Part shown: positions 1-64,000 of the stretch, piece by piece | Layout of the letters: each line of letters opens with the position of its first letter | Numbering within the stretch: the stretch's first letter is position 1 | Virus record (IMG/VR): IMGVR_UViG_3300006734_000008 | Coordinates: 1-64,000 of that record | From: a virus | Reading direction: 5' to 3' (one strand) | DNA length: 64,000 nucleotides | Position numbers and translations under genes: made by a program | The notes under the pieces: generated by a model | Database searches by the model: none | Told to the model about the DNA's origin: nothing | What the model saw: the letters and a program-made list of their open reading frames with translations, nothing else

Positions 1-214
1 ATATTTATCTACATCCTTACCTTCAATATTAACTGTAGGTAGGATTCTTAATGCGAATTGTGCTAAATCTTTTGTCATATCTTATGCGTCTATATCTTTT
101 ACTTCTATTAAACTAAATCTACATTAACCCAAGTACCTGTGTACGTACTACCAGAAGTAAGAGTAGCAGTACTACTATTATCCGAATCAATTCTACTTCT
201 ATTAGGTATATATG

Positions 215-631
215 TCATACAATTATCCAGTTAGACCCAGTACTTACAATAGTAATAGCATCTGGGTTATATAATTTTAAATCAAGCTCTCCGTCAATAG
301 TTTCAGAACCATTACCATCTACAGTAATAATACCAGTGCCAGAGTTCTTAATGATAAAAGGTTGACCTGTAATCCCCACCGCAGTAGGTAGGGTTACAGT
401 AAATGTACCTGTCGTACAGTCAACTATATAGTCAGTCGTTAAGACTGTGTATGTTGTAGTTACAGCAATGTATGCATAGACAGGGGCAGACACAAAACTG
501 GTGAGATACTCATCCAGAAGTTTTGCTACCTCATAGTCAACCCTACGAAACTCATCGTATTGGTATTGACCTACACGAGACCTATTAAATAGAATCTCAT
601 TTAATCTTGTCTTGAACTCTGCTGTAGTCAT
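215..631 (-). CDS. hypothetical virion structural protein
   Basis: 138-aa ORF at distal end of minus-strand morphogenesis operon; Thr/Val/Gly-rich beta-type composition. Confidence 0.4.
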   Translation of the reverse strand: MTTAEFKTRLNEILFNRSRVGQYQYDEFRRVDYEVAKLLDEYLTSFVSAPVYAYIAVTTTYTVLTTDYIVDCTTGTFTVTLPTAVGITGQPFIIKNSGTGIITVDGNGSETIDGELDLKLYNPDAITIVSTGSNWIIV

Positions 632-634
632 TCA

Positions 635-1144
635 TTACCCTGCTTTAATGCGAAAGAGGCTAAATGAAGCATTTCCCAAAGTTGCACTAGTATCACCATC
701 ATCTCCAGTAAGAGTGATAGTAAAGGTAATTACGTCGTTTACTTCTAAATCTAGAATTATAGTACCACTTACAGGTACGACAGCACCTGCTGTTGTAGCA
801 GCAGCTCCATCACCAGTTGTAAGTACTGATGTTCCATTAACCAAAACATCCAACTGTCCAGTAGCAGCAACAGAATCAGTAATAAACTGGATGAATCCAG
901 ATACATCAACTTTATAGAATCCTGCAGCTAAAATTTTAGTAGAGCCAGCAGTAGCATCAACAGTCACTCTATCATTTTCTCCTGCTGTAAAAGCAAGCGT
1001 AGAAGCTGTTGCATCTGTTAAAGCTAGTCCTTGAACAGTAAAGACACCCGAAGCGTATGGTACACAATCAACTGCATATTCTAGATTGCGAAGTCTTTTG
1101 TCAATATTGCCCCCATTTTCAGGGACGTAGTTTAATCCTTTCAT
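635..1144 (-). CDS. hypothetical virion structural protein (Thr/Ala/Gly-rich, fibre/decoration-like)
   Basis: 169-aa ORF, repeated T/A/G/V-rich segments typical of beta-sandwich decoration or fibre proteins; operon context. Confidence 0.4.
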   Translation of the reverse strand: MKGLNYVPENGGNIDKRLRNLEYAVDCVPYASGVFTVQGLALTDATASTLAFTAGENDRVTVDATAGSTKILAAGFYKVDVSGFIQFITDSVAATGQLDVLVNGTSVLTTGDGAAATTAGAVVPVSGTIILDLEVNDVITFTITLTGDDGDTSATLGNASFSLFRIKAG

Positions 1145-1158
1145 GTGTGTTAATTTTT

Positions 1159-1192
1159 AAATAAATAAGGGGATAGGTTAGACCCATCCCCC
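1159..1192 (-). terminator. rho-independent terminator (minus strand) downstream of 1235-2572 gene
   Basis: GGGGAT...ATCCCC hairpin (1169-1191) followed on minus strand by TTATTTATTT. Confidence 0.5.
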
Positions 1193-1234
1193 TACCGTAT
1201 TACGAAAACAATTGAAGATATAAATCCTTATCTA

Positions 1235-2572
1235 TTACGCTACAGTTGTGTCCAATCCTGAGATTGCACTTGTAGACGTAGTAGGACATGCGATGATAGT
1301 TTTCCAAACACTTCGGAAGTAGTGTCCTGATGGAGCACCTTCGTGAAGGTCTTGGTGTTCAATCACATATAATTTGTGTGTTAAACTTGAATCTGTCAAT
1401 GTACTTCTTCCTGTGTCAGGACGTAACATTCCAGATAGTCTGTACCAGTGGTCTTTTCCATAGCCAGTAGCTTCTTGCTCCAGTCCAAGAACGTAAGCTC
1501 CTGTACCTTCTGCAGCAACTGCAGCTCTGTTTTCAACCTCTGTGAAGTTACAATCCCATCCGCAATCTCCGTACATATCGAAGGTTACAACGTCAACATC
1601 CAATACATTTGTAGGCATTGAACAGTACTGCGCGATTGCAGGAATGTTCGCAATTACAGATACATTAGGACATCCGTTAGTAGTTGCAGTTGGTGTAGCA
1701 GCGTCATCTTCTCCAGATGCATCTAAAGTAGCTGCAGAAACATAAGTTCCAGCAATAGCAATATCGTAGTCACCAGCACCGTTACGAGTAACAGTTACAG
1801 TACCTCCTAGATTAGCTGCATCAAGAAATGCTTGCAGCTCGTCTTCTAATTCTGTTGCATCACCAGCAGCATCACCAGTATAATCACCTGAAGTGAATAC
1901 AAAAGTTTCGCCACCAAATGTGAAGTTAGAATCAGCAGCAGAAGTTGCATAAGCACTAATGTCTACACTAGACCATGCTAAGTCATACTGAGTGTTCTTA
2001 GTTGCAGTCAAGAATGCATCCTTGTCATCATTGATTGCAGTAACAATCAGGTCAGCAAGTGCGTCGCAATCTCCACCACCACAAGTGTCACAGCTGTCAT
2101 CACAGCAATCAGTAGTTACGTTGAAAGATTTGTACAATGGGTTCCATCCCATTGCTTGTGCAATTTGAGGAGAGTTGATATTTACTTTAATACAATACTC
2201 TGTCTCACAGTCTGTTGAAGTCCAAGTGAAGGACTTTTGTTGAGTAACAGCAGTAACAGCTGCTTGCTGTGTCATCTTCAGAGGTTGTGTTGTGTCGATG
2301 ATAAGAGACTTTACAAAGCTCTCAGCCACCGCAGCAGTGTCAGTGATTTCACCATTAGCGTCAGTACCCAATGCGAAGAAATATTTTCCAGGCGTAAGGC
2401 TACTTAACCCTGTTGCTGGGTTTTGAGAAGTAAGAGTGTCTACATCATACAGTCCAATTTGACCTTGAAGTAAAACAATAGCACCAGTTGTAGGAGCGTA
2501 CAGAGGAGACCCTGCAGCTTCTACAGCAGTATTAGCTAGTCCTGATAGTACTCTAAATACTCTAGTTTCCAT
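1235..2572 (-). CDS. virion structural protein with Cys-rich segment
   Basis: 445-aa ORF in head/neck region; cluster of Cys (DCCDDSCDTCGGGDCD) suggests metal or disulfide-stabilised domain. Confidence 0.45.
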   Translation of the reverse strand: METRVFRVLSGLANTAVEAAGSPLYAPTTGAIVLLQGQIGLYDVDTLTSQNPATGLSSLTPGKYFFALGTDANGEITDTAAVAESFVKSLIIDTTQPLKMTQQAAVTAVTQQKSFTWTSTDCETEYCIKVNINSPQIAQAMGWNPLYKSFNVTTDCCDDSCDTCGGGDCDALADLIVTAINDDKDAFLTATKNTQYDLAWSSVDISAYATSAADSNFTFGGETFVFTSGDYTGDAAGDATELEDELQAFLDAANLGGTVTVTRNGAGDYDIAIAGTYVSAATLDASGEDDAATPTATTNGCPNVSVIANIPAIAQYCSMPTNVLDVDVVTFDMYGDCGWDCNFTEVENRAAVAAEGTGAYVLGLEQEATGYGKDHWYRLSGMLRPDTGRSTLTDSSLTHKLYVIEHQDLHEGAPSGHYFRSVWKTIIACPTTSTSAISGLDTTVA

Positions 2573-2591
2573 ATTAGTTTAAATTTAAAAG

Positions 2592-3341
2592 TTATTTGTT
2601 AATTTGTGTTTTAATATTTGCCATTTGTAGTCTTGGGTCACCCAAGTCAATAGTTGCTATCCTGATAGCTTCATCTACAATTTCACGGCAAAAGAAAGTA
2701 GATTGTATCTCGCAGTCTTGTTGTACTGCTGGAGTGCCATCTGGATGATTATAGCCTATGATTGTACCTGCTGAATTTTTAACCGCATTAGGGTTAGCCA
2801 TTCTAACTGGTCTTTTCAAGTAGTCTATCTTTAATTCATCAATTGTGAAAGTTCCGTCTGAGTAGACATACACCTTGTCACCTGCAAATAAGATTGGAAC
2901 TTCTCTCCACTCAAAAGAGGGTGAGTAAAACTCACTGACTAAAGCTTCACTAAGGTCATCAGTCTGTACAATTCGACAGATGAGTTCCTCTGTGTTACAT
3001 CCTGTCTTAGTAGCATTTACTACTGAGCGCATGTGGTAGAGGTACTTTAGTCTATTATCAACTGTACCTAGTGTGCTTAAGTCAAAGATATACGCGTTCC
3101 CCTGTACTGTTGGTGTCGCAAGAGGTTGTGCTGCATCTTCTTCATGCTTAACTAGAAGTGGACGTAAGTCATCAATAAGTTTTTGTGAAGCCTCGAACCC
3201 TTTTACTTTACTTTTAATCAGAAGTTCTTGAGCCTCATTAAGGTATAAATCAATTTCTTCTGGTCTAAAGTTTCTGTATTTCTCCGAGTCTACCTTATTG
3301 TACTTCCGCTTGAAGTCAATATGCATTTCCTCTATTGTCAT
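2592..3341 (-). CDS. hypothetical structural or head-completion protein
   Basis: 249-aa ORF, translationally coupled (ATGA overlap) with upstream gene. Confidence 0.4.
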   Translation of the reverse strand: MTIEEMHIDFKRKYNKVDSEKYRNFRPEEIDLYLNEAQELLIKSKVKGFEASQKLIDDLRPLLVKHEEDAAQPLATPTVQGNAYIFDLSTLGTVDNRLKYLYHMRSVVNATKTGCNTEELICRIVQTDDLSEALVSEFYSPSFEWREVPILFAGDKVYVYSDGTFTIDELKIDYLKRPVRMANPNAVKNSAGTIIGYNHPDGTPAVQQDCEIQSTFFCREIVDEAIRIATIDLGDPRLQMANIKTQINK

Positions 3342-4144
3342 TAATTACCGAGTTTAGCGTGTTCTAATCTTTCTTTATAGGTCAAATAAGCGTCCTGCTT
3401 ACTAGGTGAAAGGAAATAAGTGGTTAGAGCCTCTAAGTTTCCTTTATCTTCATCAGAGTCGAAGTAGTGGCCACCACGGATTCTCAAGATTCCGTACTGT
3501 ACCAAATCAAAGATAAATGCTCTGATGGTTAATTTCTCTTTAGAGAATTCTGATTTAGAGAGGAAGTCGTCAACATTGTCTTCTAGAATAGTTGAGAGTT
3601 CAGCTTTAACATCAACATCTGACATCTCGTTTCCACCTTTTCCAATCATCTTAAGGAATTGTCTCTTTTCAGATGGTGACATCTCAGAGAAGATTGCATA
3701 TGCTCTTTCTTTCTTCTCTGCTTTGTTAAGCTTTTTCTCTTGTTCTAGGACTTCATCTACAATGTAAAAATCAGTTTCTGGTGATACCTCAGCAAGTGAG
3801 TTAGCCACGAGAGGGTGATTTTGTAAAATGAGAATTTTTAGCCTGTCCTTTGGATGAGATTTACTGAATGTAGTAGGACCATCCTCAAGTTTAATATTGA
3901 CCTCTTCTGACCAATAATCATTAGAGAGCGTTGGGGCTAATGTACCAGGAGCTAGTCCCAGTTCTTTTTCAAACTCCTCTTGAAGTTCCTTATTCCCTTC
4001 TAAACCTGTTTGGAGACCATTCTGTCCAGAGTACGCTTGTACTGTGGTGTTCGCCTCCATTACTTTGTTCTTGTTGAACTGTGATGTGTTAACCCATGGC
4101 TTTCTTCTAACCACAGGCATAACAATGATTTGATTGTTATCCAT
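3341..4144 (-). CDS. hypothetical structural protein
   Basis: 267-aa ORF immediately downstream of capsid candidate. Confidence 0.4.
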   Translation of the reverse strand: MDNNQIIVMPVVRRKPWVNTSQFNKNKVMEANTTVQAYSGQNGLQTGLEGNKELQEEFEKELGLAPGTLAPTLSNDYWSEEVNIKLEDGPTTFSKSHPKDRLKILILQNHPLVANSLAEVSPETDFYIVDEVLEQEKKLNKAEKKERAYAIFSEMSPSEKRQFLKMIGKGGNEMSDVDVKAELSTILEDNVDDFLSKSEFSKEKLTIRAFIFDLVQYGILRIRGGHYFDSDEDKGNLEALTTYFLSPSKQDAYLTYKERLEHAKLGN

Positions 4145-4170
4145 AATATATCTTCGTTTTTGTTTTAGTT

Positions 4171-4201
4171 AAGAAAGAAAGTGGAGTGGGAGGATTCCCA
4201 C
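4171..4201 (-). terminator. rho-independent terminator (minus strand) just after capsid candidate
   Basis: GTGGGAggatTCCCAC hairpin 4186-4201 followed on minus strand by TTTCTTTCTT. Confidence 0.5.
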
Positions 4202-4220
4202 CCCAATCTCTTAATATTCA

Positions 4221-5663
4221 TTAGGCAGATACAGACAATCTCAACTGTCCACATCTAGATACGTCTACGATTTGTACACCTGCTTCTTCATACTCAATCA
4301 TAGTGTACGCGTCCTCAGAGTTACTCATCATAGCTCCATTAGAAGGACCGTAAGGTGTAGTCAGACCAGAAACATATCCTGATTTCTTAGTTCCTTGCAG
4401 AAGGAATAAGTTACCATTTCCTGTTTTATCGCTAAGGTCAAAGAAAGTGAATTTCTGAGACTCAGCTGGTTTACCTGTTACAGGGTCAATCAACCACTGC
4501 TTAGATGTGTCATCATAGCATGGGTTGTAAGCGATATCAAAGATGATTCCATTAGGACCACGATATCTTACAAACTGACGACCAAATTCTTTAGCATTCA
4601 CATTGAACTCAGAACCAGCAGCATCACCGATGATACTAGTATCCATAGTTAAGAATTTGTTGGCATCGTCAGCAAGAGCTCTGTGAAGAGCCAATGCACC
4701 GTACTCACCAGTGTAACCAATTACGTGACGGCTATTGAATCCTACACGGTTGTAGAAGATATCCATCAAGTATTCTTGGATAAGCTTAGTAGTAAGCTTG
4801 TTGTAGTAGTGAAGGTGTCCACTTTCCATCAGCTGCTCAATACCAGCACCAGTTCTCACTGGACGGCCAGTAGTGTCAGGAGTGTTGTTAGACTCTCTTC
4901 CGTACCACAGAAGCATTTCTTTTTCTCTTGCGAACTGAGCTTTGAACTCAGCATCAGCGTAGTTAATCCATTTTGAATCGTGAATCTTTCCAGTTTCATC
5001 CATCAATGCAATTTCCAATACTCCCTTCATATGAGCATCCCCAGTAATCTTATATTCTTTCTTGATTAAAGATGTTTGAGTTTGCAGAGAGAAAGGCATT
5101 GCGAAATGTACACTACCTGCGCTGTCAGAACCTTCTCCGTAAGTAGAGAATAGTTTTGCGAAGCGTTGACCAGGAGCTACATATGAACTTGGCAGATAAA
5201 GGCTTTGGTCGTCTTCAAGGAATTGTACACCATAGATGTATCCATTACCATCTTTGTAAGGTGCTACTTGAACACGAAGTAAGTACTTCTTGTTTGCAGG
5301 AGCAATTACGTCCCCTACTTTCCACCAGTTAGTATCAAACTTCAGATTGAAGATTGACTGACCTTTTCCTTTATAAACGTCAGTAGGACTCACGTCCTCA
5401 ACGATTACAAGAGGGCGGTCAGATGCACCCATAAGTTCCCACTCGATGACATCTTGTGTCATTTTCTTAACATTCTTAGGAGAAGCAGCCCCATACGCTT
5501 GCATAGGGTTATACATATTCTTCTTAGAAATGAACTGTCTTTCGAGTCTTCGGGACAATTTCTCAGTAGTAACCAACCCAGCATTAGCCAAGTGATTCAT
5601 TTCTGTATCATTAGCGTGCCATGGACGGAACCTGAATTTAGTCGTTAGATTTGCAGTTGCCAT
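4221..5663 (-). CDS. putative major capsid protein
   Basis: 480-aa ORF in canonical TerL-portal-scaffold-capsid order, followed by strong terminator; no motif-level proof. Confidence 0.45.
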   Translation of the reverse strand: MATANLTTKFRFRPWHANDTEMNHLANAGLVTTEKLSRRLERQFISKKNMYNPMQAYGAASPKNVKKMTQDVIEWELMGASDRPLVIVEDVSPTDVYKGKGQSIFNLKFDTNWWKVGDVIAPANKKYLLRVQVAPYKDGNGYIYGVQFLEDDQSLYLPSSYVAPGQRFAKLFSTYGEGSDSAGSVHFAMPFSLQTQTSLIKKEYKITGDAHMKGVLEIALMDETGKIHDSKWINYADAEFKAQFAREKEMLLWYGRESNNTPDTTGRPVRTGAGIEQLMESGHLHYYNKLTTKLIQEYLMDIFYNRVGFNSRHVIGYTGEYGALALHRALADDANKFLTMDTSIIGDAAGSEFNVNAKEFGRQFVRYRGPNGIIFDIAYNPCYDDTSKQWLIDPVTGKPAESQKFTFFDLSDKTGNGNLFLLQGTKKSGYVSGLTTPYGPSNGAMMSNSEDAYTMIEYEEAGVQIVDVSRCGQLRLSVSA

Positions 5664-5680
5664 TCTTGTTTGTTAATTTA

Positions 5681-6847
5681 TTAATTTAATGTTTCCCAAT
5701 CAAGGTCATCGAATGAATGTGAACCTCCTCTTGGTTTTTTACTCTTTCCACCAGACCCTGACAGTTTAGTACTAGTGCTGTTACTACGGTGTCTCTTACC
5801 TAAGTCAGCCAACTTTCTATTACGGTCTGTTATTGCTTTCTTTTGAATTGGGTCAGACCCATACTTCATAATTAAAGCGTCAAAAATGAGGTCTTCTGTT
5901 TTAGCTGCCTCATCTTGATTTCTTTTAATCTTATCAGCCATATATTGAGAAATCTTAACTGTCTGACCATTCTGTTCAAATGGTACTGTTTTCTTAAACA
6001 TGTAGTCAAGAATCTCTTGCTTTTGCTGTTTAGTTTTTAGAGGGAAGTTTCTTACAGCCTCTTGTTTCTGTACGAAGTCTTCAAGGTTTTGTGTGAACTG
6101 TTCCTCTTGTTTACGTCTTGCTTCGAGTGCTCTAGCCTCTTGCTCAATCAACGCTTGTTTATCAGCTTCTTTCTTTTGAGTGAAGAACTCTTGTGCATCT
6201 TTAGCATCAATTTCCAATTCTTCTAAATCCTCAGATGTTTCAATCAACTTAGTGATTTTAGCTTCAGAGAAACCCTTAGCTTTATAAAACTCAGAAAGCA
6301 CTCGCTTAGCATTCTCTTTATCAGAGATGTCGAGTGTTGAGAAATCTGATTGTGCGTTGACCGCTATATACCTGCTAGGGTCACCACCTGCCTCTAAGTA
6401 TTCAATGTACTTACGAGAATCCTCTCCAAGTGAATCTTTGTAAGCCTGAACTTCTGAATCAATCTTACTCTGCACTGCATTCCAGATATCATCTCCTGAT
6501 TCAAACTTAGTGTCTTCTGACACTGTTAAAATTCCCTTTTCTCCTAGAGTATTTCCAATGTAAGAGAAGATATCATCTTCCTCATCATCTTCTGTTTCCT
6601 CTGGCTCATCTACTACCTCTGGAGTTTCTTCTAACTCATCTTCAAATGTAGTATCTGGAGCTGGTGTTGGGTCTACCTCAGGTTCCTCTGTTGTATCTTT
6701 AGGAGCTGGAGTAGGTGTTGGAGGAGTCGTAGGTACGCCAAATCCATCTGGCATAAATGTGCTAGACTCATCGTCTAATAGCTCCCAAGGAGAGCCTGCA
6801 TCGTCCAAAACGTCACTAAAAGTAATTTTACCTTCGTTGTTTTCCAT
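5681..6847 (-). CDS. putative scaffolding protein
   Basis: 388 aa, highly acidic N-terminus (Pro/Thr/Glu/Asp-rich) and long coiled-coil-prone K/E/Q-rich C-terminus; located between portal and capsid candidates. Confidence 0.5.
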   Translation of the reverse strand: MENNEGKITFSDVLDDAGSPWELLDDESSTFMPDGFGVPTTPPTPTPAPKDTTEEPEVDPTPAPDTTFEDELEETPEVVDEPEETEDDEEDDIFSYIGNTLGEKGILTVSEDTKFESGDDIWNAVQSKIDSEVQAYKDSLGEDSRKYIEYLEAGGDPSRYIAVNAQSDFSTLDISDKENAKRVLSEFYKAKGFSEAKITKLIETSEDLEELEIDAKDAQEFFTQKKEADKQALIEQEARALEARRKQEEQFTQNLEDFVQKQEAVRNFPLKTKQQKQEILDYMFKKTVPFEQNGQTVKISQYMADKIKRNQDEAAKTEDLIFDALIMKYGSDPIQKKAITDRNRKLADLGKRHRSNSTSTKLSGSGGKSKKPRGGSHSFDDLDWETLN

Positions 6848-6909
6848 AATTATAAGTTTTATTATTTATATTTACAAATTTTTTTTGTTTAAAGTTTTTG
6901 GATGTATAG

Positions 6910-9309
6910 CTATTTCGAAGTTGGCTTAGGTTTTGACCTAGCTATCTTTTCCTTAGACTTAATCTCTTCTTCTTTAACTCTAAGTTTCTCTAACTCAATA
7001 TCCATCTTCTGTTGCATCTCTGTAGCTTTAAGGGCTAATTCTTCTCTCTTCATATTAGCTTCTTCCTCAAACTTAGCAATCTCAAGTGGGTCAGGAATAT
7101 TGTTTCCATCAGAGTCCAGGTCTTCTTGGAACTTAAATGCTCCAATCTTAGCCACTTCAACTCTAGTAGCATTATCCATATCAATCTTATACTTCTCAAG
7201 TTCAAGCTTCATCATCTCTAACTGTTGCTTGGCTTCCTCAATCATCTTAGTCTGCTCAAGTTCCTGTTGTCCTTGTTGTGCTTGAATTTGCTGCATTCTT
7301 TCTTCACCTTCCTTAAGTGTTTCAATAAGCTCTCCAGGAGATGCGTTAGCTCTAATCATAGTAGCAATGGTAGAGAGTGTTGCAGATTGTGTTTGTACTG
7401 CAGCATGAGCAATTTGCTTAAGCTCCTCATACATACGCATATCATCAGATGAGTCTGAGATAAACACTGAGAAGTGGCAGAATGGAAGTTTATCTACGTC
7501 CATCTCTACTACTTTTCTAGAAAGGTCTGAGAGTGTATAAGCCAAGTGAGTCTTTGGATACTTATGATAACAGTTCTTAGCCATATTAAGTAACAGTTCC
7601 AAAGCAGCTTTCTTACCCAACTCGTGAGTAGCAAACCAAGGTTCTGTTGCATAATTAGACTGTAGAATCTGTTGTTGTGTAGTACCTACAAGCTCTCTAC
7701 CTCCTTGTTGTCCCAATCTGGCATCATTCATACCAATCACTTTGGAACATTGTCTCTCAATATATTCTAGTAACTGTACCTTCTTATCAATAGACTGGGC
7801 TGCAGTCATATCAATATTCTTCCATGAGTTAAGGTCAGCACCTTGATTACCTTCTTCATTAGGGTTTACCCAAATGATATCATCAACCTCAAGATAGTGT
7901 TGCCACTTATCTAAGTCAATTCCCATTGATACAGGAATCTGATTAATGTTAGCAACCAATTTTCTCCCCTTATCAGAACTTAAATCCCTTTGTACCATTC
8001 TATGTACAATGTCATAGAAGTACTGGAAAGGCTTCATTAAGTCTACTGGACCAGTAATTTTAGAGTTCAGGTTATTATGTAATACACCAGTATAAGGTAG
8101 TGGACAGTAATAAGGGTCATCTGGGTCTTTAGGAGTATCTTCAAGTACTCCATCCTTAATCCAAATATCATTATCAATACGAGTTATCTCTCTAATTTCT
8201 GGCCACCATTCCCACTCAATATGAATATCACCCCTGTCTTTATTGAGAGTATATCCTTCAGGAACTTGCATAGTTTGTTCCATACCCTCTTCATCAATGA
8301 ATGTAAGGAAACCAACTTTGTACCAACTTCTCCAGACATAATGTACTACTTCTAATTTATTGTCAGATACATACTCATCGTGGTTATCATTCAAATCCCA
8401 ATCAGAGATGTCAGATTCAAACTCCCACTTATCATCTACCTGTGTTCTTGCTGCACTACCCTTACGACCTCTCTCATATAACATGTTAATCTCCTGTTTA
8501 GTCAGGTGGTCACCATATAGAGTTACTACTCTTGAAGGAGACATAAAGTCAACTGTTCTTGCCCATTCAGCATCATGAATGAAAATAAGGTCTGGGTCTA
8601 GGTCACAGTCAAACCTGAGAGGATTGATTACTCTCAAAATTGGATTCTTATTTTCAATACCTACATAATAAATCTCACGTCCTGAAATAAGACCATGCAT
8701 CCACGCAGTCCTTTCCAGTTGTTTAATATGCAGTTTGCGGTCCAGATATCCTAAGATTTCTTTTCCTAATGTTTCATATGAGTCTCTGAAATCAGTCCTC
8801 ATATACTTTTCAATTTCTTCTGGTGACATGATTTGCTGCTCAAGTTCCGCGAGCTGCTCTTCAGTCATATTTGGATTCTGCTCCATCTGTTCTTGCAGAC
8901 GAGCTTTCTTAATCTCAGAGATTACAAATTGAGATACTAATTCAGCTTTCTTCTTAGAGAACTCAGAAATGGCTTCAGCATTAACTGCAGTCACTCTATT
9001 GTTACGAGGTCTCTTTAGAAGTTCCCCTTCCAAATATTTGATGTTATTGGTTAGGATTGGGAAACTTTGCATCTCTTCTGGCAGGTGAGCCTTTGGAGCA
9101 ATACCATAAGGTTTTGTCACATATTCAAAGTCTGCCTGATTAAGGATACCATTTACTAAGTCATAGTTAACAGAATCCTTATCATACAAATAATCAAAGC
9201 TGGAGGTAGAGTCAATCTCCTGGGCTCTGGCAACGTGCCACCCTTTTGTCTTTAGTCCCTTTGAGACTCTCTCCCTGTACATCTTTGGTGTTTCTTTATT
9301 TTCTTGCAT
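6910..9309 (-). CDS. putative portal protein
   Basis: 799-aa ORF directly downstream of TerL candidate with 14-nt overlap; C-terminal charged coiled-coil tail; size and position typical of portal. Confidence 0.5.
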   Translation of the reverse strand: MQENKETPKMYRERVSKGLKTKGWHVARAQEIDSTSSFDYLYDKDSVNYDLVNGILNQADFEYVTKPYGIAPKAHLPEEMQSFPILTNNIKYLEGELLKRPRNNRVTAVNAEAISEFSKKKAELVSQFVISEIKKARLQEQMEQNPNMTEEQLAELEQQIMSPEEIEKYMRTDFRDSYETLGKEILGYLDRKLHIKQLERTAWMHGLISGREIYYVGIENKNPILRVINPLRFDCDLDPDLIFIHDAEWARTVDFMSPSRVVTLYGDHLTKQEINMLYERGRKGSAARTQVDDKWEFESDISDWDLNDNHDEYVSDNKLEVVHYVWRSWYKVGFLTFIDEEGMEQTMQVPEGYTLNKDRGDIHIEWEWWPEIREITRIDNDIWIKDGVLEDTPKDPDDPYYCPLPYTGVLHNNLNSKITGPVDLMKPFQYFYDIVHRMVQRDLSSDKGRKLVANINQIPVSMGIDLDKWQHYLEVDDIIWVNPNEEGNQGADLNSWKNIDMTAAQSIDKKVQLLEYIERQCSKVIGMNDARLGQQGGRELVGTTQQQILQSNYATEPWFATHELGKKAALELLLNMAKNCYHKYPKTHLAYTLSDLSRKVVEMDVDKLPFCHFSVFISDSSDDMRMYEELKQIAHAAVQTQSATLSTIATMIRANASPGELIETLKEGEERMQQIQAQQGQQELEQTKMIEEAKQQLEMMKLELEKYKIDMDNATRVEVAKIGAFKFQEDLDSDGNNIPDPLEIAKFEEEANMKREELALKATEMQQKMDIELEKLRVKEEEIKSKEKIARSKPKPTSK

Positions 9310-11461
9310 GTCTTTCTAATAATTGCTTGGCGATTGGATTGGTTTCAGTCTTTGCAACTTCCACCTCTTTGTATTCTTCTACGACCAACATTAGTTGGAA
9401 GAATGCCATCACACGGTCAAAGTTCCCATCCCTGTTGTATGCCTTCAGCTCCTGAATCAATCCTAAGGATGGAATTAAATCCATGTTGTATACCTTCTCT
9501 CCGTCTTCATTGTGTCCTCTTTCAGTCCACATCCAATTAAGAGCCCATTTCTCACAAGCAGCTTTCATCTTATCATTCATAGGTGAACCGTATGGTCTTG
9601 TCACCTTAGAGTTTCTAATAACCCTGCCTATAGCCGAATCTGGTTGATGCTCCAACAAGTGAAGCTTACCCTTCCTCTTAAAGTAAGAGATTACATCCTT
9701 TCCAATTTCATTCTCATGCATTATCTTGGCATTACCATAATACAGAGAAAGCTTAAGGGCAATCTCATTTATCTGGTCAGTATCTTCATACCTACCTGTA
9801 TATTCTGCTACAATCTCATCGTATCCATACTCAAATTTCTGGAGACTCTTATACACATATATAGAGGCTAACGATTTAAATACTGACTTCCCGTTCACAA
9901 TATCAAATTTAACGGGGTCATATCCTATCTTGTAAAGACTAGAAGGATATTGTTCCTCTGGTGGTGATTGGTATATTACCACTGCACCCTCAGCCTTTAC
10001 ACTCTGTTTGAATGGATAGTAGTAGTTTGGAGTCAGGTCTGGACGAGGTTTAAATACCACAGGTCTTGTGTCTTCTCTACCCCACTCTAGTATACCTGGA
10101 GTTCCAATCTTCTTATATCTATCATTCTTTCTTAGACGTAATTCTATAGCTTTCAATTCAGCTACTGGGAATACGTTACCTTCAGGTGTTAAGAATGCTT
10201 CTGAAGGAGTCTTACACTTTTGAGTGATAAGTACGTCATAATCTGTTTTAGAGGAACCAAGGGCATTTACCCTCTCCTCATCAAGGTCAAGTTCTGCAAC
10301 CCACCTATTAGCATTACCATTGTCATCTACTGACCAATGTATCTCACCCTTTTCATCTACATAGGAGCATCCTGGTCTATACCACATCTCATCTACGAAG
10401 TATCCACACTTGGTCTGCATCTCATGCAACTCATAGATATTGTCATATCTCTCCAAGTTGAATGGTTGTGGGTCTAAGAACATTTCAGAGAAGTCTTGAG
10501 TTGCACCTTCCATATCTCCACCTGTACCAAACACAATAGGAATTCCAACCCAATATTTACCATCTCGCATTGTAGGTTCCGCGAATCTAAATGCTTTCTT
10601 GAGATGATGGATAAGTCCCGCCTCTTCAAAGATTAGTCTAGTACATGACAGACCTGCTGCCTTGTCTGGTTTATCCTTAAGAGTTAAAATGAAGACTTCA
10701 GACTTATAACCCTCCTCAACATCTTGTCCATTCTTTGTCTCAATCCATCCTGACCTAATGAATGTCTGTGTATCCTTAAGTGTTGGATGTCTGAACTCAG
10801 TATATTTATTCAAATGGTTCAGCATCGTCTTGAACATTGAGAAAGTGTTAAGTGCTTTCTCTTCTAGTTCAGATGCTATAACAACCCTAGACTTTTCAAA
10901 AAACGTGTAAATCCAAGCAGCACCAGCTGCGTTTTTGAACGACCAACCCTTTCTACGGGCTTTTGCCATGATGATTCCTCTTTTGTCCATGTGCGAGCGT
11001 CCATACTTGACTGGGTTTTCTGCACGTTCCAAAGTAAGGAACCAGTAGTAATCCATAGACAAGAAGTCGGGAAACTCCTCAGTCTTTGTGATTGTTCCAT
11101 CCTTTCTCTCTGTTCTCTTTTCAATTCTTCCATAATTTAAATAGAAATAGTGTTCTCCTGTAATCCTGACCCCGCCGACGGTATATCCGTTGATGCATCT
11201 GTCAAGTTCCTTTTCCCAGAATCTTCTGTATTGTGTAGTCCCTGGAATAGCTGTTGTGTAGCATGGGTTTCCATTTCTTTCATTTTCCTCGAAGGCATTT
11301 GCTGCAGGACGGAATACCGAACTGTCAGTAAAGAAAAGATAATCAAATCCCAGGTTACGCACAGGATTATAGAGGGAGAGTTCAGAAACTTGGTTGTGAA
11401 CTTCTTCTGGTATTCTGCTTTTTTCATCTTCAATTTTATACGCTACGGTAGGGTCGTACAT
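9296..11461 (-). CDS. terL: putative terminase large subunit
   Basis: 721-aa ORF heading packaging module; N-terminal basic ATPase-like segment (AKARRKGWS), C-terminal acidic nuclease-like segment; position upstream of portal. Confidence 0.5.
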   Translation of the reverse strand: MYDPTVAYKIEDEKSRIPEEVHNQVSELSLYNPVRNLGFDYLFFTDSSVFRPAANAFEENERNGNPCYTTAIPGTTQYRRFWEKELDRCINGYTVGGVRITGEHYFYLNYGRIEKRTERKDGTITKTEEFPDFLSMDYYWFLTLERAENPVKYGRSHMDKRGIIMAKARRKGWSFKNAAGAAWIYTFFEKSRVVIASELEEKALNTFSMFKTMLNHLNKYTEFRHPTLKDTQTFIRSGWIETKNGQDVEEGYKSEVFILTLKDKPDKAAGLSCTRLIFEEAGLIHHLKKAFRFAEPTMRDGKYWVGIPIVFGTGGDMEGATQDFSEMFLDPQPFNLERYDNIYELHEMQTKCGYFVDEMWYRPGCSYVDEKGEIHWSVDDNGNANRWVAELDLDEERVNALGSSKTDYDVLITQKCKTPSEAFLTPEGNVFPVAELKAIELRLRKNDRYKKIGTPGILEWGREDTRPVVFKPRPDLTPNYYYPFKQSVKAEGAVVIYQSPPEEQYPSSLYKIGYDPVKFDIVNGKSVFKSLASIYVYKSLQKFEYGYDEIVAEYTGRYEDTDQINEIALKLSLYYGNAKIMHENEIGKDVISYFKRKGKLHLLEHQPDSAIGRVIRNSKVTRPYGSPMNDKMKAACEKWALNWMWTERGHNEDGEKVYNMDLIPSLGLIQELKAYNRDGNFDRVMAFFQLMLVVEEYKEVEVAKTETNPIAKQLLERHARK

Positions 11462-11462
11462 A

Positions 11463-11999
11463 TTATAGTATTTGTGATGGAACTACATTCCTTCTTATCT
11501 TCTTGGTTGTAGCTTGTTCCCGTTCAACTTCTTTTCGTAATTCTCTAAGTGAGATAACAATCTTACCTAGTTTATCAATGTTAGCTGTTACATCTTTAGC
11601 TGAATGAACTGGTCTTCCCTGCATATCTCTTTCAGTAAAATCAACTGTATAGAAATACTGAGTCAGTTTATTCATTGCATGCTCAGCCCCATTAAGTAAT
11701 CTCATTGCTGGAGTCTCCTGTAGTTGCATATACTTCTCAATAGCTGCATCTACCATAGCTTGCTCCTGCTCATTCAAGGGAAGTTTTAAGTAGTCTTCTT
11801 CTACTTGTTTCTTCCTTGTCTCCGTTTCTAACTTAGCATACACAGATTTATAATCTGACATATGATAAATATACGGAAGCAGTTGAGAGGCTCTGAGTTT
11901 TTCTGGGGTCTCATCAGCCTCCCACACTTCCTTTAGTTCTGGTATATGTATACCTTCAATTGTTATCTTCGGTTCGTTATCTACTAAGTCAAATATCAT
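11463..11999 (-). CDS. hypothetical protein, possible terminase small subunit
   Basis: 178-aa ORF immediately upstream of TerL candidate; charged and helical. Confidence 0.25.
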   Translation of the reverse strand: MIFDLVDNEPKITIEGIHIPELKEVWEADETPEKLRASQLLPYIYHMSDYKSVYAKLETETRKKQVEEDYLKLPLNEQEQAMVDAAIEKYMQLQETPAMRLLNGAEHAMNKLTQYFYTVDFTERDMQGRPVHSAKDVTANIDKLGKIVISLRELRKEVEREQATTKKIRRNVVPSQIL

Positions 12000-12403
12000 C
12001 TAAGTAATAAATATCCTGTAGTTGCTACGCCTACTCCGAGGCCAACAGCAATTCTTCTAGTTCTTCGTAATTTCATCTCTAATGTAACCTTGTCTGTGAA
12101 CAAAGCTGCATTCTCAATCTCTAATCTAAGATTATCTTTAATACACGCTTGCTTATCCGCCTCAATAGCCTGAATGCGTAGAAAGCAATCAATACAAGGC
12201 AGGAGCATACTATCAGCAACAGTAGGAACGTGTATAGTAGTATCAGGTATGTGGCTGATATATGCATCAGTCAAGGTATCTTGACCTGTATTCCTCTGTG
12301 AGTTCATTGAATAACTCACGCTGCTTATCAACAGGAAGCTTACTAATGCTATCCATTTTTTGAACAATTTTCCTTTCGTTTTCATCATATGTCTTTGGTA
12401 CAA
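11996..12403 (-). CDS. secreted protein, o-spanin-like (signal peptide, Cys-containing)
   Basis: N-terminal signal sequence KKWIALVSFLLISSVSYS; gene start overlaps 3' end of upstream TM protein in another frame (overlapped spanin-type architecture); likely real start near 12388. Confidence 0.3.
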   Translation of the reverse strand: MYQRHMMKTKGKLFKKWIALVSFLLISSVSYSMNSQRNTGQDTLTDAYISHIPDTTIHVPTVADSMLLPCIDCFLRIQAIEADKQACIKDNLRLEIENAALFTDKVTLEMKLRRTRRIAVGLGVGVATTGYLLLR

Positions 12404-12536
12404 TTATCTGTGGTGGAACCACAGGTCTCTTTGCTGTCAATACTACTGCATATCCTAAGAATATCAGAAACACTGATACAGCTACTCTTAATATCGCCTT
12501 ACTAATTGGCGTTACCATTTTATCAATCTCTTCCAT
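12267..12536 (-). CDS. type-II membrane protein, i-spanin-like
   Basis: 89 aa, single N-terminal TM helix (ILRVAVSVFLIFLGYAVVLTA) then charged periplasmic-type segment; in lysis cassette. Confidence 0.3.
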   Translation of the reverse strand: MEEIDKMVTPISKAILRVAVSVFLIFLGYAVVLTAKRPVVPPQIIVPKTYDENERKIVQKMDSISKLPVDKQRELFNELTEEYRSRYLD

Positions 12537-13011
12537 TTAATTGTCTTACTGAATGTACAATCATTCCAAGTATAGCTCCTAATGCAACCATTCCTGCCAA
12601 TGTCCATGATACTACATCTCCATAAATCTCATAAAGTCTATCTACAAAGAATAGTGTACTCAAGAAAAAGATAGCATATCTAGGAATCCTTGGAATATAA
12701 AATTTAGTGTCCCACCAAGATACAGTACCTCTGTACCATCTTGGCTTACCAGTCAGGGTATTATATATCTGGTCAAAGAATAGTAATCTCGTTGACAGTG
12801 AAGTAATAGCTCCCATTATACCTGTAAGAATGTTAGTATGGTCTTTTACTACTACCCCTAATAGTAACGCCATTATCAAATAAATGGATGCTCCAAGTAC
12901 ATGATTAACTGATTCTCCCCTATCTCTGGTGGCTTTGTCCAATCTAGCCTCTACATAAATGTGAAGTAGACTACTTAATAATACTCCTAAAAACAAATAT
13001 ACTCCTATCAT
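12523..13011 (-). CDS. multi-pass membrane protein, holin candidate
   Basis: 162 aa with about four hydrophobic helices, adjacent to cell-wall hydrolase gene. Confidence 0.35.
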   Translation of the reverse strand: MIGVYLFLGVLLSSLLHIYVEARLDKATRDRGESVNHVLGASIYLIMALLLGVVVKDHTNILTGIMGAITSLSTRLLFFDQIYNTLTGKPRWYRGTVSWWDTKFYIPRIPRYAIFFLSTLFFVDRLYEIYGDVVSWTLAGMVALGAILGMIVHSVRQLNGRD

Positions 13012-14000
13012 ATCATTCTAAATGAAATAAATCTCCAAGTATCAATTCGCATCTTAGAGCTCTTTACACAGTCTCCCTGATTACCACCAATACCAATAAT
13101 ACTCTTTCCATCAGGAGCAATAGCCTCTACAGCAGTTACATGCCCAGACGGGTCTTTGGAACTCTCGCCTCTATGGAATACAGCAATTACTCTACCTATA
13201 TTCTTCCTAGCTTCTTCAAGTGAGACTTCTCGTCCCCATCTTAAGAAGCTCTTAGCCATAGCGGATTGAGTTCCCCTTACACCTGCAATCATACAACAGA
13301 TATTCATCATCACGGCACACCAAGGAATTTCATCCTTATTGTACCAATCAAAGCCAGCCATCTTAGCTAACTTAATCAATTTCTTATTATGTCCAGCACC
13401 TTTAATCTCACACATTCCTCTATACTTCTGCATAGCTGCGAGTAGGTTACCTTGTGGGACTCCCTCTGCCATCTCAGCAGTTTCTTTCTCCAATTTAACC
13501 TGTGCTTTCTCTGCCTCTGGTTCATCTACCTCAACACCATTGGACACGTCCTCATAATAAGAGGACATCATGGATGCGTATCCTCTTCTCCAGTTGAGAG
13601 CATCCTTTACGGATTCAATGGCATTTCGTGATACCTCAAACTTAGATACTCCGAAAAGAACCATACATATTTGTGCGATAATACTAAAGAACTCAACCTT
13701 TGAATCCTTTGGCAAGGAGAGGAATCCGTGAGAGTCTCCTATTGCCACAAATACTATAATACCTAAAAAGAAATACCCGAAGATATTTCTATCAAGACGA
13801 GAGGAACTTTCTACTCCACTCAATTTAATTCTTGGTAACAATACCAAGGAACCTGCTATAATTGTGAGGTCTGCAAAGATACTCATATTTACATCCACCC
13901 CAAAGATATAGGCTACGGTTAAATACAGAAGGGTCACACAAGCTAATACTGCATGACCCGTCCGTTTATAAAACTCTATATCTAATAACTTATTCAGCAC
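13008..14000 (-). CDS. membrane-anchored peptidoglycan hydrolase (TIGR02594/CHAP/NlpC-P60-like), endolysin candidate
   Basis: N-terminal hydrophobic helices, acidic linker, C-terminal domain with conserved Cys (IPWCAVMMN) and His (SGHVTAV) typical of TIGR02594/CHAP-type Cys-His peptidases. Confidence 0.5.
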   Translation of the reverse strand: MLNKLLDIEFYKRTGHAVLACVTLLYLTVAYIFGVDVNMSIFADLTIIAGSLVLLPRIKLSGVESSSRLDRNIFGYFFLGIIVFVAIGDSHGFLSLPKDSKVEFFSIIAQICMVLFGVSKFEVSRNAIESVKDALNWRRGYASMMSSYYEDVSNGVEVDEPEAEKAQVKLEKETAEMAEGVPQGNLLAAMQKYRGMCEIKGAGHNKKLIKLAKMAGFDWYNKDEIPWCAVMMNICCMIAGVRGTQSAMAKSFLRWGREVSLEEARKNIGRVIAVFHRGESSKDPSGHVTAVEAIAPDGKSIIGIGGNQGDCVKSSKMRIDTWRFISFRMI

Positions 14001-14382
14001 TTGCTAATTCTACTTTCTCAATCCAGTCTACGCCGTTTGTAGCATCTACAATAACCTCGGCGTTGTCTACATAAGGACTCTTGTCTAAGATAATTCCCAT
14101 GTCACTTTTATCAAAAATAGCTTGGGTATAAAAGTTAGGTTGGAAATGTACAACATCCCCTAACGCATAAACTCCATCCTCAACACCATCTCCAATAGCA
14201 ATGATTTCTCCCCTGTTTTGAAACTTTGGCAAGTCGTGTGTCACATGTACATCTTCCTTCAACTTTTGATAACTGTCAGGTAAAATAAGTCCTGAATCTG
14301 TTTGCTTAGGATATTCATACCTACGCACAATCAACTTGTCTCCTCTTAACCTACTGATAGGTAAATCTTCACTAATACTCAT
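13990..14382 (-). CDS. GroES-like co-chaperonin (Cpn10 family)
   Basis: 130 aa; GDKLIVRR...SGLILPDS...GEIIAIGDG...GDVVHF pattern matches Cpn10 mobile loop and beta-barrel signature. Confidence 0.55.
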   Translation of the reverse strand: MSISEDLPISRLRGDKLIVRRYEYPKQTDSGLILPDSYQKLKEDVHVTHDLPKFQNRGEIIAIGDGVEDGVYALGDVVHFQPNFYTQAIFDKSDMGIILDKSPYVDNAEVIVDATNGVDWIEKVELASAE

Positions 14383-14669
14383 ATTTCTATATTGTTTTCG
14401 TTTTTATACTTCTCCCAGGTTTCAGCATCCATCATATCTGGGAATCTCTCTCCATCATTACAGCTTTTATTCACATACCATTTTCCAGGTACAGAACATC
14501 CGCATACTTTACATTCTCCAGCTTCTGCACAGTCAGTACACAAAGTTGCTCTCCAAGCTACTTGCTCCTGCACATGCTTATCCACCATTCCAAACCTATC
14601 TCCTAATAGTCTGGCATTGCCCTGGATGAATGCTTTTACGTTCTTTAATGTAATGTCTGATAACTTCAT
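14379..14669 (-). CDS. Cys-rich zinc-binding protein
   Basis: 96 aa with CTDC...CKVCGC...C cluster. Confidence 0.35.
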   Translation of the reverse strand: MKLSDITLKNVKAFIQGNARLLGDRFGMVDKHVQEQVAWRATLCTDCAEAGECKVCGCSVPGKWYVNKSCNDGERFPDMMDAETWEKYKNENNIEI

Positions 14670-15049
14670 CAGCTAATAGTCATTGCATAGTTAAACTTAG
14701 TAATGTCTCGAATCATCTTCACAATTACAGCTTCCAACTCTGGAGTGAAATCTGTTTGTGGATTCTTTAAGTGATTGATAAGAAACTCTTCCAGCTTCTC
14801 TAATATCCAATCGACATACTCTTGAGAATACGGCTGATAACTCAAATCCTCGAACCCTATTCCTTCTTCCTTCAGCCCGAATCTACCAATAGATAGAATT
14901 ACGAAGTCTTCGAGATGGGAGTGTAGACTGTTATAGAATTCATCAATCGCATCAATCTCTGCTGCATTATCAGTATTCCACTCCCATGCGTGCGCCCTTA
15001 CTTCGAGTTGTTTCAGTGCTGTTACTAAATCTTCAATTGTGTTTATCAT
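14669..15049 (-). CDS. hypothetical protein
   Basis: 126-aa ORF, tightly packed in minus-strand operon. Confidence 0.4.
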   Translation of the reverse strand: MINTIEDLVTALKQLEVRAHAWEWNTDNAAEIDAIDEFYNSLHSHLEDFVILSIGRFGLKEEGIGFEDLSYQPYSQEYVDWILEKLEEFLINHLKNPQTDFTPELEAVIVKMIRDITKFNYAMTIS

Positions 15050-15366
15050 TGTTTTTTAAAACCTACTTTAGTGGATTCTCCTTCTAACATCTTCTTAATA
15101 CTATTATAAGAACCCTTAATTACATATACCTCCTTGGTAAGGTCATCATATACAGTTGTTCGATCTCTATATAAAGACCCATCTCTTTTAAAGCATTGTC
15201 TTGGATAAAGTGCATAAGGTTCAGTCATCCTCTTGATTACCTTATCCTTTTTGACCATCACTTCCTGTGTCTCCGTAACTGTTACCAACTCACCTTCTTC
15301 ATTTTCAACTTCTATTTCTACCTCAACATCATCATAAAAATCAACTAGCATCTTGACCTCTATCAT
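15046..15366 (-). CDS. hypothetical protein
   Basis: 106-aa ORF, start/stop overlap with neighbours. Confidence 0.4.
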   Translation of the reverse strand: MIEVKMLVDFYDDVEVEIEVENEEGELVTVTETQEVMVKKDKVIKRMTEPYALYPRQCFKRDGSLYRDRTTVYDDLTKEVYVIKGSYNSIKKMLEGESTKVGFKKQ

Positions 15367-15653
15367 ATTCTTCTATAACTTTTACCTTGCCGAGCCTTCC
15401 ATAAGCTTCTAATTCTTTCCTTGTTATACTCTTCATCTCCCTCACCATTTCTGATACGTTTGATGTAAGCTTGTATCACCTTATCAATCCTGTTCTTTTT
15501 GACATAGAACTTACCAAAGTTCTGCAGATGAATCGTCTTCATCTCAGGATTCTTCATCTCCTCCAAAATCATTTGAAAGAGGGAGTGATAGAAGTAGGTT
15601 GCTTTCTTATCACTCCATTCCAGGTTTTCGGCTAGTTTATTTAAATCTATCAT
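15363..15653 (-). CDS. hypothetical protein
   Basis: 96-aa ORF, start/stop overlap with neighbours. Confidence 0.4.
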   Translation of the reverse strand: MIDLNKLAENLEWSDKKATYFYHSLFQMILEEMKNPEMKTIHLQNFGKFYVKKNRIDKVIQAYIKRIRNGEGDEEYNKERIRSLWKARQGKSYRRI

Positions 15654-16039
15654 GCAATCTCGTACTCATATACTAACGTAAACTTTCCTTGATTCCTAAT
15701 TCTTTCTTTTGGAAGGTCATAGTTAGGATTGATTATCTTCTTTCCATCCTTTTTAACTATATATCCCTTCTTATACAGTTGACTTATGTAGTTTTCAAGT
15801 CCAGTATAATTCTTAAACTTGAAGACATTTTCTCTGATATGTTTCTTAACAGAGGTAGAGAACCTATCAAGTTCTACCAGTTCACCCTCAAGAGCCCAAA
15901 ATTCAGTCAAGACTTCAAGCTCCATCTTAGTCAATCTCCTATTAGAAGGTAGACTATTGGATACATGACTCAAGAACTCCTTGTAAAAATTCTTTAAGCT
16001 AACCTCTTGTTTATTCCTCAGTATCATATTCCTCTCCAA
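15650..16039 (-). CDS. hypothetical protein
   Basis: 129-aa ORF. Confidence 0.4.
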   Translation of the reverse strand: MERNMILRNKQEVSLKNFYKEFLSHVSNSLPSNRRLTKMELEVLTEFWALEGELVELDRFSTSVKKHIRENVFKFKNYTGLENYISQLYKKGYIVKKDGKKIINPNYDLPKERIRNQGKFTLVYEYEIA

Positions 16040-16247
16040 TCTTCTCTACTCTCAGATTTCCCATCCCACCAATGTTAGCCATTTTATCTACAATAGCCAT
16101 CCATTCGTCTGGGGTCAGCTCTGAGGCTTCTGTAATATGCACCTCATAATAAGCTGTATGCATTCTTGTGGGATTAGGTCTTCGAGTAAAATACCCTTGG
16201 TCCGTAATTTCCGCAGGTATTCTAAGTTTATATCTTTGTTTTCCCAT
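16011..16247 (-). CDS. hypothetical protein
   Basis: 78-aa ORF. Confidence 0.35.
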   Translation of the reverse strand: MGKQRYKLRIPAEITDQGYFTRRPNPTRMHTAYYEVHITEASELTPDEWMAIVDKMANIGGMGNLRVEKIGEEYDTEE

Positions 16248-16260
16248 TTGTTTTCTTTAG

Positions 16261-16330
16261 TTGCGGAGGTGGGAGTCGCACCCACGGAGGCTGGCTTATG
16301 AGACCAGCTGGAATACTCATTCTCCCCGCA
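16261..16330 (-). tRNA. degenerate tRNA-like gene, anticodon CAT (Met/Ile2-type), shortened D-arm
   Basis: Minus-strand read: 7-bp acceptor stem TGCGGGG/CTCCGCA (one G-T), anticodon stem CTGGT/GCCAG with 7-nt loop CTCATAA, T-arm GTGGG-TGCGACT-CCCAC, discriminator A; D-arm only about 4 bp with 4-nt loop. Confidence 0.4.
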
Positions 16331-16549
16331 TTATCCATTTGAATCTAAAAGAGCGTCGCAGTTTTTACAAAATGTACCAAAGTCTCTCTTGTGATAATCA
16401 ATACACTCTGTGTAGGTGTCATACTCTTCGTGATTACAGTTCCTTCTTTTCTTCTCCCTTCTATCAGCTTCTTCTCGTTCCCACTGTATTTGGGCTAGGA
16501 TTTGTTCCCCAATTGTTCTGAACCTTTTCTGATTCTCTTTTGAAATCAT
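16331..16549 (-). CDS. small Cys-rich (zinc-ribbon-like) protein
   Basis: 72 aa, CNHEEY...TECIDYH...FCKNCD pattern. Confidence 0.35.
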   Translation of the reverse strand: MISKENQKRFRTIGEQILAQIQWEREEADRREKKRRNCNHEEYDTYTECIDYHKRDFGTFCKNCDALLDSNG

Positions 16550-16611
16550 AGTACAAATATAAGATAAAATATAATACCATGCAAGTATTTTTTATAAGTT
16601 TTTCTCTTATA

Positions 16612-16645
16612 ACGTAAAAAAGACCCTCGTGGGGTCTTCTTTTGT
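16612..16645. terminator. bidirectional rho-independent terminator
   Basis: AAAAAAGACCC-tcgt-GGGGTCTTCTTTTG hairpin flanked by A-run and T-run. Confidence 0.55.
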
Positions 16646-16675
16646 TATAAGCACCAAATACAAAATATCTCATTA

Positions 16676-17500
16676 TTAATGTTTAACAATGATTTTAACT
16701 TTCCCATTCCTTCTTATAATTCTATAATCAGTAGCCGTACTAAGTTCTTTTCCAATTATATCGTAAACAAGTGACTGTTCTACAGGATATTCAAACTCAC
16801 TTCCATTGACTACAGTTAATCCATAGTTAGTTGTAGTATTATCAAAATCCACTTGAGTAAGAGAATAGTAATAGGTAACATCTTTGTGCGCTTCTCTATC
16901 AAGATAACTATAAGTTAAGACTTGATTGCTGAATGGATTTGCAGAAGGTATCACATTGATTATTTTCCATTCTGTATAGTCAGTAGACCTCTCAAGTAGG
17001 AAGTGAGAATTATTAAATTCAGAAGCGGTGGCCCATTCTATTAAAACAGCCGTTCCAATTCTTTCCGCAGTAAATCTAATTAATTCAACAGGTAAGGGTA
17101 TATTTTGACCGCTACAGCTCCCTATTCGAGTACCATTCTTATCATCAAATTTAAGATTTGAGAAAATATCAGTATCACAATCAAGAGAAGGGTTGCTTAT
17201 AAATAAACATCCACCAACAACACTGTCGACACTCTCTATAAACCAAGTTCCTGTGCCAATAACTTTGAATTGTACCTGGTCAACAGTGTCTAGATAAGCA
17301 TTGCTATCATAACACAATACAATAATACTATCTGTACAATACGTACTATCTGGACATCCTACTAAATTAGTAGCTCCAGCTGAAAATACTCCACTTATTA
17401 GAAGTAATAGTGCAAGACTAAATTGAAAATACCAATACTTGCAGTTCTCATTTACTTTACTGTACCAATGATATAGAATTTTGTTTACTGAGAGTTTCAT
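16676..17500 (-). CDS. secreted protein with T9SS-type C-terminal sorting domain and Fn3/Ig-like domain
   Basis: N-terminal signal/TM (YFQFSLALLLLISGVFSAGA); C-terminal ~80 aa ends ...YPVEQSLVYDIIGKEL...NGKVKIIVKH, matching Por/T9SS CTD motif pattern (P-x-x-x, vYDiiGkel, terminal K-rich beta strand). Confidence 0.45.
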   Translation of the reverse strand: MKLSVNKILYHWYSKVNENCKYWYFQFSLALLLLISGVFSAGATNLVGCPDSTYCTDSIIVLCYDSNAYLDTVDQVQFKVIGTGTWFIESVDSVVGGCLFISNPSLDCDTDIFSNLKFDDKNGTRIGSCSGQNIPLPVELIRFTAERIGTAVLIEWATASEFNNSHFLLERSTDYTEWKIINVIPSANPFSNQVLTYSYLDREAHKDVTYYYSLTQVDFDNTTTNYGLTVVNGSEFEYPVEQSLVYDIIGKELSTATDYRIIRRNGKVKIIVKH

Positions 17501-17513
17501 AGTCCTTTTAAAT

Positions 17514-17546
17514 ATTCAAAAAAGCCCCCTGGGTTAGAGGGGGCTC
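17514..17546 (-). terminator. rho-independent terminator (minus strand)
   Basis: AGCCCCCT...AGGGGGCT hairpin followed on minus strand by TTTTTTGAA. Confidence 0.5.
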
Positions 17547-17564
17547 CTAATAGAGAGACTATTT

Positions 17565-17894
17565 CTAGTCATCAGTGGTAGAGGTATCCTCTAACTCCTC
17601 TATTGAAGGCCCGCCTGTGTCCACCTTGAGTAGTTGTTCAATATGTTGATTATCACACGTTACAACCCAATCAAGTTGGTCCCAATTACCATTCCCGCCT
17701 ATAAAGGGGATATAGTTTGGACTGGACACAATGGTATCACTCGCTCTACTAACAATAGTAAAGTCGCGATAGTTATTGAGTTCAATAAATGCAGTCAACT
17801 CCTCAAAGCTGAGTGCATCTAAAACCTCGATAGTTTTTTCCACTGTGTTAATTCTTAAGTTCATTATCGTTTTGGTTTGGAGCCACATCCGCAA
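17565..17894 (-). CDS. hypothetical protein
   Basis: 109-aa ORF. Confidence 0.4.
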   Translation of the reverse strand: MRMWLQTKTIMNLRINTVEKTIEVLDALSFEELTAFIELNNYRDFTIVSRASDTIVSSPNYIPFIGGNGNWDQLDWVVTCDNQHIEQLLKVDTGGPSIEELEDTSTTDD

Positions 17895-17910
17895 CCCCCG
17901 CCTAAATTTT

Positions 17911-18129
17911 TCATTGTCCTATTAATATAGTGTTGAGCCTTGTTTTAATATCCAAGAGCATAATTACATATTCGTTTGTCTTAGTATCCATTCTGTACGA
18001 AGCCAGTATCCCCTCCTCCGCCAAAGGACTTTTTAAATCCTTCATCAGTTTCCTAACATACTCTGCTTTAGATTCGTTGACAACATATTCAAATATCTCA
18101 ACAACCCTACTGTAATTCTCTTTAGACAT
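17911..18129 (-). CDS. hypothetical protein
   Basis: 72-aa ORF. Confidence 0.35.
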   Translation of the reverse strand: MSKENYSRVVEIFEYVVNESKAEYVRKLMKDLKSPLAEEGILASYRMDTKTNEYVIMLLDIKTRLNTILIGQ

Positions 18130-18451
18130 ACTCTACCCTATAGAAATCTCTCTTTCCTGTCTTTTTCAGCTTTTACCTTCGCTAGTAGGCAGTGCGTTAT
18201 AACCTGGGACTAATAAACACCTGTTAATTCAGGAGACCTTTACCTATGTCTAATCTAGTCTCGCACCTACTGCTCGTTATCAAGCCTTTTGTTAGTATCG
18301 GAGAAAACCTCAGCTTTATTTAAGCTTACTAATCCGACGTCTAAGCCCCTAACTACCTTCTGGCCCTCGGAGCTGAAATGCTGGTATTGCATCTAACAAT
18401 ATACAAATATAAGTTATTCTTGTGATATATGCAAGAATAAGTTGAAAAAAA

Positions 18452-19111
18452 TTATGCGTAGTGTGTCAAAACCTCTCTCACAATATCATTTCTATAGTTA
18501 CCCTTCAGATGAGCCACATAAAGTTTATCTATCTTATGCTCCACATCAATCAACCTCTGCAAGCCAGAACGACTCTTCTGCTTTAGGTCTATCTGTGCGG
18601 GGTCTCCTGTAATCAATACCTTAGCGTTTGGCCCTATCCTAGTAAGGAATCTCACCATCTGCTCCTTAGTTGCATTCTGTGCTTCATCCATAATAGCCAC
18701 TTCATCATCAAATGTAACTCCCGCAACAAACTGCAGAGGTCTAAAGATAATATCACCTTGATGAATCATCTCATCTATCTTCTGCTTGTCATACATCTTA
18801 TACATATTATCTATAAGAGGTAGACACCATTGAAAGTATTTCTCCTCAAGAGTCCCTGGAAGGTGACCCAAATCCTCTGTAGCAACTGTAGGTCTACAAA
18901 AGGAGATTCTATTAATCTGCCTTTTAAAGAACATATCCAATGCTACTTGACAAGCAAGGAAGCTTTTGGAACTCCCTGCAACTCCAGTTAGAACTGAAAT
19001 AGTGTTAGCCAAGATATTAGCCTTAGCTTCTTTTTGCTCTTCTGTTAACTGTAACTTAAATGTTATCTCTCCTTTTGGCACTCTCTTCTCAGTGTTTTTT
19101 CTTTTTTCCAT
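18452..19111 (-). CDS. phoH: PhoH-like ATPase
   Basis: Walker A GVAGSSKS, Walker B AIMDEAQN, and PhoH signature ITGDPAQIDL. Confidence 0.85.
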   Translation of the reverse strand: MEKRKNTEKRVPKGEITFKLQLTEEQKEAKANILANTISVLTGVAGSSKSFLACQVALDMFFKRQINRISFCRPTVATEDLGHLPGTLEEKYFQWCLPLIDNMYKMYDKQKIDEMIHQGDIIFRPLQFVAGVTFDDEVAIMDEAQNATKEQMVRFLTRIGPNAKVLITGDPAQIDLKQKSRSGLQRLIDVEHKIDKLYVAHLKGNYRNDIVREVLTHYA

Positions 19112-19286
19112 ACATATCTGTTAAATACAGTATAATCTTTGGAATTGATATATAGAATATTGCTGTCAATAACACTCTAACAAATACAAACAAAACTGAT
19201 AATGCTATAGTGAGACCTAATATCTGCCCAATGACTAGTATCAACACTAAACCCAGCAGACTCAATCTCAATATAGCATACCACAT
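19089..19286 (-). CDS. small membrane protein
   Basis: 65 aa, two hydrophobic helices. Confidence 0.3.
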   Translation of the reverse strand: MWYAILRLSLLGLVLILVIGQILGLTIALSVLFVFVRVLLTAIFYISIPKIILYLTDMYGKKKKH

Positions 19287-19663
19287 TAGTTCTTATTCTT
19301 AAATGCCATCTCTATCAATTTTCTAAAATCCTTAGCTTGCATAACTACATGGTGTTCACTCTCCTTCCTTCCCCTCTTGTGAATCACAATAGAAGGGAAT
19401 ACATGTCTAGGGTCTGCTGGCATGTAATTCTCTTTAAGCTTCGCATCAATATCCTCAAACAGTTTAGTGTAATTAATTCCCTTTACATAACCATTCTTCA
19501 ATTGAATGTTAAATGGAATTCCATCTAAGTCTACTCCGCAATCATCGAGTAATCTGGATGCTTGCCTTGAGGTCTTACAAAACTTAAAACCTAACTCTTC
19601 TCTAAATACCCTCGCCCACCAACGCTCGAATCTATGTCCTTTATCTCTATTTCTATTTGCCAC
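19286..19663 (-). CDS. putative PD-(D/E)xK-type nuclease / Holliday-junction-resolvase-like protein
   Basis: 125 aa; GHRFE...G...D..GVDLDG...IQLK pattern reminiscent of restriction-endonuclease-fold catalytic core. Confidence 0.3.
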   Translation of the reverse strand: MANRNRDKGHRFERWWARVFREELGFKFCKTSRQASRLLDDCGVDLDGIPFNIQLKNGYVKGINYTKLFEDIDAKLKENYMPADPRHVFPSIVIHKRGRKESEHHVVMQAKDFRKLIEMAFKNKN

Positions 19664-19666
19664 CTT

Positions 19667-20071
19667 CTAACTTTTTTCATCTACAAACCAAACATAATCT
19701 CCTACAGTAGTAATATGACTCTCTCTATAATGCTTTGCCAGCTTATCTGAAATCTCCTTATCCTCTAATCCAGGACAAAAATACCTCATATGAGCCTTAA
19801 CTTCATCAAGAGTGCTATCTTGAGTAATATTTAAGTTAGGTGCTCCTCCTTCCTTAAACATATTCCACTCTTCCATAGTGTTCTTAAAGTTCTCTATTTC
19901 CTGTTGAGTCTTTTTAATTTCTGAATCCATCATTTGACTCATTTTCTCAAATAGAAAAGGGTAATCTTCTTTCACCTTTTCCTGTTGCAAATACTCTTGA
20001 AACTTACTATACTCCTCCAGAGTCATCCTAACCAACTTAGCATCTATAGTTTCTCCCATCACTTTCATCAC
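19667..20071 (-). CDS. hypothetical protein
   Basis: 134-aa ORF. Confidence 0.4.
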   Translation of the reverse strand: MMKVMGETIDAKLVRMTLEEYSKFQEYLQQEKVKEDYPFLFEKMSQMMDSEIKKTQQEIENFKNTMEEWNMFKEGGAPNLNITQDSTLDEVKAHMRYFCPGLEDKEISDKLAKHYRESHITTVGDYVWFVDEKS

Positions 20072-20203
20072 ATATAATCTTTAATCAATCTTTCTTCGTA
20101 ATCTTCCAGGGCTTTCTTAAGTTCTTCTCCTCTGAGCCCCTCCATCCTCAACTGTTGCTCCTTACTTTGCAACATCTCTGAGAATATATCTATATAAAAC
20201 TGG

Positions 20204-20398
20204 TCAAAGGTACCCATTTTCTTCTCTCCATTTATGAAAGTGAGTCCAATCTATAATATGCTTAAGTACATAGTCTCCATTAGAGTCAATATACTTTACC
20301 TCTTTAGCATGTCCTTCTTGAAGATACCTTGAGAGGGTGCCACCATAAATAGGATTATCATCTTTCTTATTTAATTCAATCATACTACAAATATACAT
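20204..20398 (-). CDS. hypothetical protein
   Basis: 64-aa ORF, first gene of minus-strand block. Confidence 0.35.
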   Translation of the reverse strand: MYICSMIELNKKDDNPIYGGTLSRYLQEGHAKEVKYIDSNGDYVLKHIIDWTHFHKWREENGYL

Positions 20399-20535
20399 AA
20401 TCTCTCTTACAATTACAAATGAAGTTGTAAGGAAAAAAATTATACAAAAATTTTAAAGTTGGAAAGAGAATGGAGATGGAGAGGAGCCAATTAAACAGCC
20501 CCCCTACTTAAAAGTGCGGGAGAAGACCCCCTGCC
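20399..20535. promoter_or_regulatory. divergent transcription switch region with inverted repeat
   Basis: Strand polarity flips here (minus genes to the left, plus genes to the right); AT-rich; 7-bp inverted repeat CTTACAA(12 nt)TTGTAAG at 20405-20430. Confidence 0.45.
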
Positions 20536-21000
20536 TTGAATAGGGTCAAATGTTTAATCAATTTATTTAATTCAATGGAAATTAAAATCGGAAGAACAGG
20601 ATTGTCCAAGGTCAAACAACTTGCAGAGAGAAATCTGCATTGGACAGAGTTTCGCAAGCAGACTACTGCTAAGGGACTAGTATCAGACACATCAATGGGC
20701 TGGGCCCAAACTGATGGAACACTCAACAGTGGTGACACCTATGCATCAGGTGACGAAGTACTCAACTACGACCGCACCATGGTGCTACTGTATGATGAGA
20801 ATGGCAACGTGAAGATGCAGGATGATGGTGTTACACCACAGTATACCTACAGATTCCACGAGAAGGGTGTACAATTGGGCGGTGGACGCAAGGAGGCAAT
20901 TGCCATGCTGCAAGCATTGCAGAAACAAGGCATTGAATCTTCAACTGACAACAATGCTGCTGCACAGCAACTGTTGGCAGATGCACAAGGGGTTGTATAA
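20536..21000 (+). CDS. hypothetical early protein
   Basis: 154-aa ORF, first plus-strand gene. Confidence 0.45.
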   Translation: MNRVKCLINLFNSMEIKIGRTGLSKVKQLAERNLHWTEFRKQTTAKGLVSDTSMGWAQTDGTLNSGDTYASGDEVLNYDRTMVLLYDENGNVKMQDDGVTPQYTYRFHEKGVQLGGGRKEAIAMLQALQKQGIESSTDNNAAAQQLLADAQGVV

Positions 21001-21169
21001 ACCCCTTTGGTCTCTAGAAACCCTTAGACACGATAGATAAAAGTGGAGAGGAGACAGAGAAGATGTGTGGTTGGGGGGATTTCCAAACCCCTTTTACACT
21101 CTTTTCTATCTCTTCTCTTATCTTAATCTACTACTAATTAATAGCTAATTACTCATAAACATTATACCA

Positions 21170-21376
21170 ATGATTGCTATCACAGAACTCTCAATTGAGG
21201 CAAGACAAATAGAATCTTCCCTCATTAACAGATGTATGTACTACAAAAGACATCATCTCGCAGCCTTTGAATTAGGCCTCACAACAATTGCATCTTATCA
21301 TTTAGAAAGATTGGCAAAAGCAGAAAAAGAATTGAAAGAATTTCAAGAAAACAATTTGGGGTTGTTAGAACTATGA
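21170..21376 (+). CDS. hypothetical protein
   Basis: 68-aa ORF. Confidence 0.3.
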   Translation: MIAITELSIEARQIESSLINRCMYYKRHHLAAFELGLTTIASYHLERLAKAEKELKEFQENNLGLLEL

Positions 21377-21489
21377 CAACCCCCAATTACTTCAAGATAT
21401 AGGGGTACGAGGACGCTTGTACAAAAGTCAATACTATTTATTATGAGTGAATAGTGGTGGAAAATTGACAACAAGAGAGCACTACCGCC

Positions 21490-21771
21490 TTGTTCTCTTT
21501 CTTTAAAAAAGACATTATGACATTCATCACAATCCTAAGATTTGCTTGGACTGTTAGACAGTTCAGACAAGTTGCCATCATAGCTATCCTCATGTGGATG
21601 CTATCTGGTTTGACAATCTACATCTTCTTAGTAGAAATACCATTCTCAGGAGATGCAATCTTCTTCATCATCATGAGTCTTTTTGGTTCAGCTCTTGCTG
21701 CCTATCTTCTCCAACTCAATTGGGGATTTGCCAAATCTGCCTTGACTAACTATAAACATCACACCTCATGA
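21490..21771 (+). CDS. small membrane protein
   Basis: 93 aa, three hydrophobic helices. Confidence 0.4.
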   Translation: MFSFFKKDIMTFITILRFAWTVRQFRQVAIIAILMWMLSGLTIYIFLVEIPFSGDAIFFIIMSLFGSALAAYLLQLNWGFAKSALTNYKHHTS

Positions 21772-22031
21772 AAAAGTTTAAACATGCATGGAGATACATG
21801 AAGTTTCGTGTTGTCTTCTTCATCAATTGCATACTGTGGATAATCACAATTATCTACATCTATCTCTTCTTCTACCTTGTAGAGTTAGACAACCACTATG
21901 CACAATACATTCTAATAGGTCTCGTCCTCATTACAGACCTATCATACTTCCTTGAACTCAAAAGAGCTTGGAAGGCTGCTCAATTCTTCTCACCTAGAGT
22001 GTTGAAGTTTGGCAAACAAAGAAATTGGTAG
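21768..22031 (+). CDS. small membrane protein
   Basis: 87 aa, two hydrophobic helices; ATGA overlap with upstream gene. Confidence 0.4.
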   Translation: MKKFKHAWRYMKFRVVFFINCILWIITIIYIYLFFYLVELDNHYAQYILIGLVLITDLSYFLELKRAWKAAQFFSPRVLKFGKQRNW

Positions 22032-22950
22032 TTTTATTACCAATTGGTTGAGTGAGGGAGGGAGAGTATTCTCCCTTCAAGCACACATTGTCATACCCTC
22101 AGAGTTTAGATGCTCATGGTGTGTGCGTTAAGTCTACTTGATAGACTACTAAATGACACGGCAGCTTATTGTCGTAAGGATAACCTCAGTGATGAGGATA
22201 AAATGAAGACTATTCCTATATTAAAGTCTTTGTGCTGTACTCTGCACAGTCCATGTAAGCAAGCTGAAATCCATACAGAGTCTTATCAGATGAGTATGGC
22301 TACCCTCAGAATCAGTGGGTAGTGAGTGAAGCCAAAAGGTGAATCAATAAGTAATCAGTAGGATATGACCGAAACATGTTGTCAAGCATGGTAAGTTGTG
22401 TTCATTAATAGATGAGGTAACTCTCGTTTATTAACGTAGTGTGACAGCTACAACGGGGCGTTGGTGTCTAAACTATCCAAAAGATAGCATGACATACAAG
22501 CGTTAACCACGTCCTGTCCAAGATTTTATATAGGAGTAGAAATTTTAATTCTATGCAACTAAGCCAAAGTGTTAACGCACATGCTCTAACAATAGAGTTA
22601 TCCTACTGCAATATGTAGGCATGATACTGCTCGCAAAGTAGTTGATTGAAATGAAAAGAGTAAGTTTAATGGTTGGGGGACACCTCATTAGCCTCGTAAG
22701 GGACATTGCTGAAATGGAAGTTTATAATGGAGTATGTAGTAAGTGCCAGACTTTAATCTGGTCTCTATGTGAAGTACATGGCTTAACCCATGTGTGTGCT
22801 TTGAGAGAAATCTCTAATAATCTTTACATTGATGCAGACGCACTCATGCATTTATTAATCTCATCAGCTAGACTGTGGTCATTTGATTGACAATGAGAAC
22901 TCAAGTAAGTTGGTAGACTTATTAGTTAGTAGTTTAGTTAACAAAGTGAG

Positions 22951-22979
22951 AGGGGCTGTGAAGCCCCTTTCTTTCTTTA
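22951..22979 (+). terminator. rho-independent terminator
   Basis: AGGGGCT-gtga-AGCCCCT hairpin followed by TTTCTTTCTTT. Confidence 0.55.
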
Positions 22980-23018
22980 CCACTTACATTTACATTACTC
23001 TAACAAAATATCACACTC

Positions 23019-23453
23019 ATGAAAAACTTTAGAACAGGGCTATTATATATGGCCATTTTTGTATTTACTATCTTTGTAACCATCCAAACATTAAGGCTTG
23101 TAAGCTATGGTCTCATCTCTGATTTCACATTAACATCTCCAGACAATGAGGTGTATTTTATCAGAATCGTTAATGTAAACACTCATCGTCCATTTATCTC
23201 ATCTGCTAAGTATTCTGGTAATGGTATAGACTTTACTGAAAAACAAGACACAGTAATAACATTTAATGCTGTGCCTTTCTGGTTCTGGAAAGACCATATC
23301 TATGACAAATACTCTAAGAGATTGTCTAAGGTATGCTTTAGAGACTATGTGTTCGCATCTATCAAAGCTCAAAAGCTTAAGTCGATACAGGATAAACGAA
23401 ATAAGAAAGCTCAAAGACATTACTTACTTTCACTTAAAGACTGTAAAGGATGA
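23019..23453 (+). CDS. membrane-anchored hypothetical protein
   Basis: 144 aa with N-terminal TM helix. Confidence 0.4.
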   Translation: MKNFRTGLLYMAIFVFTIFVTIQTLRLVSYGLISDFTLTSPDNEVYFIRIVNVNTHRPFISSAKYSGNGIDFTEKQDTVITFNAVPFWFWKDHIYDKYSKRLSKVCFRDYVFASIKAQKLKSIQDKRNKKAQRHYLLSLKDCKG

Positions 23454-23764
23454 AAATCTTGTTTCTTTCATTTTGTGCCATCATGATGTTACTATCATGT
23501 GGTGATATTAATGTTGAATCAAACCTTGTGGAGCGAGAGATAATCGTGAACTCTAGTAGTTCATACAGTCTCAAAACTTCACAAGGTTGGTTTGATGTTA
23601 GAGGTGACCTCAATTTAACTACTACTGTGCCTAAAGGTACAGATACTATTGTCATTATTGGAAATAACTTTGACATTTCCATTTATTATGACAACTCTCA
23701 AAGCCATCACAAATTAGTGAGTGGCTCATCCAACAAGCATTACCAATTTATCACTTACAACTAG
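23450..23764 (+). CDS. putative lipoprotein / secreted protein
   Basis: Signal peptide MKILFLSFCAIMMLLSCG with lipobox-like LLSC. Confidence 0.4.
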   Translation: MKILFLSFCAIMMLLSCGDINVESNLVEREIIVNSSSSYSLKTSQGWFDVRGDLNLTTTVPKGTDTIVIIGNNFDISIYYDNSQSHHKLVSGSSNKHYQFITYN

Positions 23765-23769
23765 AAAGT

Positions 23770-23943
23770 ATGAAAACTTTTAACCTTATCTTTTATCTCA
23801 TAACAGCTCTCTCTGCCATCATATTATTTATTTGGTGTGTCTTAGAGGGTAGTATGCTCATAGCCTGTTTAGCAGGATTAGTATGTGGCTATACATTTGG
23901 AGATACATACAAGAAAACAACTTCTGAATTAGCTGACTGCTAG
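23770..23943 (+). CDS. small membrane protein (57 aa)
   Basis: ATG at 23770, two hydrophobic helices; below ORF-track size cutoff. Confidence 0.3.
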   Translation: MKTFNLIFYLITALSAIILFIWCVLEGSMLIACLAGLVCGYTFGDTYKKTTSELADC

Positions 23944-24044
23944 TTTAATCACCCTTAGAACTGACTGTGGCTCACGGTCAATATGGGTATGGAATCCCAT
24001 GCAGTCAGTTTAATTCTTTTATCTAACCACAAACTCAAAATAAA

Positions 24045-24320
24045 ATGAAACATTACGCAATTCTTCACTCATCTGTCCTCAACAAGGACAAAGAACTTGA
24101 TGTCACATTTAATCATGTGGCAACAGTAAAAGCTGTTAGTATGAAACATGCTTTTGCTAAAGCTAAGAACCACAATCCTGACTATAAAAAGTTAGGTATT
24201 CGCAACACTAGTGTTGGCGATGTAATTAGACTCGAAGGTGAATTTAATATGATTGACCATGATTACGAGTTCAGACCAGTATGTTTACTTCATGTAAATG
24301 GTGGGGAGGTGACACTATGA
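24045..24320 (+). CDS. hypothetical protein
   Basis: 91-aa ORF. Confidence 0.4.
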   Translation: MKHYAILHSSVLNKDKELDVTFNHVATVKAVSMKHAFAKAKNHNPDYKKLGIRNTSVGDVIRLEGEFNMIDHDYEFRPVCLLHVNGGEVTL

Positions 24321-24502
24321 TGTCCTTTGCATTTTCAGCAATAGTAGTACTAACCTTTATTTCTTTTTATATCTCTCTTCGGAAATTTTATGAAGCTATG
24401 GAGGTTAGAATAGGGATACTCTTTTTCATATTAACAGTTATCTCTGGTCTTTTAACTATCTATTACATAGGAGAACTTTTGACTCATTACTTTGCTCAAT
24501 AG
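24281..24502 (+). CDS. small membrane protein
   Basis: 73 aa, two TM helices. Confidence 0.35.
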   Translation: MFTSCKWWGGDTMMSFAFSAIVVLTFISFYISLRKFYEAMEVRIGILFFILTVISGLLTIYYIGELLTHYFAQ

Positions 24503-24535
24503 GAGTGATGCTATTGAGTAATGTCAACTAAGATA

Positions 24536-24560
24536 GGGGAGCTTCGGCTCCCTTGTCTTT
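24536..24560 (+). terminator. rho-independent terminator
   Basis: GGGGAGC-ttcg-GCTCCC hairpin followed by TTGTCTTT. Confidence 0.45.
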
Positions 24561-24573
24561 AATATTAACCAAC

Positions 24574-25038
24574 ATGAAAAAGAAAACATACTTACAAGTA
24601 TTGGAAGAAACTGTAGAGTTTTATTCCGAAGACCCTTCTCGTAGAAGTACCAGGACAGATATAGATGATGACGGAAAAGAAGAGGTAGTTTGTTTATATT
24701 TTGGTCCTGACAACAAACAATGTGCATTTGCACGTCATGTTAACCCAAAATCTTACAAAAAACTGAAAGAACTGGAGGGTAAGTCTGCCACACGTTGTAT
24801 ATCAAAGATTACTCTCAAAGAAGACGTAAAGCATTTGACAGACCCTATGTTTTGGAATTATCTACAAGGATTGCATGATAAATCAGCACATTGGAATGAA
24901 AGTGGATTGACAGCATTAGGTCAAGAAAAATTTAAAATGTTATATGAGGTTTGTAAATTGAAAGACAGTGACCCGTCTAAATATTTTTCAGACCTTTATA
25001 TGATTGTCATGCCTTTATATGATTGTCATGAATTTTAG
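24574..25038 (+). CDS. hypothetical protein
   Basis: ORF track starts at TTG 24553; first ATG (MKKKTY) at 24574; C-terminus contains 19-bp tandem duplication. Confidence 0.4.
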   Translation: MKKKTYLQVLEETVEFYSEDPSRRSTRTDIDDDGKEEVVCLYFGPDNKQCAFARHVNPKSYKKLKELEGKSATRCISKITLKEDVKHLTDPMFWNYLQGLHDKSAHWNESGLTALGQEKFKMLYEVCKLKDSDPSKYFSDLYMIVMPLYDCHEF

Positions 25039-25108
25039 AATAGAACAAGAGTTCTAAGGGGTGGATTCTAGTGTTATTGAATACTCTTTAAGCCCCATTC
25101 TTAAGATT

Positions 25109-25324
25109 ATGAAATATCTGACATTACTAATGCTACTGTTCTTTGCTGTAGCATGTGTTCCTTGTGGTGAGACCACTGAAGAGAACCAACAGACATCCAC
25201 TGTTGAGCAACAAAAGGATGAAAAACCTTATTACCCAATTGAAGATTTCAAAAAAGAAGATGAAAAGAAGGGTAATCAAGAACAAGAAGAGGTTGAGGAG
25301 GACTGGTTTGATGATTATGAGTAG
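25109..25324 (+). CDS. small acidic lipoprotein
   Basis: MKYLTLLMLLFFAVAC lipobox then Glu/Asp/Lys-rich tail. Confidence 0.4.
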   Translation: MKYLTLLMLLFFAVACVPCGETTEENQQTSTVEQQKDEKPYYPIEDFKKEDEKKGNQEQEEVEEDWFDDYE

Positions 25325-25586
25325 GCTAGTCTGGAATGAATATGAATTTGTGCTTGAAGGGCATAGATTTGTGGCTGAACCAACTTCCGATGTTGTTTCA
25401 AATGAGCAAGTATTCAAAATCAGTGTGTATGATGGCTTTGGTAAAAAAAGACCTGTCACTGAAGTCCTCAAAACCCCTGTATTTGACATGCTCAAAATGG
25501 CAGGAACATGGCTTACAACCATTGTTGAACCACCTGTAACAGAGCATACATTTGATGATTTCATCAAGGATTTGCTTGGATTGTAA
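25317..25586 (+). CDS. hypothetical protein
   Basis: ATG overlapping stop of upstream lipoprotein gene; upstream part of track ORF 25155 overlaps lipoprotein in another frame. Confidence 0.35.
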   Translation: MSRLVWNEYEFVLEGHRFVAEPTSDVVSNEQVFKISVYDGFGKKRPVTEVLKTPVFDMLKMAGTWLTTIVEPPVTEHTFDDFIKDLLGL

Positions 25587-25603
25587 TTTATGTATTGAAG
25601 TAG

Positions 25604-25627
25604 GGGGAGGTAACTCCCCTTATTTTA
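25604..25627 (+). terminator. rho-independent terminator
   Basis: GGGGGAG-gtaa-CTCCCC hairpin followed by TTATTTT. Confidence 0.5.
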
Positions 25628-25658
25628 GTATAATTTCTAACCTATATTTAATTATTGT

Positions 25659-26972
25659 ATGACACTACTCGGTGTATTGGGACTACTCATTGCAGTGTTC
25701 CTGTTGGCTGTAAGTTCAGTTAACAAACAAATTGACAAGGCTAATGCCCAACGTGAAGAGAATGGTAAACGGGTTAAGCCTGGAGTTCTTGGAGGTCTTA
25801 GCTTAAGTCGTGGTGGAATTGTAAGTTTATTCTTTGCTTCCATCTTACTAATTGTTGCAGGGATTTCAAACCCCTTAGCTAACAATGATGCTGGTAATAG
25901 ACAAGTTGTTCAGACTGTCGATGGTGACCTGTGGGTAAAATTCACTCCTGGATGGTATTGGTGTGGGTTCTTCTCTAAGGTAACTACTTGGCCTAATAAC
26001 GTAACTGTACAAGTATCAGCAGAGGATAAACGGTCACAAGAAGCAGATTATTGGGAGAAAAGACACTCCGCTACATTTGCAGAAGGTGATAATGCCTATG
26101 TTTCTCATACTGTGAAATGGGATTTACCTGTTAATGAGGTTGACATGTTGGAGTTACACACAACTTATAACAACATTGATAACTTAAAACAAACTACTCT
26201 TATCCAGTATCAGAAAGAAACGGCCAGTTACTCATGTCAACGGATGACATCAGAAGAACATTATTCTGGAGGACAGTCACAATTAAAAGACTATTTCCAA
26301 GACCAACTCCGTAATGGACAGGTTCTTTTGGTAACTGAAACTAAGGTGAAGACATTACCTGATTCTTCCACAAAGACTTACATCATTACTGATGAGAAAC
26401 GTGACCAAAATGGTAATATTCTCCGAACTGTATCTGACATTCAGAAGTACAATCTGTTTGCATCATTTGCATCAATTGACCGTGTAAGCTATGACAAGCG
26501 TATTTATGCTAAGCTTAAGGATAAGATTGATGCAGCAGCAGATGAAGCTACCTCGAAACAGCGACTCATTACAGCACAACAGGAAGAGCAAGAGGCCATT
26601 GTAAAGGGTCGAAAGCTTATTGCTGAAGTAACTGCCAAAGAGGAAGCTGATGAGAGACAGTCAGTAATTCGGGCTCGTAAAGCAAAACAGGTAGAACAGG
26701 AAAATGCAGAAAAGGCTAAGTATATTGCACTCAAAGTACAACGAGAGCAAGATGCTAAGGCTGCTGCAAACCGAGCTCTCCGTGCTGCTGGTCTCACGCC
26801 TCAGGAAGAGGCTGAATGGGACTATAAGACTCGGGTTGGTATTGCTGCTGAGTTAGCCAAAGTAAAAGTGCCAAATGTCGTAGTGACAGGTGGAGGCAAT
26901 GGTGGAGCATCACCAATGGATGCCTTGGGTATTAAAATGCTCATGGACATCGAGAAAAGTTTATCCAAATAG
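25659..26972 (+). CDS. membrane-anchored SPFH/band-7-like protein with long Ala/Glu/Lys/Gln coiled coil
   Basis: N-terminal TM helix, central beta-rich domain, C-terminal A/E/K/Q-rich repeats typical of HflK/C/flotillin family tails. Confidence 0.35.
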   Translation: MTLLGVLGLLIAVFLLAVSSVNKQIDKANAQREENGKRVKPGVLGGLSLSRGGIVSLFFASILLIVAGISNPLANNDAGNRQVVQTVDGDLWVKFTPGWYWCGFFSKVTTWPNNVTVQVSAEDKRSQEADYWEKRHSATFAEGDNAYVSHTVKWDLPVNEVDMLELHTTYNNIDNLKQTTLIQYQKETASYSCQRMTSEEHYSGGQSQLKDYFQDQLRNGQVLLVTETKVKTLPDSSTKTYIITDEKRDQNGNILRTVSDIQKYNLFASFASIDRVSYDKRIYAKLKDKIDAAADEATSKQRLITAQQEEQEAIVKGRKLIAEVTAKEEADERQSVIRARKAKQVEQENAEKAKYIALKVQREQDAKAAANRALRAAGLTPQEEAEWDYKTRVGIAAELAKVKVPNVVVTGGGNGGASPMDALGIKMLMDIEKSLSK

Positions 26973-27004
26973 GGTAATACATAGAATAGTTTCATAATTG
27001 GACA

Positions 27005-27033
27005 AAGCCCTCTGAAATATGAGGGCTTTTTTA
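27005..27033 (+). terminator. rho-independent terminator
   Basis: AAGCCCTC-tgaaatat-GAGGGCTT hairpin followed by TTTTTT. Confidence 0.55.
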
Positions 27034-27044
27034 ACTCAGAATGT

Positions 27045-27434
27045 ATGAAAGCATTTTTCTTCACCCTACTATTGTCCTGCTTTACATGGACTAGCTTTTC
27101 TCAAATCGTACAATACGATTATGATAGTACTGCATTTTGTTTTAACTCTAATGTTAAATCATCATGTGTAGATACTTGTTCACCAGCACAACCAGCTTCA
27201 ATAACTCTGAGTGTGGACTTAGACAGTTTTACACTATATTTTAATGGTGAACAACGAGTGTACACATTAGATAAGATGTTCAGCTTTAAAGATGAATATT
27301 TTATTCTAAAAGGTACAGCCCCAAATGATACACAGGTGAAACTTTTCATTTCACCGTACAAGTGTGTATTAGCCAACAATGAATGTAACTTACAATTCAA
27401 GTTTATAGCTTGTAAAGAAGAAGATGATGAGTGA
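27045..27434 (+). CDS. secreted Cys-containing protein
   Basis: Signal peptide MKAFFFTLLLSCFTWTSFS; 129 aa. Confidence 0.4.
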   Translation: MKAFFFTLLLSCFTWTSFSQIVQYDYDSTAFCFNSNVKSSCVDTCSPAQPASITLSVDLDSFTLYFNGEQRVYTLDKMFSFKDEYFILKGTAPNDTQVKLFISPYKCVLANNECNLQFKFIACKEEDDE

Positions 27435-28332
27435 TAAACCTATATTGATGCACAATTATCCTGATGGTACATCTTATTTCAGAACTGATGATGCTAAAAA
27501 ATCAGAGATAGTATGGCGCATCCAAAACTATGAACAACTGTGGCAATTAGCACAGTATGTTGATGCTTTTAGACAATATGATTCAATGAATCGTAGAAAG
27601 CTACAGGTAACTCTTCCTCGTCTTATTGATGCACAGGCTGACTCAAGATTTGGGCGGTATTCTTATAGTCTCAAGATAGTTCTTGATTTTCTTAATTCTT
27701 TAGATGTAGATATTTATGTTATTTATCATCCACACAATCCTCAAGCAGTGGAAATGGGTTTGAATAATGTCGCAATCTTAAAGAATTATACTTTCATTGA
27801 GAAAGTACTTCAAGACTTAGCAATAAATGTATATCATTTACCTGCAGAGTGGGTACATGACCATTATATTACAACTGTAAATGAAAGACTGTATCCTCTT
27901 GTTCATCTTTTAGCTGCTGATGCAGGAGGTTATAAGCCTCTTATGGATACAGTTAAAAGGCTAAGATGGGGAGGTAAGGTTCACTCTGCGTCTAAATCTC
28001 GTGTAGATGGTAAGTTACATCAAATTCTTTCAGTCAATGACTTTAAGGGTAAGGATGTACTCATTGTTGATGATATTTGCGTATATGGTGGAACCTTTAA
28101 AGGTTTAGCCAAATTATTACGAGAGAGAAATGCAGGAAGATTATTCCTGGCTGTCAGTCATATGACTGTACAAAACTTAGGTAAAGATTCAGTAGTACGT
28201 TACTTTGATAGAGTATACACCACCAATAGCACATATGATTACTATATGCATGTTGTTGATGAGGATGGTACTATTGAGGAAAAGCCTGATAATTTGAATG
28301 TAATTGAACTTTTTAACCCTGATAACAGATGA
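27424..28332 (+). CDS. prs: ribose-phosphate pyrophosphokinase-like type-I phosphoribosyltransferase
   Basis: PRPP-binding loop DVLIVDDICVYGGTFKG; two-domain 302-aa size; N-terminal DG-containing segment. Confidence 0.55.
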   Translation: MMSDKPILMHNYPDGTSYFRTDDAKKSEIVWRIQNYEQLWQLAQYVDAFRQYDSMNRRKLQVTLPRLIDAQADSRFGRYSYSLKIVLDFLNSLDVDIYVIYHPHNPQAVEMGLNNVAILKNYTFIEKVLQDLAINVYHLPAEWVHDHYITTVNERLYPLVHLLAADAGGYKPLMDTVKRLRWGGKVHSASKSRVDGKLHQILSVNDFKGKDVLIVDDICVYGGTFKGLAKLLRERNAGRLFLAVSHMTVQNLGKDSVVRYFDRVYTTNSTYDYYMHVVDEDGTIEEKPDNLNVIELFNPDNR

Positions 28333-29807
28333 ATCCATTTTTAGGAACTGATGGGTACAAAACAGGTCACATGCCTATGTATCCAGAGGGAACAAGTTTG
28401 GTTGTATCCAACTTTACACCTCGAAGCAATAAGTATGCACCAAATGGAATAGACAGCGTAGTTGTCTTTGGACTCCAAATGGTCATGCATCAAATACACG
28501 ATGGTTTTCAACGTGATTTCTTCAATCAACCCAAAAGAGCAGTCTGTAATGAGATTAAAGACGAGTATTCCATGTACCTAGGTATGGATTATGATGTCTC
28601 TCATATCGAAGCCCTGTGGGATTTAGGTTTTCTCCCTATTGAAATGAAAGCCTTGGAAGAAGGAACGTTGTGTCCCATTGGTGTACCCGTGTTAACCATT
28701 AAGAATACTTATGAAGAGTTCTTCTGGTTGACAAACTTCCTGGAGACTTTAATCTCCAACTTGTTGTGGAAACCTATTACATCCGCAACAATTGCCCTTG
28801 AGTTCAAGAAAGTACTCACTAAATGGGCACTCAAGACCGATGCTGATAATGTCGGCTTTGTGGATTTTCAAGGACATGATTTCTCTATGAGAGGCATGGA
28901 CTCCCTCGAAGCTGTCATTAGTTCAGGATTAGGTCATGCAACAAGCTTCTTAGGTTCTGATAGTTTGCCAACAATACATGGCGCCAGAAAATACTATCGT
29001 GAACCTGATGGAGTGATTTACTCAGTAAATGCTACCGAGCACTCAGTGATGTGTGCTGGTGGTCATGAAACTGAAATTGACACATTTCGTAGGCTTATGT
29101 CTATCTTTCCTAAAGGTATTCTCTCCATTGTATCTGATACATGGGACTTGTGGAAAGTGTTGACAGCTTATTTGCCTGAATTACATGATGAAATTCTTGC
29201 AAGAGATGGTAAAATTGTCATTCGTCCTGATTCTGGTAATCCTGCTGACATCCTTTGTGGAACTGTAATGGATGACCGAGAAGACATGAAAACTTTACCT
29301 GAACACAAAGGTGTAATTGAACTCCTTTGGGATGAATTTGGTGGAACTGTAAATGAGCAGGGATACAAAGTTCTAAATCCTAAGATTGGAGCAATCTATG
29401 GAGACTCTATCACCTTGGAAAGAGCTGAAGAAATATGTCAACGGTTGGAACAGAAAGGCTTTGCAAGTACTAACGTGGTACTGGGCATAGGAAGCTTTAC
29501 TTACCAGTTCAACACTCGTGACACTTTTGGTTTTGCTATGAAAGCAACTTATGTAGAAATTACAGATGCCGAGGGAAAAGTAATTGGTAGAGAAATCTAC
29601 AAAGACCCTATTACTGATGACGGAACTAAAAAGAGTGCCAAGGGACTACTTCAAGTTGTGAAAACCGCTGATGGTCTTGTATTAAAAGACCAAGTAAGTT
29701 GGTTAGAAGAAAGAGAGGGGGAACTCCAAACAATCTATGAGGATGGACTATTCTTCAACCCAACAACTTTAACCCAAATCAGGGAGCGTGTCGCAGCCTT
29801 GGTTTAA
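28329..29807 (+). CDS. nadV: nicotinamide phosphoribosyltransferase (NadV/NAMPT family)
   Basis: N-terminal GTDGYKTGH motif, about 490 aa, type II PRTase-like architecture; ATGA overlap with prs-like gene. Confidence 0.65.
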   Translation: MNPFLGTDGYKTGHMPMYPEGTSLVVSNFTPRSNKYAPNGIDSVVVFGLQMVMHQIHDGFQRDFFNQPKRAVCNEIKDEYSMYLGMDYDVSHIEALWDLGFLPIEMKALEEGTLCPIGVPVLTIKNTYEEFFWLTNFLETLISNLLWKPITSATIALEFKKVLTKWALKTDADNVGFVDFQGHDFSMRGMDSLEAVISSGLGHATSFLGSDSLPTIHGARKYYREPDGVIYSVNATEHSVMCAGGHETEIDTFRRLMSIFPKGILSIVSDTWDLWKVLTAYLPELHDEILARDGKIVIRPDSGNPADILCGTVMDDREDMKTLPEHKGVIELLWDEFGGTVNEQGYKVLNPKIGAIYGDSITLERAEEICQRLEQKGFASTNVVLGIGSFTYQFNTRDTFGFAMKATYVEITDAEGKVIGREIYKDPITDDGTKKSAKGLLQVVKTADGLVLKDQVSWLEEREGELQTIYEDGLFFNPTTLTQIRERVAALV

Positions 29808-29817
29808 ACTGTCGCAA

Positions 29818-29844
29818 GGGGAGGCTTAGGTCTCCCCTTTTTTT
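29818..29844 (+). terminator. rho-independent terminator
   Basis: GGGGAG-gcttaggt-CTCCCC hairpin followed by TTTTTTT. Confidence 0.6.
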
Positions 29845-29847
29845 CAA

Positions 29848-30222
29848 ATGTATACAGCATTAATCATTGGATTTTTGGTCTATCATTATTTGGCAGACTA
29901 TATCCTTCAGGATTTAGACACTAGGCAAAGTAAGTCTAGTCAGCTAGATACTCTAATAAGACATGTGAGTATTTACTCATTCTCTTATATTCCACTTATT
30001 CTTATTCTTACTGTAGGAGTAGGTTTTACTCATTGGATGTGGTTGTTTATACCCATAACTCTTGTAACTCACTACATTATTGATAGTATTACAAGCCGTG
30101 TATCAACCAGATATCTTCAAGAAGACAGAATGTGGGAAGCTGTAAATGTAATGGGTCTTGACCAATTACTACACAACATAAGGATTATTCTAACCGTTTA
30201 TTTGATTCTATTATGGGGATAA
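29848..30222 (+). CDS. integral membrane protein
   Basis: 124 aa, four hydrophobic helices. Confidence 0.4.
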   Translation: MYTALIIGFLVYHYLADYILQDLDTRQSKSSQLDTLIRHVSIYSFSYIPLILILTVGVGFTHWMWLFIPITLVTHYIIDSITSRVSTRYLQEDRMWEAVNVMGLDQLLHNIRIILTVYLILLWG

Positions 30223-30326
30223 CAACAGTTAGTATAATCTATTTAGGCTGTCTTTGCCTAGTATTCATTGCAATTCGCAAGATAATCAAATGGATGCAAA
30301 AAGACATATAGAGTTTATCTCTATAT

Positions 30327-30400
30327 ACACTCATAGCTCAATTGGATAGAGCGACAGCCTTCTAAGCTGTAGGTTATAGGTTCGACTCCTATTGGGTGTA
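30327..30400 (+). tRNA. tRNA-Arg (anticodon TCT)
   Basis: Acceptor ACACTCA/TGGGTGT, D-arm GCTC-AATTGGATA-GAGC, anticodon arm ACAGC-CTTCTAA-GCTGT, T-arm ATAGG-TTCGACT-CCTAT, discriminator A. Confidence 0.8.
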
Positions 30401-30492
30401 CAACACTAGGTCGCACAGGCGTAGGGATTTAATAATTATAGATGATAAATATAGTCGCCTACAGAGAGTTGAAATACTTTCTCTAGTGGTAT

Positions 30493-30578
30493 GCAGGAGT
30501 GGTGGAATTGGTAGACACGCAGGACTTAAAATCCTGTGAGCAGTAATGTTCGTGAGGGTTCGACTCCCTCCTCCTGCA
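30493..30578 (+). tRNA. tRNA-Leu (anticodon TAA), type II with long variable arm
   Basis: Acceptor GCAGGAG/CTCCTGC, anticodon arm CAGGA-CTTAAAA-TCCTG, long variable arm, T-arm GAGGG-TTCGACT-CCCTC. Confidence 0.8.
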
Positions 30579-30592
30579 CTAAAAAAACAATA

Positions 30593-30925
30593 ATGACTTT
30601 ACAAGAACTAAAAGATTGGCAACTGAACTTTAAAGAAAGAGTTTGGGAAGGTTATTCTCCTAAACTTAACTTTAGAGGTAAAAGAACACTTAAAATTAAT
30701 GGTGTTAGCTTTTGGGAAGATTCTTCTATTGGAACTATAGATTTTTCATATAAGAAAATGTATGGTTTCTTAAGTCCTGACAATGGTCTATATAGTGGAG
30801 ATAATTATTATCCTATCATTAAGGGTATTTTATGTAGAACTATGGGTGGAACAGTTTCTGGTGGAAAAAATCTTGAAGAATTTGCCTCAGCAGTAAAAGA
30901 ATATTGGAAATACTTTATATCATGA
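30593..30925 (+). CDS. hypothetical protein
   Basis: Track ORF 30536 overlaps tRNA-Leu; first ATG after tRNA is 30593 (MTLQELK). Confidence 0.4.
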   Translation: MTLQELKDWQLNFKERVWEGYSPKLNFRGKRTLKINGVSFWEDSSIGTIDFSYKKMYGFLSPDNGLYSGDNYYPIIKGILCRTMGGTVSGGKNLEEFASAVKEYWKYFIS

Positions 30926-31070
30926 AAGCAGGATTTCTTTTTCGATGGTGGAGTTTCTGGATAGGGCTCCACTATTCAAAGTTCAACAAAAGACTGTGCA
31001 TCAATATACTTCCCTGTTGCACAATTTGGATAGTTTTTGAGGGAGGTAAAGAACCAATAATCAAAAATCT

Positions 31071-31286
31071 ATGAGTTATCGTAATAATTTAGTTAGAAAA
31101 AAGGTAATAATTGCTTTTATAGCCTTTACCCTAACCCTTTGGATAGGGGCTTCAATTACTTGGGGAGAGTCTAATGTCCTTTGTTGGCATGAGTGTGCTC
31201 CTGATGGTAGACAAGCTGTCCCCGTTGTTACTTGGATAATCTTGAATATCATACTTGTTTGGTATTATATAGTTGAAGCGGATTAA
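31071..31286 (+). CDS. small membrane protein
   Basis: 71 aa, two TM helices. Confidence 0.35.
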   Translation: MSYRNNLVRKKVIIAFIAFTLTLWIGASITWGESNVLCWHECAPDGRQAVPVVTWIILNIILVWYYIVEAD

Positions 31287-31299
31287 TACTTAATTAAGA

Positions 31300-32607
31300 A
31301 TGCTCAAGAAAAGCGACCAGTTTAACCCTAACTATTTAGCTAAGGTTGTTAAACTAAAGGGATTACAGAAACATTCTAATGCAGATAGGCTACAAACCTG
31401 TCTCATAGACTTTCAAAATGTAATCACTGACATGAAAGCAAAAGATGGAGATATCTATGTATACTTTCCTGTGGAGTGTCAGATTAATAAAGACTTTCTT
31501 TCTAAGACTAATAGTTTTAGAGACAAGACTCTCAATACAGAACCAGATGAAGGTGGGTTCTTTGAAAAGCATTGTAGAGTCAAAGCCATGAGCCTCAGAG
31601 GTGAGAGGAGTATGGGATATATTGTACCAGCTAATCATGTATTTGAATGGGCTGGTGTCAATAAAAATCCATCAGATTTTGTTAATACTGAGTTTGATAC
31701 TATCAATGAGAAGTTGCTTCTCAAGAAATACATCAAAAAGGTCAACAAACATGATGGACCACCTAACAAAAAAGGCAAAAAACCAGCCCTGTCAAGACTG
31801 ATTGAGGGACAAGTACATTTACATGTAGATACTGATAATCTCAGAAAATACATGTCTAATATCAAGCCATCAGATACTATCTCTATTACCTATAAGACAC
31901 ATGGAACCTCGTGGTGGGTCAGTAATGTGCTAGTAAAGAAGAAGTTAAATTGGATTGAGAAAGTACTCCTTAATCTTGGTGTTAAGATACAAACAGAAGA
32001 GTATGATTTGGTCTATGGTTCAAGACGAGTAGTTAAGAATAAACAGTTCGAAGACCCAAAGGGACAAGACCACTTCTATGGCTATGATTTGTGGAAAGAC
32101 ATCAAAGATGAGATTGGATACAAAATTCCTAAAGGCTTTACTCTCTATGGAGAGATGATAGGCTATGATAAGGAAGGAAATTTCATTCAAAAACCATTTG
32201 ATTATGGTTGCAGACCAGGAGAACACAAACTTGAAGTGTATAGAATAACTTATACTAATCCAAATGGAGTAGTTATGGAGTTGTCTACACCACAGATAGT
32301 TGAGTTCTGTTTGAGAAACAGATTGAATCCATCTTACAGGTATTTTACAGGTAAAGCGAGAGATTTATATCCTCAACTGCATACTGGTGAGTATTGGCAT
32401 GAAAAATTCATCTCTAATTTAGAGGATGACTATGCTAATGGTGAAAGATGTTTTAGGTGTAACAACAAGGTTCCTGCTGAAGGTATATGTCTCAGAGTTG
32501 AAAGACTCTATGAATATGAGATTTATAAGTTGAAAAGCTTTGAATTTCTTGAATTTGAGACTAAACAACTTGATGCAGGAGAATCTAATATTGAGGATAC
32601 CGCATGA
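31300..32607 (+). CDS. putative ATP-dependent RNA ligase (covalent nucleotidyltransferase, Rnl5-like KxHG type)
   Basis: Motif I-like ITYKTHGTS, motif IV-like EGICLRVE, motif V-like YKLKS, about 190-aa N-terminal extension; neighbours are Pnk kinase and phosphoesterase. Confidence 0.45.
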   Translation: MLKKSDQFNPNYLAKVVKLKGLQKHSNADRLQTCLIDFQNVITDMKAKDGDIYVYFPVECQINKDFLSKTNSFRDKTLNTEPDEGGFFEKHCRVKAMSLRGERSMGYIVPANHVFEWAGVNKNPSDFVNTEFDTINEKLLLKKYIKKVNKHDGPPNKKGKKPALSRLIEGQVHLHVDTDNLRKYMSNIKPSDTISITYKTHGTSWWVSNVLVKKKLNWIEKVLLNLGVKIQTEEYDLVYGSRRVVKNKQFEDPKGQDHFYGYDLWKDIKDEIGYKIPKGFTLYGEMIGYDKEGNFIQKPFDYGCRPGEHKLEVYRITYTNPNGVVMELSTPQIVEFCLRNRLNPSYRYFTGKARDLYPQLHTGEYWHEKFISNLEDDYANGERCFRCNNKVPAEGICLRVERLYEYEIYKLKSFEFLEFETKQLDAGESNIEDTA

Positions 32608-32999
32608 AACGTGATGACCTATTAGAGAAATTGCGTGAGATGCAAAATTTACCTACAAGAGATGAACTGTTTCGTTGGATACAGTCTCTTCCAAAAGATA
32701 AACATCTTGGTACACCTGAACAATTCAAAGTTGGTGATATATTTATGCATCCAATCTTCAATCATCCATATGTTCTTCTAAAGAAGACAAATGATGGTTA
32801 TCTTTGTACACTTATGACTTCAGATGGTGAGTTTGCAGAGGTACTTACTCAATGTAAATCTAGGTTCTTTAGCGATTCTTTTATTGTGAAGAATCTCTTT
32901 GAACGACAAAATATCTCTCAAGATGCCTTCATGGGTATCTATGATAATAACAAACATCTGAAAGAAGTTTTAAAACAGTTACAAACCGTAATGTCATAA
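32604..32999 (+). CDS. hypothetical protein
   Basis: 131-aa ORF between ligase and kinase, overlapping stops/starts. Confidence 0.4.
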   Translation: MKRDDLLEKLREMQNLPTRDELFRWIQSLPKDKHLGTPEQFKVGDIFMHPIFNHPYVLLKKTNDGYLCTLMTSDGEFAEVLTQCKSRFFSDSFIVKNLFERQNISQDAFMGIYDNNKHLKEVLKQLQTVMS

Positions 33000-33472
33000 T
33001 GCCTAAGTTAATCATACTTATTGGACCTTCGGGCTCAGGTAAATCTACCTGGGCTCATGAGGCCCATATAAAAGACCCTAACAATGTTGTTATTGTCAAT
33101 AGGGACAAGATTCGCGAGTTACTCTTTGGTTATCTTGAAGATAACATTAAAGAGTATTACCTTCGACATGACTTTCCTGCAAGAGAGAAAGAAGTTACAA
33201 TATATGAAAATATATTGATACACAGCTCTCTTAATCTAAACAAAACAGTCATTGTTGATGCTACACATCTAAAACTCAAATACCTTAAAAGATATGATGT
33301 CTTGAAAGATAAGGGAATTGATGTGGAATACAAGTATTTCGATGCTGATATGGGTACTCTATTAGAGCGTCAGACCCTACGTATTCGTAAGGTAGGCAAA
33401 GAGATACTTGAAAGACAATTGGATATGTATCACAAGCTACAAAACAATCCTCATGCGATTAAATACAAATGA
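32999..33472 (+). CDS. pnk: polynucleotide 5'-kinase (T4 Pnk kinase-domain-like P-loop kinase)
   Basis: IILIGPSGSGKSTWAHE Walker A and downstream VNRD, closely paralleling the T4 Pnk kinase domain N-terminus. Confidence 0.55.
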   Translation: MPKLIILIGPSGSGKSTWAHEAHIKDPNNVVIVNRDKIRELLFGYLEDNIKEYYLRHDFPAREKEVTIYENILIHSSLNLNKTVIVDATHLKLKYLKRYDVLKDKGIDVEYKYFDADMGTLLERQTLRIRKVGKEILERQLDMYHKLQNNPHAIKYK

Positions 33473-34124
33473 TGGTAATATCTGGTTTACATCAGATACT
33501 CATTTTAACCATACTAATATTGTAAAAGGTATCAGTAAGTGGAAAAAGGGTGGTATGCGTGATATGAACGAAAATCTAGAGTATATGAATACTCTTCTTC
33601 TAGAGGAAATCAATAAAAGAGTTCAACCCAATGACACTCTTATTCATTTAGGTGACTTTGCTTTTGGTGATAAGACTCAGATTCCTCATTTTCTTGACCG
33701 AATTCTATGTAAAAATGTGCATTTAGTATTTGGAAACCATGACCATTGGATTAGAGCTCACTATAAACATCTTTTCAAATCAGTTCATGAATTACTTGAA
33801 TTGACAATTGTAGAGGCTCAACCAATTGTTAATGGTCGTCAACAAAAAGCTAAGAAGTATAATTTCGTACTTTGTCACTATCCACTCTTTGTGTGGAATG
33901 GTCATATGAAAGGATGGATACATCTTCATGGTCATTGCCACAATTCTATGTATCACACTACACCAGACTATTACAAACGTAAAGCTATGGATGTAGGAGT
34001 TGATACTATTTTCAACCAATTTGGATATTATGGTCCTATTAGCTATTCTCATATTATGGAACTACTTCGTAATAAAGAATTAGTCGAAGTAGACCACCAT
34101 GATGCCAATACAAATGTGTATTGA
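33456..34124 (+). CDS. calcineurin-like metallophosphoesterase (2',3'/3'-phosphatase candidate)
   Basis: Motifs DTHFNH, GDFAFGD, GNHDHW, H..GH.H; start chosen at ATG 33456 overlapping pnk stop. Confidence 0.55.
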   Translation, partial: RLNTNDGNIWFTSDTHFNHTNIVKGISKWKKGGMRDMNENLEYMNTLLLEEINKRVQPNDTLIHLGDFAFGDKTQIPHFLDRILCKNVHLVFGNHDHWIRAHYKHLFKSVHELLELTIVEAQPIVNGRQQKAKKYNFVLCHYPLFVWNGHMKGWIHLHGHCHNSMYHTTPDYYKRKAMDVGVDTIFNQFGYYGPISYSHIMELLRNKELVEVDHHDANTNVY

Positions 34125-34174
34125 TATGCCATGTAATTATGTAGAAAATCACGACCCACCTAATTGGTTATAAC

Positions 34175-34720
34175 ATGAAAATAATCAGAAACATTGGTTT
34201 GATATTACTCTGTTTTTTGTTTATATTTGCATCCCGCAAAGAAAACAGGAAGGTTGTAGAACCTGCAAAGGTCACTACTCCAGTGATACTCAAACCTGTA
34301 GAACTTGACCTACCTGAAGGATGGATATTCAAACAGGTAGCGTACTACTGTGACAGTTTTAATGTGCCTAAAAAATACATTTATGATGTAGGGATGAATG
34401 AATCAGGATGGAGAAATCCTAATGATTCTAACTTCATCATAGGGCCATGGTATGTCCCAGGTGAATCTTCTCACGGAGATTTACAAATGATAAACTCCAC
34501 ATGGAGGATATACTCTAAAAGGTTAGGTCTCACCAAGAAGACCAGAAAGAATCTATTGATTGCATGTATAGCAATGTCCAAAGATTGCTATCTCTTAGGA
34601 GACAGCTCATGGAGAAAAGCTCGCTATATTTATGCAAGAGGTAGATGGAAGTCTCCTAGTAAATGGACAAAACTAGAGAGAAAATTCATGTCCAAAATGA
34701 ACTTCGAAAAGTACAACTAA
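34175..34720 (+). CDS. lytic transglycosylase (SLT/lysozyme-like) domain protein with N-terminal signal/TM
   Basis: NESGW...GDLQMINSTW resembles SLT catalytic Glu-Ser and GLMQ motifs; N-terminal hydrophobic segment. Confidence 0.45.
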   Translation: MKIIRNIGLILLCFLFIFASRKENRKVVEPAKVTTPVILKPVELDLPEGWIFKQVAYYCDSFNVPKKYIYDVGMNESGWRNPNDSNFIIGPWYVPGESSHGDLQMINSTWRIYSKRLGLTKKTRKNLLIACIAMSKDCYLLGDSSWRKARYIYARGRWKSPSKWTKLERKFMSKMNFEKYN

Positions 34721-34971
34721 TGGAAATCACAAAAGCCCAAGTTGCGGAGTGGAACTATTACCGTAGGAGAATCAAGAATTATCCTAAAGTTCCTAAATTA
34801 GTAGAGAAATTGACTCGAAAATTTAGAGGGAAAGAATCTGTCACAGTACCACAAGGTCTGGTCAGAATTTCTTTCAGAAGTTTCTTAATGAGAGTTGAGA
34901 ACTTTCACAAAGACCATCTTCCTAACCTTACAGTTAGAAGATTTGACCCAGTTTATAAACCAAAAGAATGA
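34720..34971 (+). CDS. hypothetical protein
   Basis: ATG overlapping upstream stop (TAATG). Confidence 0.35.
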   Translation: MEITKAQVAEWNYYRRRIKNYPKVPKLVEKLTRKFRGKESVTVPQGLVRISFRSFLMRVENFHKDHLPNLTVRRFDPVYKPKE

Positions 34972-35053
34972 TTTGTCCATATTGTCAAGAATACACTGTT
35001 GGCTAGGTTCCAACAGGTACTCCAGATGTGGGAGGAATGAATATCTGTAATTA

Positions 35054-35461
35054 TTGTCAAGAGTATTCAATACCTTTCGAATGAAACTCATAATTGCAGG
35101 TAGCAGAGACTTTACAGACTATGCTCATCTTAAGCATATATTGTTAAATAACTACGATATTGCTGAGATAAGTGAGATTGTCTCAGGCACTGCAAGAGGA
35201 GCTGATAGATTGGGGGAAAAGTTTGCCAAAGAGCATTCTATTCCCCTTCGTCAGTTTCCTGCAGACTGGGATAAACATGGTAAATCTGCAGGATATATCC
35301 GTAACAAACAAATGGCTGACTATGCTGATGCATTGGTAGTATTTTGGGACGGACGTTCAAAAGGAACAAAACACATGATAAATCTGGCTAACTTAGCTGG
35401 ATTAAATGTGAAAATCTTCTTATACGGCTTTGAAGCCAGTTTACAGAAGAAACTATTTTAG
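35054..35461 (+). CDS. SLOG-superfamily (DUF2493/YspA-like) Rossmann-fold protein
   Basis: IIAGSRDF...VSGTARGADRLGE...VVFWDG pattern typical of DprA/LOG-like SLOG domains common in phages. Confidence 0.45.
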   Translation: MSRVFNTFRMKLIIAGSRDFTDYAHLKHILLNNYDIAEISEIVSGTARGADRLGEKFAKEHSIPLRQFPADWDKHGKSAGYIRNKQMADYADALVVFWDGRSKGTKHMINLANLAGLNVKIFLYGFEASLQKKLF

Positions 35462-35868
35462 GGCCTGACTGGAATTGACAGGTATCTGAGAGTATATGAA
35501 CATGCAGTCAGATTGATTTACTCTGACTTGAATCTCGTAAATTAACAAATAACTGGAAACAGTTTATCTAACACTACTGTAGAAGAGTTCATCTCAACTA
35601 TGGTAGTTGCAGAGCGTGAAGTAGCAGTAGCGTAATGCAGCAGGTGTTATCCCTACCTAGGAACAGAAAAGGGGTAAAATTTAACTCGAAAAAGGATAAG
35701 GAGAGTATAAATTTGGAGTGACAGTATCCTTGAAAGACCCGTAGGTTTAGCTGTTATCACTACCCTGGTGGAGGTTGAATTCCAGATTCAGCCCTAATTT
35801 TTAAGCATGTATAATTTGTATATTTGATGTTACGCTGGACGGGGGTTCGACTCCCCTCAGGTCCACTA
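35461..35868 (+). ncRNA. ssrA: tmRNA (ssrA-like transfer-messenger RNA), one-piece, with tag reading frame GCA GAG CGT GAA GTA GCA GTA GCG TAA (AEREVAVA*) at 35609-35635
   Basis: 5' end GGGCCTGACTGGAATTGACAGG parallels E. coli GGGGCUGAUUCUGGAUUCGACGGG; 3' end CTGGACGGGGGTTCGACTCCCCTCAGGTCCACTA gives T-arm GGGGG-TTCGACT-CCCCT and acceptor 3' strand pairing the 5' GGGCCTG; resume codon GCA preceded by TAGTT (E. coli has TAGTC GCA); tag ends VAVA then TAA. Confidence 0.7.
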
Positions 35869-35880
35869 AAAACTTATGAA

Positions 35881-36414
35881 ATGGCTAGTTTAAATCGAGG
35901 GCTTAGAAAGCTCAAAAGAGTTGTCAAACAGGTTACAAGTAAAAGACAAGATGTCTTAAAACCTTATGAACAACAACTAACTGATATTCTTGGGCACGGC
36001 TGGGCTGTTGTCAGAGATTACGGGAATGGTTATACCTTTAAGTTAAACTATGGGTATGATTACTCAAGTAGGCAGACTTTCAGATTACTCACTCTTAGTG
36101 GTAAAGTAATTTCAGAATTTACCATGAGACAAATGCCCGGATGTTGTGGAATAGTTGTCTCTACAGGGTCTACTGTAGACCCAAAGTACAGAGGTAAAGG
36201 TATTGGTACTATTCTTAATGAACTTCGTAAAGACATAGCGAGAGCTAATGGATTTGGATGTTTAATGTGTACCACTATCCTCAGTAATACACCACAACAA
36301 AAAATTTTGGAACGTAATGAATGGGAACTCGTCAATACGTTCAATAACCCTAGAACAGGGAATGATTTAGGAGTTCATATTTACAATCTCAATGAACAGG
36401 ACCGTAACACATGA
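35881..36414 (+). CDS. GNAT-fold acyltransferase-like protein
   Basis: GCCGIVVSTGSTVDPKYRGKGIGTILNEL resembles GNAT motif A (R-x-x-G-x-G); real start taken after tmRNA 3' end (MASLNRG). Confidence 0.45.
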   Translation: MASLNRGLRKLKRVVKQVTSKRQDVLKPYEQQLTDILGHGWAVVRDYGNGYTFKLNYGYDYSSRQTFRLLTLSGKVISEFTMRQMPGCCGIVVSTGSTVDPKYRGKGIGTILNELRKDIARANGFGCLMCTTILSNTPQQKILERNEWELVNTFNNPRTGNDLGVHIYNLNEQDRNT

Positions 36415-36670
36415 AGACATTCTGCACCTGAGGCCAGGACAGATTCTACGCCAAGAGTTTCCCTCGCGGAGGCTTCGTAGATATAAGATGCCTACAGGCA
36501 ACAACAGAAAAATCACAAGAGGTAGAAAGAAAAGCCATGTAATTGTGCCTATTTGGAAAACCTCTAACAAGGAACTGAGAAAGGAGCTTAATTTGGATTA
36601 TGAAGTCAATGTACTACATAAATTCCGAACTAAAATGCTTCACCTCATAACTGTAGTAAGATGGAGATAA
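36392..36670 (+). CDS. small basic protein
   Basis: 92 aa, Arg/Lys-rich. Confidence 0.3.
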   Translation: MNRTVTHEDILHLRPGQILRQEFPSRRLRRYKMPTGNNRKITRGRKKSHVIVPIWKTSNKELRKELNLDYEVNVLHKFRTKMLHLITVVRWR

Positions 36671-37329
36671 ATTGTCGTGATTTAAAGCTTAAAGTAGGAC
36701 ATTGGTATATTTGTAAGTATATCTATCCCTCAATTGCTTCTGACACTGCATATGATGTATTTAAAGGGTTACTCATTGACATTAATGGTGATAAAGTAAC
36801 CTTTGAAGATACTGATGGATATGGAGAAAGTATATACGAAAATGGTAAAGTTTACGATCGTCTTAAGACAAGTCCAGTATACTATGATGAGGAGCGAGAT
36901 AAAACTATTTTTGAAAATGGTTTAGTAATCTTAGGCACTGCTAAAACTAAGGCTGAGGCAGAAGCTATCCGTAATATGTGTATATTCGCAAGTGTTACAA
37001 CTTCACAGAATTACAGGTTAGCTCCTAAAATTACACAAGGGGGTACTCTTAGATATTTTGCTGCTGAACAAGTTCCAGATTGTTGTGGAGCTACTGTTAT
37101 TTCAGATTTTGCTCATAATGTGAAAGGGGGCACTGGTAAGATAACAAGTGAGGAACGTGAAATCTTAGAAGAGATAACTAAAATGAGGACTCACAACATT
37201 GTCTATCTAAGAAGAGATAGTCAAAAAGCCCAAATTGATGCCCTAATCTATTTTGGTTTTAGAGAAATAGACAGTTTTGTAAACAAAAACACTGGGCATG
37301 AAATTGTCGTATTGTCATACAAAAGTTAG
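36661..37329 (+). CDS. GNAT-like paralog of 35881-36414
   Basis: Shares DCCGATVIS...KGGTGKITSEE core with upstream paralog (CCG plus Gly-rich loop). Confidence 0.4.
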   Translation: MEINCRDLKLKVGHWYICKYIYPSIASDTAYDVFKGLLIDINGDKVTFEDTDGYGESIYENGKVYDRLKTSPVYYDEERDKTIFENGLVILGTAKTKAEAEAIRNMCIFASVTTSQNYRLAPKITQGGTLRYFAAEQVPDCCGATVISDFAHNVKGGTGKITSEEREILEEITKMRTHNIVYLRRDSQKAQIDALIYFGFREIDSFVNKNTGHEIVVLSYKS

Positions 37330-37338
37330 GAGGAATTA

Positions 37339-39315
37339 GTGATATATTTTGTAGGAGATTCGGAGAAGAGAGAGTCCATTCCCCTTGCATCTATTGAAGA
37401 TGCATTAAAATATTTTGAAGATAAGGAGTTTGTTGAAGTTGACACAGAGACTGAGGGTTTTGACCCTTGGACTAAAAATCTATTGTGTTGGCAGATAGGT
37501 GACGGAAATACTCAATTTGTAATTAGTGAAAAGGATTATCCTATTGCTGATTATAAAGAGTTTTTTGAACAGTCAGATAAAACATACTTATTTCAAAATG
37601 CAAAATTTGATTTGAGATTCTTATTCATGAATAATATTGTCTGCACTAAAGTGTATGATACATATCTCGTGGAAAGAATGCTTAATTTAGGTAAACCAAG
37701 ATTCCTTAGAATGAGTCTTGATGCCTTGGTTAAAAGATACTGCAACGTTGAGCTTAGTAAGGAAGTGCGTGGTCAAATTCATTACCGTGGGCTAGACGAC
37801 ACTGTAATTACTTATGCGGGACGTGATGTTAAGTATCTTAATCAAATTCGCACAGAGCAGATGAAGAAAGTAAAGAGACTAGGTTTAGAGAGGGCTATTC
37901 GCCTTCAAAATTCCTATTGTCCTGTACTTGCTTACTGTGAATTCTGTGGATTTAAATTGGACAAGGAGAAGTGGTTATCTCTATACAAAAGGAATATTGA
38001 AAAGCTAGAGAAGGTTGAAAAAGAGTTGGATGATTATATCATAAGAGATTTTCCAAAGTATCAAGAAAAACAGTTGGACATGTTCCTACCTGTTGGTTCT
38101 GCTATCAATTGGAATAGTTCTCACCAAGTCATTCCCTTCTTTGAGGATTTAGGTTTAGACCTAATAGTTGAAAAAGATGGAAAGAAATCCAAAAGTATCG
38201 AGGCCCCTGTAATAAGACCTCAAAAGGATAAACATCCTATCTTACCTGTGTATCTTAGGTACAAAGGTTTGCAAAAACAAGTATCTACTTATGGTACTAA
38301 TGTAACTGACCAGATTAATCCTGCCTCTGGTAGACTGCATACACAGTTTACTCAAATAATGGACACTATGAGACTCAGTTCTGGTGGTAAAGATTCTAGT
38401 ACAGGTGTACAGACTCTAAACTTCCAAAATATCCCTGCTGCAGAAGAAGTAAGAAGTTGCTTTGTTGCAGAAGAGGGTAATACTCTTGTTGTAGCTGACT
38501 ATTCAGGACAAGAGCAGATTGTATTAGCCAATCAGTCTATGGATGAGGGATTGTTGCATTTCTATGCACAGAATCTTGGAGATATGCACAGTTTTGTTGC
38601 TTCTAAGATATTCCCTGAGTTGAAAGGTTTATCTCTTAAGGAGATTAAAGCCAATTATCCTGAATTAAGACAGATTGCTAAAGCTGCAGGTTTTGCCATT
38701 AACTATGGTGGTAATGGTTGGACAATATCAAACAATTTATCTATTCCTATTGAACAGGGAGAAGCTGTATACAAAGCTTACTTTGATGCCTTCCCAGGTC
38801 TAAATGACTATTTCAAGAAGAAGAAAGATGAGTTATGGAAAAAGGGATATATTCTATTTAATGAGGTAGACCAATCCAAACTATTCTTTGATAAGCAATG
38901 GTTTGATACAGAACAAGAGAAACTCACTCCAGAATTTTGGGATGAGTACAGATACCATAAAGAAAAAGACGATGAATACTTTCATAGAGAGTTAAGACCA
39001 GTCGTTAGCACTTTTTATAGACAGAAAGCTGCAATTGAGAGAAAAGCATTGAACTATCCTATTCAAGGAACTTCAGCGAGTATCACAAAAGTAGCAGGTA
39101 TACTATTTCTCAACAAGTTGATAGAGCAGAACTTACTGTTTACAGTTAAGATTTGTAACTTCATTCATGATGAGATTGTAGTGGAATGCCCTGAAGAAAT
39201 TGCTGAACACGTCTCAAATCTTTTAAAAGTATGCATGGAAAATGCAGGTAACTACTACTGTAAAGTAGTTCCTCTACAAGCTGAACCTCAAATAACTTCC
39301 TATTGGAAACATTAA
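37339..39315 (+). CDS. polA: DNA polymerase I (family A) with 3'-5' exonuclease domain
   Basis: Exo I EVDTETEG; Pol motif A DYSGQEQIVLA, motif B RQIAKAAGFAINYG, motif C HDEIVVE. Confidence 0.85.
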   Translation: MIYFVGDSEKRESIPLASIEDALKYFEDKEFVEVDTETEGFDPWTKNLLCWQIGDGNTQFVISEKDYPIADYKEFFEQSDKTYLFQNAKFDLRFLFMNNIVCTKVYDTYLVERMLNLGKPRFLRMSLDALVKRYCNVELSKEVRGQIHYRGLDDTVITYAGRDVKYLNQIRTEQMKKVKRLGLERAIRLQNSYCPVLAYCEFCGFKLDKEKWLSLYKRNIEKLEKVEKELDDYIIRDFPKYQEKQLDMFLPVGSAINWNSSHQVIPFFEDLGLDLIVEKDGKKSKSIEAPVIRPQKDKHPILPVYLRYKGLQKQVSTYGTNVTDQINPASGRLHTQFTQIMDTMRLSSGGKDSSTGVQTLNFQNIPAAEEVRSCFVAEEGNTLVVADYSGQEQIVLANQSMDEGLLHFYAQNLGDMHSFVASKIFPELKGLSLKEIKANYPELRQIAKAAGFAINYGGNGWTISNNLSIPIEQGEAVYKAYFDAFPGLNDYFKKKKDELWKKGYILFNEVDQSKLFFDKQWFDTEQEKLTPEFWDEYRYHKEKDDEYFHRELRPVVSTFYRQKAAIERKALNYPIQGTSASITKVAGILFLNKLIEQNLLFTVKICNFIHDEIVVECPEEIAEHVSNLLKVCMENAGNYYCKVVPLQAEPQITSYWKH

Positions 39316-39906
39316 ATGTTAGATGTTCAGAATCAATTCTTATCTAAGTTGATTAAAGACCCTAATTTGGGTATTGTTAATCAGTTTTTGACAAGAATGG
39401 AAAAATATCATAGCTTCGACACTAATCTGTTTGAAGAATTTATGATGGTGTACTCATTATGTAAAGTTCTTGATGAACAAATGAGTACTTTCAAACCAAA
39501 TCTGCCTGTTTTGGTCACTCAGAATACTACTGACCAAATAGGATTATTAGGTTTAATGCTAGCTTTGTACACATCAGCTGACAAAGTTATTACATTTATG
39601 CCTAACCACGAGAAACGCAATGCAGTTCAAGCATTTCTGAATGAAACAAAGCTTGCTAATGAGATTGTAATAACCTCATTAGTAGCTACTTCAGCAGTAT
39701 TTGAAGGCAGCGTTAAGGATTATAAGTACCAACAAGTGTGTCAAGTAGAATTTTTAGGTCAACGTTACAACCTGAATATTCCACAGACATCATTTTTTCT
39801 TAGTCTAAATTGTATTCCAGAGTTAGATTTAGGAACTGTAGAAAATTATGATAGCTTTGGTAACAGGGTTTCAGTTTTATGTAACGACAATTATTCTCCA
39901 TTCTAA
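39316..39906 (+). CDS. hypothetical protein
   Basis: 196-aa ORF. Confidence 0.4.
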   Translation: MLDVQNQFLSKLIKDPNLGIVNQFLTRMEKYHSFDTNLFEEFMMVYSLCKVLDEQMSTFKPNLPVLVTQNTTDQIGLLGLMLALYTSADKVITFMPNHEKRNAVQAFLNETKLANEIVITSLVATSAVFEGSVKDYKYQQVCQVEFLGQRYNLNIPQTSFFLSLNCIPELDLGTVENYDSFGNRVSVLCNDNYSPF

Positions 39907-40430
39907 TGAGCAGAGATAGTAGAAGATTTAGGGCAGCTATACTTCCTTATTTCAGAGAAGAGTATCATCCACAAATCCAAGTTGAAATAACAACAAACAG
40001 ATTCAGACTAGGAACAACAGGTTTGGATGTGTTAATAGGGTTTAATATAACTACTCTTGCAGGTTCATGTGGTACAAAGTTCATTTCTCAATATGCTATG
40101 AACACAGAAAGATTGAACATTATGTTAGACTCTAGAAGAACTACAAAAAGTCTTCTAGAACGTATCTTTTCTGAATTCTATAAGCCTATGGAGGATATAT
40201 GGTCACTGAAAAGGGCAACTGGGCAATTTCTCATGTCAAATAATGAGATAAAAGCTCCAGAATTTGCAGCAGATGTAAGGAAAATTGCAAATAAGATTCA
40301 GGAGAGTTACAATCCTAATTCAAAAAGGAAAGTGACTATCTATGTTATTGATTTAGGTATATGCAAGAAAAGGATAGAGTCCAAAAAGAAGCATTACAAG
40401 CAGTCACGTCGCAAGGCGGTAGTGGCTTAG
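39906..40430 (+). CDS. hypothetical protein
   Basis: 174-aa ORF. Confidence 0.4.
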   Translation: MSRDSRRFRAAILPYFREEYHPQIQVEITTNRFRLGTTGLDVLIGFNITTLAGSCGTKFISQYAMNTERLNIMLDSRRTTKSLLERIFSEFYKPMEDIWSLKRATGQFLMSNNEIKAPEFAADVRKIANKIQESYNPNSKRKVTIYVIDLGICKKRIESKKKHYKQSRRKAVVA

Positions 40431-41466
40431 TAGCTATGGCTACAGGAACTGGTAAAACAAAAGTAGGAATTGACTACGTTGAATTGCTAAAGAACAAGGG
40501 AAGAGGAGAATCCTTTGGGTTGTACCCACAGAGAAACTCCGAGATGAAGGGATTAAACAAGAATTTGTTAAGTGGGGTTCTGATTTCAGCAAAGTCCATC
40601 TCGTATGTTATGCCAGTCTCAACAAACTAGAGGGTTATGAATTTGACCTAGTAGTTCTTGATGAATGTCATAGAATTACTGAAAACAATTATCAATTTTT
40701 TCAACAGAACAAGGTAGGAAATACCATTGGTTTGTCTGCAACACCACCTCATGAAGAGGTTAAAAGGTCATTGTTAGAGTCTATTGGTTTAAAAGTGGTT
40801 TACCATTTACCATTAGATGAAGCAGTTGCTTTAGGAATAGCAGCACCATATAAAATCAAGATTATAGAGTCTTTCTTAGATGATAAAGAGAAGTATATCT
40901 TAGCTGGTAATAAGAAGAATCGTTTTTATACGACCGAAATGCAGCAGTATCAATACTTGTCTAATCAAATAAGGAGAATAATGTTCTCAGGTAAGGATGT
41001 ACCTAAGTACTTATACCTTAACAGAATGAGATTTATCTATAATTTGAGAAGTAAGCATAATGTAGCCACTAGGTTATTGGCTTCACTTCCAAAAGAAGAC
41101 CGAATCCTTATATTCCATAAATCAATTCCTAGAATTGATGAGTTGTGTGCTCACACTTTTCATTCTAAGACTAATGATGAGGCATATAAGAAGTTCATAG
41201 AGGGCAAAATAAGCCGTTTAGGAGTAGCTGATAAGGTCAATGAAGGTACTAACATACCTAATGTCGATAAAGCCCTTGTAGTGCAATTAAATAGCCAACC
41301 AAGAGAACTTATCCAACGTCTTGGACGTATCGTAAGATGGAGAGAGGGACATCAAGCAGAATTTTATATTATGCAGGTGTTACAAACTCAGGATGAGAAA
41401 TGGGTAGCTAAAGCATTGCAGGACTTAGATGGACCTGTTGAATACATAAATGCAAAAAACATTTAG
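40361..41466 (+). CDS. SF2 DExH-box helicase, interrupted by a -1 frame change near 40483-40520
   Basis: Motif I MATGTGKTK in frame of 40361; motifs Ia ILWVVPT, II DECH, III SAT, VI QRLGRIVRW in the frame of 40732; both frames are open across 40483-40630. Confidence 0.55.
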
Positions 41467-42122
41467 TGGAACAACTGAACGTTTATGTTGTAGGAGGAGC
41501 TTTAAGCTATATAGGTGTCTTAAATGGCTTAGATATTAAGCCTAGAGATACTAAAGTACTAACTGAGGCAGATTTAGTTCTGTTTACTGGTGGTGCTGAT
41601 GTGTCACCTAAGTACTATGGTGAAAAGTTTCACCCAACAACATATGCAAACCCAAAACGTGATGAATTAGAGGCAAGAGTCTTTGCTATGGCATCAGCTA
41701 TGAAAATACCTATGTTGGGTATTTGTAGAGGTTCGCAGTTTCTTACAGTCATGAATGGTGGAAAACTAGTGCAAAATGTGTCCAGTCACGCAATGGTTGG
41801 AAAGCACTCAGTTAGATTCAATAAGAAGAATAATGGCGTTAAAATTGCCATGACTTCTACACATCACCAAATGATGTATCCATATAATCTACCAAAGGAT
41901 GAATATGAATTAGTTGCTTGGGCAGAACCAAGCCGTAGCTCCTTGTATGAGCGTGGTGATGGAGAAACCTATACTGTTCAAAATGAGCCTGAGATAGTTT
42001 ACTATCCAAAAAGTAACTCTTTGGCTATTCAAGGACATCCAGAAAGACAACTCAGTGATGGAATTGTCATGGGAGTAATGGGTTACATCATCAACAAGTA
42101 TCTATTTGATGAAATTCTTTAA
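41466..42122 (+). CDS. class-I glutamine amidotransferase-like / peptidase C26 (gamma-glutamyl hydrolase-type) protein
   Basis: Catalytic triad context GICRGSQFL (Cys) and IQGHPE (His-Glu). Confidence 0.55.
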   Translation: MEQLNVYVVGGALSYIGVLNGLDIKPRDTKVLTEADLVLFTGGADVSPKYYGEKFHPTTYANPKRDELEARVFAMASAMKIPMLGICRGSQFLTVMNGGKLVQNVSSHAMVGKHSVRFNKKNNGVKIAMTSTHHQMMYPYNLPKDEYELVAWAEPSRSSLYERGDGETYTVQNEPEIVYYPKSNSLAIQGHPERQLSDGIVMGVMGYIINKYLFDEIL

Positions 42123-42855
42123 TAAGATTCGTATGGGCAAAGCTGGGAATTTTAGAGTAGAAGGTGGTGTATTAAATGAAAAGGGAAAGTTTGATTCAAA
42201 TCCTGCAACACAAGCGTGTTTTTCTTTTATAAAAAGACATTGTGATGATAGGAAGGAAATCCTTTTTCATACTAAGGGGGGAGAGACTCCAGAGATAACT
42301 GAACAATTAGTTAAAATCATCAATTTAATCACACCATGTGAGATAATTGAACCAGATTTTAACAAACTTAAGCCTGAGTATAAACTTAACGATAACTGGG
42401 GAAAACATCTTGATACGCTTTATAACAATCAAATAGGAATAATCACTCAAAAGTCAACAGTATGGATTAAGTACAAGCTTTTACTTAGTTATAAACATAA
42501 CTTGATTTTATTGAATTTCTTTCGAAGTCTCTGGTATATGCCTAGAGATACTGGAAAGAGTCGTAGACACTTGTTTCAGAATGCTAAGTTTTTTAAAGGA
42601 TTGTTTAAATTCGATGTTGAAAAGCATGACCCTATGAGTTTTTTACTAACTCTATGGGATAATTGTTTACACAAAAAGCGAGTATTCACTACTGAGGAAT
42701 TTAATCACTCTAATGTTACTGCAAAATCAATTAAAACTGGTCTTACAGTAGAGGAATTTCTTAGAGAAGCTAATGATGAGAGGTATAAGCAATCAACTGA
42801 TGGATGGTCTAGTGACCATAAAATAACAACACAAGCCAAAATCATATGCCACTGA
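42106..42855 (+). CDS. hypothetical protein
   Basis: 249-aa ORF. Confidence 0.4.
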   Translation: MMKFFNKIRMGKAGNFRVEGGVLNEKGKFDSNPATQACFSFIKRHCDDRKEILFHTKGGETPEITEQLVKIINLITPCEIIEPDFNKLKPEYKLNDNWGKHLDTLYNNQIGIITQKSTVWIKYKLLLSYKHNLILLNFFRSLWYMPRDTGKSRRHLFQNAKFFKGLFKFDVEKHDPMSFLLTLWDNCLHKKRVFTTEEFNHSNVTAKSIKTGLTVEEFLREANDERYKQSTDGWSSDHKITTQAKIICH

Positions 42856-43052
42856 TTAGTAAAAAGGTTGAGACTGTTGATGAGTTTTTTATCAGACAAT
42901 CTCAAGAAAGAAGAAAGGAATATGACGCTGCAAAGGAACAAGCAATGCTTGATATGCAGGATGAAGACCTTCGCGATGAATTTGAGGAACAAATGTTCCT
43001 TGAACGGTACAATAATTTTGTTTATTAGTAAAAAAAGGAGTACATTTGTAAA

Positions 43053-43538
43053 ATGGATAATGATAAATTACTTCAATTGTGCGATGTTCTTGGAGTGCTT
43101 AGGCAACTTGAGAATAGAGGATATGTTGAAAGAGGAGATGGAGAAGTAATTTTCACAAAGAGAGCAGAAGAAGCTCTCGCAGAGGTGAATGCTAAAAAGT
43201 TAACACCTAAGTTGAAAGAAGTTGTTGAATGGATAGATGAATACAGAAGTCTATTCCCTTCAGGAGTAAGAAGTGGAGGTTATCTAGTCAAGGGTTCTAA
43301 ACAAGCTTGCATCAAAAAGATGCGTCAGTTTTTGAAAGAATACCCTGAATATGATAAAGACCTTATACTCGAAGCAACACACCGCTATGTAGAAAGAAAA
43401 GCCAGGGAAAACTACAAGTATATGCAGTTGGCACACTATTTCATTTTAAAAGATGGAGCATCCAATTTGGCTGCAGAGTGTGAACAAATTGCAGATGGTT
43501 TTGTAGAGCCTGAAAACCCATTTGAACAAACAATGTAG
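43053..43538 (+). CDS. hypothetical protein
   Basis: 161-aa ORF. Confidence 0.4.
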   Translation: MDNDKLLQLCDVLGVLRQLENRGYVERGDGEVIFTKRAEEALAEVNAKKLTPKLKEVVEWIDEYRSLFPSGVRSGGYLVKGSKQACIKKMRQFLKEYPEYDKDLILEATHRYVERKARENYKYMQLAHYFILKDGASNLAAECEQIADGFVEPENPFEQTM

Positions 43539-44637
43539 TATGTTTAAGGATACGTTAAGTAAAATTAGGCAATCTGCAGAAAATTTGGACAAGGGTCTTA
43601 TTAACAATATCCCATTTGCTAGCTTTCCAAAATTAGCTAGTCATGTTCCAGGAATTGTTAAAGGCTTATACTATATAGTCACGGCATCTAGTGGTATTGG
43701 GAAAACCCAGTTTACCAAGAGATTGTTCGTATTGGAACCTTACATGTTTGTTAAGGAATGTAAATCTGATGTTAAACTCAAGATTATGTACTTCGCTTTA
43801 GAAGAAAGTAAAGAAGAGTTTATGTTAGGTCTCATTAGTAACAGACTTGCTATGGTTTATAACATCCATGTTAGTGTAATTGAGTTACAATCATTCACTG
43901 ACAGACTCGACCAAAACATTATTGATAAGATTGAAGAGTGCCAAGAGTACTTTGAAGACTTTGAAAAGTATGTTGAGGTTATAGATACGGTGTATAATCC
44001 AACAGGTTTGTATAAACATGTGAGAGAATATGCTGATAGAAATGGTACGCATCACTTTAGAGATGTAGAGTACGGTGGTAAAGTTCATAAGATATATGAC
44101 TACTATGAACCTGATGACCCAAATGAGTTTGTAATTGTAATTACAGACCATGTTAGTCTCCTACAAGAGGAGAAAGATAGGGAAACTGGTCATATGATGA
44201 ACAAACACCAGACTATTAGCAAATGGTCTGCAGACTATTGCAGAAAACAAATATCCAAGAATTTTGGATATACAGTTGTTAATGTACAACAGCAAGCTGC
44301 TGAGAAAGAGAAGCAGGAATTTTACAGAGGTAACAGCGTAGAAGCTAAACTCGAACCATCTTTAGATGGACTAGCTGACAACAAGTTAACTCAGCGTGAT
44401 GCTTTTGTAGTATTGGCACTGTACGCACCTGATAGGTACGAAATTAAGAGACACCTAAAGTATGATACTTCTATATTAGGAGATAATTATAGGGCTCTTA
44501 AAGTGTTAAAAAACAGATTGGGTAGACCAAACCTCAAGGCTGGTTTATTTTTCGATGGAAAAGTAAATGAGTTCATGGAGTTACCACCACCCAATTCTAG
44601 TGAAATCGAAAATTTTTATAACAGAGAAAAAAGTTAA
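43522..44637 (+). CDS. DnaB-like replicative DNA helicase (RecA-fold domain)
   Basis: Walker A TASSGIGKTQF, Walker B-like VIVITDHVSLL, about 370 aa. Confidence 0.5.
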   Translation: MNKQCSMFKDTLSKIRQSAENLDKGLINNIPFASFPKLASHVPGIVKGLYYIVTASSGIGKTQFTKRLFVLEPYMFVKECKSDVKLKIMYFALEESKEEFMLGLISNRLAMVYNIHVSVIELQSFTDRLDQNIIDKIEECQEYFEDFEKYVEVIDTVYNPTGLYKHVREYADRNGTHHFRDVEYGGKVHKIYDYYEPDDPNEFVIVITDHVSLLQEEKDRETGHMMNKHQTISKWSADYCRKQISKNFGYTVVNVQQQAAEKEKQEFYRGNSVEAKLEPSLDGLADNKLTQRDAFVVLALYAPDRYEIKRHLKYDTSILGDNYRALKVLKNRLGRPNLKAGLFFDGKVNEFMELPPPNSSEIENFYNREKS

Positions 44638-45230
44638 TGACAGAATTAGTGAAGATGGAAGACCATAAGGACTTCTTGCAAACGTTGATTGATAGCAAGA
44701 AACTACCTGGTCATGTGAAAAGTGTAGAAGATGCATTTACAATTGCTCAAATGGGAAAGGAATTAGGATTCGCTGCAATGCAGTCATTCCATTATATCAT
44801 TCCTATCCAAGGAAAGCTGAGTTTATCAGCTAAGGGTATTGGTGCATTATTACGTAAAGGAGGAGTAGAATTTGTCACTACTGAAGATGGAGTGTATGTT
44901 TACAGTGATGGGACTACGAGTGAGTATCCCAAAGAAGGTGATGACAAACCTGTAGATAGGAGAACAACTATTGTTTTCTATCGCAATGACAAGGAAGAGA
45001 CTTGTTCTTTTACTTGGAAAGAGGCTACAGGAATGGGACTTACCACCAAGGACAATTGGAAAAAGATGCCAAAGTTCATGTTATGGGCTCGTTGTTTATC
45101 AAAGGGTGCTAACAGAGTTGGGGCAGATTTTCTATTAGGTCTGTACTGCACAGAAGAATTGTTCGACCATATGGAAGGTGTCCAAGCGGTTCGAACTGAA
45201 GAAGGAGAAATTATTGAAATTAAAGACTAA
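44637..45230 (+). CDS. hypothetical protein, possible recombination/annealing factor
   Basis: 197 aa, located between helicase and SSB; weak resemblance only. Confidence 0.25.
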   Translation: MTELVKMEDHKDFLQTLIDSKKLPGHVKSVEDAFTIAQMGKELGFAAMQSFHYIIPIQGKLSLSAKGIGALLRKGGVEFVTTEDGVYVYSDGTTSEYPKEGDDKPVDRRTTIVFYRNDKEETCSFTWKEATGMGLTTKDNWKKMPKFMLWARCLSKGANRVGADFLLGLYCTEELFDHMEGVQAVRTEEGEIIEIKD

Positions 45231-45234
45231 GACT

Positions 45235-45954
45235 ATGAATTGGGATAATATAGAATTCAGACAAGAAAGAAAGCTTTACACAGGACCGTGTAGAGTAAAA
45301 GTGGTAGCGGTTAATCCAACTAAAGATGAGCTTTGTGCTCTTCTAGGATTAGACCCAGAGAGAACTAATGACCCTACTTATGATGGTAGGATTGATGTTT
45401 ATGTTAAAAATGAAGAGCATAACATCACAACTAAGATTGCATTCTTTGTAGATGGTGATGATGTACCACCTGCAGGAAACGGTAAGATTAAGTATATCAA
45501 CCAGTATGGTAGAACTGCTTATCTTGCTAATCCAGATGACACATCTGAGTTAGATTGGTTCTCTAGAACAGGTTTGAGACCTGCCAAGAATGGAGAAGAG
45601 GAGCTTTATGCTTTCTTCATTAATTGGATTAATATTGACGCAGAGAAGGGTAAATTTGTCCTTCCTTACGAAGATATTGCCAATGGAAATATTGATGTTT
45701 TCACAGGAGCTTTAGAACGATTTGGTGACAAAGAGTTCGTGGGACTGTTAGGAGTAACTAAAGGTAAATACCAAGCAATGTATGCTAAGGACTTTGGTCG
45801 CACTTTTAACAAGAAATTCAATAAAGTTCAATGGAAAAATCATGATTTCACCACTGATTTCCAAGAGTATGTGAAACCTGCAGAACCTGACACAATGGAA
45901 GGTGAAGTAGAATTTGCTGCTAGTGGAGATGGAGGTGATGAATTACCATTCTAA
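45235..45954 (+). CDS. ssb: single-stranded DNA-binding protein
   Basis: C-terminal acidic tail GDGGDELPF matching canonical SSB D-D-D-I-P-F tip; start at ATG 45235 after upstream stop. Confidence 0.5.
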   Translation: MNWDNIEFRQERKLYTGPCRVKVVAVNPTKDELCALLGLDPERTNDPTYDGRIDVYVKNEEHNITTKIAFFVDGDDVPPAGNGKIKYINQYGRTAYLANPDDTSELDWFSRTGLRPAKNGEEELYAFFINWINIDAEKGKFVLPYEDIANGNIDVFTGALERFGDKEFVGLLGVTKGKYQAMYAKDFGRTFNKKFNKVQWKNHDFTTDFQEYVKPAEPDTMEGEVEFAASGDGGDELPF

Positions 45955-46007
45955 TCTGAACAGTAAGTACTTAATCAGGGACTCTCAAAAGGAGTCCCTT
46001 TTTTTGT

Positions 46008-46973
46008 ATGAAAGACCAAATACTTAAGCGAATAACCCAGGAGGATATCTATGCCAGATACTTTCCTGATGAGATAGCACTCCAGACAAGGTATTGTAAT
46101 CCTACTAGAATTGATAAAAATCCAGATTGTTATTTTACATATATCAATGACAGATTGATGTTTGTAGATTTTGGGGGAGACCCTACACATATGGATTGTT
46201 TTAGGTTCATTCAAGAATACTTTGATATATCATTCTATGAGGTATTAACTATCATCTCTAAGGACTTTGGTCTAGGCTTACATAAAATTGAATCATTAGA
46301 TGAAGAAATTGTAACGCCTCAGACAAGAAAAAAACTTGTCCTGAACAAACCTACGCAAGTAGAGAAAGAGACAGTAATCAAAGTAGTGAATCAACCCTTT
46401 CAACGGGCTGATTTGGATTATTGGGCTCAATTTGGGATTAGCCTAGAGACATTAGTTAATTACAATGTCAGGGCTGTCTATCGCGCTTGGATTAATGGAG
46501 ACTTTTACCATGAATACAAAGCTTATGACCCAATGTATAGATACAAAGAACAAGATAAGTTCAAACTGTACAGACCATTGGCAGATAAACGTTATAAGTG
46601 GAGAACTAATATGTCAGGTGGCGTATTAGAAGGGTGGTCACAACTTCCTGATAAGGGCAATCTTCTGATTGTCACTAAGTCTAGGAAAGATGTGATGACT
46701 TTACATGAGTTAGGCTATGCTGCTGTAGCAGTTAGGTCTGAATCATCTCCTGTATCTGAAAATGCTGCAGCATTATTGAATCAGAGATTTGGTAAAATCA
46801 TTCTTTGGTTTGATAATGATAAAGCAGGTATTAAGTATTCAGACAAACTAAGTGATAAATATGGTTGGGAGACCATTAGTTTTCCAACTGGATTTCCAAA
46901 AGACCCGTCAGACTATGTTAAAGACTACGGGCAAACTGAACTTTTAAATTTCATTAAGAACATTTATGAATAA
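46008..46973 (+). CDS. DNA primase (TOPRIM domain)
   Basis: TOPRIM signature LLIVTKSRKD...E...ILWFDNDKAG; N-terminal Cys/His cluster. Confidence 0.55.
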   Translation: MKDQILKRITQEDIYARYFPDEIALQTRYCNPTRIDKNPDCYFTYINDRLMFVDFGGDPTHMDCFRFIQEYFDISFYEVLTIISKDFGLGLHKIESLDEEIVTPQTRKKLVLNKPTQVEKETVIKVVNQPFQRADLDYWAQFGISLETLVNYNVRAVYRAWINGDFYHEYKAYDPMYRYKEQDKFKLYRPLADKRYKWRTNMSGGVLEGWSQLPDKGNLLIVTKSRKDVMTLHELGYAAVAVRSESSPVSENAAALLNQRFGKIILWFDNDKAGIKYSDKLSDKYGWETISFPTGFPKDPSDYVKDYGQTELLNFIKNIYE

Positions 46974-47721
46974 TATATTCACATTAGGAGCAGACCCAGA
47001 AGCATTTCTGTATAATACAGACCTGGAGATGTATGTTCCTTCCGAGTTGTATTTTCATGGCACTAAGGATGAGCCAGAAGATTTAGCACCAGGCTATGCC
47101 GTATTATGTGATAATCTAATGGTTGAATTTAACATCCCGCCAGCAAGTACAAAGTTGGATTTTGTAGCTAATTTGAACCAAGCTATTGAATTTATCCAAC
47201 AAAAACTACCAGAAGAGGTAGAAATCAGGTTCAACAACTCGGCAGTGTTCAGTGATAAAGCATTGCAATTCCCAACAGCTAATATGTTTGGATGTGCTCC
47301 ACAAGAGAACATGTACAACATTATGCTGTTATGTCCCGATGACTTCCCACCAAACGTGAGATTTGCAGGTGGACATATTCATGTAGGAATGAAGATTAAT
47401 AATCTCAAAAAGATGATTAAGCTCTTTGACCTGCATATTGGATTGCCTTTGGCTGCTGCTGAACCTCGTACAGAACTCTCTAGGAGAGATATCTATGGTG
47501 CTCCAGGCACTTATAGAACTACCTCTTATGGTTTTGAGTATCGCACCCCTTCATGTGAATGGTTACAAAGTAACGACAAGATTGAGTGGGTATGGGATAG
47601 TGTGGAGAGGATTGTCGAAGACTACCACAATGAAGGAATATTTTTACCTGATGACAATGAAGTCTTTCAGGCATTTGAACAGCCAGAATTGGCTAGGGAA
47701 TTAATTGCAGATTACGCATGA
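46966..47721 (+). CDS. GS-like carboxylate-amine ligase (amidoligase-type) protein
   Basis: E-x-E-like NLMVEFN, GGHIHVG (H-x-H), GFEYRTP (E-x-R) as in glutamine-synthetase/GCS2-like amidoligases. Confidence 0.4.
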   Translation: MNNIFTLGADPEAFLYNTDLEMYVPSELYFHGTKDEPEDLAPGYAVLCDNLMVEFNIPPASTKLDFVANLNQAIEFIQQKLPEEVEIRFNNSAVFSDKALQFPTANMFGCAPQENMYNIMLLCPDDFPPNVRFAGGHIHVGMKINNLKKMIKLFDLHIGLPLAAAEPRTELSRRDIYGAPGTYRTTSYGFEYRTPSCEWLQSNDKIEWVWDSVERIVEDYHNEGIFLPDDNEVFQAFEQPELARELIADYA

Positions 47722-48071
47722 GAATTGCTGTATATGGAACACTGCGAAGAGGTTGGGGAAACAATCGCTTATTAGCAGACTCAAAGTTTGTTGACGCAGG
47801 AAAAACAAAGGAGAAGTATACTATGTATGCTAGTGGGATACCTTTTGTATCATCACATAAGCCTACATCTAATATTCATGTAGAAGTATTCGATGTTCCT
47901 GAAGAAGATGTACCAAGAGTAGATGGGTTAGAGGGACACCCAAATTGGTATCAAAGAAGACCCATACAAGTAATACTTGATTCTGGAGAAGAAACAACTG
48001 CAGAATTGTATTTTATGGATGGAGAAAGAGGTCTCCCTGTTGTAGAAAGTGGAAACTATGAAGACGCCTAA
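47718..48071 (+). CDS. gamma-glutamyl cyclotransferase-like (AIG2/GGCT fold) protein
   Basis: N-terminal IAVYGTLRRGWGNN matches YGSL-x-x-G-x-x-N GGCT signature; 117 aa. Confidence 0.55.
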   Translation: MRIAVYGTLRRGWGNNRLLADSKFVDAGKTKEKYTMYASGIPFVSSHKPTSNIHVEVFDVPEEDVPRVDGLEGHPNWYQRRPIQVILDSGEETTAELYFMDGERGLPVVESGNYEDA

Positions 48072-48879
48072 ATTTAAATACGTTAGAATACGTTCAAGAC
48101 ACCCATCACATGAAGTTTTAAGAAAGAATCCTTCCTTAAGATTTGATGGAAAGTCTGTATTTCGTCTTGGCAGCACTACGCAGGTAGATGTTCCTCACGA
48201 AATCAATACCGTTGAAGCTGTTAAAGTATCTTCAAATAAACTGAAGATGAAAGAAGCTTTCAAGAATGGTAAGATACAAAGCCCAAAGATGTACACCATT
48301 ACAGACCCTTTTAATACTGCTGAGATTGAAAAATATCCATTAGTAGCTAAGAAAGTTCTTGGTAGTAGGGGACGGGGTATGCAGTTCATTGAGAATGAAG
48401 AGCAATTACTACAATTCTTTAATGGTAATACTCAAGGATACTACTTAGAGCAATACTTTTCAGGAGCTAGAGAGTATCGTTTACATGTTTCAGCACTTGG
48501 ATGCTTCTATGCTTGCCGTAAGCTTAGAAAATCTGATGCTGAAGAGAGATGGTATTTCAATTCAAACAACTGTATCTGGGCTACAGAGAAAGAACAAGAG
48601 TTGGATGAGGATGGGAATTTCGTAAAATTCACTAATGTGGATTCTGAACAATTCAATAAACCAACTACTTGGTGCCAAATTGTAGCACAATCACAGAAAG
48701 CTTTATCTGCGGTAGGGCTTGATGTCGGAGCAGTTGATGTTAGAGTTAACACTAAAGGAGACTTTCAAATCTTGGAGACTAATTCAGCTCCTTCATTTGG
48801 TGAGAAGACTACTTTGATGTATCTCGAACACTTACCGCAACTCATGAATCATAAATACGGACTCAATCACAAATCATAA
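48049..48879 (+). CDS. ATP-grasp ligase (RimK/glutathione-synthetase-like)
   Basis: YPLVAKKVLGSRGRGMQFI (K-x-x-GS-x-G), E-x-N-type C-terminal motifs LETNSAPSF. Confidence 0.55.
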   Translation: METMKTPKFKYVRIRSRHPSHEVLRKNPSLRFDGKSVFRLGSTTQVDVPHEINTVEAVKVSSNKLKMKEAFKNGKIQSPKMYTITDPFNTAEIEKYPLVAKKVLGSRGRGMQFIENEEQLLQFFNGNTQGYYLEQYFSGAREYRLHVSALGCFYACRKLRKSDAEERWYFNSNNCIWATEKEQELDEDGNFVKFTNVDSEQFNKPTTWCQIVAQSQKALSAVGLDVGAVDVRVNTKGDFQILETNSAPSFGEKTTLMYLEHLPQLMNHKYGLNHKS

Positions 48880-50921
48880 TGTTAAGTTTATTTATCTTTG
48901 CTTTTGCCTTAGTGAATTTTATTTCACTCCTAATATTTAAGGGTAAGAGTAATGTGTTAAGTTGCGGATTAGGCGCATATAATGGTAAAGTAAAGCCAAA
49001 CGAACTCCTTCTCAAAGTTATTGGACAATACAATGAAGAAAGAGGTATACACTCTTGCGGAATTGCTGTCAACAATTTCATTGATGTAGGAGTAGGAAGT
49101 ATTGCACGTTTTAGGAATTTTGTCAAAGACTTTGACTTTCCTAAGATGACAAAGACCTTCAATGTAATCCTTCACACAAGGAAAGCAACTGTAGGTGCAC
49201 ACACTAAAGAGAATGCCCACCCTTTTGGGTTTGGGTGTGATACTGATGACCCAGAAGTTCCAGATGAAGAGGTTGGATACAACTTTATTGGAGCACATAA
49301 TGGAAGTCTCATAGACTGGAGAGACCTTACAAAGGATATTGAAATTCCTGAAGAGGTAACAGTCAATATGGATTCACAAGCTCTCCTTTACCGCTTATAT
49401 CATGATAAGAACTACAAGGTTCTGTCTGAGTATAAAGGAGCTGCAGCTCTTATCTTCTATAACTCGAATAATCCTGATAGGCTCTATGCCTTTAAGGGGG
49501 CAGCGGGTGATGATGAAGAAAGACCGCTGTACTATGTTCAGTATGTGAATAGTAGAGGTAAGGTTACTGGTGTATATCTATCTTCTATGAAAGAACCATT
49601 TGAGTTCGCTGGACTTAAAGACATCAAAGAAGTTCCTAACAACACTATCCTTACTTTTGAAGGTGGTGAAGTTATCAATGAGCTTAAAGTAAAAAGAGGC
49701 AAGGAATTAAGTACAGCATATGCTCGTAACAGTACAGCTGTAACAACAACTCCTTCTACGAGAACTAATGCCAGAGTTTCTCATTCAGGAGCACGTCAAA
49801 TTCCTATCAGCACTTTCACAGGTTCAGCCAAGGCTCATCAACTTCTTTTAACCCCAAACGAATATTTCGTGGGCAGCCATATCGTAGGCGGAAAGATTTA
49901 TTACCGTTGCGGACGTTACTTCCGTAATGGTCATTTAATCAATGGTATATGGCTTCTTCGCGAAGATGGTGAACAACTTGGATGGTATATGACTCAAGCT
50001 GTAGCCAATAAAGGTTTGAGGGATTTCCGCAAAAAGTACAATAAGAATAAGAAGAAGGATAAACTCAATGCTTCACTATATTACTTTGCAAAAGGTATTA
50101 TGTGTAAGGACTTTGAGGCCATGAATGATGCTAATGCAATGTTAGATGAGAATAGTACACGTTTAGGTGATTTATCTAAATGTTCGATATATCCCATCAC
50201 CTTTGTAGCATCAACTAATGATAACTATAGAGTATCTTCTTATCCTGCTTGGGACGGTAAACTAACTTTCAGTGCTAAGTTTAAGCCAGAATTTAGTTTA
50301 TACACCTTTGAGTACAATAATGGATACTTGGTAGATGTACAACCTGTGGACAGTAGAACTCCTTTCTTTGAAACTTTCTTAAAAGGAATGGATTTGAATA
50401 AAAAAACTAAGGCTTCCTTAGATTTCAAAGACATTTTTTCAGAATTGTTAGAGCCAAAAAAGGAGAAGCCCGTAGAGAAGAAGACACCTACGACTTCTGG
50501 GCAGAACTCTACGGATGGTATGCTCCAACAGTCTTCAGAGCTTAGTGCAGAAGAGGAGAAAGCAGCTCAGGAGCGTGTTGATGCCCTTATCAATGAGAGT
50601 TGGGATAAGTTCACAGAGACTACAAACTCTGATTGGACAGATATGGACGAAATTGCCATTGCACAAAGTCTTGACCAAGCTGAACAGCTAGTTCAAACTT
50701 ATGCAGAAGGTATGGGTCTATTTGAACCTGACCAAGTAGGTTATGAGATTAGTACAAAGCTTTTAGAAGCAGCGTATTATATAGCCAAGAAAGTTCAAGA
50801 GATTGGAGATGACTGTGGGTATGTATTTACTGATACAGAAACAGACCAACTTAAGTTAATTATCATGTCATATGAAATTTTAGAACATGTCGAAGGAAAC
50901 AAATTCAAAGAAGATAAGTAA
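48879..50921 (+). CDS. class-II (Ntn) glutamine amidotransferase domain protein with about 400-aa C-terminal extension
   Basis: SCG near N-terminus, ILHTRKATVG...ENAHPF and GAHNGSLID matching PurF/GlmS/AsnB glutaminase motifs; N-terminal 27 aa hydrophobic, true start uncertain (propeptide or misassigned). Confidence 0.5.
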   Translation: MLSLFIFAFALVNFISLLIFKGKSNVLSCGLGAYNGKVKPNELLLKVIGQYNEERGIHSCGIAVNNFIDVGVGSIARFRNFVKDFDFPKMTKTFNVILHTRKATVGAHTKENAHPFGFGCDTDDPEVPDEEVGYNFIGAHNGSLIDWRDLTKDIEIPEEVTVNMDSQALLYRLYHDKNYKVLSEYKGAAALIFYNSNNPDRLYAFKGAAGDDEERPLYYVQYVNSRGKVTGVYLSSMKEPFEFAGLKDIKEVPNNTILTFEGGEVINELKVKRGKELSTAYARNSTAVTTTPSTRTNARVSHSGARQIPISTFTGSAKAHQLLLTPNEYFVGSHIVGGKIYYRCGRYFRNGHLINGIWLLREDGEQLGWYMTQAVANKGLRDFRKKYNKNKKKDKLNASLYYFAKGIMCKDFEAMNDANAMLDENSTRLGDLSKCSIYPITFVASTNDNYRVSSYPAWDGKLTFSAKFKPEFSLYTFEYNNGYLVDVQPVDSRTPFFETFLKGMDLNKKTKASLDFKDIFSELLEPKKEKPVEKKTPTTSGQNSTDGMLQQSSELSAEEEKAAQERVDALINESWDKFTETTNSDWTDMDEIAIAQSLDQAEQLVQTYAEGMGLFEPDQVGYEISTKLLEAAYYIAKKVQEIGDDCGYVFTDTETDQLKLIIMSYEILEHVEGNKFKEDK

Positions 50922-52758
50922 GCTCACAAAAGTGGAAGCCTATGACCAAAATATGAATCTACAAAAGGTTCCAAGGTCTGAAACTAGGTTTATCAAGGGA
51001 GCATACTATATCATTGACAAAGGATGTGTTCTGATGTCAGATGGTCAATGGTACAGAGTAAATCATCCTAATATAATCTTTGATGAGGCAACTGGTACAT
51101 TTAAATTCTTTCAGGATACTGCTGCCAGACCTTACATCAAAGACTTTGTGGATGGTAAATATGTGATTGCATATAGTAGTAAAATACCAACGAATGCTGC
51201 AGATAATATTTTTGATTTGTATTATGGTGGAAACTTTGGTAATACTACTGGAATGAATAGTGTTTACATTGCAAAGGTTATAAAACCAATGTTCCATGAT
51301 GAACAGGTTCAGAAGATGTGTGATTGTTATGGTAGAAGAATTGAAATTTATGTTCTTCCTATAGCAAGTGAAGCAGTCGAAAAATCTGGAGCTATCAAGG
51401 AACCTCGCAATGGATTCTATGTTCCAGCACTTCCAAAAATTGTAAGAAGGTTATTCAGAAAACCTACTCGCAACCAAGGAAACATCTACACAAAAGCGTT
51501 ACAGTATAATGTTTCAACTTCTGAATATTACAGGAAGAAGGCTGAGGCAGGTTATGCAGCTAACACTTTGACACCAAGTAAAACTCTTTTAGAGGTTGCA
51601 GAACATTTACAAGGTCGTACATTTGGTGTAGAGATTGAAACAGTGTCTGGACAAATCCCAGAAGATACTTTAGCTAAGTTAGGATTTCTTCCACTAAGAG
51701 ATGGCTCTCTGGATGGTGGTATTGAGTATACCTCAATTCCATTTTCAGGAGCTAAAGGTCTTGCAGTTATGAAAAAATTCTATACTGAGATACAGAATCT
51801 CTGTAGAGTAAATGAGATGTGCTCTTTCCACGTTCACTTCGGTGGATTTGAAAGAAGTAAACTCAATGCTCTCACACTGTACAAACTGTGCTACAGACTG
51901 CAGGAGGAAATGTTTGATATGATTCCACCATACAAAAAAGATTATAGATATTGGACAAGTAAGAGACAGACAAAAGACCATTGTCAATCTTTGAAAAGCT
52001 TGAATCTGAATCTTGACCGTATTGATACAAACAAGGCAAGAATGAAAGTAGAGTTTAACAAATTCTTTGAGTTCTTGACTGAAGGTTCTAAGGAGAATCA
52101 ACGTTTCAATTGGGATAACAGACATTCTCCTAAAGAGGGGGCAAACAAATGGAATCTTAATTCCAGATACTTCTGGGTTAATTTCTTACCGTATGCCTTC
52201 CTTCCTCAAGAGACTGTAGAGTTCAGAATCTTCAATTCTCCAATGGATTTTAACACAGCTCTGAATTACTTACTCATTTCCAATGCTATTCTATCTTATG
52301 TAGAAGACCACGGAGATATTGTAAGGGACAATAGAGAGAAAATTACATTGGAAGATGTAATCAGTTCTGCATATCCTGAGGCTTTTGCTAACAAAATCCT
52401 TGATTTTATCAATGACAAACGTCAGCAATACCATAAGGATTTCATCGGTGATAATATCTATGCTGAAATTGAAAGGTCTAATGCTCCATATGAAATTGAT
52501 AATCTTAGTGATGCTCAATTAGATAAGAGAATTAAACTTCTCCAAAATCTACCGCCTGAGGTTGAACCTGAAAGGGAAGCTCCTCAGAGAATGAGACCAC
52601 AAAGATTTGCAGTAAATATGGAGGCAATTCGTATAAATGCAGAAGAGGCTTTTCACCGTGTGGAAAGAGAGAATGCAGAACTAAGAGAGCAACAAAGGGT
52701 TAATCAAAATCAAGTAAATCAAGATGATTTTGGCATCTTTGATATAAACGATGAGTAA
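50887..52758 (+). CDS. GS-like amidoligase family protein (large)
   Basis: GVEIETVSG (E-x-E), CSFHVHFGG (H-x-H), central fold features resembling Amidoligase_2/glutamine-synthetase-like enzymes; 623 aa. Confidence 0.4.
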   Translation: MSKETNSKKISKLTKVEAYDQNMNLQKVPRSETRFIKGAYYIIDKGCVLMSDGQWYRVNHPNIIFDEATGTFKFFQDTAARPYIKDFVDGKYVIAYSSKIPTNAADNIFDLYYGGNFGNTTGMNSVYIAKVIKPMFHDEQVQKMCDCYGRRIEIYVLPIASEAVEKSGAIKEPRNGFYVPALPKIVRRLFRKPTRNQGNIYTKALQYNVSTSEYYRKKAEAGYAANTLTPSKTLLEVAEHLQGRTFGVEIETVSGQIPEDTLAKLGFLPLRDGSLDGGIEYTSIPFSGAKGLAVMKKFYTEIQNLCRVNEMCSFHVHFGGFERSKLNALTLYKLCYRLQEEMFDMIPPYKKDYRYWTSKRQTKDHCQSLKSLNLNLDRIDTNKARMKVEFNKFFEFLTEGSKENQRFNWDNRHSPKEGANKWNLNSRYFWVNFLPYAFLPQETVEFRIFNSPMDFNTALNYLLISNAILSYVEDHGDIVRDNREKITLEDVISSAYPEAFANKILDFINDKRQQYHKDFIGDNIYAEIERSNAPYEIDNLSDAQLDKRIKLLQNLPPEVEPEREAPQRMRPQRFAVNMEAIRINAEEAFHRVERENAELREQQRVNQNQVNQDDFGIFDINDE

Positions 52759-53710
52759 GGAGTATTACGAAAGTGAGTCAGTTTCACAGACTAGACTCAA
52801 GAAAATTTGTAATCATCCAATGTCATATAAACTATATAATCCATTTGGGGAGAGTTCAGCTTTAACGCTGGGCTCCCTCGTGGATTGTATTCTTCTAACT
52901 CCTAATGAGCTAGAGGAAAGATTTATTGAGCTAGAGGATAACAGTATACCTACAGCAATAAAGTCTATATGGGATGAATTTTACGAACACTGTGAAGTAC
53001 TGGGAAATTTTGACTATCAAGGAGTCATTGAAGAGGAGCTTCTACATAACATTATTGAAGCTCAAGGATACAGACTAAAGAATAAAAGAGCTACTAGGCT
53101 TAAGTTTGTAATAGACAATGCACAATACTTTGAGAATAAAGTCAAAGCCCGAGGAAAAACTGTTATAGATAGTGAAACTTTAGCTAAGGCACATGAGATT
53201 TGTGAGTCTATCATGAATCATCCTTTTACAAGTCATGTGATACCATCAGCTACAGAAACACAAGTAGCTATCTATTGGAGATTCAAAGACTATGATATTG
53301 AATTAAAGTCTCTTCTTGATTTCATTGAAATTGATGAAGAGAACAAAACAATTCAACCATGGGATTTGAAGACTACTGCTGGTTATACCAGTAAGTTTCA
53401 TGAAGCTATTTATAAATTTAGGTATGACTTCCAAGCTGCTTTCTATACTGCAGCATTGATGTTTGCATATCCAGACTATACAATTTTACCATTTAAGATT
53501 CTCGTAGAAAGCACTACTCGTATAGGTGCTCCTATGATATACACACTATCAGATGAAGCTCTCAAAGTAGGAGCTTTTGGTGGCGAAATAGATGGTGTAT
53601 ATTATGAAGGATGGATGAATTGCCTTGATACTTTGGCATGGCATTTAAAAGAAAACGTTTGGGATTATCCTAAGTTTGAGTACGAACAAAAGGGACAAGT
53701 CACAATATGA
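52751..53710 (+). CDS. putative PD-(D/E)xK exonuclease (YqaJ/lambda-exo-like)
   Basis: D...IEIDEE...WDLKT pattern consistent with D-x(n)-E/D-x-K core; 319 aa. Confidence 0.3.
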   Translation: MSKEYYESESVSQTRLKKICNHPMSYKLYNPFGESSALTLGSLVDCILLTPNELEERFIELEDNSIPTAIKSIWDEFYEHCEVLGNFDYQGVIEEELLHNIIEAQGYRLKNKRATRLKFVIDNAQYFENKVKARGKTVIDSETLAKAHEICESIMNHPFTSHVIPSATETQVAIYWRFKDYDIELKSLLDFIEIDEENKTIQPWDLKTTAGYTSKFHEAIYKFRYDFQAAFYTAALMFAYPDYTILPFKILVESTTRIGAPMIYTLSDEALKVGAFGGEIDGVYYEGWMNCLDTLAWHLKENVWDYPKFEYEQKGQVTI

Positions 53711-54237
53711 GTGAATGGAATAAAACTTCTAAATTCTTAACTCCTACTATAATCTCTACAGGAGAAGGTAAAGAATTTTCACTAAATGGATTACAACAAC
53801 TAGGGCTGGAAAATGTATACCTAGATGATTTTGGTTTAGTCCATTTCGATTGGAAGTGGTATCATGAACCAGAAGCTTACTATCTTTATTGTGTGTTTAA
53901 TGTAGATTCTCTTGAAGATTTTGCATCTATTGAAGAAACTCTTAGGAGTTTTGACAATTGGACAGACTACTATGATGTTGATGACTCTACAGTTGTCCAT
54001 ATATTCAAAGTAGCATCTAGATATAACAATGATGTAGAAAGATTTAGAAAAGGTCAGTACTCTAAATTCTCTCAAGCCTTAAAAGACAAGTACAATTCCG
54101 AATTAGCAAAGGGAATTGTTAATAAAAGTGAGGCTACGAGAAGATTAATGAGTGAAATTTATGGAGTAGATATTCCAGAAAACCAGGAATATATGTCTAT
54201 TCCCACAGAAAAAGATGAGATTTTCAGATATGAATAG
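53707..54237 (+). CDS. hypothetical protein
   Basis: 176-aa ORF. Confidence 0.4.
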   Translation: MSEWNKTSKFLTPTIISTGEGKEFSLNGLQQLGLENVYLDDFGLVHFDWKWYHEPEAYYLYCVFNVDSLEDFASIEETLRSFDNWTDYYDVDDSTVVHIFKVASRYNNDVERFRKGQYSKFSQALKDKYNSELAKGIVNKSEATRRLMSEIYGVDIPENQEYMSIPTEKDEIFRYE

Positions 54238-54343
54238 AGTAACAAAACAAACCCTACAAACAATTGCAGTAGGTCTATTAGCATTTGCCATCATTTTAGC
54301 TGGTATTTTGTACATAGCGTAAGTTTAATTAACATGAAGAAGA

Positions 54344-54799
54344 ATGAAAACACTATTTCTTTCGCTGCTGTTGGCAGTGGGTATCATGTGTTCTGCCCAA
54401 GTAAGGGTCCATGAATACCAAGACGCAAGTGTTGATGTAGTATTTAACTCTGGAGGAGAACAGATGCTGCATTACACTTACAATCAAGGATTTTTCCACA
54501 ACAATCTGTTTGGATTTAACTATAGGGTCTCCTATGGTGCATCCACAACATTGCAAGACCAATTTTGGTTTCAGGCAGGTATTCAATACAAGCTTGACAA
54601 GAAGCTATCTCCATACGGGCAGACCTTAACCCTGTATCCCTTATGGTTTAGAGGCTACATTGGCTCAGATTATGAGACACCAATAGGCTTAGCATACGGA
54701 TATTATGGACATCCTCACTTCAAAATAGATTTTATGGTGAATTATCATGACTACGGTTTGGATTATTCACTAAGATTAGCTAAATTTGTAAAGTGGTAA
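54344..54799 (+). CDS. secreted beta-rich protein, outer-membrane beta-barrel-like
   Basis: Signal peptide MKTLFLSLLLAVGIMCSAQ, alternating aromatic/polar beta-strand pattern, C-terminal ...FVKW. Confidence 0.4.
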   Translation: MKTLFLSLLLAVGIMCSAQVRVHEYQDASVDVVFNSGGEQMLHYTYNQGFFHNNLFGFNYRVSYGASTTLQDQFWFQAGIQYKLDKKLSPYGQTLTLYPLWFRGYIGSDYETPIGLAYGYYGHPHFKIDFMVNYHDYGLDYSLRLAKFVKW

Positions 54800-54920
54800 T
54801 GTTATTATTATTCACAACACTATTAGCAATTGAATTTTTCCTATCTCCTAGATTTGACAAGACCGAAGAAGGTTGGATTCTTTGGTATGGTGGAAAGGAC
54901 AACAGAAAATACGTCAAATT

Positions 54921-55640
54921 ATGAGTAGGCGATTTGTGATTGGAGACATTCATGGGGGGCTTCGTGCCCTCCATCAGTGTCTAGAGCGAGCTGGAGTAAA
55001 TCCAGAAGAAGATCAACTAATCTTTCTCGGAGATTATGTAGACGGTTGGTCTGAGTCAGCAGAGTTAATTCAATTCTTAATTGAACTTCCTGGTGACCAC
55101 ATATTCCTTAAGGGTAATCACGACCAATGGTGTCACGACTGGCTTCATATGGGGAAACAACCTCTAATATGGACTAAACAAGGTGGTCAAGCTACTATTG
55201 ATTCGTATATCAGAACTGGATACATCAATGATGACCATAGAATTTTTTTCAGAAAGCTCCACAACTATTATATAGACGACCAAAACAGAGGTTTTGTACA
55301 TGGTGGATTTCGTTCTAGAAAAGGTCTTGGTCATGAAGCATATACATCAGATTACTACTGGGATAGAGACTTATGGTCTTTGGCTCAGTTTGCAGAAGGT
55401 GCTGATTTACACGCACTTATGGAGCATGAAAAGAGATTTACCAAACACAAGGAAATCTTTATAGGACATACTAGTACAATAAACTGGAATAGAACTGACC
55501 CTATACATGCAGCAAATGTGTGGAATCTAGATACAGGTGCTGGCTTTTCTGGTAAGCTGACCATCATGGATGTTAATACTAAAGAATATTGGCAAAGTGA
55601 ACTCGTTAAAGAGTTATACCCAGACGAACATGGTAGATAA
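54921..55640 (+). CDS. Ser/Thr protein phosphatase (lambda PPase/ApaH-like metallophosphoesterase)
   Basis: GDIHG, GDYVDGW, GNHD motifs; start set at MSRRF (54921). Confidence 0.6.
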   Translation: MSRRFVIGDIHGGLRALHQCLERAGVNPEEDQLIFLGDYVDGWSESAELIQFLIELPGDHIFLKGNHDQWCHDWLHMGKQPLIWTKQGGQATIDSYIRTGYINDDHRIFFRKLHNYYIDDQNRGFVHGGFRSRKGLGHEAYTSDYYWDRDLWSLAQFAEGADLHALMEHEKRFTKHKEIFIGHTSTINWNRTDPIHAANVWNLDTGAGFSGKLTIMDVNTKEYWQSELVKELYPDEHGR

Positions 55641-55935
55641 AATAATTAATGCACCTATGACTTGGTGTGCAGAATATTCTGAAGCCCCAACAGAGGTAGA
55701 AATCATACTATCTAAAAAAGATATTAAAGAAATCAAACGATTGAGTAAGTATGCTCAAAAGAATAAGGTTGATATCTTATATCAGTTGTATGATAGTAAT
55801 TGGCAAGGGAACTTTAAATCAGACTGGAGCTATCTTAAAATTATGGAATATGGAAATTTCTTCTTTGTTATACATAATAAGTATGATGTTAGTGATTTTG
55901 CAGAGTATGAGATTGAAAATCATTATATATCATGA
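55630..55935 (+). CDS. hypothetical protein
   Basis: ATG 55630 overlapping phosphatase stop. Confidence 0.3.
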   Translation: MVDKIINAPMTWCAEYSEAPTEVEIILSKKDIKEIKRLSKYAQKNKVDILYQLYDSNWQGNFKSDWSYLKIMEYGNFFFVIHNKYDVSDFAEYEIENHYIS

Positions 55936-56535
55936 TGAGATGTGAATACTGTGGTAAATTTATAGGTTATGAGGAGTTCAATAAGGGTGAGGCAATAGTT
56001 GAATCTTTTACTCCAGATAGTCATTTTACCATTGAGAAGACTGAGATGGCACATGTTAAATGTATGAACAGAAATGCCAAGACATAACAATTATCCAAAG
56101 GTCAAGTACAAAGGTACTTACTACTTTTTGTTTGACCGTACAGAGGGGGAAGCTTATATAGGTACACAACCAGCAAATAAGTTTCCAGTATCAATCGAAG
56201 AAATCGAGTTATTATGATGAGAGAATCTGTAGAGCAACGCATTAATAGAATGTGGTTTGCACAATGGCCTATCTCTCATCAACTCGATTTGATTGAAGAG
56301 AGTAATATAGATTCTAAGATTAAGAATCTTGTAAATGAAAAAGTAAGACAAAATCAATACTAATGGAGAACACAAAAATCCAAATTAAACAAACATTGTT
56401 AGGTGACAGATTCCATGTGTCAGAAATCTCTACTAATGTAGAAACAGAGACAGAAACTATCACTACACTATTTACTGGTTCAATCAGTGAATGTAAAGAC
56501 TACATCGCATTGAAAGAAAAGGGTTACATTATCTA

Positions 56536-56904
56536 ATGAACACTGAACAATTTGATAAGGTCTTAAACTCTAGATTAGAGAAGACTAGACAAGTACTTGG
56601 AGTTAAGGCAAAAGAGTATGTCCGTAATGGAGACAGACTGCATAACTTCAATGTTGCAGCCCAAAGAAGGGGAAGCACACGAGAAAGAATTCTGGATGGA
56701 TACCTTCTAAAACATCTTATGTCATATGAAGATATGTTGGATGATATAGAAAAAGGTAACCTTCCGAGTTACAGTTACATAGATGAAAAGATTGGTGACA
56801 TTATCAATTATTTCATTCTTCAAGAAGCCTGTATTGTTCAAACTATTAAGGAACATGAGGCAAAAGTAAGTACTTCTAAACCTGCAGCAGGTAATGGCGG
56901 ATAA
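56536..56904 (+). CDS. hypothetical protein
   Basis: 122-aa ORF; region 55935-56536 holds several sub-60-aa ORFs including a CxxC zinc-ribbon peptide. Confidence 0.4.
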   Translation: MNTEQFDKVLNSRLEKTRQVLGVKAKEYVRNGDRLHNFNVAAQRRGSTRERILDGYLLKHLMSYEDMLDDIEKGNLPSYSYIDEKIGDIINYFILQEACIVQTIKEHEAKVSTSKPAAGNGG

Positions 56905-57051
56905 AAGAGTTTACTTTAACGATGAGTGGAATCAGGAAAAAGCTCGTAAAAGACCTAACGCTGCTCATTATGATAGTATGAAGGACTACTATGAAGACCT
57001 TGAAAAATATGAACAATGGTTAACTGAAAATGAAGAAAAAAATATTACCTG

Positions 57052-57348
57052 ATGATTAGAATCATAACAATTCTTTGTTTAGCTTTTATTCAAAATATAA
57101 GCTTTACTTTGGTTTCTCGTAGTAGAAACCGAGATAACAAAACCTTTCACATATTTGCTGCTATAGGCTCTAATACTCTCTGGTTTTTAACATTTAGAGA
57201 GTTAGTACTTGCTGATATGACTCCTATTTTATTAATACCTTATGTAATAGGTACAGTAGTAGGAAGTGTTGTTGGTATGGATATCTCTATGTGGATAGAG
57301 AAAAAGTTAGGAGCATCAGCAGATAAACATTTAAATAAAGAGAAATAG
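57052..57348 (+). CDS. small membrane protein
   Basis: 98 aa, three hydrophobic helices. Confidence 0.35.
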   Translation: MIRIITILCLAFIQNISFTLVSRSRNRDNKTFHIFAAIGSNTLWFLTFRELVLADMTPILLIPYVIGTVVGSVVGMDISMWIEKKLGASADKHLNKEK

Positions 57349-57356
57349 AAAAATAA

Positions 57357-59891
57357 ATGCATAGAGAAGAAGAATATTTTAGAGGGGATGCCATGGCAGC
57401 AAGTGTATGGCGCGGAAAATATGCATTACCTTCAGAAGAAACTCCAGATGATATGCATCGGAGATTAGCTCGTCCTTTTGCTAGGATAGAGCACGAATAC
57501 TTGCAACAAGAGAATGACCTTGACCCAGCATTAATTGACGAATTGTCTGATTATGGGAAACAAAGGTTTGTAGACAGTCGTGATTTCAGCCAAACTGAGG
57601 TAGAAGAGGCAATCTACAAATTATTCAAGGACTTTAAATATATTATACCACAAGGTTCTATTATGTCAATCTTAGGTAGTGACAAAATTGGTTCACTATC
57701 TAATTGTTTTGTAGTAGGACAACCTCATGATAGTTATGGAGGGATTCTCCAAAAGGATGAGGAGTTGGTACAACTCATGAAGAGAAGAGCTGGTGTAGGA
57801 CTAGACCTTAGTTCCCTACGCTATGAGGATGCTTCAGTTACTAATGCAGCTGGTTCCTCAACAGGAGCTCCTTCCTTTATGGATAGATACTCTAATAGCA
57901 CCAGAGAGGTAGCCCAAAAGGGGAGAAGAGGTGCTTTGATGCTTACCATTATGTGTAATCATCCTGACGTGGTTAAATTTATCAATGCAAAGCAAGATAG
58001 AACTAAAGTCACAGGTGCTAATATTTCAGTACTGTTGACTGATGAGTTCATGGAAGCTGTGAAAGATGATGGTGATTTTGATTTAATCTTTGATGGAGAG
58101 GTTGTTACCACTGTCAAAGCAAAAGAAATCTATGACCAGATTGTACACAATGCATGGGATAATGCTGAACCAGGTCAAATGTTCATTGATAGACATTGGG
58201 ATTGCTCTCCTGATTCTGTCTATGATAAGTATAAAGGAGTAACTACTAATCCTTGTGGTGAAATCTTTATGGGTCCATATGATGCCTGTAGGCTAATGGC
58301 ACTTAACTTGTTTAGTGTAGTAAAAGACCCATTTAAAGAATTAGCATCTTTAGATGAAGAACTTCTTTATAGTGTTGCATATGAGCAACAAAGATTGGCA
58401 GATAACCTTATTGACTTAGAGATAGAACATATCTACGAGATTATCAATAAGATTCATCTAGACCCAGAGCCAGACGAAGTTAAGGTTAGAGAACTCCATT
58501 TATGGAACAAGGTTCTTGATACTGCATCTTCTTCTAGAAGAACTGGTTGTGGATTTACAGCTTTAGGTGATATGCTAGCTGCACTAGGATTAAAGTATGA
58601 TTCAGAAGAAGCCATGGGATTCATTGCTAAGGTAATGAAGATTAAGATGACTGCAGAGCTTGATGCTACTGTAGATATGGCAATTCAACGTGGACCATTT
58701 GCTTTATTCCATCCTGAAAAGGAGTATTACAATTACCATGTAAGTGAGGGTAGAGAGGGAGTTAACAGCTTCTTCCAATTCCTTAACAAAGAGTTTCCTC
58801 GTCAAGTTTCCAAGATGTGTAAGTTTGGACGTAGGAATGTATCATGGTCTACTGTAGCTCCAACAGGTAGTGTGAGTATCTTAGCTAAGGCTATTAAATA
58901 TGCCAATCTATCTTCTGGCATGGAGCCTATCTTCAAGAACTACTATATCCGTAGGAAGAAGGTAAATCCTGGAGAAGATGGTGTAAGAGTAGATTTTGTA
59001 GACCAGAATGGAGACAATTGGATGGAATACCCTATTGTTATGGGAGCATTCAAAGATTGGCTGGAAATAAAGGGAGTGGAAGATGTAGAGCTTTTAACTG
59101 AGCAGGAGATGGACGAATGGTTCGCCAAATCCCCTTGGTATGGAGCCTGTGCAGAGGATATTGATTGGATGAATAGAGTGAGGATTCAGTCTATTATTCA
59201 AAAGTATACTTCACACAGTATCTCATCAACCATTAACTTACCCAAAACAGTTACAGAACAAGAGGTTGCAGAAATCTATCTGTATGCCTATGAATGTGGC
59301 TTAAAGGGAGTTACAATCTATAGAGATGGTTCACGTTCTGGTGTCTTAATTACTGAGAAAGAAGATGATAATGATAAGTTCGTAACAAGAGATGCACCCA
59401 AGAGACCAAAAGTACTACCATGTGAAGTTCATCAAAGTGTAAAAGATGGAGAAGAGTTTCTCATTATAGTAGGTTTATTAGATGGTAAACCTTACGAAGT
59501 CTTCTGTGTTGATAATGAATACAATCTACCAAGAGGTGTTCTAGCAGGAGATATTATTAAACAATCTCGCAGTAACTATACTGTAAAAATCCCAGAAGTC
59601 ATTGATATTGAGCGTATTGGAGACAGTATGTCCAATGAAGAAGCTGCTTTATCACGAATGATTAGTACAGCCTTAAGGCATGGTGCTGATATTAAATTCG
59701 TAGTTGAGCAGTTGAATAAAGCTGAGGGAGATTTACAGGCATTCAGTAAAGTAATTGCACGAAACCTTAAGAAGTATATCAAAGAGGGTGAAGAAGCAAC
59801 AGGTGTCACTTGTGATAACTGCGGTTCTACCCACATTATATATGAAGAGGGTTGTCAAAAATGTGCAGATTGTGGAACAAGTAAATGTTAA
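57357..59891 (+). CDS. nrdJ: ribonucleotide reductase, class II (B12-dependent, NrdJ-like) with C-terminal zinc ribbon
   Basis: Active-site NPCGEI motif, 844 aa, C-terminal CDNCGS...CQKCADCGTSKC. Confidence 0.65.
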   Translation: MHREEEYFRGDAMAASVWRGKYALPSEETPDDMHRRLARPFARIEHEYLQQENDLDPALIDELSDYGKQRFVDSRDFSQTEVEEAIYKLFKDFKYIIPQGSIMSILGSDKIGSLSNCFVVGQPHDSYGGILQKDEELVQLMKRRAGVGLDLSSLRYEDASVTNAAGSSTGAPSFMDRYSNSTREVAQKGRRGALMLTIMCNHPDVVKFINAKQDRTKVTGANISVLLTDEFMEAVKDDGDFDLIFDGEVVTTVKAKEIYDQIVHNAWDNAEPGQMFIDRHWDCSPDSVYDKYKGVTTNPCGEIFMGPYDACRLMALNLFSVVKDPFKELASLDEELLYSVAYEQQRLADNLIDLEIEHIYEIINKIHLDPEPDEVKVRELHLWNKVLDTASSSRRTGCGFTALGDMLAALGLKYDSEEAMGFIAKVMKIKMTAELDATVDMAIQRGPFALFHPEKEYYNYHVSEGREGVNSFFQFLNKEFPRQVSKMCKFGRRNVSWSTVAPTGSVSILAKAIKYANLSSGMEPIFKNYYIRRKKVNPGEDGVRVDFVDQNGDNWMEYPIVMGAFKDWLEIKGVEDVELLTEQEMDEWFAKSPWYGACAEDIDWMNRVRIQSIIQKYTSHSISSTINLPKTVTEQEVAEIYLYAYECGLKGVTIYRDGSRSGVLITEKEDDNDKFVTRDAPKRPKVLPCEVHQSVKDGEEFLIIVGLLDGKPYEVFCVDNEYNLPRGVLAGDIIKQSRSNYTVKIPEVIDIERIGDSMSNEEAALSRMISTALRHGADIKFVVEQLNKAEGDLQAFSKVIARNLKKYIKEGEEATGVTCDNCGSTHIIYEEGCQKCADCGTSKC

Positions 59892-59942
59892 ATATGAGCT
59901 GGTTATTAATATTAATCCTACTGTTTTTACTCATCAGACAAA

Positions 59943-60146
59943 ATGACTAAACAAGAGGATAAGGTATGGGTGGAACATCCTCAAATGGGGGATGTTTCCT
60001 TTACCCGTATGACCGCACGTCAAGAAGATGTGCTTAGGGAATATTCAAACCTTAAAAGTAAAATAGAGGAGTTGAAAAGATTGACAAGTGAGTTTCCAAA
60101 TGACTATGAATTTGGACTCAAAGTGAGAGAGATTTTAAGGAAATAA
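59943..60146 (+). CDS. hypothetical protein
   Basis: 67-aa ORF. Confidence 0.35.
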   Translation: MTKQEDKVWVEHPQMGDVSFTRMTARQEDVLREYSNLKSKIEELKRLTSEFPNDYEFGLKVREILRK

Positions 60147-60148
60147 AA

Positions 60149-60715
60149 ATGAACGTAGAAATTTATCAGAATATTATCAGTAAGACGGCAGTATACCCGT
60201 CTAGTGTAGATAAGTTTGGAGTAGCCTATACTTATTTAGGACTTCTTGGTGAAAGTCAAGAGGCGATGGATAAGTTACATGATTACTTCTTGACCTATGT
60301 ATATCCAACATCCGTTAGTAAAGAGGATGTTCTCAAGGAATTGGGAGATGTATATTGGTATATAACTGCCATGTGTGGTGAATTAGGTATCAATGTAGCT
60401 AATGTTATTTCAACAACAGCTAAAGGAATTGAACCAGAAGAAGCTATGTATGATTTGGAGAATGAGTTCCACACTCTACCATATCTTGCAGAAAGTTTTA
60501 AGAAGTTTTATCGTGACGGTAAAGTCTTAGAAGTTGGAGACATTACTGAAATCTTAAGTAGAATTTGTTATATGATGGCTGTGCTTATTATTAGTTTAAA
60601 CTCTACAGTAAGTGCTGTACTACAGACAAACTATGACAAGTTAATTGCACGAAGAGAAACCAATACACTACACGGAGATGGCGACAACAGAGAAGAAGCG
60701 AAAGCACAGTCATAA
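60149..60715 (+). CDS. mazG: MazG-like nucleoside triphosphate pyrophosphohydrolase
   Basis: LGLLGESQEA (E-x-x-E) and ELGDVYWYITAM helix motifs of MazG/HisE family. Confidence 0.55.
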   Translation: MNVEIYQNIISKTAVYPSSVDKFGVAYTYLGLLGESQEAMDKLHDYFLTYVYPTSVSKEDVLKELGDVYWYITAMCGELGINVANVISTTAKGIEPEEAMYDLENEFHTLPYLAESFKKFYRDGKVLEVGDITEILSRICYMMAVLIISLNSTVSAVLQTNYDKLIARRETNTLHGDGDNREEAKAQS

Positions 60716-60884
60716 ACAATGTGCTGTACACCTTTGTTTTCTTAATGAAAATGAAGAGTGTGAAATATGCCTAGATGAGATGCATCAAAATGAACAAGCC
60801 TATTTAGATATGGCTTATGATGACCTCACAGAAGATGGCGAAGATTTTGACTATTGATTGTAGTATTTTTGATTAAACAACGAA

Positions 60885-60914
60885 GGGGAGCTGTAGTGGC
60901 TCCCCTTTCTTTTT
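60885..60914 (+). terminator. rho-independent terminator closing the plus-strand block
   Basis: GGGGAGC-tgtagtg-GCTCCCC hairpin followed by TTTCTTTTT. Confidence 0.6.
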
Positions 60915-60935
60915 GTGCAGAAGTGTAATAGAACT

Positions 60936-63900
60936 CTAGTCGTAGATTTCTAAAATCTTAATACCATTCTCAGGATTCAACATGTAACCATTAAGACCAA
61001 GTAGTTTCATAAATGCTACATTGATTTTAGGGTCACCCTTTTCTGCAAGGTTTCCAAAGATGGTTTTATAGTTCTCATTTCTTTGATAGTAGGCTGTATT
61101 TTGACCAAATAGAGTTGGTCCAATAAGCCCTGTTGTACGGAATAATTTTTCCCCAACTGACCAGATAGGTGAAGGAGTACGGAAACTCTTCAATGTACCA
61201 CCTGGATTTAGTGGGAATCCCCAAGTATTGATACTACCTAATCCAAAGTTGTAGAAGGAAAGTTCTGATTGTGCTCTCATAGACCAATACAGTGCATACT
61301 TCATACCTAAAGTCATTCCAATACCCCTCTCATCATCATCGTCAGCATCCTTTAATCCTGCTGCTAATAATGCAGCTATACTTGACAGTAGTAACATATA
61401 AGTTATCTCAGCTGCAGTTCTTTTAACATTTGCAACTTCCTGTTTAGTAAGATTGTGTGACTGATTAGTTAGAAGATTCCATAATTCATCTCTTTCTGAA
61501 ATCAATTTACCAAAGAATGTTCTGTAATAACCTTCATATTCTGCACCTAACTCATAATCATAGCCCCAACCCTGGAATCTTCTTCTTACGTTGGGAGCAA
61601 TAAACTTACGATACATCATAAGTAGTCTACCTGCATTATGACGTTCAATCAATGGTCTATCAAATGAATTGTATACACCATTGAATCTCTTATTCAGTGC
61701 ATGAATTTTTCGTTCAGCTTCGTGGTTGAGGAATTCTACACCAGGTTGTACGGCCAAATTACCATCCTTATCTACACTATAAGCATCATACAGAGAAATG
61801 GTTTTACCACCTGCTGTTTTTACTTTAGTGTCTTTTAAGATGGACATCATCACTTTAACTTGGGCAGCGTGTTCACCCTTATGCATAAAGGAGAACCAAC
61901 CTTTACTTCCCCACATTTTCTTTACTTTACCTTGAGACATCTTACGACCGTATTCATCTATAAACTCTCCTTGTAAAGCATCGTATAATTCAGCTAACTG
62001 TCCAATCTTAGACTTCTTGGCTGTACCCAACATATCAGACATAAAGCCAGGCTCATTCTTTCTGTATTCAGCCTTAGCCCAGAACCATGTCTTTGTTGAA
62101 AAATGCTCTCCTGACCAAGCATCAATAGCTGTAGATATATGTGCAGCCATTGAGTTCGCCACAGCAAGAACAGGATTACCACCAATTTGTGTGAATGATG
62201 CAAATCCCATTAGAGCATCTGTTATTTTATTCCAGTTGACACCACCAGCATTAGACTTCAATCGAGTCTTACCGTAGATGTGCATATCTATAAGAGCTTC
62301 CAACATAGCAGCAGTATTATTACCTTTATGCTTACGGAAGTACTCTCCTAAGAATTTATTACCAATCTTGGTATCTTTTAATTTATCTTCAGCAGAATGT
62401 AGTGGCCCTTTTTCACTAACTGTTTTAGATAGAGCTTTAGCTACAGGTTCTAATTGTACCTGTGCTGCATGTTTATTAGCTGCAGCATAATAAGTAAGGA
62501 CAGAACCCATAAGGTCAAGAGATGTATTCTCCATACCTAAGTCAAGCTTATATAGATGAGGAATAATCTTCCTATCCTCACCGTATTCTTCTTGCTCATT
62601 AGGTAAGAATCTAGTAGCACCTTCCCAAGTCCTTCTTAACCAACCTTTAGTATCACCTTCTCTAACCCTGTCATTGGCAATTTTCTCAATACCAGGTAGG
62701 CGATACATCATTGGAGTATCTTGAATCATTTGTTGACCTGATAAGTAAGTGGATAATAGGAACTTATAGTATTTCTCTTTAGCTCCACCATCCATTACTG
62801 CATTCCATTTCTCATTACGGAACATATCCCAGTTAGGCATAGTAACTTCTTTACCAACTGCTTTTGTTCCTTCAGGAGTAACCACAAAGTTTTTGTCGAA
62901 CCACTCTTCATAAGAAGTAGTGGATGCTTTTGCTTCACGAATCTTTGCATGATATCCTTCAATAAGTACAGCTTTTTCACCAGGCTTATATGGATTATCA
63001 ATTGTGATATCCTCAGCCTCTCTTGAGACTCTGTATCCTTTTTCTACTGCCATCTTTTGTAGTAGTTGATATTTTAAAGTAATCTCATTTGCTTCTGCAT
63101 ATATAGGGTTAGTAGTTTTTAATATTTTAGCTTCTATTTCTGCCTCTACAGCCAAGTCTTTCATTGCCTTACTGTAAGCATTATAATCAAGCTTTTGTAC
63201 AAATGAGTAATATTGTTTATCTCCCTCCTGAATTACTTCATAGAATGGTTTGTTAAACTCTTTAACATTATCTCTAGATACACCAGCTTTCTTTGCATAT
63301 TCATCAAAAGCCTTAGCTGCAATCTTTTCTACACCGAACAGATGCTCTCTAACCTTATCAAAAGCTTCTTTCATATGCAGAGCAAACGTAGCAATGATAC
63401 TGTTATTAACACTAACAGCAGGATTAAGATGAGCAGACATAATAGAAATGTCTTTGTAGTCACCAGTGTTTAGCATTCTAAGAATAGACTCTTTAGATTC
63501 ATAGTACTTATCCTCAATACGAGCTAGTCTATTTTCTAATCCCCTTCTACGTCTATCTGACAATTTCTCATTAGTCAGTTTCTTTTTGATGATTGCAATC
63601 TCTTCAGCAAGATTACTCTTCTTATCCTGATTAGGTAATTGTTCTGAAAGGAGTTCAGCCAATATAGGATTAACCCTATTCTTAGAGATACGCTCAACTC
63701 TATTGAACTCAGAGATAATCTTATCTAACATATCCAATACGGAATTATCCTCTCTTGGAATATCTTTAGAGTTTTCATATAGGTTCTGTAGTTCCTCTAC
63801 AATACCTCTGAATAGGTCTTGTTCAGACTTAAATAAGTCAAGTTGTTGTAGGATATCAGCAGTTGAGATGTCCTTATCAGTATCAATTCTATCAACAAAA

Positions 63901-64000
63901 GCTTGGAATCTTTTAGCTAAACTGTTCTTATCAGTTACAAACTCTTGATGCATATACTCAATGAACTCAGCTATTTGACTGAAGTCATTACCAGTTTGAA
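60936..64000 (-). CDS. large virion-associated protein, partial (tape-measure-like candidate), continues beyond window
   Basis: ORF over 1005 aa still open at window end; coiled-coil-rich N-region, hydrophobic segments near C-terminus. Confidence 0.35.
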   Translation of the reverse strand, partial: QTGNDFSQIAEFIEYMHQEFVTDKNSLAKRFQAFVDRIDTDKDISTADILQQLDLFKSEQDLFRGIVEELQNLYENSKDIPREDNSVLDMLDKIISEFNRVERISKNRVNPILAELLSEQLPNQDKKSNLAEEIAIIKKKLTNEKLSDRRRRGLENRLARIEDKYYESKESILRMLNTGDYKDISIMSAHLNPAVSVNNSIIATFALHMKEAFDKVREHLFGVEKIAAKAFDEYAKKAGVSRDNVKEFNKPFYEVIQEGDKQYYSFVQKLDYNAYSKAMKDLAVEAEIEAKILKTTNPIYAEANEITLKYQLLQKMAVEKGYRVSREAEDITIDNPYKPGEKAVLIEGYHAKIREAKASTTSYEEWFDKNFVVTPEGTKAVGKEVTMPNWDMFRNEKWNAVMDGGAKEKYYKFLLSTYLSGQQMIQDTPMMYRLPGIEKIANDRVREGDTKGWLRRTWEGATRFLPNEQEEYGEDRKIIPHLYKLDLGMENTSLDLMGSVLTYYAAANKHAAQVQLEPVAKALSKTVSEKGPLHSAEDKLKDTKIGNKFLGEYFRKHKGNNTAAMLEALIDMHIYGKTRLKSNAGGVNWNKITDALMGFASFTQIGGNPVLAVANSMAAHISTAIDAWSGEHFSTKTWFWAKAEYRKNEPGFMSDMLGTAKKSKIGQLAELYDALQGEFIDEYGRKMSQGKVKKMWGSKGWFSFMHKGEHAAQVKVMMSILKDTKVKTAGGKTISLYDAYSVDKDGNLAVQPGVEFLNHEAERKIHALNKRFNGVYNSFDRPLIERHNAGRLLMMYRKFIAPNVRRRFQGWGYDYELGAEYEGYYRTFFGKLISERDELWNLLTNQSHNLTKQEVANVKRTAAEITYMLLLSSIAALLAAGLKDADDDDERGIGMTLGMKYALYWSMRAQSELSFYNFGLGSINTWGFPLNPGGTLKSFRTPSPIWSVGEKLFRTTGLIGPTLFGQNTAYYQRNENYKTIFGNLAEKGDPKINVAFMKLLGLNGYMLNPENGIKILEIYD

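What the first reader, a model, noticed from the sequence alone, without database searches (positions are those of the whole stretch)
16676..17500. Phage gene encoding a protein with a T9SS (Por) C-terminal sorting domain
The ORF has an N-terminal signal/TM segment, a central Fn3/Ig-like beta domain and a C-terminal about 80 aa ending YPVEQSLVYDIIGKELSTATDYRIIRRNGKVKIIVKH. This follows the conserved motif pattern of Bacteroidetes type IX secretion CTDs (vYdiiGrlv then a terminal K-rich strand). A phage carrying a T9SS cargo signal implies a Bacteroidetes host. It also implies a phage protein exported through the host T9SS to the cell surface during infection (superinfection exclusion, surface remodelling or adhesin mimicry). 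It is embedded among small minus-strand late genes and is flanked by terminators on both sides.
Basis: partly seen in the sequence, partly recalled or inferred. Interest (0 to 1): 0.6.

Follow-up and report, generated by a model that had tools for sequence, protein, structure and literature searches.

The report
Phage secreted protein, truncated T9SS tail
A crAss-like phage of Bacteroidota carries a small exported protein that descends from host surface proteins secreted by the type IX system, but its C-terminal secretion domain has shrunk to about 42 residues that no longer pass any test for that domain.

Summary
The ORF (16676-17500, minus strand, 274 aa) is real, and the window is a crAss-like phage of Bacteroidota. 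The protein has a signal peptide, two tandem Ig/FnIII-like domains (aa 49-135 and 136-231) and a 42-aa tail.

It is not a canonical T9SS C-terminal domain (CTD) protein. TIGR04183 and PF18962 give no hit even at E<=10. A CTD model built from its own homologues scores it at noise. The tail is 42 aa, against 67-108 aa for known type A CTDs, and AlphaFold gives only four short low-confidence strands.

The T9SS link is still real. Same-architecture relatives carry genuine CTDs (30-36 bits against a cutoff of 23), in bacteria and in one phage. The query tail keeps a look-alike of the essential beta3-beta4 loop motif (VYDIIGKEL; 1 of 1000 shuffles) and a Lys-rich last strand.

Of the 80 best viral homologues, 70 have a short ~40-aa tail instead of a CTD, and nearly all have Sec signal peptides. 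Phage-encoded T9SS cargo has been reported before (2019, 2020).

Verdict: a new variant of a known kind. Whether the tail still drives T9SS export is open.

The parts
16676..17500 (-). Complete ORF, 274 aa plus stop codon
   Evidence: The identical protein is called on 16 contigs.
17372..17500 (-). Signal peptide region, aa 1-43. It has a long n-region (aa 1-26) and an h-region FSLALLLLISGVFSAGA (aa 27-43), with a probable signal peptidase I site at AGA|TN.
   Evidence: Sequence. AF2 predicts a helix at aa 21-38. Family members align here with classical MKK-hydrophobic-AxA|QCP signal peptides.
17096..17356 (-). N-terminal Ig/FnIII-like domain, aa 49-135. It is bounded by invariant C49 (the CP(D)S..C motif) and C129, with six conserved Cys in all.
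   Evidence: pLDDT 89-96 with family alignment A7. The whole model matches tandem FnIII pairs in Foldseek. Invariant columns are given.
16808..17095 (-). 'LPVEL' FnIII-like domain, aa 136-231. This is the domain that precedes the T9SS CTD in bacterial homologues.
   Evidence: pLDDT 93-97. FnIII hits. Shared with 75,134 representative proteins at E<=1e-3.
16679..16807 (-). Short C-terminal tail, aa 232-274. It is a non-canonical, abbreviated CTD-like segment.
   Evidence: No TIGR04183 or PF18962 hit. The homologues' CTD HMM gives 3.7 bits. pLDDT is 58-68, with four short strands at aa 243-246, 252-256, 258-264 and 267-273.
16736..16768 (-). VYDIIGKELST, aa 245-255. A look-alike of the CTD beta3-loop-beta4 motif.
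   Evidence: On a half-CTD profile it scores 8.6 bits, reached by 1 of 1000 shuffles. D247, I248, I249 and G250 are invariant with P0002. The motif is defined in PMC11285876.
16679..16702 (-). KVKIIVKH, aa 267-274. A Lys-rich terminal strand that is a possible counterpart of the CTD 'motif C-t.'
   Evidence: Sequence, plus the AF2 strand at aa 267-273. K267, K269, I270 and I271 are conserved with P0002. It is not statistically distinguishable from chance.
17518..17548 (-). Upstream hairpin plus U-run (terminator-like), lying between the preceding gene and the ORF start
   Evidence: -17.3 kcal/mol, z -2.4.
16612..16642 (-). Downstream hairpin plus U-run (terminator-like), about 35 nt after the stop codon
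   Evidence: -18.2 kcal/mol, z -6.1.

Best explanation
What it is: an accessory, 'moron'-like gene of a crAss-like Bacteroidota phage. It encodes a Sec-exported protein made of two tandem Ig/FnIII-like domains. It descends from a family of small host T9SS type A cargo proteins with the layout signal peptide, Cys-bounded N-domain, 'LPVEL' FnIII-like domain, CTD.

What changed: in this phage lineage the ~75-aa CTD is replaced by, or cut down to, a 42-aa tail. The tail cannot form the seven-stranded CTD sandwich. It corresponds at best to the beta3-beta4-beta6-beta7 sheet, which carries the two motifs known to matter for T9SS recognition.

How it most likely works:
- Shown: the domain architecture, the homology, the absence of a canonical CTD, the signal-peptide-like N-terminus, and the flanking hairpins.
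- Inferred: the protein is made during infection, crosses the inner membrane via Sec, is cleaved near AGA|TN, and folds with disulfides in the periplasm as a binding module.
- Inferred, about 0.4: the short tail still acts as a compact envelope-sorting element through the T9SS (PorV/SprA) and brings the protein to the cell surface or the medium.
- Inferred, about 0.35: the tail no longer supports outer-membrane translocation and the protein acts in the periplasm.

In either case it would remodel or mask envelope components of the infected cell.
For: Phage and host:
- Phage identity and a Bacteroidota host are supported.

Architecture and lineage:
- Same-architecture relatives have an invariant C49 and C129. 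The short-tail members are in alignment A5 and the full-CTD members in A6.
- TIGR04183 scores above its 23-bit cutoff in P0268 (30.3), P0269 (33.4), P0270 (30.6), P0273 (36.0) and P0275 (36.1). It gives nothing for the query, P0002, P0122 or P0253.

Genomic contexts:
- CTD-bearing members are bacterial (P0275 and P0273), apart from one that is phage-borne (P0268, next to portal, ClpP and capsid E genes).
- Short-tail members with readable context are phage-borne. These are the window itself, P0002, P0122 and P0125 on a 137-kb contig with rIIB. PHROG hits support this.
- These phage contigs share no other gene with the window, so the gene moves as an accessory gene.

The tail:
- The beta3-beta4 motif look-alike is reached by 1 of 1000 shuffles. 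Both essential CTD motifs lie in the beta4-beta3-beta6-beta7 sheet (PMC11285876).
- For HBP35, the T9SS targeting signal was mapped to the last 22 residues, as cited in that paper.
- Among the 80 best IMG/VR homologues, 70 have short tails and about 7 have genuine CTDs. Of 66 non-redundant ones, 61 have Q-rule-type signal peptides with passengers of 215-1034 aa. So the short tail is a conserved, selected C-terminal module of secreted phage proteins, not random decay.
- The tail is conserved between the query and P0002 at 47% overall identity.

Gene boundaries:
- Terminator-like hairpins lie on both sides.
Against: - No CTD model recognises the tail. hhalign of short tails against CTDs gives probability 12% locally and 1% globally.
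- The query's tail is only marginally similar to the abundant viral short-tail class: 3.5 bits with 82 of 2000 shuffles as high, and 6.5 bits in a leave-one-out test.
- The alignment of the tail to the CTD is ambiguous. A1 implies two deletions and A6 implies one.
- AF2 confidence in the tail is low (pLDDT 58-68).
- Published work shows that an intact, folded CTD is needed for RgpB secretion (PMC11285876).
- Some family members end right after the YD(I/L)LGRK motif and lack any terminal strand. That argues against a T9SS signal role, at least for them.
- The 26-aa n-region is atypical for a signal peptide.
- No promoter-like site was found between the upstream hairpin and the start codon.
- The host, and hence the presence of a T9SS, is not identified. 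Bacteroides spp. lack a T9SS (PMC11285876).
Confidence: 0.5

Rival explanations
1. One reading: the ORF carries a bona fide T9SS type A CTD of about 80 aa. It is a regular T9SS cargo that is secreted, cleaved by PorU and anchored on the host surface.
For: Homologues are annotated as T9SS type A sorting-domain proteins. The tail has a vYDxxGkxv-like motif and a K-rich C-terminus. Phage-encoded CTD proteins do exist (P0268; PMC7468147; PMC6949934).
Against: TIGR04183 and PF18962 give no hit even at E<=10. A CTD HMM built from its own homologues gives 3.7 bits, which is noise among the window's ORFs. Only 42 aa lie beyond the FnIII-like domain, against 67-108 aa for known CTDs. There is no seven-stranded sandwich in either AF2 model, and no CTD appears among the structural matches.
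Confidence: 0.05
2. The tail is a non-functional remnant or merely a structural cap on the FnIII-like domain. The protein is a Sec-exported periplasmic (or inner/outer-membrane-associated) binding protein that never uses the T9SS. It might act in superinfection exclusion or in interference with envelope machinery.
For: The tail fails all CTD tests. Family members show a length series down to tails that end just after YD(I/L)LGRK. That series looks like progressive loss of the signal while one strand is kept. The six conserved Cys fit a periplasmic, oxidising location. A folded CTD is required for RgpB secretion.
Against: The ~40-aa tail is strongly conserved across hundreds of phage proteins with very different passenger regions. 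That is the pattern of a sorting or anchoring module rather than decay. The tail is also conserved between the query and P0002.
Confidence: 0.33
3. The protein is a virion component: an Ig-like decoration or fibre accessory displayed on the phage particle, like other Ig/FnIII domains on phage structural proteins.
For: It has a tandem Ig/FnIII fold. There is a weak PHROG hit to a 'virion structural protein' (phrog_15647, E=0.045). The gene lies upstream of the head module. P0268 lies just after structural genes.
Against: The query and essentially all relatives have an N-terminal Sec-type signal peptide (61 of 66 viral relatives). The conserved Cys pairs point to the periplasm. The bacterial homologues are secreted T9SS cargo. 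The gene is flanked by its own terminator-like hairpins and is embedded among small non-structural ORFs. The PHROG hit is not significant.
Confidence: 0.05
4. The protein is a lipoprotein, cleaved by signal peptidase II at LVG|C49 and anchored by the lipidated Cys.
For: The query has L46-V47-G48-C49 directly after the hydrophobic segment, and C49 is invariant in the family.
Against: In most family members the residue before the invariant Cys is Gln (AxA|QCP...). That is not a lipobox. It is a signal peptidase I site that follows the Bacteroidetes Q-rule (PMC5837995). C49 co-varies with the invariant C129, as expected for a disulfide. In addition, Asn at position -4 does not fit the usual lipobox pattern (my own knowledge of the PROSITE rule).
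Confidence: 0.05

Closest known systems
T9SS type A CTD cargo proteins of Bacteroidota (TIGR04183 / PF18962 Por_Secre_tail), specifically the small 'signal peptide - CP(D)S N-domain - LPVEL FnIII-like - CTD' proteins such as P0273 and P0275
   Same: They share the signal peptide, the Cys-bounded N-domain with invariant C49 and C129, and the FnIII-like domain (24-26% identity over the full length for P0268-P0273). The extra C-terminal segment sits in the same position. The query also has a beta3-loop-beta4-like motif and a Lys-rich last strand.
   Different: The query's C-terminal segment is 42 aa instead of about 70-85 aa. It lacks the YPNP strand region and the 'L..G.Y' strand region. It fails TIGR04183 and PF18962 and cannot form the 3+4 sandwich.
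Phage-encoded T9SS sorting-domain proteins: crAss-like 'cluster 2' phages (de Jonge et al. 2019, PMC6949934) and 'Cryophage' (Bellas et al. 2020, PMC7468147). Also P0268 in phage contig L014.
   Same: These are phages of Bacteroidota that carry genes derived from T9SS cargo. In crAss-like phages the genes lie upstream of the head section, as this ORF does. They are variable accessory genes.
   Different: Those proteins carry recognisable type A sorting domains, and this one does not. Their passenger domains (BACON, glycoside hydrolases, PA14) differ from the tandem Ig/FnIII domains here.
Viral 'FnIII-like + short tail' secreted proteins (tail consensus KKIVKIINLLGQEVNESYKGIVIEIYDDGTIEKIIK). 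No Pfam or NCBIfam model matched the members I scanned.
   Same: They have the same LPVEL FnIII-like domain followed by a tail of about 40 aa at the extreme C-terminus. They have Sec signal peptides and are phage-borne. The motif order is similar: [DN]-h-h-G-[KQ]-E-h ... [DN]-G-x-h-[KR]-x-I-h-[KR]. Several same-architecture relatives of the query match this class significantly (P0161 21.4 bits, P0166 14.5, P0125 12.9, P0253 10.0).
   Different: The query's own tail scores only 3.5 bits (82 of 2000 shuffles as high) and P0002's does not match at all. It is a divergent outlier or an independent shortening.
Ig-like/FnIII domains on phage structural proteins
   Same: The fold is the same: a tandem FnIII-like beta-sandwich.
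   Different: Those are parts of virion proteins without signal peptides. This protein and its relatives have Sec signal peptides and conserved Cys pairs.

Membership tests
T9SS type A CTD (TIGR04183 / PF18962) | Profile HMM match above the curated threshold | tested here: not met
   There is no hit at E<=10 in Pfam or NCBIfam. Relatives P0268-P0275 score 30-36 bits against a 23-bit cutoff in the same test. A custom CTD HMM built from the homologues gives the query 3.7 bits.
T9SS type A CTD (TIGR04183 / PF18962) | A 67-108-aa compact seven-stranded 3+4 Ig-like beta-sandwich (PMC11285876) | tested here: not met
T9SS type A CTD (TIGR04183 / PF18962) | Motif Lbeta3beta4 with a conserved Gly (RgpB IFDMNGRRV) | tested here: inconclusive
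   VYDIIGKELST aligns to vyDlsGrlvls of a half-CTD profile at 8.6 bits, reached by 1 of 1000 shuffles. Relatives are weaker (P0122 6 of 1000, P0002 56 of 1000). hhalign gives a local P of 0.0024 and a probability of 12%.
T9SS type A CTD (TIGR04183 / PF18962) | Motif C-t.: a terminal beta-strand with a conserved Lys | tested here: inconclusive
   The sequence ends KVKIIVKH, and AF2 predicts a strand at aa 267-273. This part adds no significant profile score.
T9SS type A CTD (TIGR04183 / PF18962) | An N-terminal Sec signal peptide on the same protein, with the CTD at the extreme C-terminus | tested here: met
   The hydrophobic h-region at aa 27-43 with an AGA|TN site aligns with the classical signal peptides of the family. 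No dedicated signal-peptide predictor was available, and the n-region is unusually long.
T9SS type A CTD (TIGR04183 / PF18962) | T9SS-dependent secretion, and a host that has a T9SS | not testable with these tools
   The host is inferred only as Bacteroidota. The nearest cultured relatives infect Flavobacterium, which has a T9SS, but TerL identity is only 34%.
T9SS type B (CHU_C / TIGR04131) and type C (NF033708) CTDs | Profile HMM match | tested here: not met
   There are no hits. The CHU_C proteins from phage contigs L005 and L006 find nothing in the window.
'LPVEL' FnIII-like pre-CTD domain family | Sequence homology over the roughly 90-aa domain, and an FnIII fold | tested here: met
   264 homologues were found, with E down to 1e-14 beyond the full-length relative. 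The shared region is query aa 135-222. The domain occurs in 75,134 representative proteins. pLDDT is about 95, with FnIII structural matches.
Viral short-tail class (NLLGQEV...YEDGT..K) | A match to the tail profile built from 56 viral tails | tested here: inconclusive
   The query scores 3.5 bits (82 of 2000 shuffles as high) and P0002 scores -0.7. Same-architecture relatives P0161, P0166, P0125, P0253 and P0136 score 10-21 bits, with 0-1 of 2000 shuffles as high. An earlier leave-one-out test gave 6.5 bits.
Phage moron (autonomous accessory transcription unit) | A gene flanked by its own terminator and promoter, and present in otherwise unrelated phages | tested here: inconclusive
   Terminator-like hairpins lie on both sides. 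Relatives occur in phage contigs that share no other gene with the window. However, no promoter-like site lies between the upstream hairpin and the ATG. The scan covers only sigma-70-type promoters, not Bacteroidota promoters.
Bacterial lipoprotein (signal peptidase II substrate) | A lipobox [LVI][ASTVI][GAS]C that is conserved in relatives | tested here: not met
   The query has LVGC, but most relatives have Q at position -1 (AxA|QCP). This fits signal peptidase I and the Q-rule (PMC5837995).

The most novel reading that the evidence does not exclude
The ~40-aa tail that replaces the CTD in most phage-borne members of this family, of which the query's tail would be a divergent form, may be a previously unrecognised miniature T9SS-related module. 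It would be equivalent to only the beta4-beta3-beta6-beta7 face of a type A CTD. There are two possible roles. It could be a compact secretion or anchoring signal that lets phages route diverse passenger domains to the surface of infected Bacteroidota without PorU-type processing. Or it could be a translocon- or PorV-binding decoy that blocks host T9SS traffic, for example to remove T9SS-dependent surface receptors and exclude superinfecting phages.
Probability: 0.3. Interest if true: 0.75.

Novelty: new variant of a known kind. Interest (0 to 1): 0.5.

Why it matters
- T9SS cargo recognition is thought to need a folded 70-100-aa domain. A family in which phages systematically replace that domain with a conserved ~40-aa tail, while keeping Sec signal peptides and variable passengers, offers a natural experiment on the minimal determinants of T9SS targeting. 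Alternatively, it may reveal how phages interfere with the T9SS.
- The family also shows that crAss-like and other Bacteroidota phages export host-derived Ig/FnIII binding proteins into the envelope of infected cells. That bears on superinfection exclusion, receptor masking and surface remodelling in gut and environmental Bacteroidota.
- For annotation, it is a caution. Homology to 'T9SS type A sorting domain-containing protein' can run entirely through the pre-CTD FnIII-like domain, so a hit does not show that a sorting domain is present.

Tried and rejected
1. Pfam, NCBIfam and PHROG scans of the ORF gave nothing useful. There was only a sub-threshold DUF4761 hit and phrog_15647 at E=0.045.
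2. Megablast of 8 kb around the ORF against the phage collection found no match. tblastn of the ORF against the same collection found only four huge uncultured phages, which match the FnIII-like domain.
3. phmmer of the 46-aa tail against PDB sequences found no hit at E<=10.
4. Both AF2 jobs left the tail at low confidence. Foldseek against afdb50 was unavailable.
5. A tail-only profile search of the 5.8-billion-protein database returned only 28-82-aa contig-end fragments, so it says nothing about architecture.
6. The search for related loci failed with A7 on genome contigs and with A8 on viral contigs, because no stretch was conserved enough.
7. A degenerate DNA pattern for NLLGQEV(x5)G in viral contigs gave 13 hits. 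Three were genuine tails, all preceded by the FnIII-like domain. One tail-like ending (found in two loci, L102 and L112) had no FnIII-like domain. That is too few to decide whether the tail is an autonomous module.
8. The lipoprotein reading was rejected because relatives have Q at position -1.
9. The virion-decoration reading was rejected because of the signal peptides.
10. I looked for other CTD, FnIII-like or CHU_C genes in the window and found none.
11. I looked for an alternative start codon that would shorten the 26-aa n-region and found none in frame.
Full report
**The observation**

The identical protein is called on 16 metagenomic contigs from several samples, the longest 102 kb. It is therefore a stable gene and not an assembly artefact.

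A hydrophobic segment (aa 27-43) follows an unusually long n-region of 26 aa. No in-frame ATG, GTG or TTG occurs between codon 2 and codon 45.

On the coding strand, a GC-rich hairpin followed by a U-run lies 24 nt upstream of the ATG. It folds at -17.3 kcal/mol, z -2.4. A second hairpin lies about 35 nt after the stop codon, at -18.2 kcal/mol, z -6.1. The 'flanked by terminators' remark therefore holds.

**The surroundings**

The window is a phage. PHROG profiles identify the following:
- a large terminase (3.7e-113), a portal (2.4e-129) and a major head protein (6.7e-101);
- a DNA polymerase, a primase, a helicase and ribonucleotide reductase;
- PhoH, NAMPT and other genes.

The terminase finds 159 phage records, all below 60% identity. 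They are dominated by Flavobacterium FpV4/Fpv20-like phages (34% identity; genus Fipvunavirus), Bacteroides crAss-like phages and Cellulophaga phages. A Bacteroidota host is therefore well supported.

The ORF lies among small minus-strand ORFs, between PhoH and a tRNA-Met, upstream of the packaging and head module on the same strand. Whether these are 'late' genes cannot be told from sequence.

Pfam and NCBIfam scans at E<=10 give no PF18962, TIGR04183, CHU_C or type C hit.

AlphaFold2 with 120 homologues gives a very confident beta-sandwich for aa 139-231 (pLDDT about 96). The last 43 residues reach only pLDDT about 60. With a family-specific alignment, the N-terminal region aa 49-135 also becomes confident (pLDDT 89-96). 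The tail stays at 58-68, with four short strands at aa 243-246, 252-256, 258-264 and 267-273.

**Why it nevertheless looked like T9SS**

The protein has 264 homologues, and most carry PF18962. BLAST coordinates show that the shared region is query aa 135-222. In the homologues this region ends about 90-100 residues before their C-terminus.

Pfam places the genuine CTD in those last 70-75 residues. A profile of the homologues hits solved T9SS CTDs 8glk_D, 8glj_D and RgpB 5hfs.

The homology therefore runs through an 'LPVEL...W.TASE.NN..F..ERS...YYRLKQVDFDG' FnIII-like domain that precedes the CTD. It does not run through the CTD itself. This domain is very common: 75,134 representative proteins at E<=1e-3, often in tandem.

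**The real family**

An exhaustive HMMER search with a query+P0002 profile, followed by a profile search, revealed small proteins that match over the full length. They share a classical signal peptide and an N-domain that opens with an invariant Cys-Pro and closes with an invariant Cys (C49 and C129 in the query). The FnIII-like domain and a C-terminal segment follow.

In most members the signal peptide ends AxA|QCP. This is a signal peptidase I site that exposes Gln, the Bacteroidetes 'Q-rule' (PMC5837995). That argues against the lipoprotein reading that the query's LVGC suggests.

The C-terminal segment varies within the family:
- P0268, P0269, P0270, P0273 and P0275 have a genuine CTD, with TIGR04183 at 30-36 bits against a 23-bit cutoff.
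- The query, P0002, P0122, P0125, P0253 and others have about 40 aa.
- Several members end directly after a YD(I/L)LGRK motif.

The genomic contexts are as follows:
- P0275 and P0273 are bacterial. P0275 sits among many Por_Secre_tail genes.
- P0268 lies in a phage contig with portal, ClpP, capsid E and an M15 peptidase.
- The short-tail members with readable context are all phage-borne. These are the window, P0002, P0122 and P0125 on a 137-kb contig with rIIB. PHROG hits support this.
- These phage contigs share no other gene with the window, so the gene travels as an accessory gene.

**What the tail is**

The results are mixed.
- A CTD HMM built from the homologues scores the query at 3.7 bits, which is noise among the window's 359 ORFs.
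- hhalign of short tails against CTDs gives a local P of 0.0024 (probability 12%, 15 columns) and a global probability of 1%.

Published work defines type A CTDs as 67-108-aa seven-stranded 3+4 sandwiches. It finds two elements essential for secretion: the beta3-beta4 loop motif (RgpB IFDMNGRRV, with a conserved Gly) and the C-terminal strand with a conserved Lys. Both lie in the beta4-beta3-beta6-beta7 sheet (PMC11285876).

I built a CTD profile restricted to the beta3-beta4 and beta6-beta7 columns. The results were:
- The query tail scores 8.6 bits, reached by 1 of 1000 shuffles.
- The family's genuine CTDs range from -1.5 to 12.6 bits on the same truncated profile, with the five TIGR04183-positive ones at 3.6-12.6.
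- Nearly all of the query's score comes from VYDIIGKELST matching vyDlsGrlvls.
- Relatives are weaker: P0122 6 of 1000 and P0002 56 of 1000.

The alignment of the tail to the CTD is ambiguous. A1 implies two deletions and A6 implies one.

My reading is that the tail is positionally homologous to the CTD. It retains look-alikes of the two functional motifs and has lost the beta1, beta2 and beta5 sheet. That it is CTD-derived is an inference. That it is not a canonical CTD is shown.

**A wider pattern**

A scan of IMG/VR found at least 247 viral contigs that encode a relative.

Among the best 80, 70 end in a short tail of 29-58 aa after the DFDG motif. Almost all are of one conserved type, with consensus KKIVKIINLLGQEVNESYKGIVIEIYDDGTIEKIIK. 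About 7 have a genuine CTD, at 33-56 bits on the CTD HMM. In the general homologue set the proportions are reversed, with about 16-17 short tails and about 100 long ones.

Of 66 non-redundant viral proteins, 61 start with a Bacteroidota-type signal peptide. Their passenger regions range from 215 to 1034 aa. These are therefore secreted proteins, not virion parts. They share a conserved extreme C-terminus behind variable passengers, which is the signature of a sorting or anchoring module.

The tail HMM matches several of the query's same-architecture relatives:
- P0161 scores 21.4 bits, P0166 14.5, P0125 12.9, P0136 10.7 and P0253 10.0, with 0-1 of 2000 shuffles as high.
- The query scores only 3.5 bits (82 of 2000) and P0002 does not match.
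- Genuine CTDs do not match it either, with a mean of 1.5 bits.

At least one short-tail protein is bacterial (P0065). Whether the tail can occur without the FnIII-like domain remains open.

**Mechanism**

Shown:
- the architecture, and the homology to T9SS cargo through the pre-CTD domain;
- the absence of a canonical CTD;
- the signal-peptide-like N-terminus and the conserved Cys;
- the phage context and the flanking hairpins.

Inferred: the protein is exported by Sec, cleaved near AGA|TN, and folds with disulfides as a tandem Ig/FnIII binding module in the envelope of the infected cell.

For the last step I consider two outcomes nearly equally likely.
- The short tail may still act through the T9SS as a compact signal (about 0.4). 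This is supported by the retained motifs, by the strong conservation of short tails behind variable passengers in phages, and by the report that 22 C-terminal residues suffice for HBP35.
- The tail may no longer support outer-membrane translocation, so that the protein works in the periplasm (about 0.35). This is supported by the failure of all CTD tests, by the need for an intact folded CTD in RgpB, and by family members that lack any terminal strand.

A canonical CTD, a virion role and a lipoprotein each rate about 0.05.

**Comparison with what is known, and novelty**

Phage-encoded T9SS sorting-domain proteins have been described before. In crAss-like 'cluster 2' phages they were noted 'upstream of the head section', the same position as here (PMC6949934). 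Three variable genes of 'Cryophage' were also described this way (PMC7468147). Q-rule secreted proteins have been noted in Porphyromonas phages (PMC10367356). The concept is therefore not new.

What differs here is that the sorting domain is cut down to about 40 aa, and that this short form predominates among phage-borne relatives. I found no description of that in the library searches I ran. Those searches cover open-access papers only.

I classify the finding as a new variant of a known kind, with moderate interest (0.5). The gene nevertheless points to a testable question about the minimal determinants of T9SS targeting, and about how Bacteroidota phages use or subvert that system.

Noticed in passing
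IMG/VR loci L021-L100 (e.g. L026 3001-3411, L104, L113): Most phage-borne homologues of the FnIII-like domain (70 of the 80 best) end in a conserved ~40-aa tail (…NLLGQEV…G..IE.YEDGT..K…) instead of a T9SS CTD. Of 66 non-redundant ones, 61 have Bacteroidota Q-rule signal peptides, with passenger regions of 215-1034 aa. No Pfam or NCBIfam model matched the members I scanned.
   Followed up: partly
L005 1168-1977 and L006 9588-10658: Phage-like contigs that carry short-tail relatives also encode signal-peptide proteins with a CHU_C domain (a T9SS type B CTD), one of them with PKD_6. So phages of Bacteroidota carry type B cargo genes as well.
   Followed up: partly
L014 10001-10828: P0268 is a same-architecture relative with a genuine TIGR04183 CTD (30.3 bits). 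It sits in a phage contig directly after the portal, ClpP, capsid and tail-region genes and before PAS-domain and M15 peptidase genes.
   Followed up: partly
L102 and L112 (183-aa ORF ending …RYYNLFGQEVVLRERGYYIATDGMRSRLIYRREE): A viral ORF has a short-tail-like C-terminus (13 bits on the tail HMM) but no FnIII-like domain. This is the only hint that the tail can occur on its own.
   Followed up: no
window 16260-16330 (-), 30327-30401 (+), 30493-30579 (+): The phage carries three tRNA genes: Met(CAT), Arg(TCT) and Leu(TAA). The tRNA-Met lies two genes downstream of the ORF.
   Followed up: no
window 16331-16549 (-): A 72-aa Cys-rich ORF (…CNHEEYDTYTEC…FCKNC…) lies between the ORF's downstream hairpin and the tRNA-Met. 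It may be a zinc-ribbon protein.
   Followed up: no
window 27424-29807 (+): An NAD-salvage pair: a ribose-phosphate pyrophosphokinase-like gene and a nicotinamide phosphoribosyltransferase (phrog_448, E 6e-188).
   Followed up: no
window 48879-52758 (+): Adjacent glutamine-amidotransferase-like and amidoligase-like genes (680 and 623 aa).
   Followed up: no
window 60936-63953 (-) and 5681-6847 (-): Large ORFs of 1005 aa and 388 aa have no PHROG match at E<=1e-5. The 388-aa ORF lies between the portal and major head genes.
   Followed up: no
window ~22000 and ~61000: GC skew and coding strand switch together at these two points. They divide the window into a minus-strand block (structural genes plus small genes), a plus-strand replication and metabolism block, and a further minus-strand block.
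   Followed up: no
LR745206.1, LR756500.1, LR756502.1, LR756504.1 (uncultured phages of 460-640 kb): In the annotated phage collection, the only records that hold the FnIII-like domain are four huge uncultured phages.
   Followed up: no

Follow-up and report, generated by a model that had tools for sequence, protein, structure and literature searches.

NAD+ reconstitution pathway 1 (NARP1) has been described in the Bacillus phage SPbetaL1, which carries the genes coding for Adps (WIT26982) and Namat (WIT26983; structures PDB 9w5w and 9w5x), and comparable pairs are those of FADO and genes 79-80 of Bas63 (Osterman et al. 2024; Lan et al. 2026). Purified SPbetaL1 Adps converts ADPR and ATP to ADPR-PP, while the product of a PRPP-synthesis assay was not measurable, and Namat yields NAD+ directly and favours ADPR-PP over PRPP (Osterman et al. 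2024). The counter-defence exerted by homologous operons is independent of pncC and nadR, and an explanation through PRPP and NMN was tested and rejected for such operons (Osterman et al. 2024). For the Adps of Vibrio phage ICP1, structures have been obtained of the apo enzyme and of its ADPR/ATP and ADPR-PP/AMP complexes (Liu et al. 2026, PMC13586617). A Namat gene is located within 10 genes in 97% of the Adps clade. The NARP2 pathway of Vibrio phage KVP40 (NadV/Nampt and NatV Nmnat-Nudix) likewise counters NAD+ depletion, but it uses PRPP and needs an Nmnat; an Nmnat is encoded in the same genome in 94% of the cases of NARP2 Nampts. In the Osterman tables, the crAss-like phages DAC15, DAC17 and cr85_1 are already given as NARP1 carriers.

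The window analysed here is a stretch of 64,000 nucleotides from the viral record IMGVR_UViG_3300006734_000008, whose genome comprises 102,410 bp, and all the features described below are on its plus strand. A Crass_capsid match in the genome placed the phage in the same virus order as the crAss-like Bacteroides phages. ORF1 (27424..28332, 302 aa) codes for an Adps-like enzyme of PRPS fold, a predicted ADP-ribose pyrophosphokinase; public gene callers put its start at the second ATG, position 27427, which results in 301 aa. ORF2 (28329..29807, 492 aa) codes for a Namat, a predicted nicotinamide ADP-ribose transferase. We consider, with a probability of roughly 0.86, that ORF1 and ORF2 form a NARP1 operon in the genome (about 102 kb) of an uncultured crAss-like phage. 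ORF1 would pyrophosphorylate ADPR at the expense of ATP to form ADPR-PP, and ORF2 would then allow nicotinamide to displace the pyrophosphate of ADPR-PP and form NAD+. In this way NAD+ would be regained in two steps, with neither an NMN intermediate nor an adenylyltransferase, and the operon would rebuild it directly from the pieces into which NAD+-destroying immune systems of bacteria cleave it.

A previous sequence-only reading of this DNA had pointed out two co-directional ORFs overlapping at an ATGA, a GTDGYKTGH signature and the PRPP-binding loop VLIVDDICVYGG. All of these are present in the sequence, the signature at residues 6-14 of ORF2 and the loop at residues 212-223 of ORF1, and the PRPS-like and NAMPT-like homologies that it had proposed were confirmed by profile searches far beyond chance. 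The adenine clamp of ORF2, the PP loop of ORF1 and the loss of the C-terminal module of ORF1 speak against its main mechanism, in which a Prs supplies PRPP, NadV produces NMN and the host NadD/NadR take over. Its secondary idea, that the pair counters NAD+-depleting defences, agrees with a function shown experimentally for such gene pairs, and by analogy with them a counter-defence role in vivo may be assigned to ORF1-ORF2.

The arrangement of the operon resembles that of SPbetaL1, FADO and Bas63, in which two genes, Adps followed by Namat, are abutting or overlapping. The ATGA at 28329..28332, read directly from the sequence, comprises the stop codon of ORF1 and the start codon of ORF2, and suggests that the two ORFs may be translationally coupled. 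This overlap is not kept in relatives, in which the two genes are 5 to 2831 nt apart and do not always occur in the same order. The operon is closed by a strong intrinsic terminator (29816..29846) located 9 nt past the ORF2 stop codon and consisting of a 10-bp stem with 6 G-C pairs, a 4-nt loop and a T-run. A Namat-type partner was found within 5 kb and on the same strand in 36 of the 39 related IMG/VR viral loci, and a pairing of the Adps-Namat type was also seen in L010-L016. In the crAss-like Bacteroides phages the order of the NARP1 genes is reversed, Namat preceding Adps. The host lineage, presumably Bacteroidota here, also differs from the Bacillus or Escherichia hosts of SPbetaL1, FADO and Bas63.

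Profile searches showed that ORF2 matches PF04095 (8.6e-40), the family against which the sequence-only reading had proposed to check it, as well as PF18127 (NAMPT_N, 1.1e-7), NF006629 (530 bits) and phrog_448 (6e-188). The identity of ORF2 to Namats was 51.5% (SPbetaL1), 50.9% (FADO) and 43.8% (Bas63), and 50-53% to the Namats of the crAss-like Bacteroides phages DAC15, DAC17, cr85_1 and Kolpuevirus 'frurule', while that to Nampts was 29-33% (KVP40-like, 29%; Klebsiella, Burkholderia, Rhizobium, Xanthomonas and human). A phmmer search of the PDB gave 494 bits to 9w5x, the SPbetaL1 Namat, versus about 212 to the Xanthomonas and mammalian NAMPT; the reciprocal control with the KVP40-like VH7D Nampt gave 405, 360 and 242 bits. 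In the neighbour-joining tree (200 bootstraps) ORF2 clustered with SPbetaL1, FADO and Bas63 in a Namat clade with 100% bootstrap support and was placed outside the group of Nmnat-associated Nampts, while the Namats partnered with ORF1-type proteins formed a sub-clade of their own (86% bootstrap).

The motifs of ORF2 are congruent with this position. The selectivity-clamp helix (SCH), G388-S-F-T-Y-Q-F-N-T-R-D398 (29490..29522), fits GS-X-Phi1-X-Phi2-X-Phi3-TRD exactly and has F390 and F394 at the adenine-stacking positions (F392 and Y396 in SPbetaL1), while the same position reads GG[GA]LLQ in all six Nampts of the panel. The selectivity-clamp loop (SCL) contains K35-Y36 (28431..28436) within PRSNKYAPNG, K35 aligning with SPbetaL1 R40, and exceeds in length the loop of the bacterial and phage Nampts in the panel. 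The SCL of Namats has Arg, Lys or Tyr as its third residue and contributes a stacking residue, and a Lys followed by an aromatic residue is the Bas63/FADO arrangement (PMC12774641), to which the K35-Y36 of ORF2 corresponds. The KVP40-like Nampt has the NAMPT fold in common with ORF2, as well as the catalytic core for nicotinamide and ribose-phosphate, but it reads GGGLLQ where ORF2 has its aromatic clamp, and its SCL is shorter. The codon of R299, the catalytic-core arginine, is at 29223..29225 and aligns with SPbetaL1 R306, whose replacement by Gly or Ala abolished NAD+ synthesis and counter-defence (PMC12774641; Osterman et al. 2024). Residues D8, Y10, F185, R188, D211, R299 and D301 of ORF2 correspond to D13', Y15', F189, R192, D215, R306 and D308 of SPbetaL1. 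The catalytic His, in an ATEHS motif, also aligned with that of SPbetaL1 in the HMMER alignment, and the Namat-type S186 and S360 are present. ORF2 is like the SPbetaL1 Namat in the type of its SCH motif, in its catalytic residues and in its clade, and on this evidence it is a canonical Namat with an adenine clamp and a predicted nicotinamide ADP-ribose transferase activity.

ORF1 matched PF00156 (6e-8) and phrog_619 (9.5e-32, 111 bits). It scored 46.2 bits with TIGR01251 (cut-off 113), and its best score with any Prs model was 48.2 bits (cut-off 296). It was thus under every curated Prs threshold (cut-offs 113-518), while the control E. coli Prs reached 423-532 bits; the proposal that ORF1 is a Prs-like source of PRPP is not borne out by these scores. 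The higher score with phrog_619 than with TIGR01251 follows the direction observed in validated Adps and is the reverse of that of E. coli Prs. Profile-profile alignment with hhalign gave 218 to the Adps panel versus 102 to the Prs panel, and the motifs of the nearest 150 representatives of ORF1 pass gradually into those of canonical Adps, in no case into those of Prs. ORF1 was 21-26% identical to validated Adps and 14-20% to class I Prs. Pairwise BLASTP did not discriminate between the two families (59 bits to an archaeal Prs versus 50-65 bits to Adps), an HMM built by us from nine Adps sequences left ORF1 unseparated from Prs, and the node joining all Namat-linked PRPS-like proteins, ORF1 included, had 25% bootstrap support in the neighbour-joining tree, the topology of which is consistent with an Adps clade apart from cellular Prs. 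For these reasons we relied on the profile-profile comparison, the structural signatures, the synteny, in which the overlapping ORF2 fits the Namat neighbourhood of the Adps clade, and the continuum of nearest neighbours.

The AF2 model of ORF1 (pLDDT 89.2, pTM 0.88) showed a PRPS-like two-domain fold, and the top Foldseek matches were all PRPP synthetases, with TM values of 0.61-0.71. The fold is shared with class I Prs/PRPS1 (E. coli b1207; PDB 4s2u, 7xmu and 8dbe), as are the catalytic Lys, the His of the PH/LH motif, the DxGG motif and the DD pair. According to DSSP the model contains no helix of four or more residues beyond residue 234, and the last strand is followed by 6 further residues, which indicates that the alpha11-alpha12 regulatory module of PRPS is absent. 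Adps lack this module (PMC13586617), and in this and in the two-domain fold ORF1 is like the ICP1 Adps, while it is unlike class I Prs in having no C-terminal filament/allosteric module. ORF1 has the PRPS fold, but judged from its profiles and motifs it is not a true Prs; these and the structural model predict an Adps-like protein with ADPR pyrophosphokinase activity.

Alignment with characterized Adps identified the residues on which this prediction is founded. The predicted catalytic lysine K191 (codon 27994..27996), present in at least 90% of the ORF1 clade, aligns with SPbetaL1 K162 and ICP1 K185, and replacement of either by Ala abolished activity (Osterman et al. 2024; PMC13586617). ORF1 H104, D166, D216, D217, Y12 and F76 match ICP1 residues that contact the substrate, namely H121, D161, D212, D213, F18 and F92, respectively (PMC13586617). 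The PP loop D216-D217-I-C-V-Y-G-G-T-F225 (28069..28098) is an Adps-type donor-phosphate loop in which F225 corresponds to the lid Phe221 of Adps and C219 to C215, the structural roles being taken from PMC13586617. ORF1 carries Y221 where the four Prs sequences of the panel carry Thr. In the panel, Thr was found at position 217 of the PP loop in these four Prs and never in Adps, and Phe was found at position 221 in all Adps while the Prs carried Leu or Ile; none of the nearest 150 representatives of ORF1 had the Prs-type Thr at 217, and at 221 nearly all had the Phe typical of Adps. ORF1 has in common with the Adps of SPbetaL1, FADO and the Staphylococcus phage its catalytic Lys and an aromatic residue at position 217.

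ORF1 also departs from the Adps described so far. Its RF-loop motif is Q71-A-D-S-R-F76 (27634..27651), while canonical Adps and Prs have A-R-x-D-R, and Q71 aligns with ICP1 R87, an Arg in all panel references of Adps and Prs that in ICP1 contacts the adenine of ADPR through polar or cation-pi interactions (PMC13586617). Q71, R75 and F76 were invariant across 68 clade members, and R75 may compensate for the loss of Arg87. Ser17 replaces the Glu of the flag region and is found in 90% or more of the clade members. The sequence DAQADSR was unique to ORF1 among 120 database relatives, 93 of which carry DAQADRR, with Arg for Ser74. An insertion of about 22-26 aa (approximately residues 133-158, 27820..27897) separates the N- and C-terminal domains; it folds into a pair of short helices in the AF2 model (residues 141-146 and 150-156), is present clade-wide and is missing from every Adps and Prs reference aligned. 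With respect to ICP1, the insertion is additional, the beta-hairpin is shorter, F223 is replaced by G227 and the centre of the PP loop reads V-Y-G-G-T versus D-G-A-A-S. With respect to the SPbetaL1, FADO and Bas63 Adps, ORF1 differs in its identity (21-24%), Gln71, Ser17 and the insertion of about 22 aa. The Adps of the crAss-like Bacteroides phages belong to another lineage, with 26% identity to ORF1, SMRMDR with its Arg, and no insertion.

The sequence of ORF1 places it in a divergent Adps-like subfamily known only from metagenomes, which amounts to no fewer than 489 clusters when grouped at 90% identity and 29 at 50%. None of the GenBank phage proteins was more than 30% identical to ORF1, and no signature peptide of the subfamily occurs among the listed entries of the Osterman tables. 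We considered whether this subfamily represents a NARP1 variant of altered acceptor or donor specificity, using for instance a modified ADPR from non-canonical NADases as acceptor or another NTP as donor, in a pathway that still yields NAD+ or a close analogue. The co-occurrence of two changes in the adenosine pocket, the clade-wide insertion together with a Gln-for-Arg87 variant limited to the nearest 60 or so representatives, the separate sub-clade of the partner Namats and the absence from GenBank phages are in its favour. Against it, ORF2 retains the canonical adenine clamp and catalytic core, which argues for ADPR-PP still being the intermediate; ORF1 has lost none of its catalytic and ribose-binding residues, F76 and Y12 preserve the aromatic contacts to adenine, and the invariant R75 could stand in for Arg87. 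A change of specificity appears unlikely. If it were true, ORF1 would represent a third Adps-like lineage, confined to uncultured phages, with a rewired adenosine pocket and an added helical insert, and would make for a functionally distinct NARP1 variant.

Less probable again is a reading in which ORF1 acts as PRPP synthetase and ORF2 as nicotinamide phosphoribosyltransferase, so that ribose-5-phosphate, ATP and nicotinamide would give NMN, which the host NadD, NadR or PncC would convert to NAD+. The PRPS fold of ORF1 and the database labels fit this reading, since phrog_619 is named 'ribose-phosphate pyrophosphokinase', phrog_448 and PF18127 refer to NAMPT, and NF006629 was above its cut-off. 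Against it are the bit scores of ORF1 (46-48) relative to the curated Prs models, its loop V-Y-G-G-T without the Thr of the Prs DTGGT, the missing alpha11-alpha12 module, and the position of ORF2 in the Namat clade with an ADPR-PP adenine clamp that is missing from Nampts, in addition to the biochemistry and the pncC/nadR independence of homologous operons cited above. Some production of NMN by ORF2 is possible, because Namats still turn PRPP into NMN in vitro (PMC12774641).

Since Namat makes NAD+ directly, the lack of a NatV or Nmnat is expected of a NARP1 operon and does not represent a gap filled by the host. The sequence-only reading had noted that no NMN adenylyltransferase or Nudix partner was visible in the window, and this holds by both domain scan and homology search. 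About 90 window ORFs were scanned, with Pfam or, in the case of nine ORFs of the structural block, with PHROGs only; these scans revealed neither an Nmnat or Nudix nor a Macro, PnuC or NadR domain. Searches of the window by tblastn and phmmer with two phage Nmnat/Nudix queries, which detect each other at 1e-34, revealed no Nmnat or Nudix. No Nmnat, Nudix or Macro was found in approximately 87% of the genome (flanks via precomputed Pfam listings), and no Nmnat at the 39 related IMG/VR loci. A NARP2 pathway, in which ORF2 would be a Nampt and the gene of its Nmnat partner (NatV/NadM-Nudix) would lie in the roughly 13.5 kb of the genome outside the scanned part, is very improbable: ORF2 is outside the NARP2 Nampt clade and does not have GG[GA]LLQ, and no phage has been found with both pathways (Osterman et al. 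2024). The Macro domain had no Pfam match in the window ORFs, the flanking ORFs 27045-27434 and 29848-30222 included, and this ruled out NARP1-AP, in which the Macro-domain phosphatase Adpp is encoded within two genes of the pair. NARP3, which combines a PnuC-like transporter with a NadR-like bifunctional enzyme, was ruled out as no such domains occur in the window. Membership of a defence system was rejected, the only PADLOC match being a 33-residue stretch of the PRTase loop to ShosT. The chance that ORF2 is a PncB-type nicotinate phosphoribosyltransferase salvaging nicotinic acid, as suggested by the name of NF006629 ('nicotinate phosphoribosyltransferase') and by the same label common on GenBank phage homologues, is negligible, as the genuine PncB models TIGR01513, NF006415 and NF006696 gave 15-19 bits versus cut-offs of 243-503, the NAMPT_N domain and the nicotinamide-binding Asp (D211, SPbetaL1 D215) are present, and the PDB matches listed were all chains of the NAMPT/Namat family.

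The labels 'Prs' and 'NadV' found in databases give a plausible but outdated metabolic reading of such pairs, while the seeming lack of an adenylyltransferase is accounted for when NAD+ is rebuilt directly from ADPR and nicotinamide. A large uncharacterised Adps subfamily without the conserved contact Arg would provide a useful test of the recently proposed sequence-structure rules for the annotation of Adps. NARP1 is already known and the practical value is modest; an environmental crAss-like phage is added to its carriers, and with the operon this phage would be armed against immune systems that deplete NAD+ (SIR2, TIR, SEFIR), presumably in Bacteroidota hosts.

Analysis of the window revealed two open reading frames on the plus strand at the positions claimed by the sequence-only reading, ORF1 (27424..28332, 302 aa) and ORF2 (28329..29807, 492 aa), and also the ATGA overlap that it had described between the stop codon of ORF1 and the start codon of ORF2 (28329-28332), at which termination-reinitiation would couple the two genes. 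Public gene callers begin ORF1 at the second ATG of an adjacent pair (27427), which makes it 301 aa long. An identical ORF1 protein is encoded on 13 contigs, of which the longest measures 102,410 bp. Both quoted peptides were found, GTDGYKTGH at residues 6-14 of ORF2 and VLIVDDICVYGG at residues 212-223 of ORF1. A strong intrinsic terminator (29816-29839, plus strand; 10-bp stem, 6 G-C pairs, T-run) lies 9 nt past the ORF2 stop codon. The HMM search proposed as a check matched ORF2 to PF04095 (8.6e-40), NAMPT_N (PF18127), phrog_448 (6e-188) and NF006629 (530 bits, cut-off 405), and ORF1 to PF00156 and phrog_619 (9.5e-32); by these profile matches the family-level homology of both proteins is unambiguous.

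The primary mechanism proposed in the sequence-only reading was that PRPP made by ORF1 is used by ORF2 to form NMN, which the host converts to NAD+. Osterman et al. began with the same Pfam labels, but the purified 'Prs' (Adps) of phage SPbetaL1 gave no measurable product in a PRPP-synthesis assay and instead converted ADPR and ATP to ADPR-PP, while the 'Nampt' (Namat) formed NAD+ directly from ADPR-PP and nicotinamide and preferred ADPR-PP with both donors present (bioRxiv 10.1101/2024.02.11.579819). These two reactions constitute NARP1. NARP2 (KVP40 NadV + NatV) is a separate pathway with a phylogenetically distinct Nampt and an invariable need for Nmnat, and no phage carrying both pathways was found (bioRxiv 10.1101/2024.02.11.579819). 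A phage Prs-like gene adjoining a NAMPT-like gene is the signature of NARP1, and we assign the window pair to NARP1 with a probability of roughly 0.86. Since ORF1 reached just 46-48 bits with the curated Prs models (cut-offs 113-518 bits), and ORF2 is a predicted Namat with an ADPR-PP clamp, the salvage route through PRPP and NMN is superseded.

Comparison of ORF2 with PDB gave 494 bits to 9w5x/9w5w, the SPbetaL1 Namat (100% identity to OQ921341), and ~212 bits to the NAMPT of Xanthomonas and of mammals, while the reciprocal control, the KVP40-like Nampt of phage VH7D, showed the opposite trend (Xanthomonas 405, human 360, Namat 242 bits). Matches to ORF2 in 2046 GenBank phage records fell into two groups, Adps-linked proteins (36-53% identity) and T4-like/KVP40-like Nampts (28-31%). 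In an 18-sequence alignment ORF2 was closest among validated Namats to that of SPbetaL1 (51.5% identity), followed by FADO (50.9%) and Bas63 (43.8%), and was 29-33% identical to six Nampts; in the NJ tree it fell within the Namat clade (100% bootstrap). The catalytic core is complete (F185, R188, D211, R299, D301). Lan et al. set out the determinants of ADPR-PP specificity, one being a variable loop with Arg, Lys or Tyr as its third residue (PMC12774641). The adenine clamp of ORF2 comprises the helix GSFTYQFNTRD (residues 388-398) and the loop PRSNK35Y36APNG, while all panel Nampts, including the NARP2 type, carry GG[GA]LLQ at the clamp position and, human NAMPT excepted, a shorter loop. On sequence grounds ORF2 is a Namat, with a predicted activity to match.

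Comparison with window 28329-29807 also grouped PDB 9ke8/9keo, deposited as 'nicotinamide phosphoribosyltransferase', within the Namat clade, where it clusters with Staphylococcus phage, FADO and SPbetaL1 at 97% bootstrap. Its motif, GAQTYQRNTRD, is without aromatics at both adenine-stacking positions, and its sequence was absent among GenBank phages, the best match being 58% identical.

The assignment of ORF1 had to be weighed between Adps and Prs, and several features weaken the former. Pairwise BLASTP was non-discriminating (Sulfolobus Prs 59 bits vs ICP1 Adps 55 bits), a small in-house HMM of Adps did not separate it from Prs, and the node joining all Namat-linked PRPS-like proteins had just 25% bootstrap (NJ). 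ORF1 differs from the Adps of Vibrio phage ICP1 in that Arg87, which contacts the ADPR adenine (PMC13586617) and whose equivalent is kept in every Adps and Prs reference of the panel, is replaced by Gln71, a Gln invariant in 68 clade members. The flag-region Glu is Ser17, the motif DAQADSR is unique to the window protein (DAQADRR in 93 of 120 relatives), and an insertion of ~22 aa between the domains is modelled as helices 141-146 and 150-156. Identity to validated Adps is just 21-26%, and no GenBank phage protein above ~30% identity to ORF1 was found.

Scores against TIGR01251/phrog_619 were 423/193 for E. coli Prs, 106/248, 97/246 and 139/333 for the Adps of SPbetaL1, FADO and Bas63, respectively, and 46/111 for ORF1, a comparison counted toward Adps and not Prs; the best scores to PDB Prs were just 57 bits for a validated Adps and 44 for ORF1. 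When the 67-member ORF1 clade was compared profile to profile, it scored 218.5 (E 6e-32) with the Adps panel vs 102.4 (E 3e-14) with the Prs panel. Liu et al. solved the ICP1 Adps and identified the residues on which its function depends (PMC13586617); alignment indicated that K185 corresponds to K191 of ORF1 (and K162 of SPbetaL1), H121 to H104, D161 to D166, D212/D213 to D216/D217, F18 to Y12, F92 to F76, F221 to F225 and C215 to C219. In the PP loop, which binds the donor phosphate, the position occupied by Thr in four Prs and never by Thr in panel Adps is Y221 in ORF1, and the lid position, Leu or Ile in Prs, is Phe in ORF1 as it is in every panel Adps. The AlphaFold2 model (pLDDT 89.2, pTM 0.88) predicts a PRPS fold, with TM 0.61-0.71 to PRPP synthetases, that terminates in beta-strands without terminal helices; ORF1 would therefore lack the alpha11-alpha12 module, whose loss is a defining signature of Adps according to Liu et al. 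(PMC13586617). Run exhaustively against 1.84 billion representatives, phmmer returned 2279 relatives, the number of clusters being 29 at a limit of E<=1e-30 and 320 at one of E<=1e-10. Among the best 150 relatives the Prs-type Thr occurred in none and the Adps-type GGTF in nearly all, the more distant ones grading into the canonical Adps motifs ARQDR/ARMDR with DDICDGGxTF. We conclude that ORF1 is an Adps-like but divergent predicted enzyme.

All metagenomic relatives inspected had a NAMPT-like neighbour. In 36 of 39 IMG/VR loci encoding an ORF1-clade protein a Namat homologue lay on the same strand within 5 kb, and Nmnat was found in none of the 39. The clamp segments recovered were all of the Namat type GS...TRD, and in 22/26 both stacking positions fit the aromatic (or Cys) pattern. 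Namats partnering ORF1-type genes formed their own sub-clade (86% bootstrap), a grouping suggestive of co-divergence of the pair. Since gene order occurs either way and spacing ranges from 5 to 2831 nt, the ATGA overlap is local to the window phage; the module as such does not conserve it.

Other arrangements were seen among relatives. One locus carries a 130-aa ORF with no Pfam match between the two genes (L016:6884-7276), and two carry a Metallophos (calcineurin-like) phosphoesterase directly upstream of the pair (L014:5196-5954 and L015:224-913); the Metallophos protein of the window phage is at 54873-55640, 25 kb away. As the phosphatase described in the literature alongside NARP1 has a Macro domain, a Metallophos protein in that role would be another kind of accessory. 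The 547-aa profile phrog_12872 matches Adps at ~8-224 and ORF2 at 362-540, positions which suggest that natural phage Adps-Namat fusions exist.

The absence of an NMN adenylyltransferase or Nudix partner from the window was borne out: scans of ~90 window ORFs (Pfam, with nine structural-block ORFs by PHROGs only) detected no CTP_transf_like, NUDIX, Macro, PnuC or NadR domains, and tblastn and phmmer with two phage Nmnat/Nudix queries, which detect each other at 1e-34, gave no match. In the flanks inspected (10 kb left, ~7.4 kb right) there are tail genes, together with giant genes that encode 1359 and 4220 aa, the 4220-aa one extending ~7.5 kb further. By these searches other NAD+ pathways are excluded within the window and these flanks, which make up all but ~13.5 kb of the ~102-kb genome. 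The 1005-aa ORF at 60936-64000 (minus strand) is cut by the window end; in L067 (10788-20567) the complete gene, of 1359 aa, precedes the 4220-aa gene, and neither had a Pfam match. The capsid protein matches PF23898 Crass_capsid and the closest DNA matches are Bacteroides crAss-like phages, so the window is part of an uncultured Crassvirales genome (~102 kb, 37% G+C). DAC15, DAC17 and cr85_1, already listed as NARP1 carriers in the supplementary tables of Osterman et al. (bioRxiv 10.1101/2024.02.11.579819), differ in their reversed gene order and other Adps lineage.

Upstream of ORF1, two genes in the same apparent transcription unit (25659-27434, plus strand) follow a terminator-like site (25602-25620); their products are a membrane/coiled-coil protein of 437 aa (phrog_11908) and a protein of 129 aa whose N-terminus resembles a signal peptide, the gene for the latter running 11 nt into ORF1. 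Both L014 and Rhizobium phage B1VFA have Band_7/prohibitin genes close to their NAD+ genes. Directly after the terminator of the pair, a DUF3307 membrane protein gene (29848-30222, plus strand; phrog_2470, 'moron/auxiliary metabolic gene') keeps its position in all copies of the window phage. An RNA-repair-like module that may counter anticodon nucleases follows, beside tRNA genes (30327-33472, all on the plus strand): tRNA-Arg(TCT) at 30327-30401, tRNA-Leu(TAA) at 30493-30579, an RNA ligase at 31300-32607 (phrog_968) and an AAA_33 kinase-like protein at 32999-33472. A YAcAr/YspA SLOG-family protein (35054-35461, plus strand; PF10686, 5.5e-15) belongs to a domain class whose predicted ligands are nucleotide-derived. 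A phiEco32-like amidoligase/peptide-modification cluster (41466-52758, plus strand throughout) comprises Peptidase_C26/GATase (41466-42122), COOH-NH2 ligase (46966-47721), ATP-grasp (48049-48879), class II GATase (48879-50921) and Amidoligase_2 (50887-52758), with a GGACT gamma-glutamyl cyclotransferase match noted among small ORFs.

The secondary suggestion of the sequence-only reading, counter-defence against NAD+ depletion, was the right one, and the pair would probably act in this way in vivo. Once NAD+ has been cleaved by a host defence of the SIR2, TIR or SEFIR type, ORF1 would pyrophosphorylate ADPR on its terminal ribose at the expense of ATP, and ORF2 would swap the pyrophosphate for nicotinamide, restoring NAD+. 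NARP1 itself is already known and the window pair adds a member; its sole specialist interest is a divergent Adps subfamily, found in metagenomes only and without Arg87.

What the first reader, a model, noticed from the sequence alone, without database searches (positions are those of the whole stretch)
31300..34124. RNA end-healing and sealing cassette (RNA ligase, Pnk kinase, metallophosphoesterase) next to tRNA genes
This is a three-enzyme RNA repair set. A covalent nucleotidyltransferase-type ligase has a K-T-H-G motif I (Rnl5-like) plus motif IV/V-like EGICLRVE and YKLKS. A T4-Pnk-like P-loop 5'-kinase is present. A calcineurin-type phosphoesterase likely removes 2',3'-cyclic or 3'-phosphates. 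It lies about 1 kb downstream of tRNA-Arg(TCT) and tRNA-Leu(TAA), anticodon classes often cut by host anticodon nucleases, and about 1.3 kb upstream of the tmRNA. Together these suggest a counter-defence module restoring cleaved tRNAs. Splitting kinase and phosphatase into separate proteins, and using a metallophosphoesterase rather than a HAD phosphatase, mirrors bacterial PnkP/Hen1-type systems rather than T4.
Basis: partly seen in the sequence, partly recalled or inferred. Interest (0 to 1): 0.7.

Follow-up and report, generated by a model that had tools for sequence, protein, structure and literature searches.

The report
Phage RNA break-repair operon, split healing enzymes
A roughly 100-kb phage carries a compact four-gene operon (RNA ligase, MazF-like protein, RNA 5'-kinase, metal-dependent phosphatase) that most likely re-joins RNAs cut by host defence nucleases; this is a known strategy built from an uncharacterised combination of parts.

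Summary
Window 31300-34124 encodes an Rnl5-type RNA ligase, a T4-Pnk-type 5'-kinase without the usual phosphatase domain, and a calcineurin-type metallophosphoesterase (MPE). All catalytic motifs are conserved. The flanking tRNA-Arg(UCU), tRNA-Leu(UAA) and tmRNA are real.

Comparative evidence supports a heal-and-seal module:
- The closest ligase relatives sit next to a full T4-type Pnkp (kinase+HAD). Here the orthologous kinase (49% identity) has lost HAD and is followed by the MPE.
- Kinase-only genes pair with an MPE; kinase-HAD fusions do not (p = 5e-4 by lineage).
- Of 80 phage loci found through the MPE alone, 57 have a short kinase nearby and 36 a related ligase.

The comparison with bacterial Pnkp/Hen1 is superficial. 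The kinase is T4/Pnkp1-like, the MPE is aq_1665-like rather than lambda-phosphatase-like, and there is no Hen1. The two tRNAs decode the phage's commonest Arg and Leu codons, so they say little about anticodon nucleases. tRNA as the substrate is inferred, not shown.

Verdict: a new variant of a known kind, of moderate interest.

The parts
31300..32607 (+). Rnl5-type ATP-dependent RNA ligase (435 aa). It has an N-terminal OB domain (about residues 1-145), a disordered linker (149-164) and a nucleotidyltransferase domain running to about residue 425, with no C-terminal appendage. Motif I is K199-T-H-G, motif III is E285, motif IV is E394-G395 and motif V is K410/K412.
   Evidence: PHROG 968, E 4e-56. 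TIGR02306, E 1.7e-8. Invariant motif residues in 32 homologues. AF2 model with pLDDT 86. Foldseek top hits are NgrRnl, E 3e-14 over about 420 columns. 34% identical to mycobacteriophage Cjw1 'RNA ligase', which lies near the Cjw1 pseT gene.
32604..32999 (+). MazF/Kid/PemK-fold protein (131 aa). Two N-terminal helices precede an SH3-like barrel and a C-terminal helix. Conserved residues are G44, D45, H54, P55, T72, S86, R87 and N115. It is a facultative, recurrent neighbour of RNA-repair genes and its function is unknown.
32999..33472 (+). Polynucleotide 5'-hydroxyl kinase (157 aa) of the T4 Pnk/Pnkp1 clade. It is kinase domain only, with no HAD phosphatase domain. Key residues are the P-loop G9-PSGSGKST, D36 (T4 D35) and R39 (T4 R38).
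   Evidence: AAA_33, E 5e-17. PHROG 505, E 5e-31, matching the N-terminal half of a 295-position profile. PDB matches are Pnkp1 (4xrp) at 1.7e-9 and T4 Pnk at 1.7e-8, with the catalytic residues aligned. 49% identical to the kinase domain of a full-length Pnkp next to the closest ligase homologue.
33453..34124 (+). Calcineurin-type dinuclear metallophosphoesterase (223 aa) of the aq_1665/cd07390 type. It is the inferred 2',3'-cyclic phosphodiesterase / 3'-phosphatase end-healing enzyme.
   Evidence: PHROG 547, E 3.5e-46. Invariant D15, H17, G67-D68, G94-N95-H96-D97, H142, G160-H161 and H163. A family profile against PDB matches aq_1665 (1xm7) at 1.7e-12. Of 80 loci seeded on MPE homologues, 57 have a short kinase close by and 36 have an Rnl5-like ligase. 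The start at 33453 follows the gene calls on identical contigs.
30327..30401 (+). tRNA-Arg(UCU). Context only; it decodes the phage's commonest Arg codon.
   Evidence: ARAGORN, Rfam 71.5 bits, codon usage.
30493..30579 (+). tRNA-Leu(UAA). Context only; it decodes the phage's commonest Leu codon.
   Evidence: ARAGORN, Rfam 61.9 bits, codon usage.
35461..35868 (+). Phage-encoded tmRNA. Context only, as part of the same translation-rescue neighbourhood.
   Evidence: Rfam RF00023, 78.1 bits, E 1.3e-28, full-length model.

Best explanation
Window 31300-34124 is one compact operon of a tailed phage of about 102 kb. It encodes a classic 'heal-and-seal' RNA repair pathway in unfused form.

Proposed mechanism:
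- RNA cut by a metal-independent ribonuclease carries 2',3'-cyclic-phosphate (or 3'-phosphate) and 5'-OH ends.
- The 157-aa T4-Pnk-type kinase phosphorylates the 5'-OH end.
- The 223-aa dinuclear metallophosphoesterase opens and removes the 2',3'-cyclic or 3'-phosphate to leave a 3'-OH.
- The 435-aa Rnl5-type ligase adenylylates itself on K199, transfers AMP to the 5'-phosphate, and seals the break.

In this lineage the metallophosphoesterase has taken over the job of the HAD (DxDxT) phosphatase domain that is fused to the kinase in T4 Pnkp and in this phage's closest relatives.

The most likely biological role is to reverse damage to the translation apparatus (tRNA, possibly rRNA or tmRNA) inflicted by host abortive-infection or toxin ribonucleases.

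What is shown: the enzyme families, the conservation of catalytic residues, the operon structure and the conserved gene linkage. What is inferred: the order of the reactions, the substrate and the counter-defence role.

The fourth gene, a MazF-fold protein, is a facultative add-on whose role is open.
For: Enzyme identities:
- Ligase.
- Kinase.
- MPE.

Operon structure: the gene junctions are ATGA, TAATG and a 20-nt overlap.

In-situ displacement:
- The closest ligase homologues (58-60% identity; L005, L008) are followed directly by a 301-308-aa Pnkp with AAA_33 + HAD_PNKP domains.
- The window kinase is 49% identical to that kinase domain but ends where HAD would begin.

Mutual exclusivity among loci seeded on the ligase:
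- 9 of 10 kinase-only loci carry an MPE of at least 200 aa downstream.
- 0 of 15 kinase+HAD loci do.
- Fisher p = 5e-6 by locus and 5e-4 by lineage.

Two different MPE subfamilies occupy the same slot: the window type, and the cyanophage B3/L021 type.

Reciprocal test on 80 IMG/VR loci chosen only by MPE homology:
- 57 have a 127-174-aa P-loop kinase, nearly always within 1 kb, on the same strand, in either order.
- 36 have a PHA02142/Rnl5-like ligase within 8 kb.
- Three MPE homologues picked independently from large contigs show the same neighbours.
- L108 has ligase-kinase-MPE in the same order as the window.

Precedents:
- Mycobacteriophage Cjw1 has a homologous ligase near its pseT gene, annotated as a polynucleotide kinase/3'-phosphatase.
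- Metallophosphoesterases of CthPnkp and phage lambda do have 2',3'-cyclic phosphodiesterase and 3'-phosphatase activity (PMC2190708, PMC3675462).
- A comparative survey notes that calcineurin-like domains occasionally replace HAD in phage RNA repair (PMC7824862, section 3.4.9).

Neighbourhood:
- tRNA arrays abut the ligase or Pnkp in several relatives: L008, L012, L017, L027, L054, L065.
- NAD+ salvage genes, a YAcAr SLOG protein and a tmRNA flank the operon.
Against: - No activity has been measured for any of the four proteins or for close relatives of this MPE subfamily. Its only solved relative, aq_1665, has no known function.
- The same MPE family occurs in more than 1,300 cultured phage records. 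In the two examined, no kinase or RNA ligase is annotated within 4.5 kb (Flavobacterium phage immuto) and the overlapping upstream ORF has no evident P-loop (Cellulophaga phi17:2). It therefore need not always act in RNA repair.
- Characterised Rnl5 ligases seal nicks in duplexes with an RNA 3'-OH strand. They are not known to seal anticodon-loop breaks, and their physiological substrates are unknown (PMC4408790).
- Many ligase homologues (about half of 63 loci) have no detectable kinase or phosphatase within 6 kb.
- The two adjacent tRNAs are explained by codon usage.
- Promoter and terminator scans were uninformative.
Confidence: 0.7

Rival explanations
1. The enzymes repair nucleic acid nicks linked to DNA replication or repair rather than damaged RNA. 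In this reading the Rnl5-type ligase seals RNA-3'-OH/DNA-5'-phosphate nicks (RNA patches or primers), while the kinase and phosphatase clean DNA ends, as T4 Pnkp can do in vitro.
For: - Rnl5 enzymes prefer nicked duplexes and accept a DNA 5'-phosphate strand. A role in joining RNA-OH to pDNA has been proposed (PMC4408790).
- The operon lies 3 kb upstream of DNA polymerase A and the replication genes.
- In cyanophage loci a helicase precedes the ligase.
Against: - Recurrent linkage to tRNA arrays.
- The operon sits in an island with tRNAs, a tmRNA and NAD+ salvage genes.
- In T4 the homologous kinase works in tRNA repair.
Confidence: 0.12
2. The genes are neighbours but work separately. The MPE degrades nucleotide second messengers or other phosphoesters (anti-signalling), the P-loop protein is a small-molecule kinase, and only the ligase acts on RNA.
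For: - The MPE family is widespread, and in the two cultured phages examined no kinase or RNA ligase is annotated nearby.
- Its closest solved relative has no known function.
- Pfam scores for the window MPE are below threshold.
- Phage calcineurin-like phosphodiesterases have been proposed to attack cyclic nucleotide signals (PMC7824862, section 3.4.8).
Against: - The kinase is orthologous (49% identity) to the kinase domain of bona fide Pnkp-type proteins and keeps the Pnk catalytic Asp and Arg residues.
- Strict complementarity between loss of HAD and presence of an MPE.
- 71% kinase linkage in loci seeded on the MPE, with gene order shuffled, which argues for selection on the linkage itself.
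- Translational coupling of the genes.
Confidence: 0.08
3. The operon is a four-part 'cut-and-rejoin' or toxin-plus-repair system. [quoted passage not shown] The other three enzymes re-seal selected products, either for programmed RNA processing or as an antidote that protects phage or essential RNAs.
For: - MazF fold, with conserved residues at the positions of the MazF catalytic Arg and Thr.
- Translational coupling on both sides.
- Family members lie beside an MPE, kinase or ligase in at least five other arrangements: L078, L106/L144, L192/L195, L207, L215.
- Some are near CCA-adding-type nucleotidyltransferases.
- An RNA ligase reversing MazF cleavage has a cellular precedent in RtcB (PMC5416887).
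Against: - Most family members (about 90% of 102 loci) are not next to repair genes.
- None of the other ligase-seeded loci has one, and only 2 of the 80 MPE-seeded loci do.
- L108 has the same three-enzyme operon without it.
- Sequence similarity to MazF is negligible, so activity is unproven.
Confidence: 0.1

Closest known systems
Bacteriophage T4 Pnkp + Rnl1 tRNA repair pathway (answer to the PrrC anticodon nuclease), and the homologous Pnkp + RNA ligase pair of mycobacteriophages Cjw1/Omega
   Same: - The same three chemical steps: 5'-phosphorylation, 3'-dephosphorylation and ATP-dependent sealing.
- The kinase is a clear homologue of T4 Pnk.
- The ligase is 34% identical to the Cjw1 'RNA ligase', which lies about 0.8 kb from Cjw1 pseT.
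- The closest uncultured relatives still have the fused kinase-HAD Pnkp.
   Different: - The kinase lacks the HAD/DxDxT phosphatase domain. A separate dinuclear metallophosphoesterase takes its place.
- The ligase is Rnl5-type (N-terminal OB domain), not Rnl1.
- A MazF-fold gene is inserted in the operon.
Rnl5 RNA ligases (Deinococcus DraRnl, Naegleria NgrRnl)
   Same: - Same domain order: an N-terminal OB-like domain, then the nucleotidyltransferase, with no C-terminal domain.
- Best structural match over the full length.
- All nucleotidyltransferase motifs are present.
   Different: - About 100 residues longer, with an insertion after motif I (214-232) and other inserted segments.
- Motif I is KTHG, as in Rnl2 (T4 Rnl2 has KIHG), rather than having Asp at the third position as in NgrRnl (D172).
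- Only 13-15% identity to NgrRnl.
- Scores far below the TIGR02306 cutoff (33.7 against 151 bits).
- It belongs to the phage 'PHA02142'-type branch.
Bacterial Pnkp/Hen1 (Clostridium thermocellum Pnkp) RNA repair system
   Same: It uses a calcineurin-superfamily metallophosphoesterase, rather than a HAD enzyme, for 3' end healing, together with a P-loop kinase and an ATP-dependent ligase.
   Different: - In CthPnkp the three modules are fused in one polypeptide; here they are separate proteins.
- The MPE is aq_1665/cd07390-like, not lambda-phosphatase-like.
- The kinase is T4-type.
- The ligase is Rnl5-like, not Rnl4.
- There is no Hen1 methyltransferase.
MazF/Kid/PemK type II toxin endoribonucleases (for the 131-aa ORF)
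   Same: - Conserved GD, H/R-P and T-S positions line up with MazF GD, R29-P30 and T52.
   Different: - No detectable sequence-family membership.
- Has an extra N-terminal two-helix segment.
- His replaces the catalytic Arg in most members.
- No antitoxin gene is evident.
- It is encoded by lytic-type phages inside or beside RNA-repair genes.

Membership tests
Rnl5 RNA ligase family (DraRnl/NgrRnl) | N-terminal OB-like domain preceding the nucleotidyltransferase domain | tested here: met
   PF21189 on residues 13-110 (24 bits, just under the gathering score; homologues carry PF21189 + PF09414). The AF2 model aligns with NgrRnl over about 420 columns.
Rnl5 RNA ligase family (DraRnl/NgrRnl) | Covalent nucleotidyltransferase motifs I, III, IV and V with a conserved lysine nucleophile | tested here: met
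   K199, E285, E394-G395 and K410/K412 are invariant in 32 sequences at 54-63% identity.
Rnl5 RNA ligase family (DraRnl/NgrRnl) | No C-terminal appendage after the nucleotidyltransferase domain | tested here: met
   Motif V lies at 409-413 of 435 residues. The model shows only one terminal helix after it.
Rnl5 RNA ligase family (DraRnl/NgrRnl) | Score above the curated cutoff of the DRB0094 equivalog model TIGR02306 | tested here: not met
   33.7 bits against a cutoff of 151, and only residues 16-208 match. It is a divergent phage branch, not an equivalog.
Rnl5 RNA ligase family (DraRnl/NgrRnl) | Seals 3'-OH/5'-PO4 nicks that have an RNA 3'-OH strand | not testable with these tools
   Needs biochemistry.
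T4-type polynucleotide kinase-phosphatase (Pnkp) | P-loop kinase with the Pnk catalytic Asp (T4 D35) and Arg (R38, R126) | tested here: met
   G-SGSGKST, D36, R39 and an Arg in the RxxxR segment align with T4 Pnk and Pnkp1.
T4-type polynucleotide kinase-phosphatase (Pnkp) | C-terminal HAD (DxDxT) 3'-phosphatase domain fused to the kinase | tested here: not met
   The protein is 157 aa and covers only the first half of the PHROG 505 profile. Relatives have PF25109 HAD_PNKP and the window protein does not.
Calcineurin-like dinuclear metallophosphoesterases | Metal-binding and catalytic motifs DxH, GD, GNH(D/E), H, GH, GHxH | tested here: met
   D15, H17, G67-D68, G94-N95-H96-D97, H142, G160-H161 and H163 are invariant in 28 sequences.
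Calcineurin-like dinuclear metallophosphoesterases | Pfam gathering score for Metallophos / Metallophos_2 | tested here: not met
   The window protein scores 16.6 bits against 27. Homologues at 40% identity pass PF00149, PHROG 547 gives E 3.5e-46, and a family profile matches aq_1665 at 1.7e-12.
Calcineurin-like dinuclear metallophosphoesterases | RNA 2',3'-cyclic phosphodiesterase / 3'-phosphatase activity (as in CthPnkp and lambda phosphatase) | not testable with these tools
   Inferred only from gene linkage.
Bacterial Pnkp/Hen1 RNA repair system | Kinase, lambda-phosphatase-like MPE and Rnl4 ligase fused in one Pnkp polypeptide | tested here: not met
   There are three separate ORFs. The MPE profile does not detect CthPnkp or lambda phosphatase. 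The ligase is Rnl5-like.
Bacterial Pnkp/Hen1 RNA repair system | Partner Hen1 2'-O-methyltransferase | tested here: not met
   No methyltransferase domain was found in any ORF from 29848 to 36414.
MazF/PemK toxin family (131-aa ORF) | SH3-like barrel fold of MazF/Kid/CcdB | tested here: met
   [not shown]
MazF/PemK toxin family (131-aa ORF) | Sequence-family membership (Pfam PemK_toxin) and the catalytic Arg/Thr pair | tested here: inconclusive
   No Pfam or PDB sequence hit. hhalign gives E 0.038 but aligns H54-P55 to R29-P30 and T72 to T52. One member has R-P at this site.
MazF/PemK toxin family (131-aa ORF) | Adjacent cognate antitoxin gene | tested here: not met
   The flanking genes are the ligase and the kinase. 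No conserved small partner was found across 22 loci.

The most novel reading that the evidence does not exclude
The MazF-fold protein is a working part of the system. In this reading it is a phage endoribonuclease, or an RNA-end-binding or cyclic-phosphate-processing factor, that operates with the kinase, metallophosphoesterase and ligase. The operon would then be one of two things. It could be a programmed RNA cut-and-rejoin machine. Or it could be a toxin whose 'antitoxin' is enzymatic repair of the damage, with the phage cutting host RNAs while re-sealing the ones it needs. Neither arrangement has been described for phages.
Probability: 0.12. Interest if true: 0.8.

Novelty: new variant of a known kind. 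Interest (0 to 1): 0.5.

Why it matters
Phage RNA repair is the classic answer to host anticodon nucleases. It has gained relevance now that many defence systems (PrrC/RloC, retron and PARIS effectors, Cas13, toxin-antitoxin RNases) are known to cut tRNA.

This locus, with the hundreds of related loci found here, shows that a large set of environmental phages use an unfused kinase plus an aq_1665-type metallophosphoesterase plus an Rnl5-type ligase. None of these has been characterised biochemically in this combination.

It matters for three reasons:
- It gives a testable function to a very common phage 'phosphoesterase' (PHROG 547, found in more than 1,300 cultured phage genomes) and to the orphan structural-genomics protein aq_1665.
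- It documents a clean case of non-orthologous displacement (HAD replaced by MPE) at a fixed genomic position.
- It flags a MazF-fold family that repeatedly sits among RNA-repair genes.

For a specialist the core finding is expected rather than surprising.

Tried and rejected
- **Direct sequence search of the ligase against PDB:** found nothing. A family profile reached only T4 Rnl2, at E 0.009. The fold comparison was needed to place it.
- **Single-sequence locus search in IMG/VR:** failed. The alignment-based search worked.
- **tblastn synteny:** too insensitive. It was replaced by iterated local HMMs.
- **Word-index search for the 131-aa ORF:** found only two proteins and suggested an ORFan. 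The exhaustive search showed a family of 131 representatives.
- **The 131-aa ORF as a conserved core component:** rejected. It is absent from the other ligase-seeded loci and from most of its own family's neighbourhoods.
- **Family searches for the 131-aa family:** Pfam and PDB profile searches gave only noise.
- **Promoter and terminator scan:** gave no more sites than shuffled sequence.
- **Anticodon-nuclease reading of the two tRNAs:** set aside, because they match the most used codons and are common phage tRNAs.
- **Burroughs & Aravind 2016 survey of RNA repair systems:** could not be retrieved. Whether it already describes this exact gene triad is unchecked.
- **Cellulophaga phi17:2 gp017:** one script failed on output parsing. 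I looked only at the first 60 residues of gp017 by eye and saw no P-loop.

Full report
**1. What is in the sequence**

On the + strand between 31300 and 34124 there are four tightly packed ORFs, not three:
- 31300-32607 (435 aa)
- 32604-32999 (131 aa)
- 32999-33472 (157 aa)
- an ORF ending at 34124, which gene callers on identical contigs start at 33453 (223 aa)

The junctions are ATGA, TAATG and a 20-nt overlap, so the four genes form one translationally coupled unit.

- tRNA-Arg(UCU) lies at 30327-30401 and tRNA-Leu(UAA) at 30493-30579.
- A full-length tmRNA lies at 35461-35868. Rfam gives 78 bits. ARAGORN did not report it.

The window is part of a tailed phage of about 102 kb, with 37% GC. 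It encodes a portal, terminase, major head protein, DnaB, primase, PolA and ribonucleotide reductase.

**2. The ligase**

Sequence evidence:
- PHROG 968 'RNA ligase' matches end to end, E 4e-56.
- The DRB0094 model TIGR02306 matches the N-terminal half weakly, 33.7 bits against a cutoff of 151.
- Pfam sees the PHA02142 OB domain at residues 13-110.
- More than 1,100 homologues exist. Many carry PF21189 + PF09414.

Structural evidence:
- A confident AF2 model (pLDDT 86) matches Naegleria gruberi RNA ligase, the Rnl5 prototype, best. The E-value is 3e-14 and the alignment spans about 420 columns.
- Next come TbREL1 and T4 Rnl2 (1e-6), matching on the nucleotidyltransferase domain only.
- DNA ligases trail at 5e-4 or worse.

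The domain plan is an N-terminal OB domain, then the nucleotidyltransferase, with nothing after motif V. This is the defining Rnl5 organisation (PMC4408790). The protein is nevertheless a divergent, longer phage branch.

**3. The kinase**

- AAA_33, E 5e-17.
- PHROG 505 'polynucleotide kinase', E 5e-31, covering only the first half of that profile.
- The best solved relatives are Pnkp1 of the Pnkp1-Rnl-Hen1 complex (1.7e-9) and T4 Pnk (1.7e-8). The P-loop, the catalytic Asp (D36 = T4 D35) and the Arg residues are aligned.
- Pnkp1 is itself T4-like in both of its domains (PMC4411300).

This is therefore a T4-clade kinase that lacks the HAD domain.

**4. The phosphoesterase**

- PHROG 547, E 3.5e-46. 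Pfam scores for the window protein itself are sub-threshold.
- All six metallophosphoesterase motifs are invariant across 28 homologues.
- The only solved sequence relative is Aquifex aq_1665 (1xm7), a protein of unknown function. The E-value is 7e-5 with the single sequence and 1.7e-12 with the family profile. The Cellulophaga phage annotation places the family in CDD cd07390.
- Lambda phosphatase and the CthPnkp phosphatase are not detected.

The enzyme is a bona fide dinuclear phosphoesterase. Its substrate is not evident from homology.

**5. Do the three belong together?**

Three independent comparisons say yes.

(a) *Displacement in place.*
- In the loci with the closest ligase homologues (L005, L008; 58-60% identity), the gene directly downstream is a 301-308-aa protein with AAA_33 + HAD_PNKP. 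This is a canonical T4-type Pnkp.
- The window kinase is 49% identical to that kinase domain and stops at the domain boundary.
- The MPE gene follows instead.

(b) *Complementarity.*
- Among 63 loci seeded on the ligase, 15 have kinase+HAD and none of these has an MPE of at least 200 aa.
- 10 have a kinase-only gene, and 9 of these have such an MPE just downstream.
- Fisher p = 5e-6 by locus and 5e-4 after collapsing to lineages.
- The cyanophage-type loci (Synechococcus phage B3 relatives) use a different MPE subfamily in the same slot.

(c) *Reciprocal search.*
- 80 IMG/VR loci were picked solely by about 40% identity to the MPE.
- 57 contain a 127-174-aa P-loop kinase. It is almost always within 1 kb on the same strand, in either order.
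- 36 contain a PHA02142/Rnl5-type ligase within 8 kb.
- Three further homologues looked up individually show the same neighbours.
- L108 repeats the window's order of ligase, kinase and MPE.

Shuffled gene order with retained linkage is the signature of a functional module.

Mycobacteriophage Cjw1 has the homologous ligase (34% identity) next to its pseT gene, annotated as a polynucleotide kinase/3'-phosphatase.

**6. Mechanism**

The best-supported reading is the classic heal-and-seal pathway:
- The kinase makes the 5'-phosphate.
- The MPE converts 2',3'-cyclic phosphate or 3'-phosphate ends to 3'-OH. The metallophosphoesterases of CthPnkp and lambda phosphatase do this in vitro (PMC2190708, PMC3675462).
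- The ligase seals through a K199-AMP intermediate.

The enzyme families, catalytic residues, operon structure and linkage are shown. The reaction order, the substrate and the biological role are inferred.

For tRNA as the substrate:
- tRNA arrays abut the ligase or Pnkp in several relatives. In Flavobacterium phage immuto a tRNA array directly precedes the MPE.
- The operon sits in an island with NAD+ salvage genes, a YAcAr SLOG protein and a tmRNA. This matches the 'translation-apparatus rescue' theme described for large phages (PMC7824862).

Against over-reading:
- Characterised Rnl5 enzymes seal duplex nicks, and their natural substrates are unknown (PMC4408790).
- The two adjacent tRNAs decode the phage's commonest Arg codon (AGA, 53%) and commonest Leu codon (TTA, 27%).
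- The same tRNA pair occurs in unrelated phages.

**7. The overlooked gene**

The 131-aa ORF has no Pfam, PHROG or PDB sequence match. It does belong to a family with 131 cluster representatives. The family has strongly conserved G44, D45, H54, P55, T72, S86, R87 and N115.

Fold evidence:
- Its model is very confident (pLDDT 93).
- Phage PemK/MazF proteins appear in the viral structure library.
- A weak profile-profile alignment puts H54-P55 on MazF R29-P30 and T72 on T52. One family member has Arg-Pro at that site.

It is not a core part of the cassette:
- It is absent from the other ligase-seeded loci.
- Most of its relatives have unrelated neighbours.

It does recur among repair genes in several different arrangements:
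- MPE then ORF, in L078/L079.
- MPE, then a distant family member, then a ligase, in L106/L144.
- MPE, ORF, one gene, then kinase, in L192/L195.
- Ligase, one gene, then ORF, in L207.
- ORF, one gene, then MPE, in L215.
- Some members lie near CCA-adding-type nucleotidyltransferases.

MazF-type enzymes leave exactly the ends that this pathway heals. An RNA ligase reversing MazF damage has a cellular precedent (PMC5416887). Whether this protein is an RNase, a decoy or an accessory factor is open. I give about 12% to the reading that it is an integral partner.

**8. Comparison with known systems and novelty**

- Functionally this is the T4 Pnkp/Rnl pathway.
- Architecturally it differs in three ways: the kinase is unfused, an aq_1665-type MPE replaces HAD, and the ligase is Rnl5-type.
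- The similarity to bacterial Pnkp/Hen1 is limited to the use of the same phosphatase superfamily.
- A survey of jumbo phages already remarks that calcineurin-like domains occasionally provide the phosphatase in phage RNA repair (PMC7824862). The idea is therefore not new.
- This specific triad, its abundance, the in-place displacement and the MazF-fold neighbour are, as far as I could check, undescribed and untested.

I rate it a new variant of a known kind, with interest 0.5.

Noticed in passing
window 35847/35848 (inside the tmRNA, 35461-35868); L001 10538-11220: A contig of the same phage (L001, flanks 100% identical) carries an insertion of about 670 nt in the T-loop of the tmRNA's tRNA-like domain (GGGGGTT^CGA(A/C)TCCCC). 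Rfam identifies it as a group I intron (RF00028, 103 bits). A LAGLIDADG homing-endonuclease ORF lies on the opposite strand. The window and L003 carry the intron-less allele, so this is an intron presence/absence polymorphism in a phage tmRNA gene.
   Followed up: yes
window 35461-35868: The phage encodes a full-length tmRNA that Rfam detects (78 bits) but ARAGORN did not report. The tag reading frame was not examined.
   Followed up: partly
window 27424-30222 and 35054-35461: The repair operon is flanked by other candidate counter-defence genes. Upstream are a phosphoribosyltransferase and a nicotinamide phosphoribosyltransferase (NAD+ salvage) and a DUF3307 protein. Downstream are a YAcAr-family SLOG protein and then an acetyltransferase (35824-36414). 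Together with the tRNAs and the tmRNA this looks like an accessory 'rescue' island.
   Followed up: partly
window 31300-32607 (ligase residues C304, C337, C384, C387): Three invariant cysteines and one nearly invariant cysteine, including a CxxC just before motif IV, are conserved across the ligase family. This may be a structural zinc site, which I am not aware of in characterised Rnl5 enzymes. Distances in the model could not be measured.
   Followed up: no
L081, L085, L093, L095 (about 6100-6840 in L093): In four loci the MazF-fold family gene lies one or two genes from a 244-aa protein with a poly(A) polymerase/CCA-adding head domain (PF01743). This is another enzyme that mends tRNA ends.
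   Followed up: partly
L027 1100-1873, L028 2353-3126, L054 5226-5999: Next to the ligase and a tRNA-Gln/His/Pro array, the Pnkp is split into two adjacent ORFs (kinase 126 aa, HAD 99 aa). This could be a frameshift, an intervening element or a genuine split.
   Followed up: no
L068 1057-1506 and 2133-2612; L070 8939-9376: The shorter PHA02142-type ligases in other phages sit beside cREC_REC (PF20274) and HAD_SAK_2 (PF18143) proteins. These domains have been proposed elsewhere to process cyclic-phosphate RNA ends, so several alternative healing enzymes circulate around this ligase family.
   Followed up: no
window 48879-52758: Adjacent genes resembling a glutamine amidotransferase/aminotransferase and an amidoligase lie between the replication genes and ribonucleotide reductase. 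This is possibly a nucleotide or DNA modification pathway.
   Followed up: no
window 34175-34720: A 181-aa ORF directly after the operon has a hydrophobic N-terminus and no match in any family library. By eye it contains an E-S...G-x-L-Q-I-N-like stretch reminiscent of lytic transglycosylases. This was not tested.
   Followed up: no
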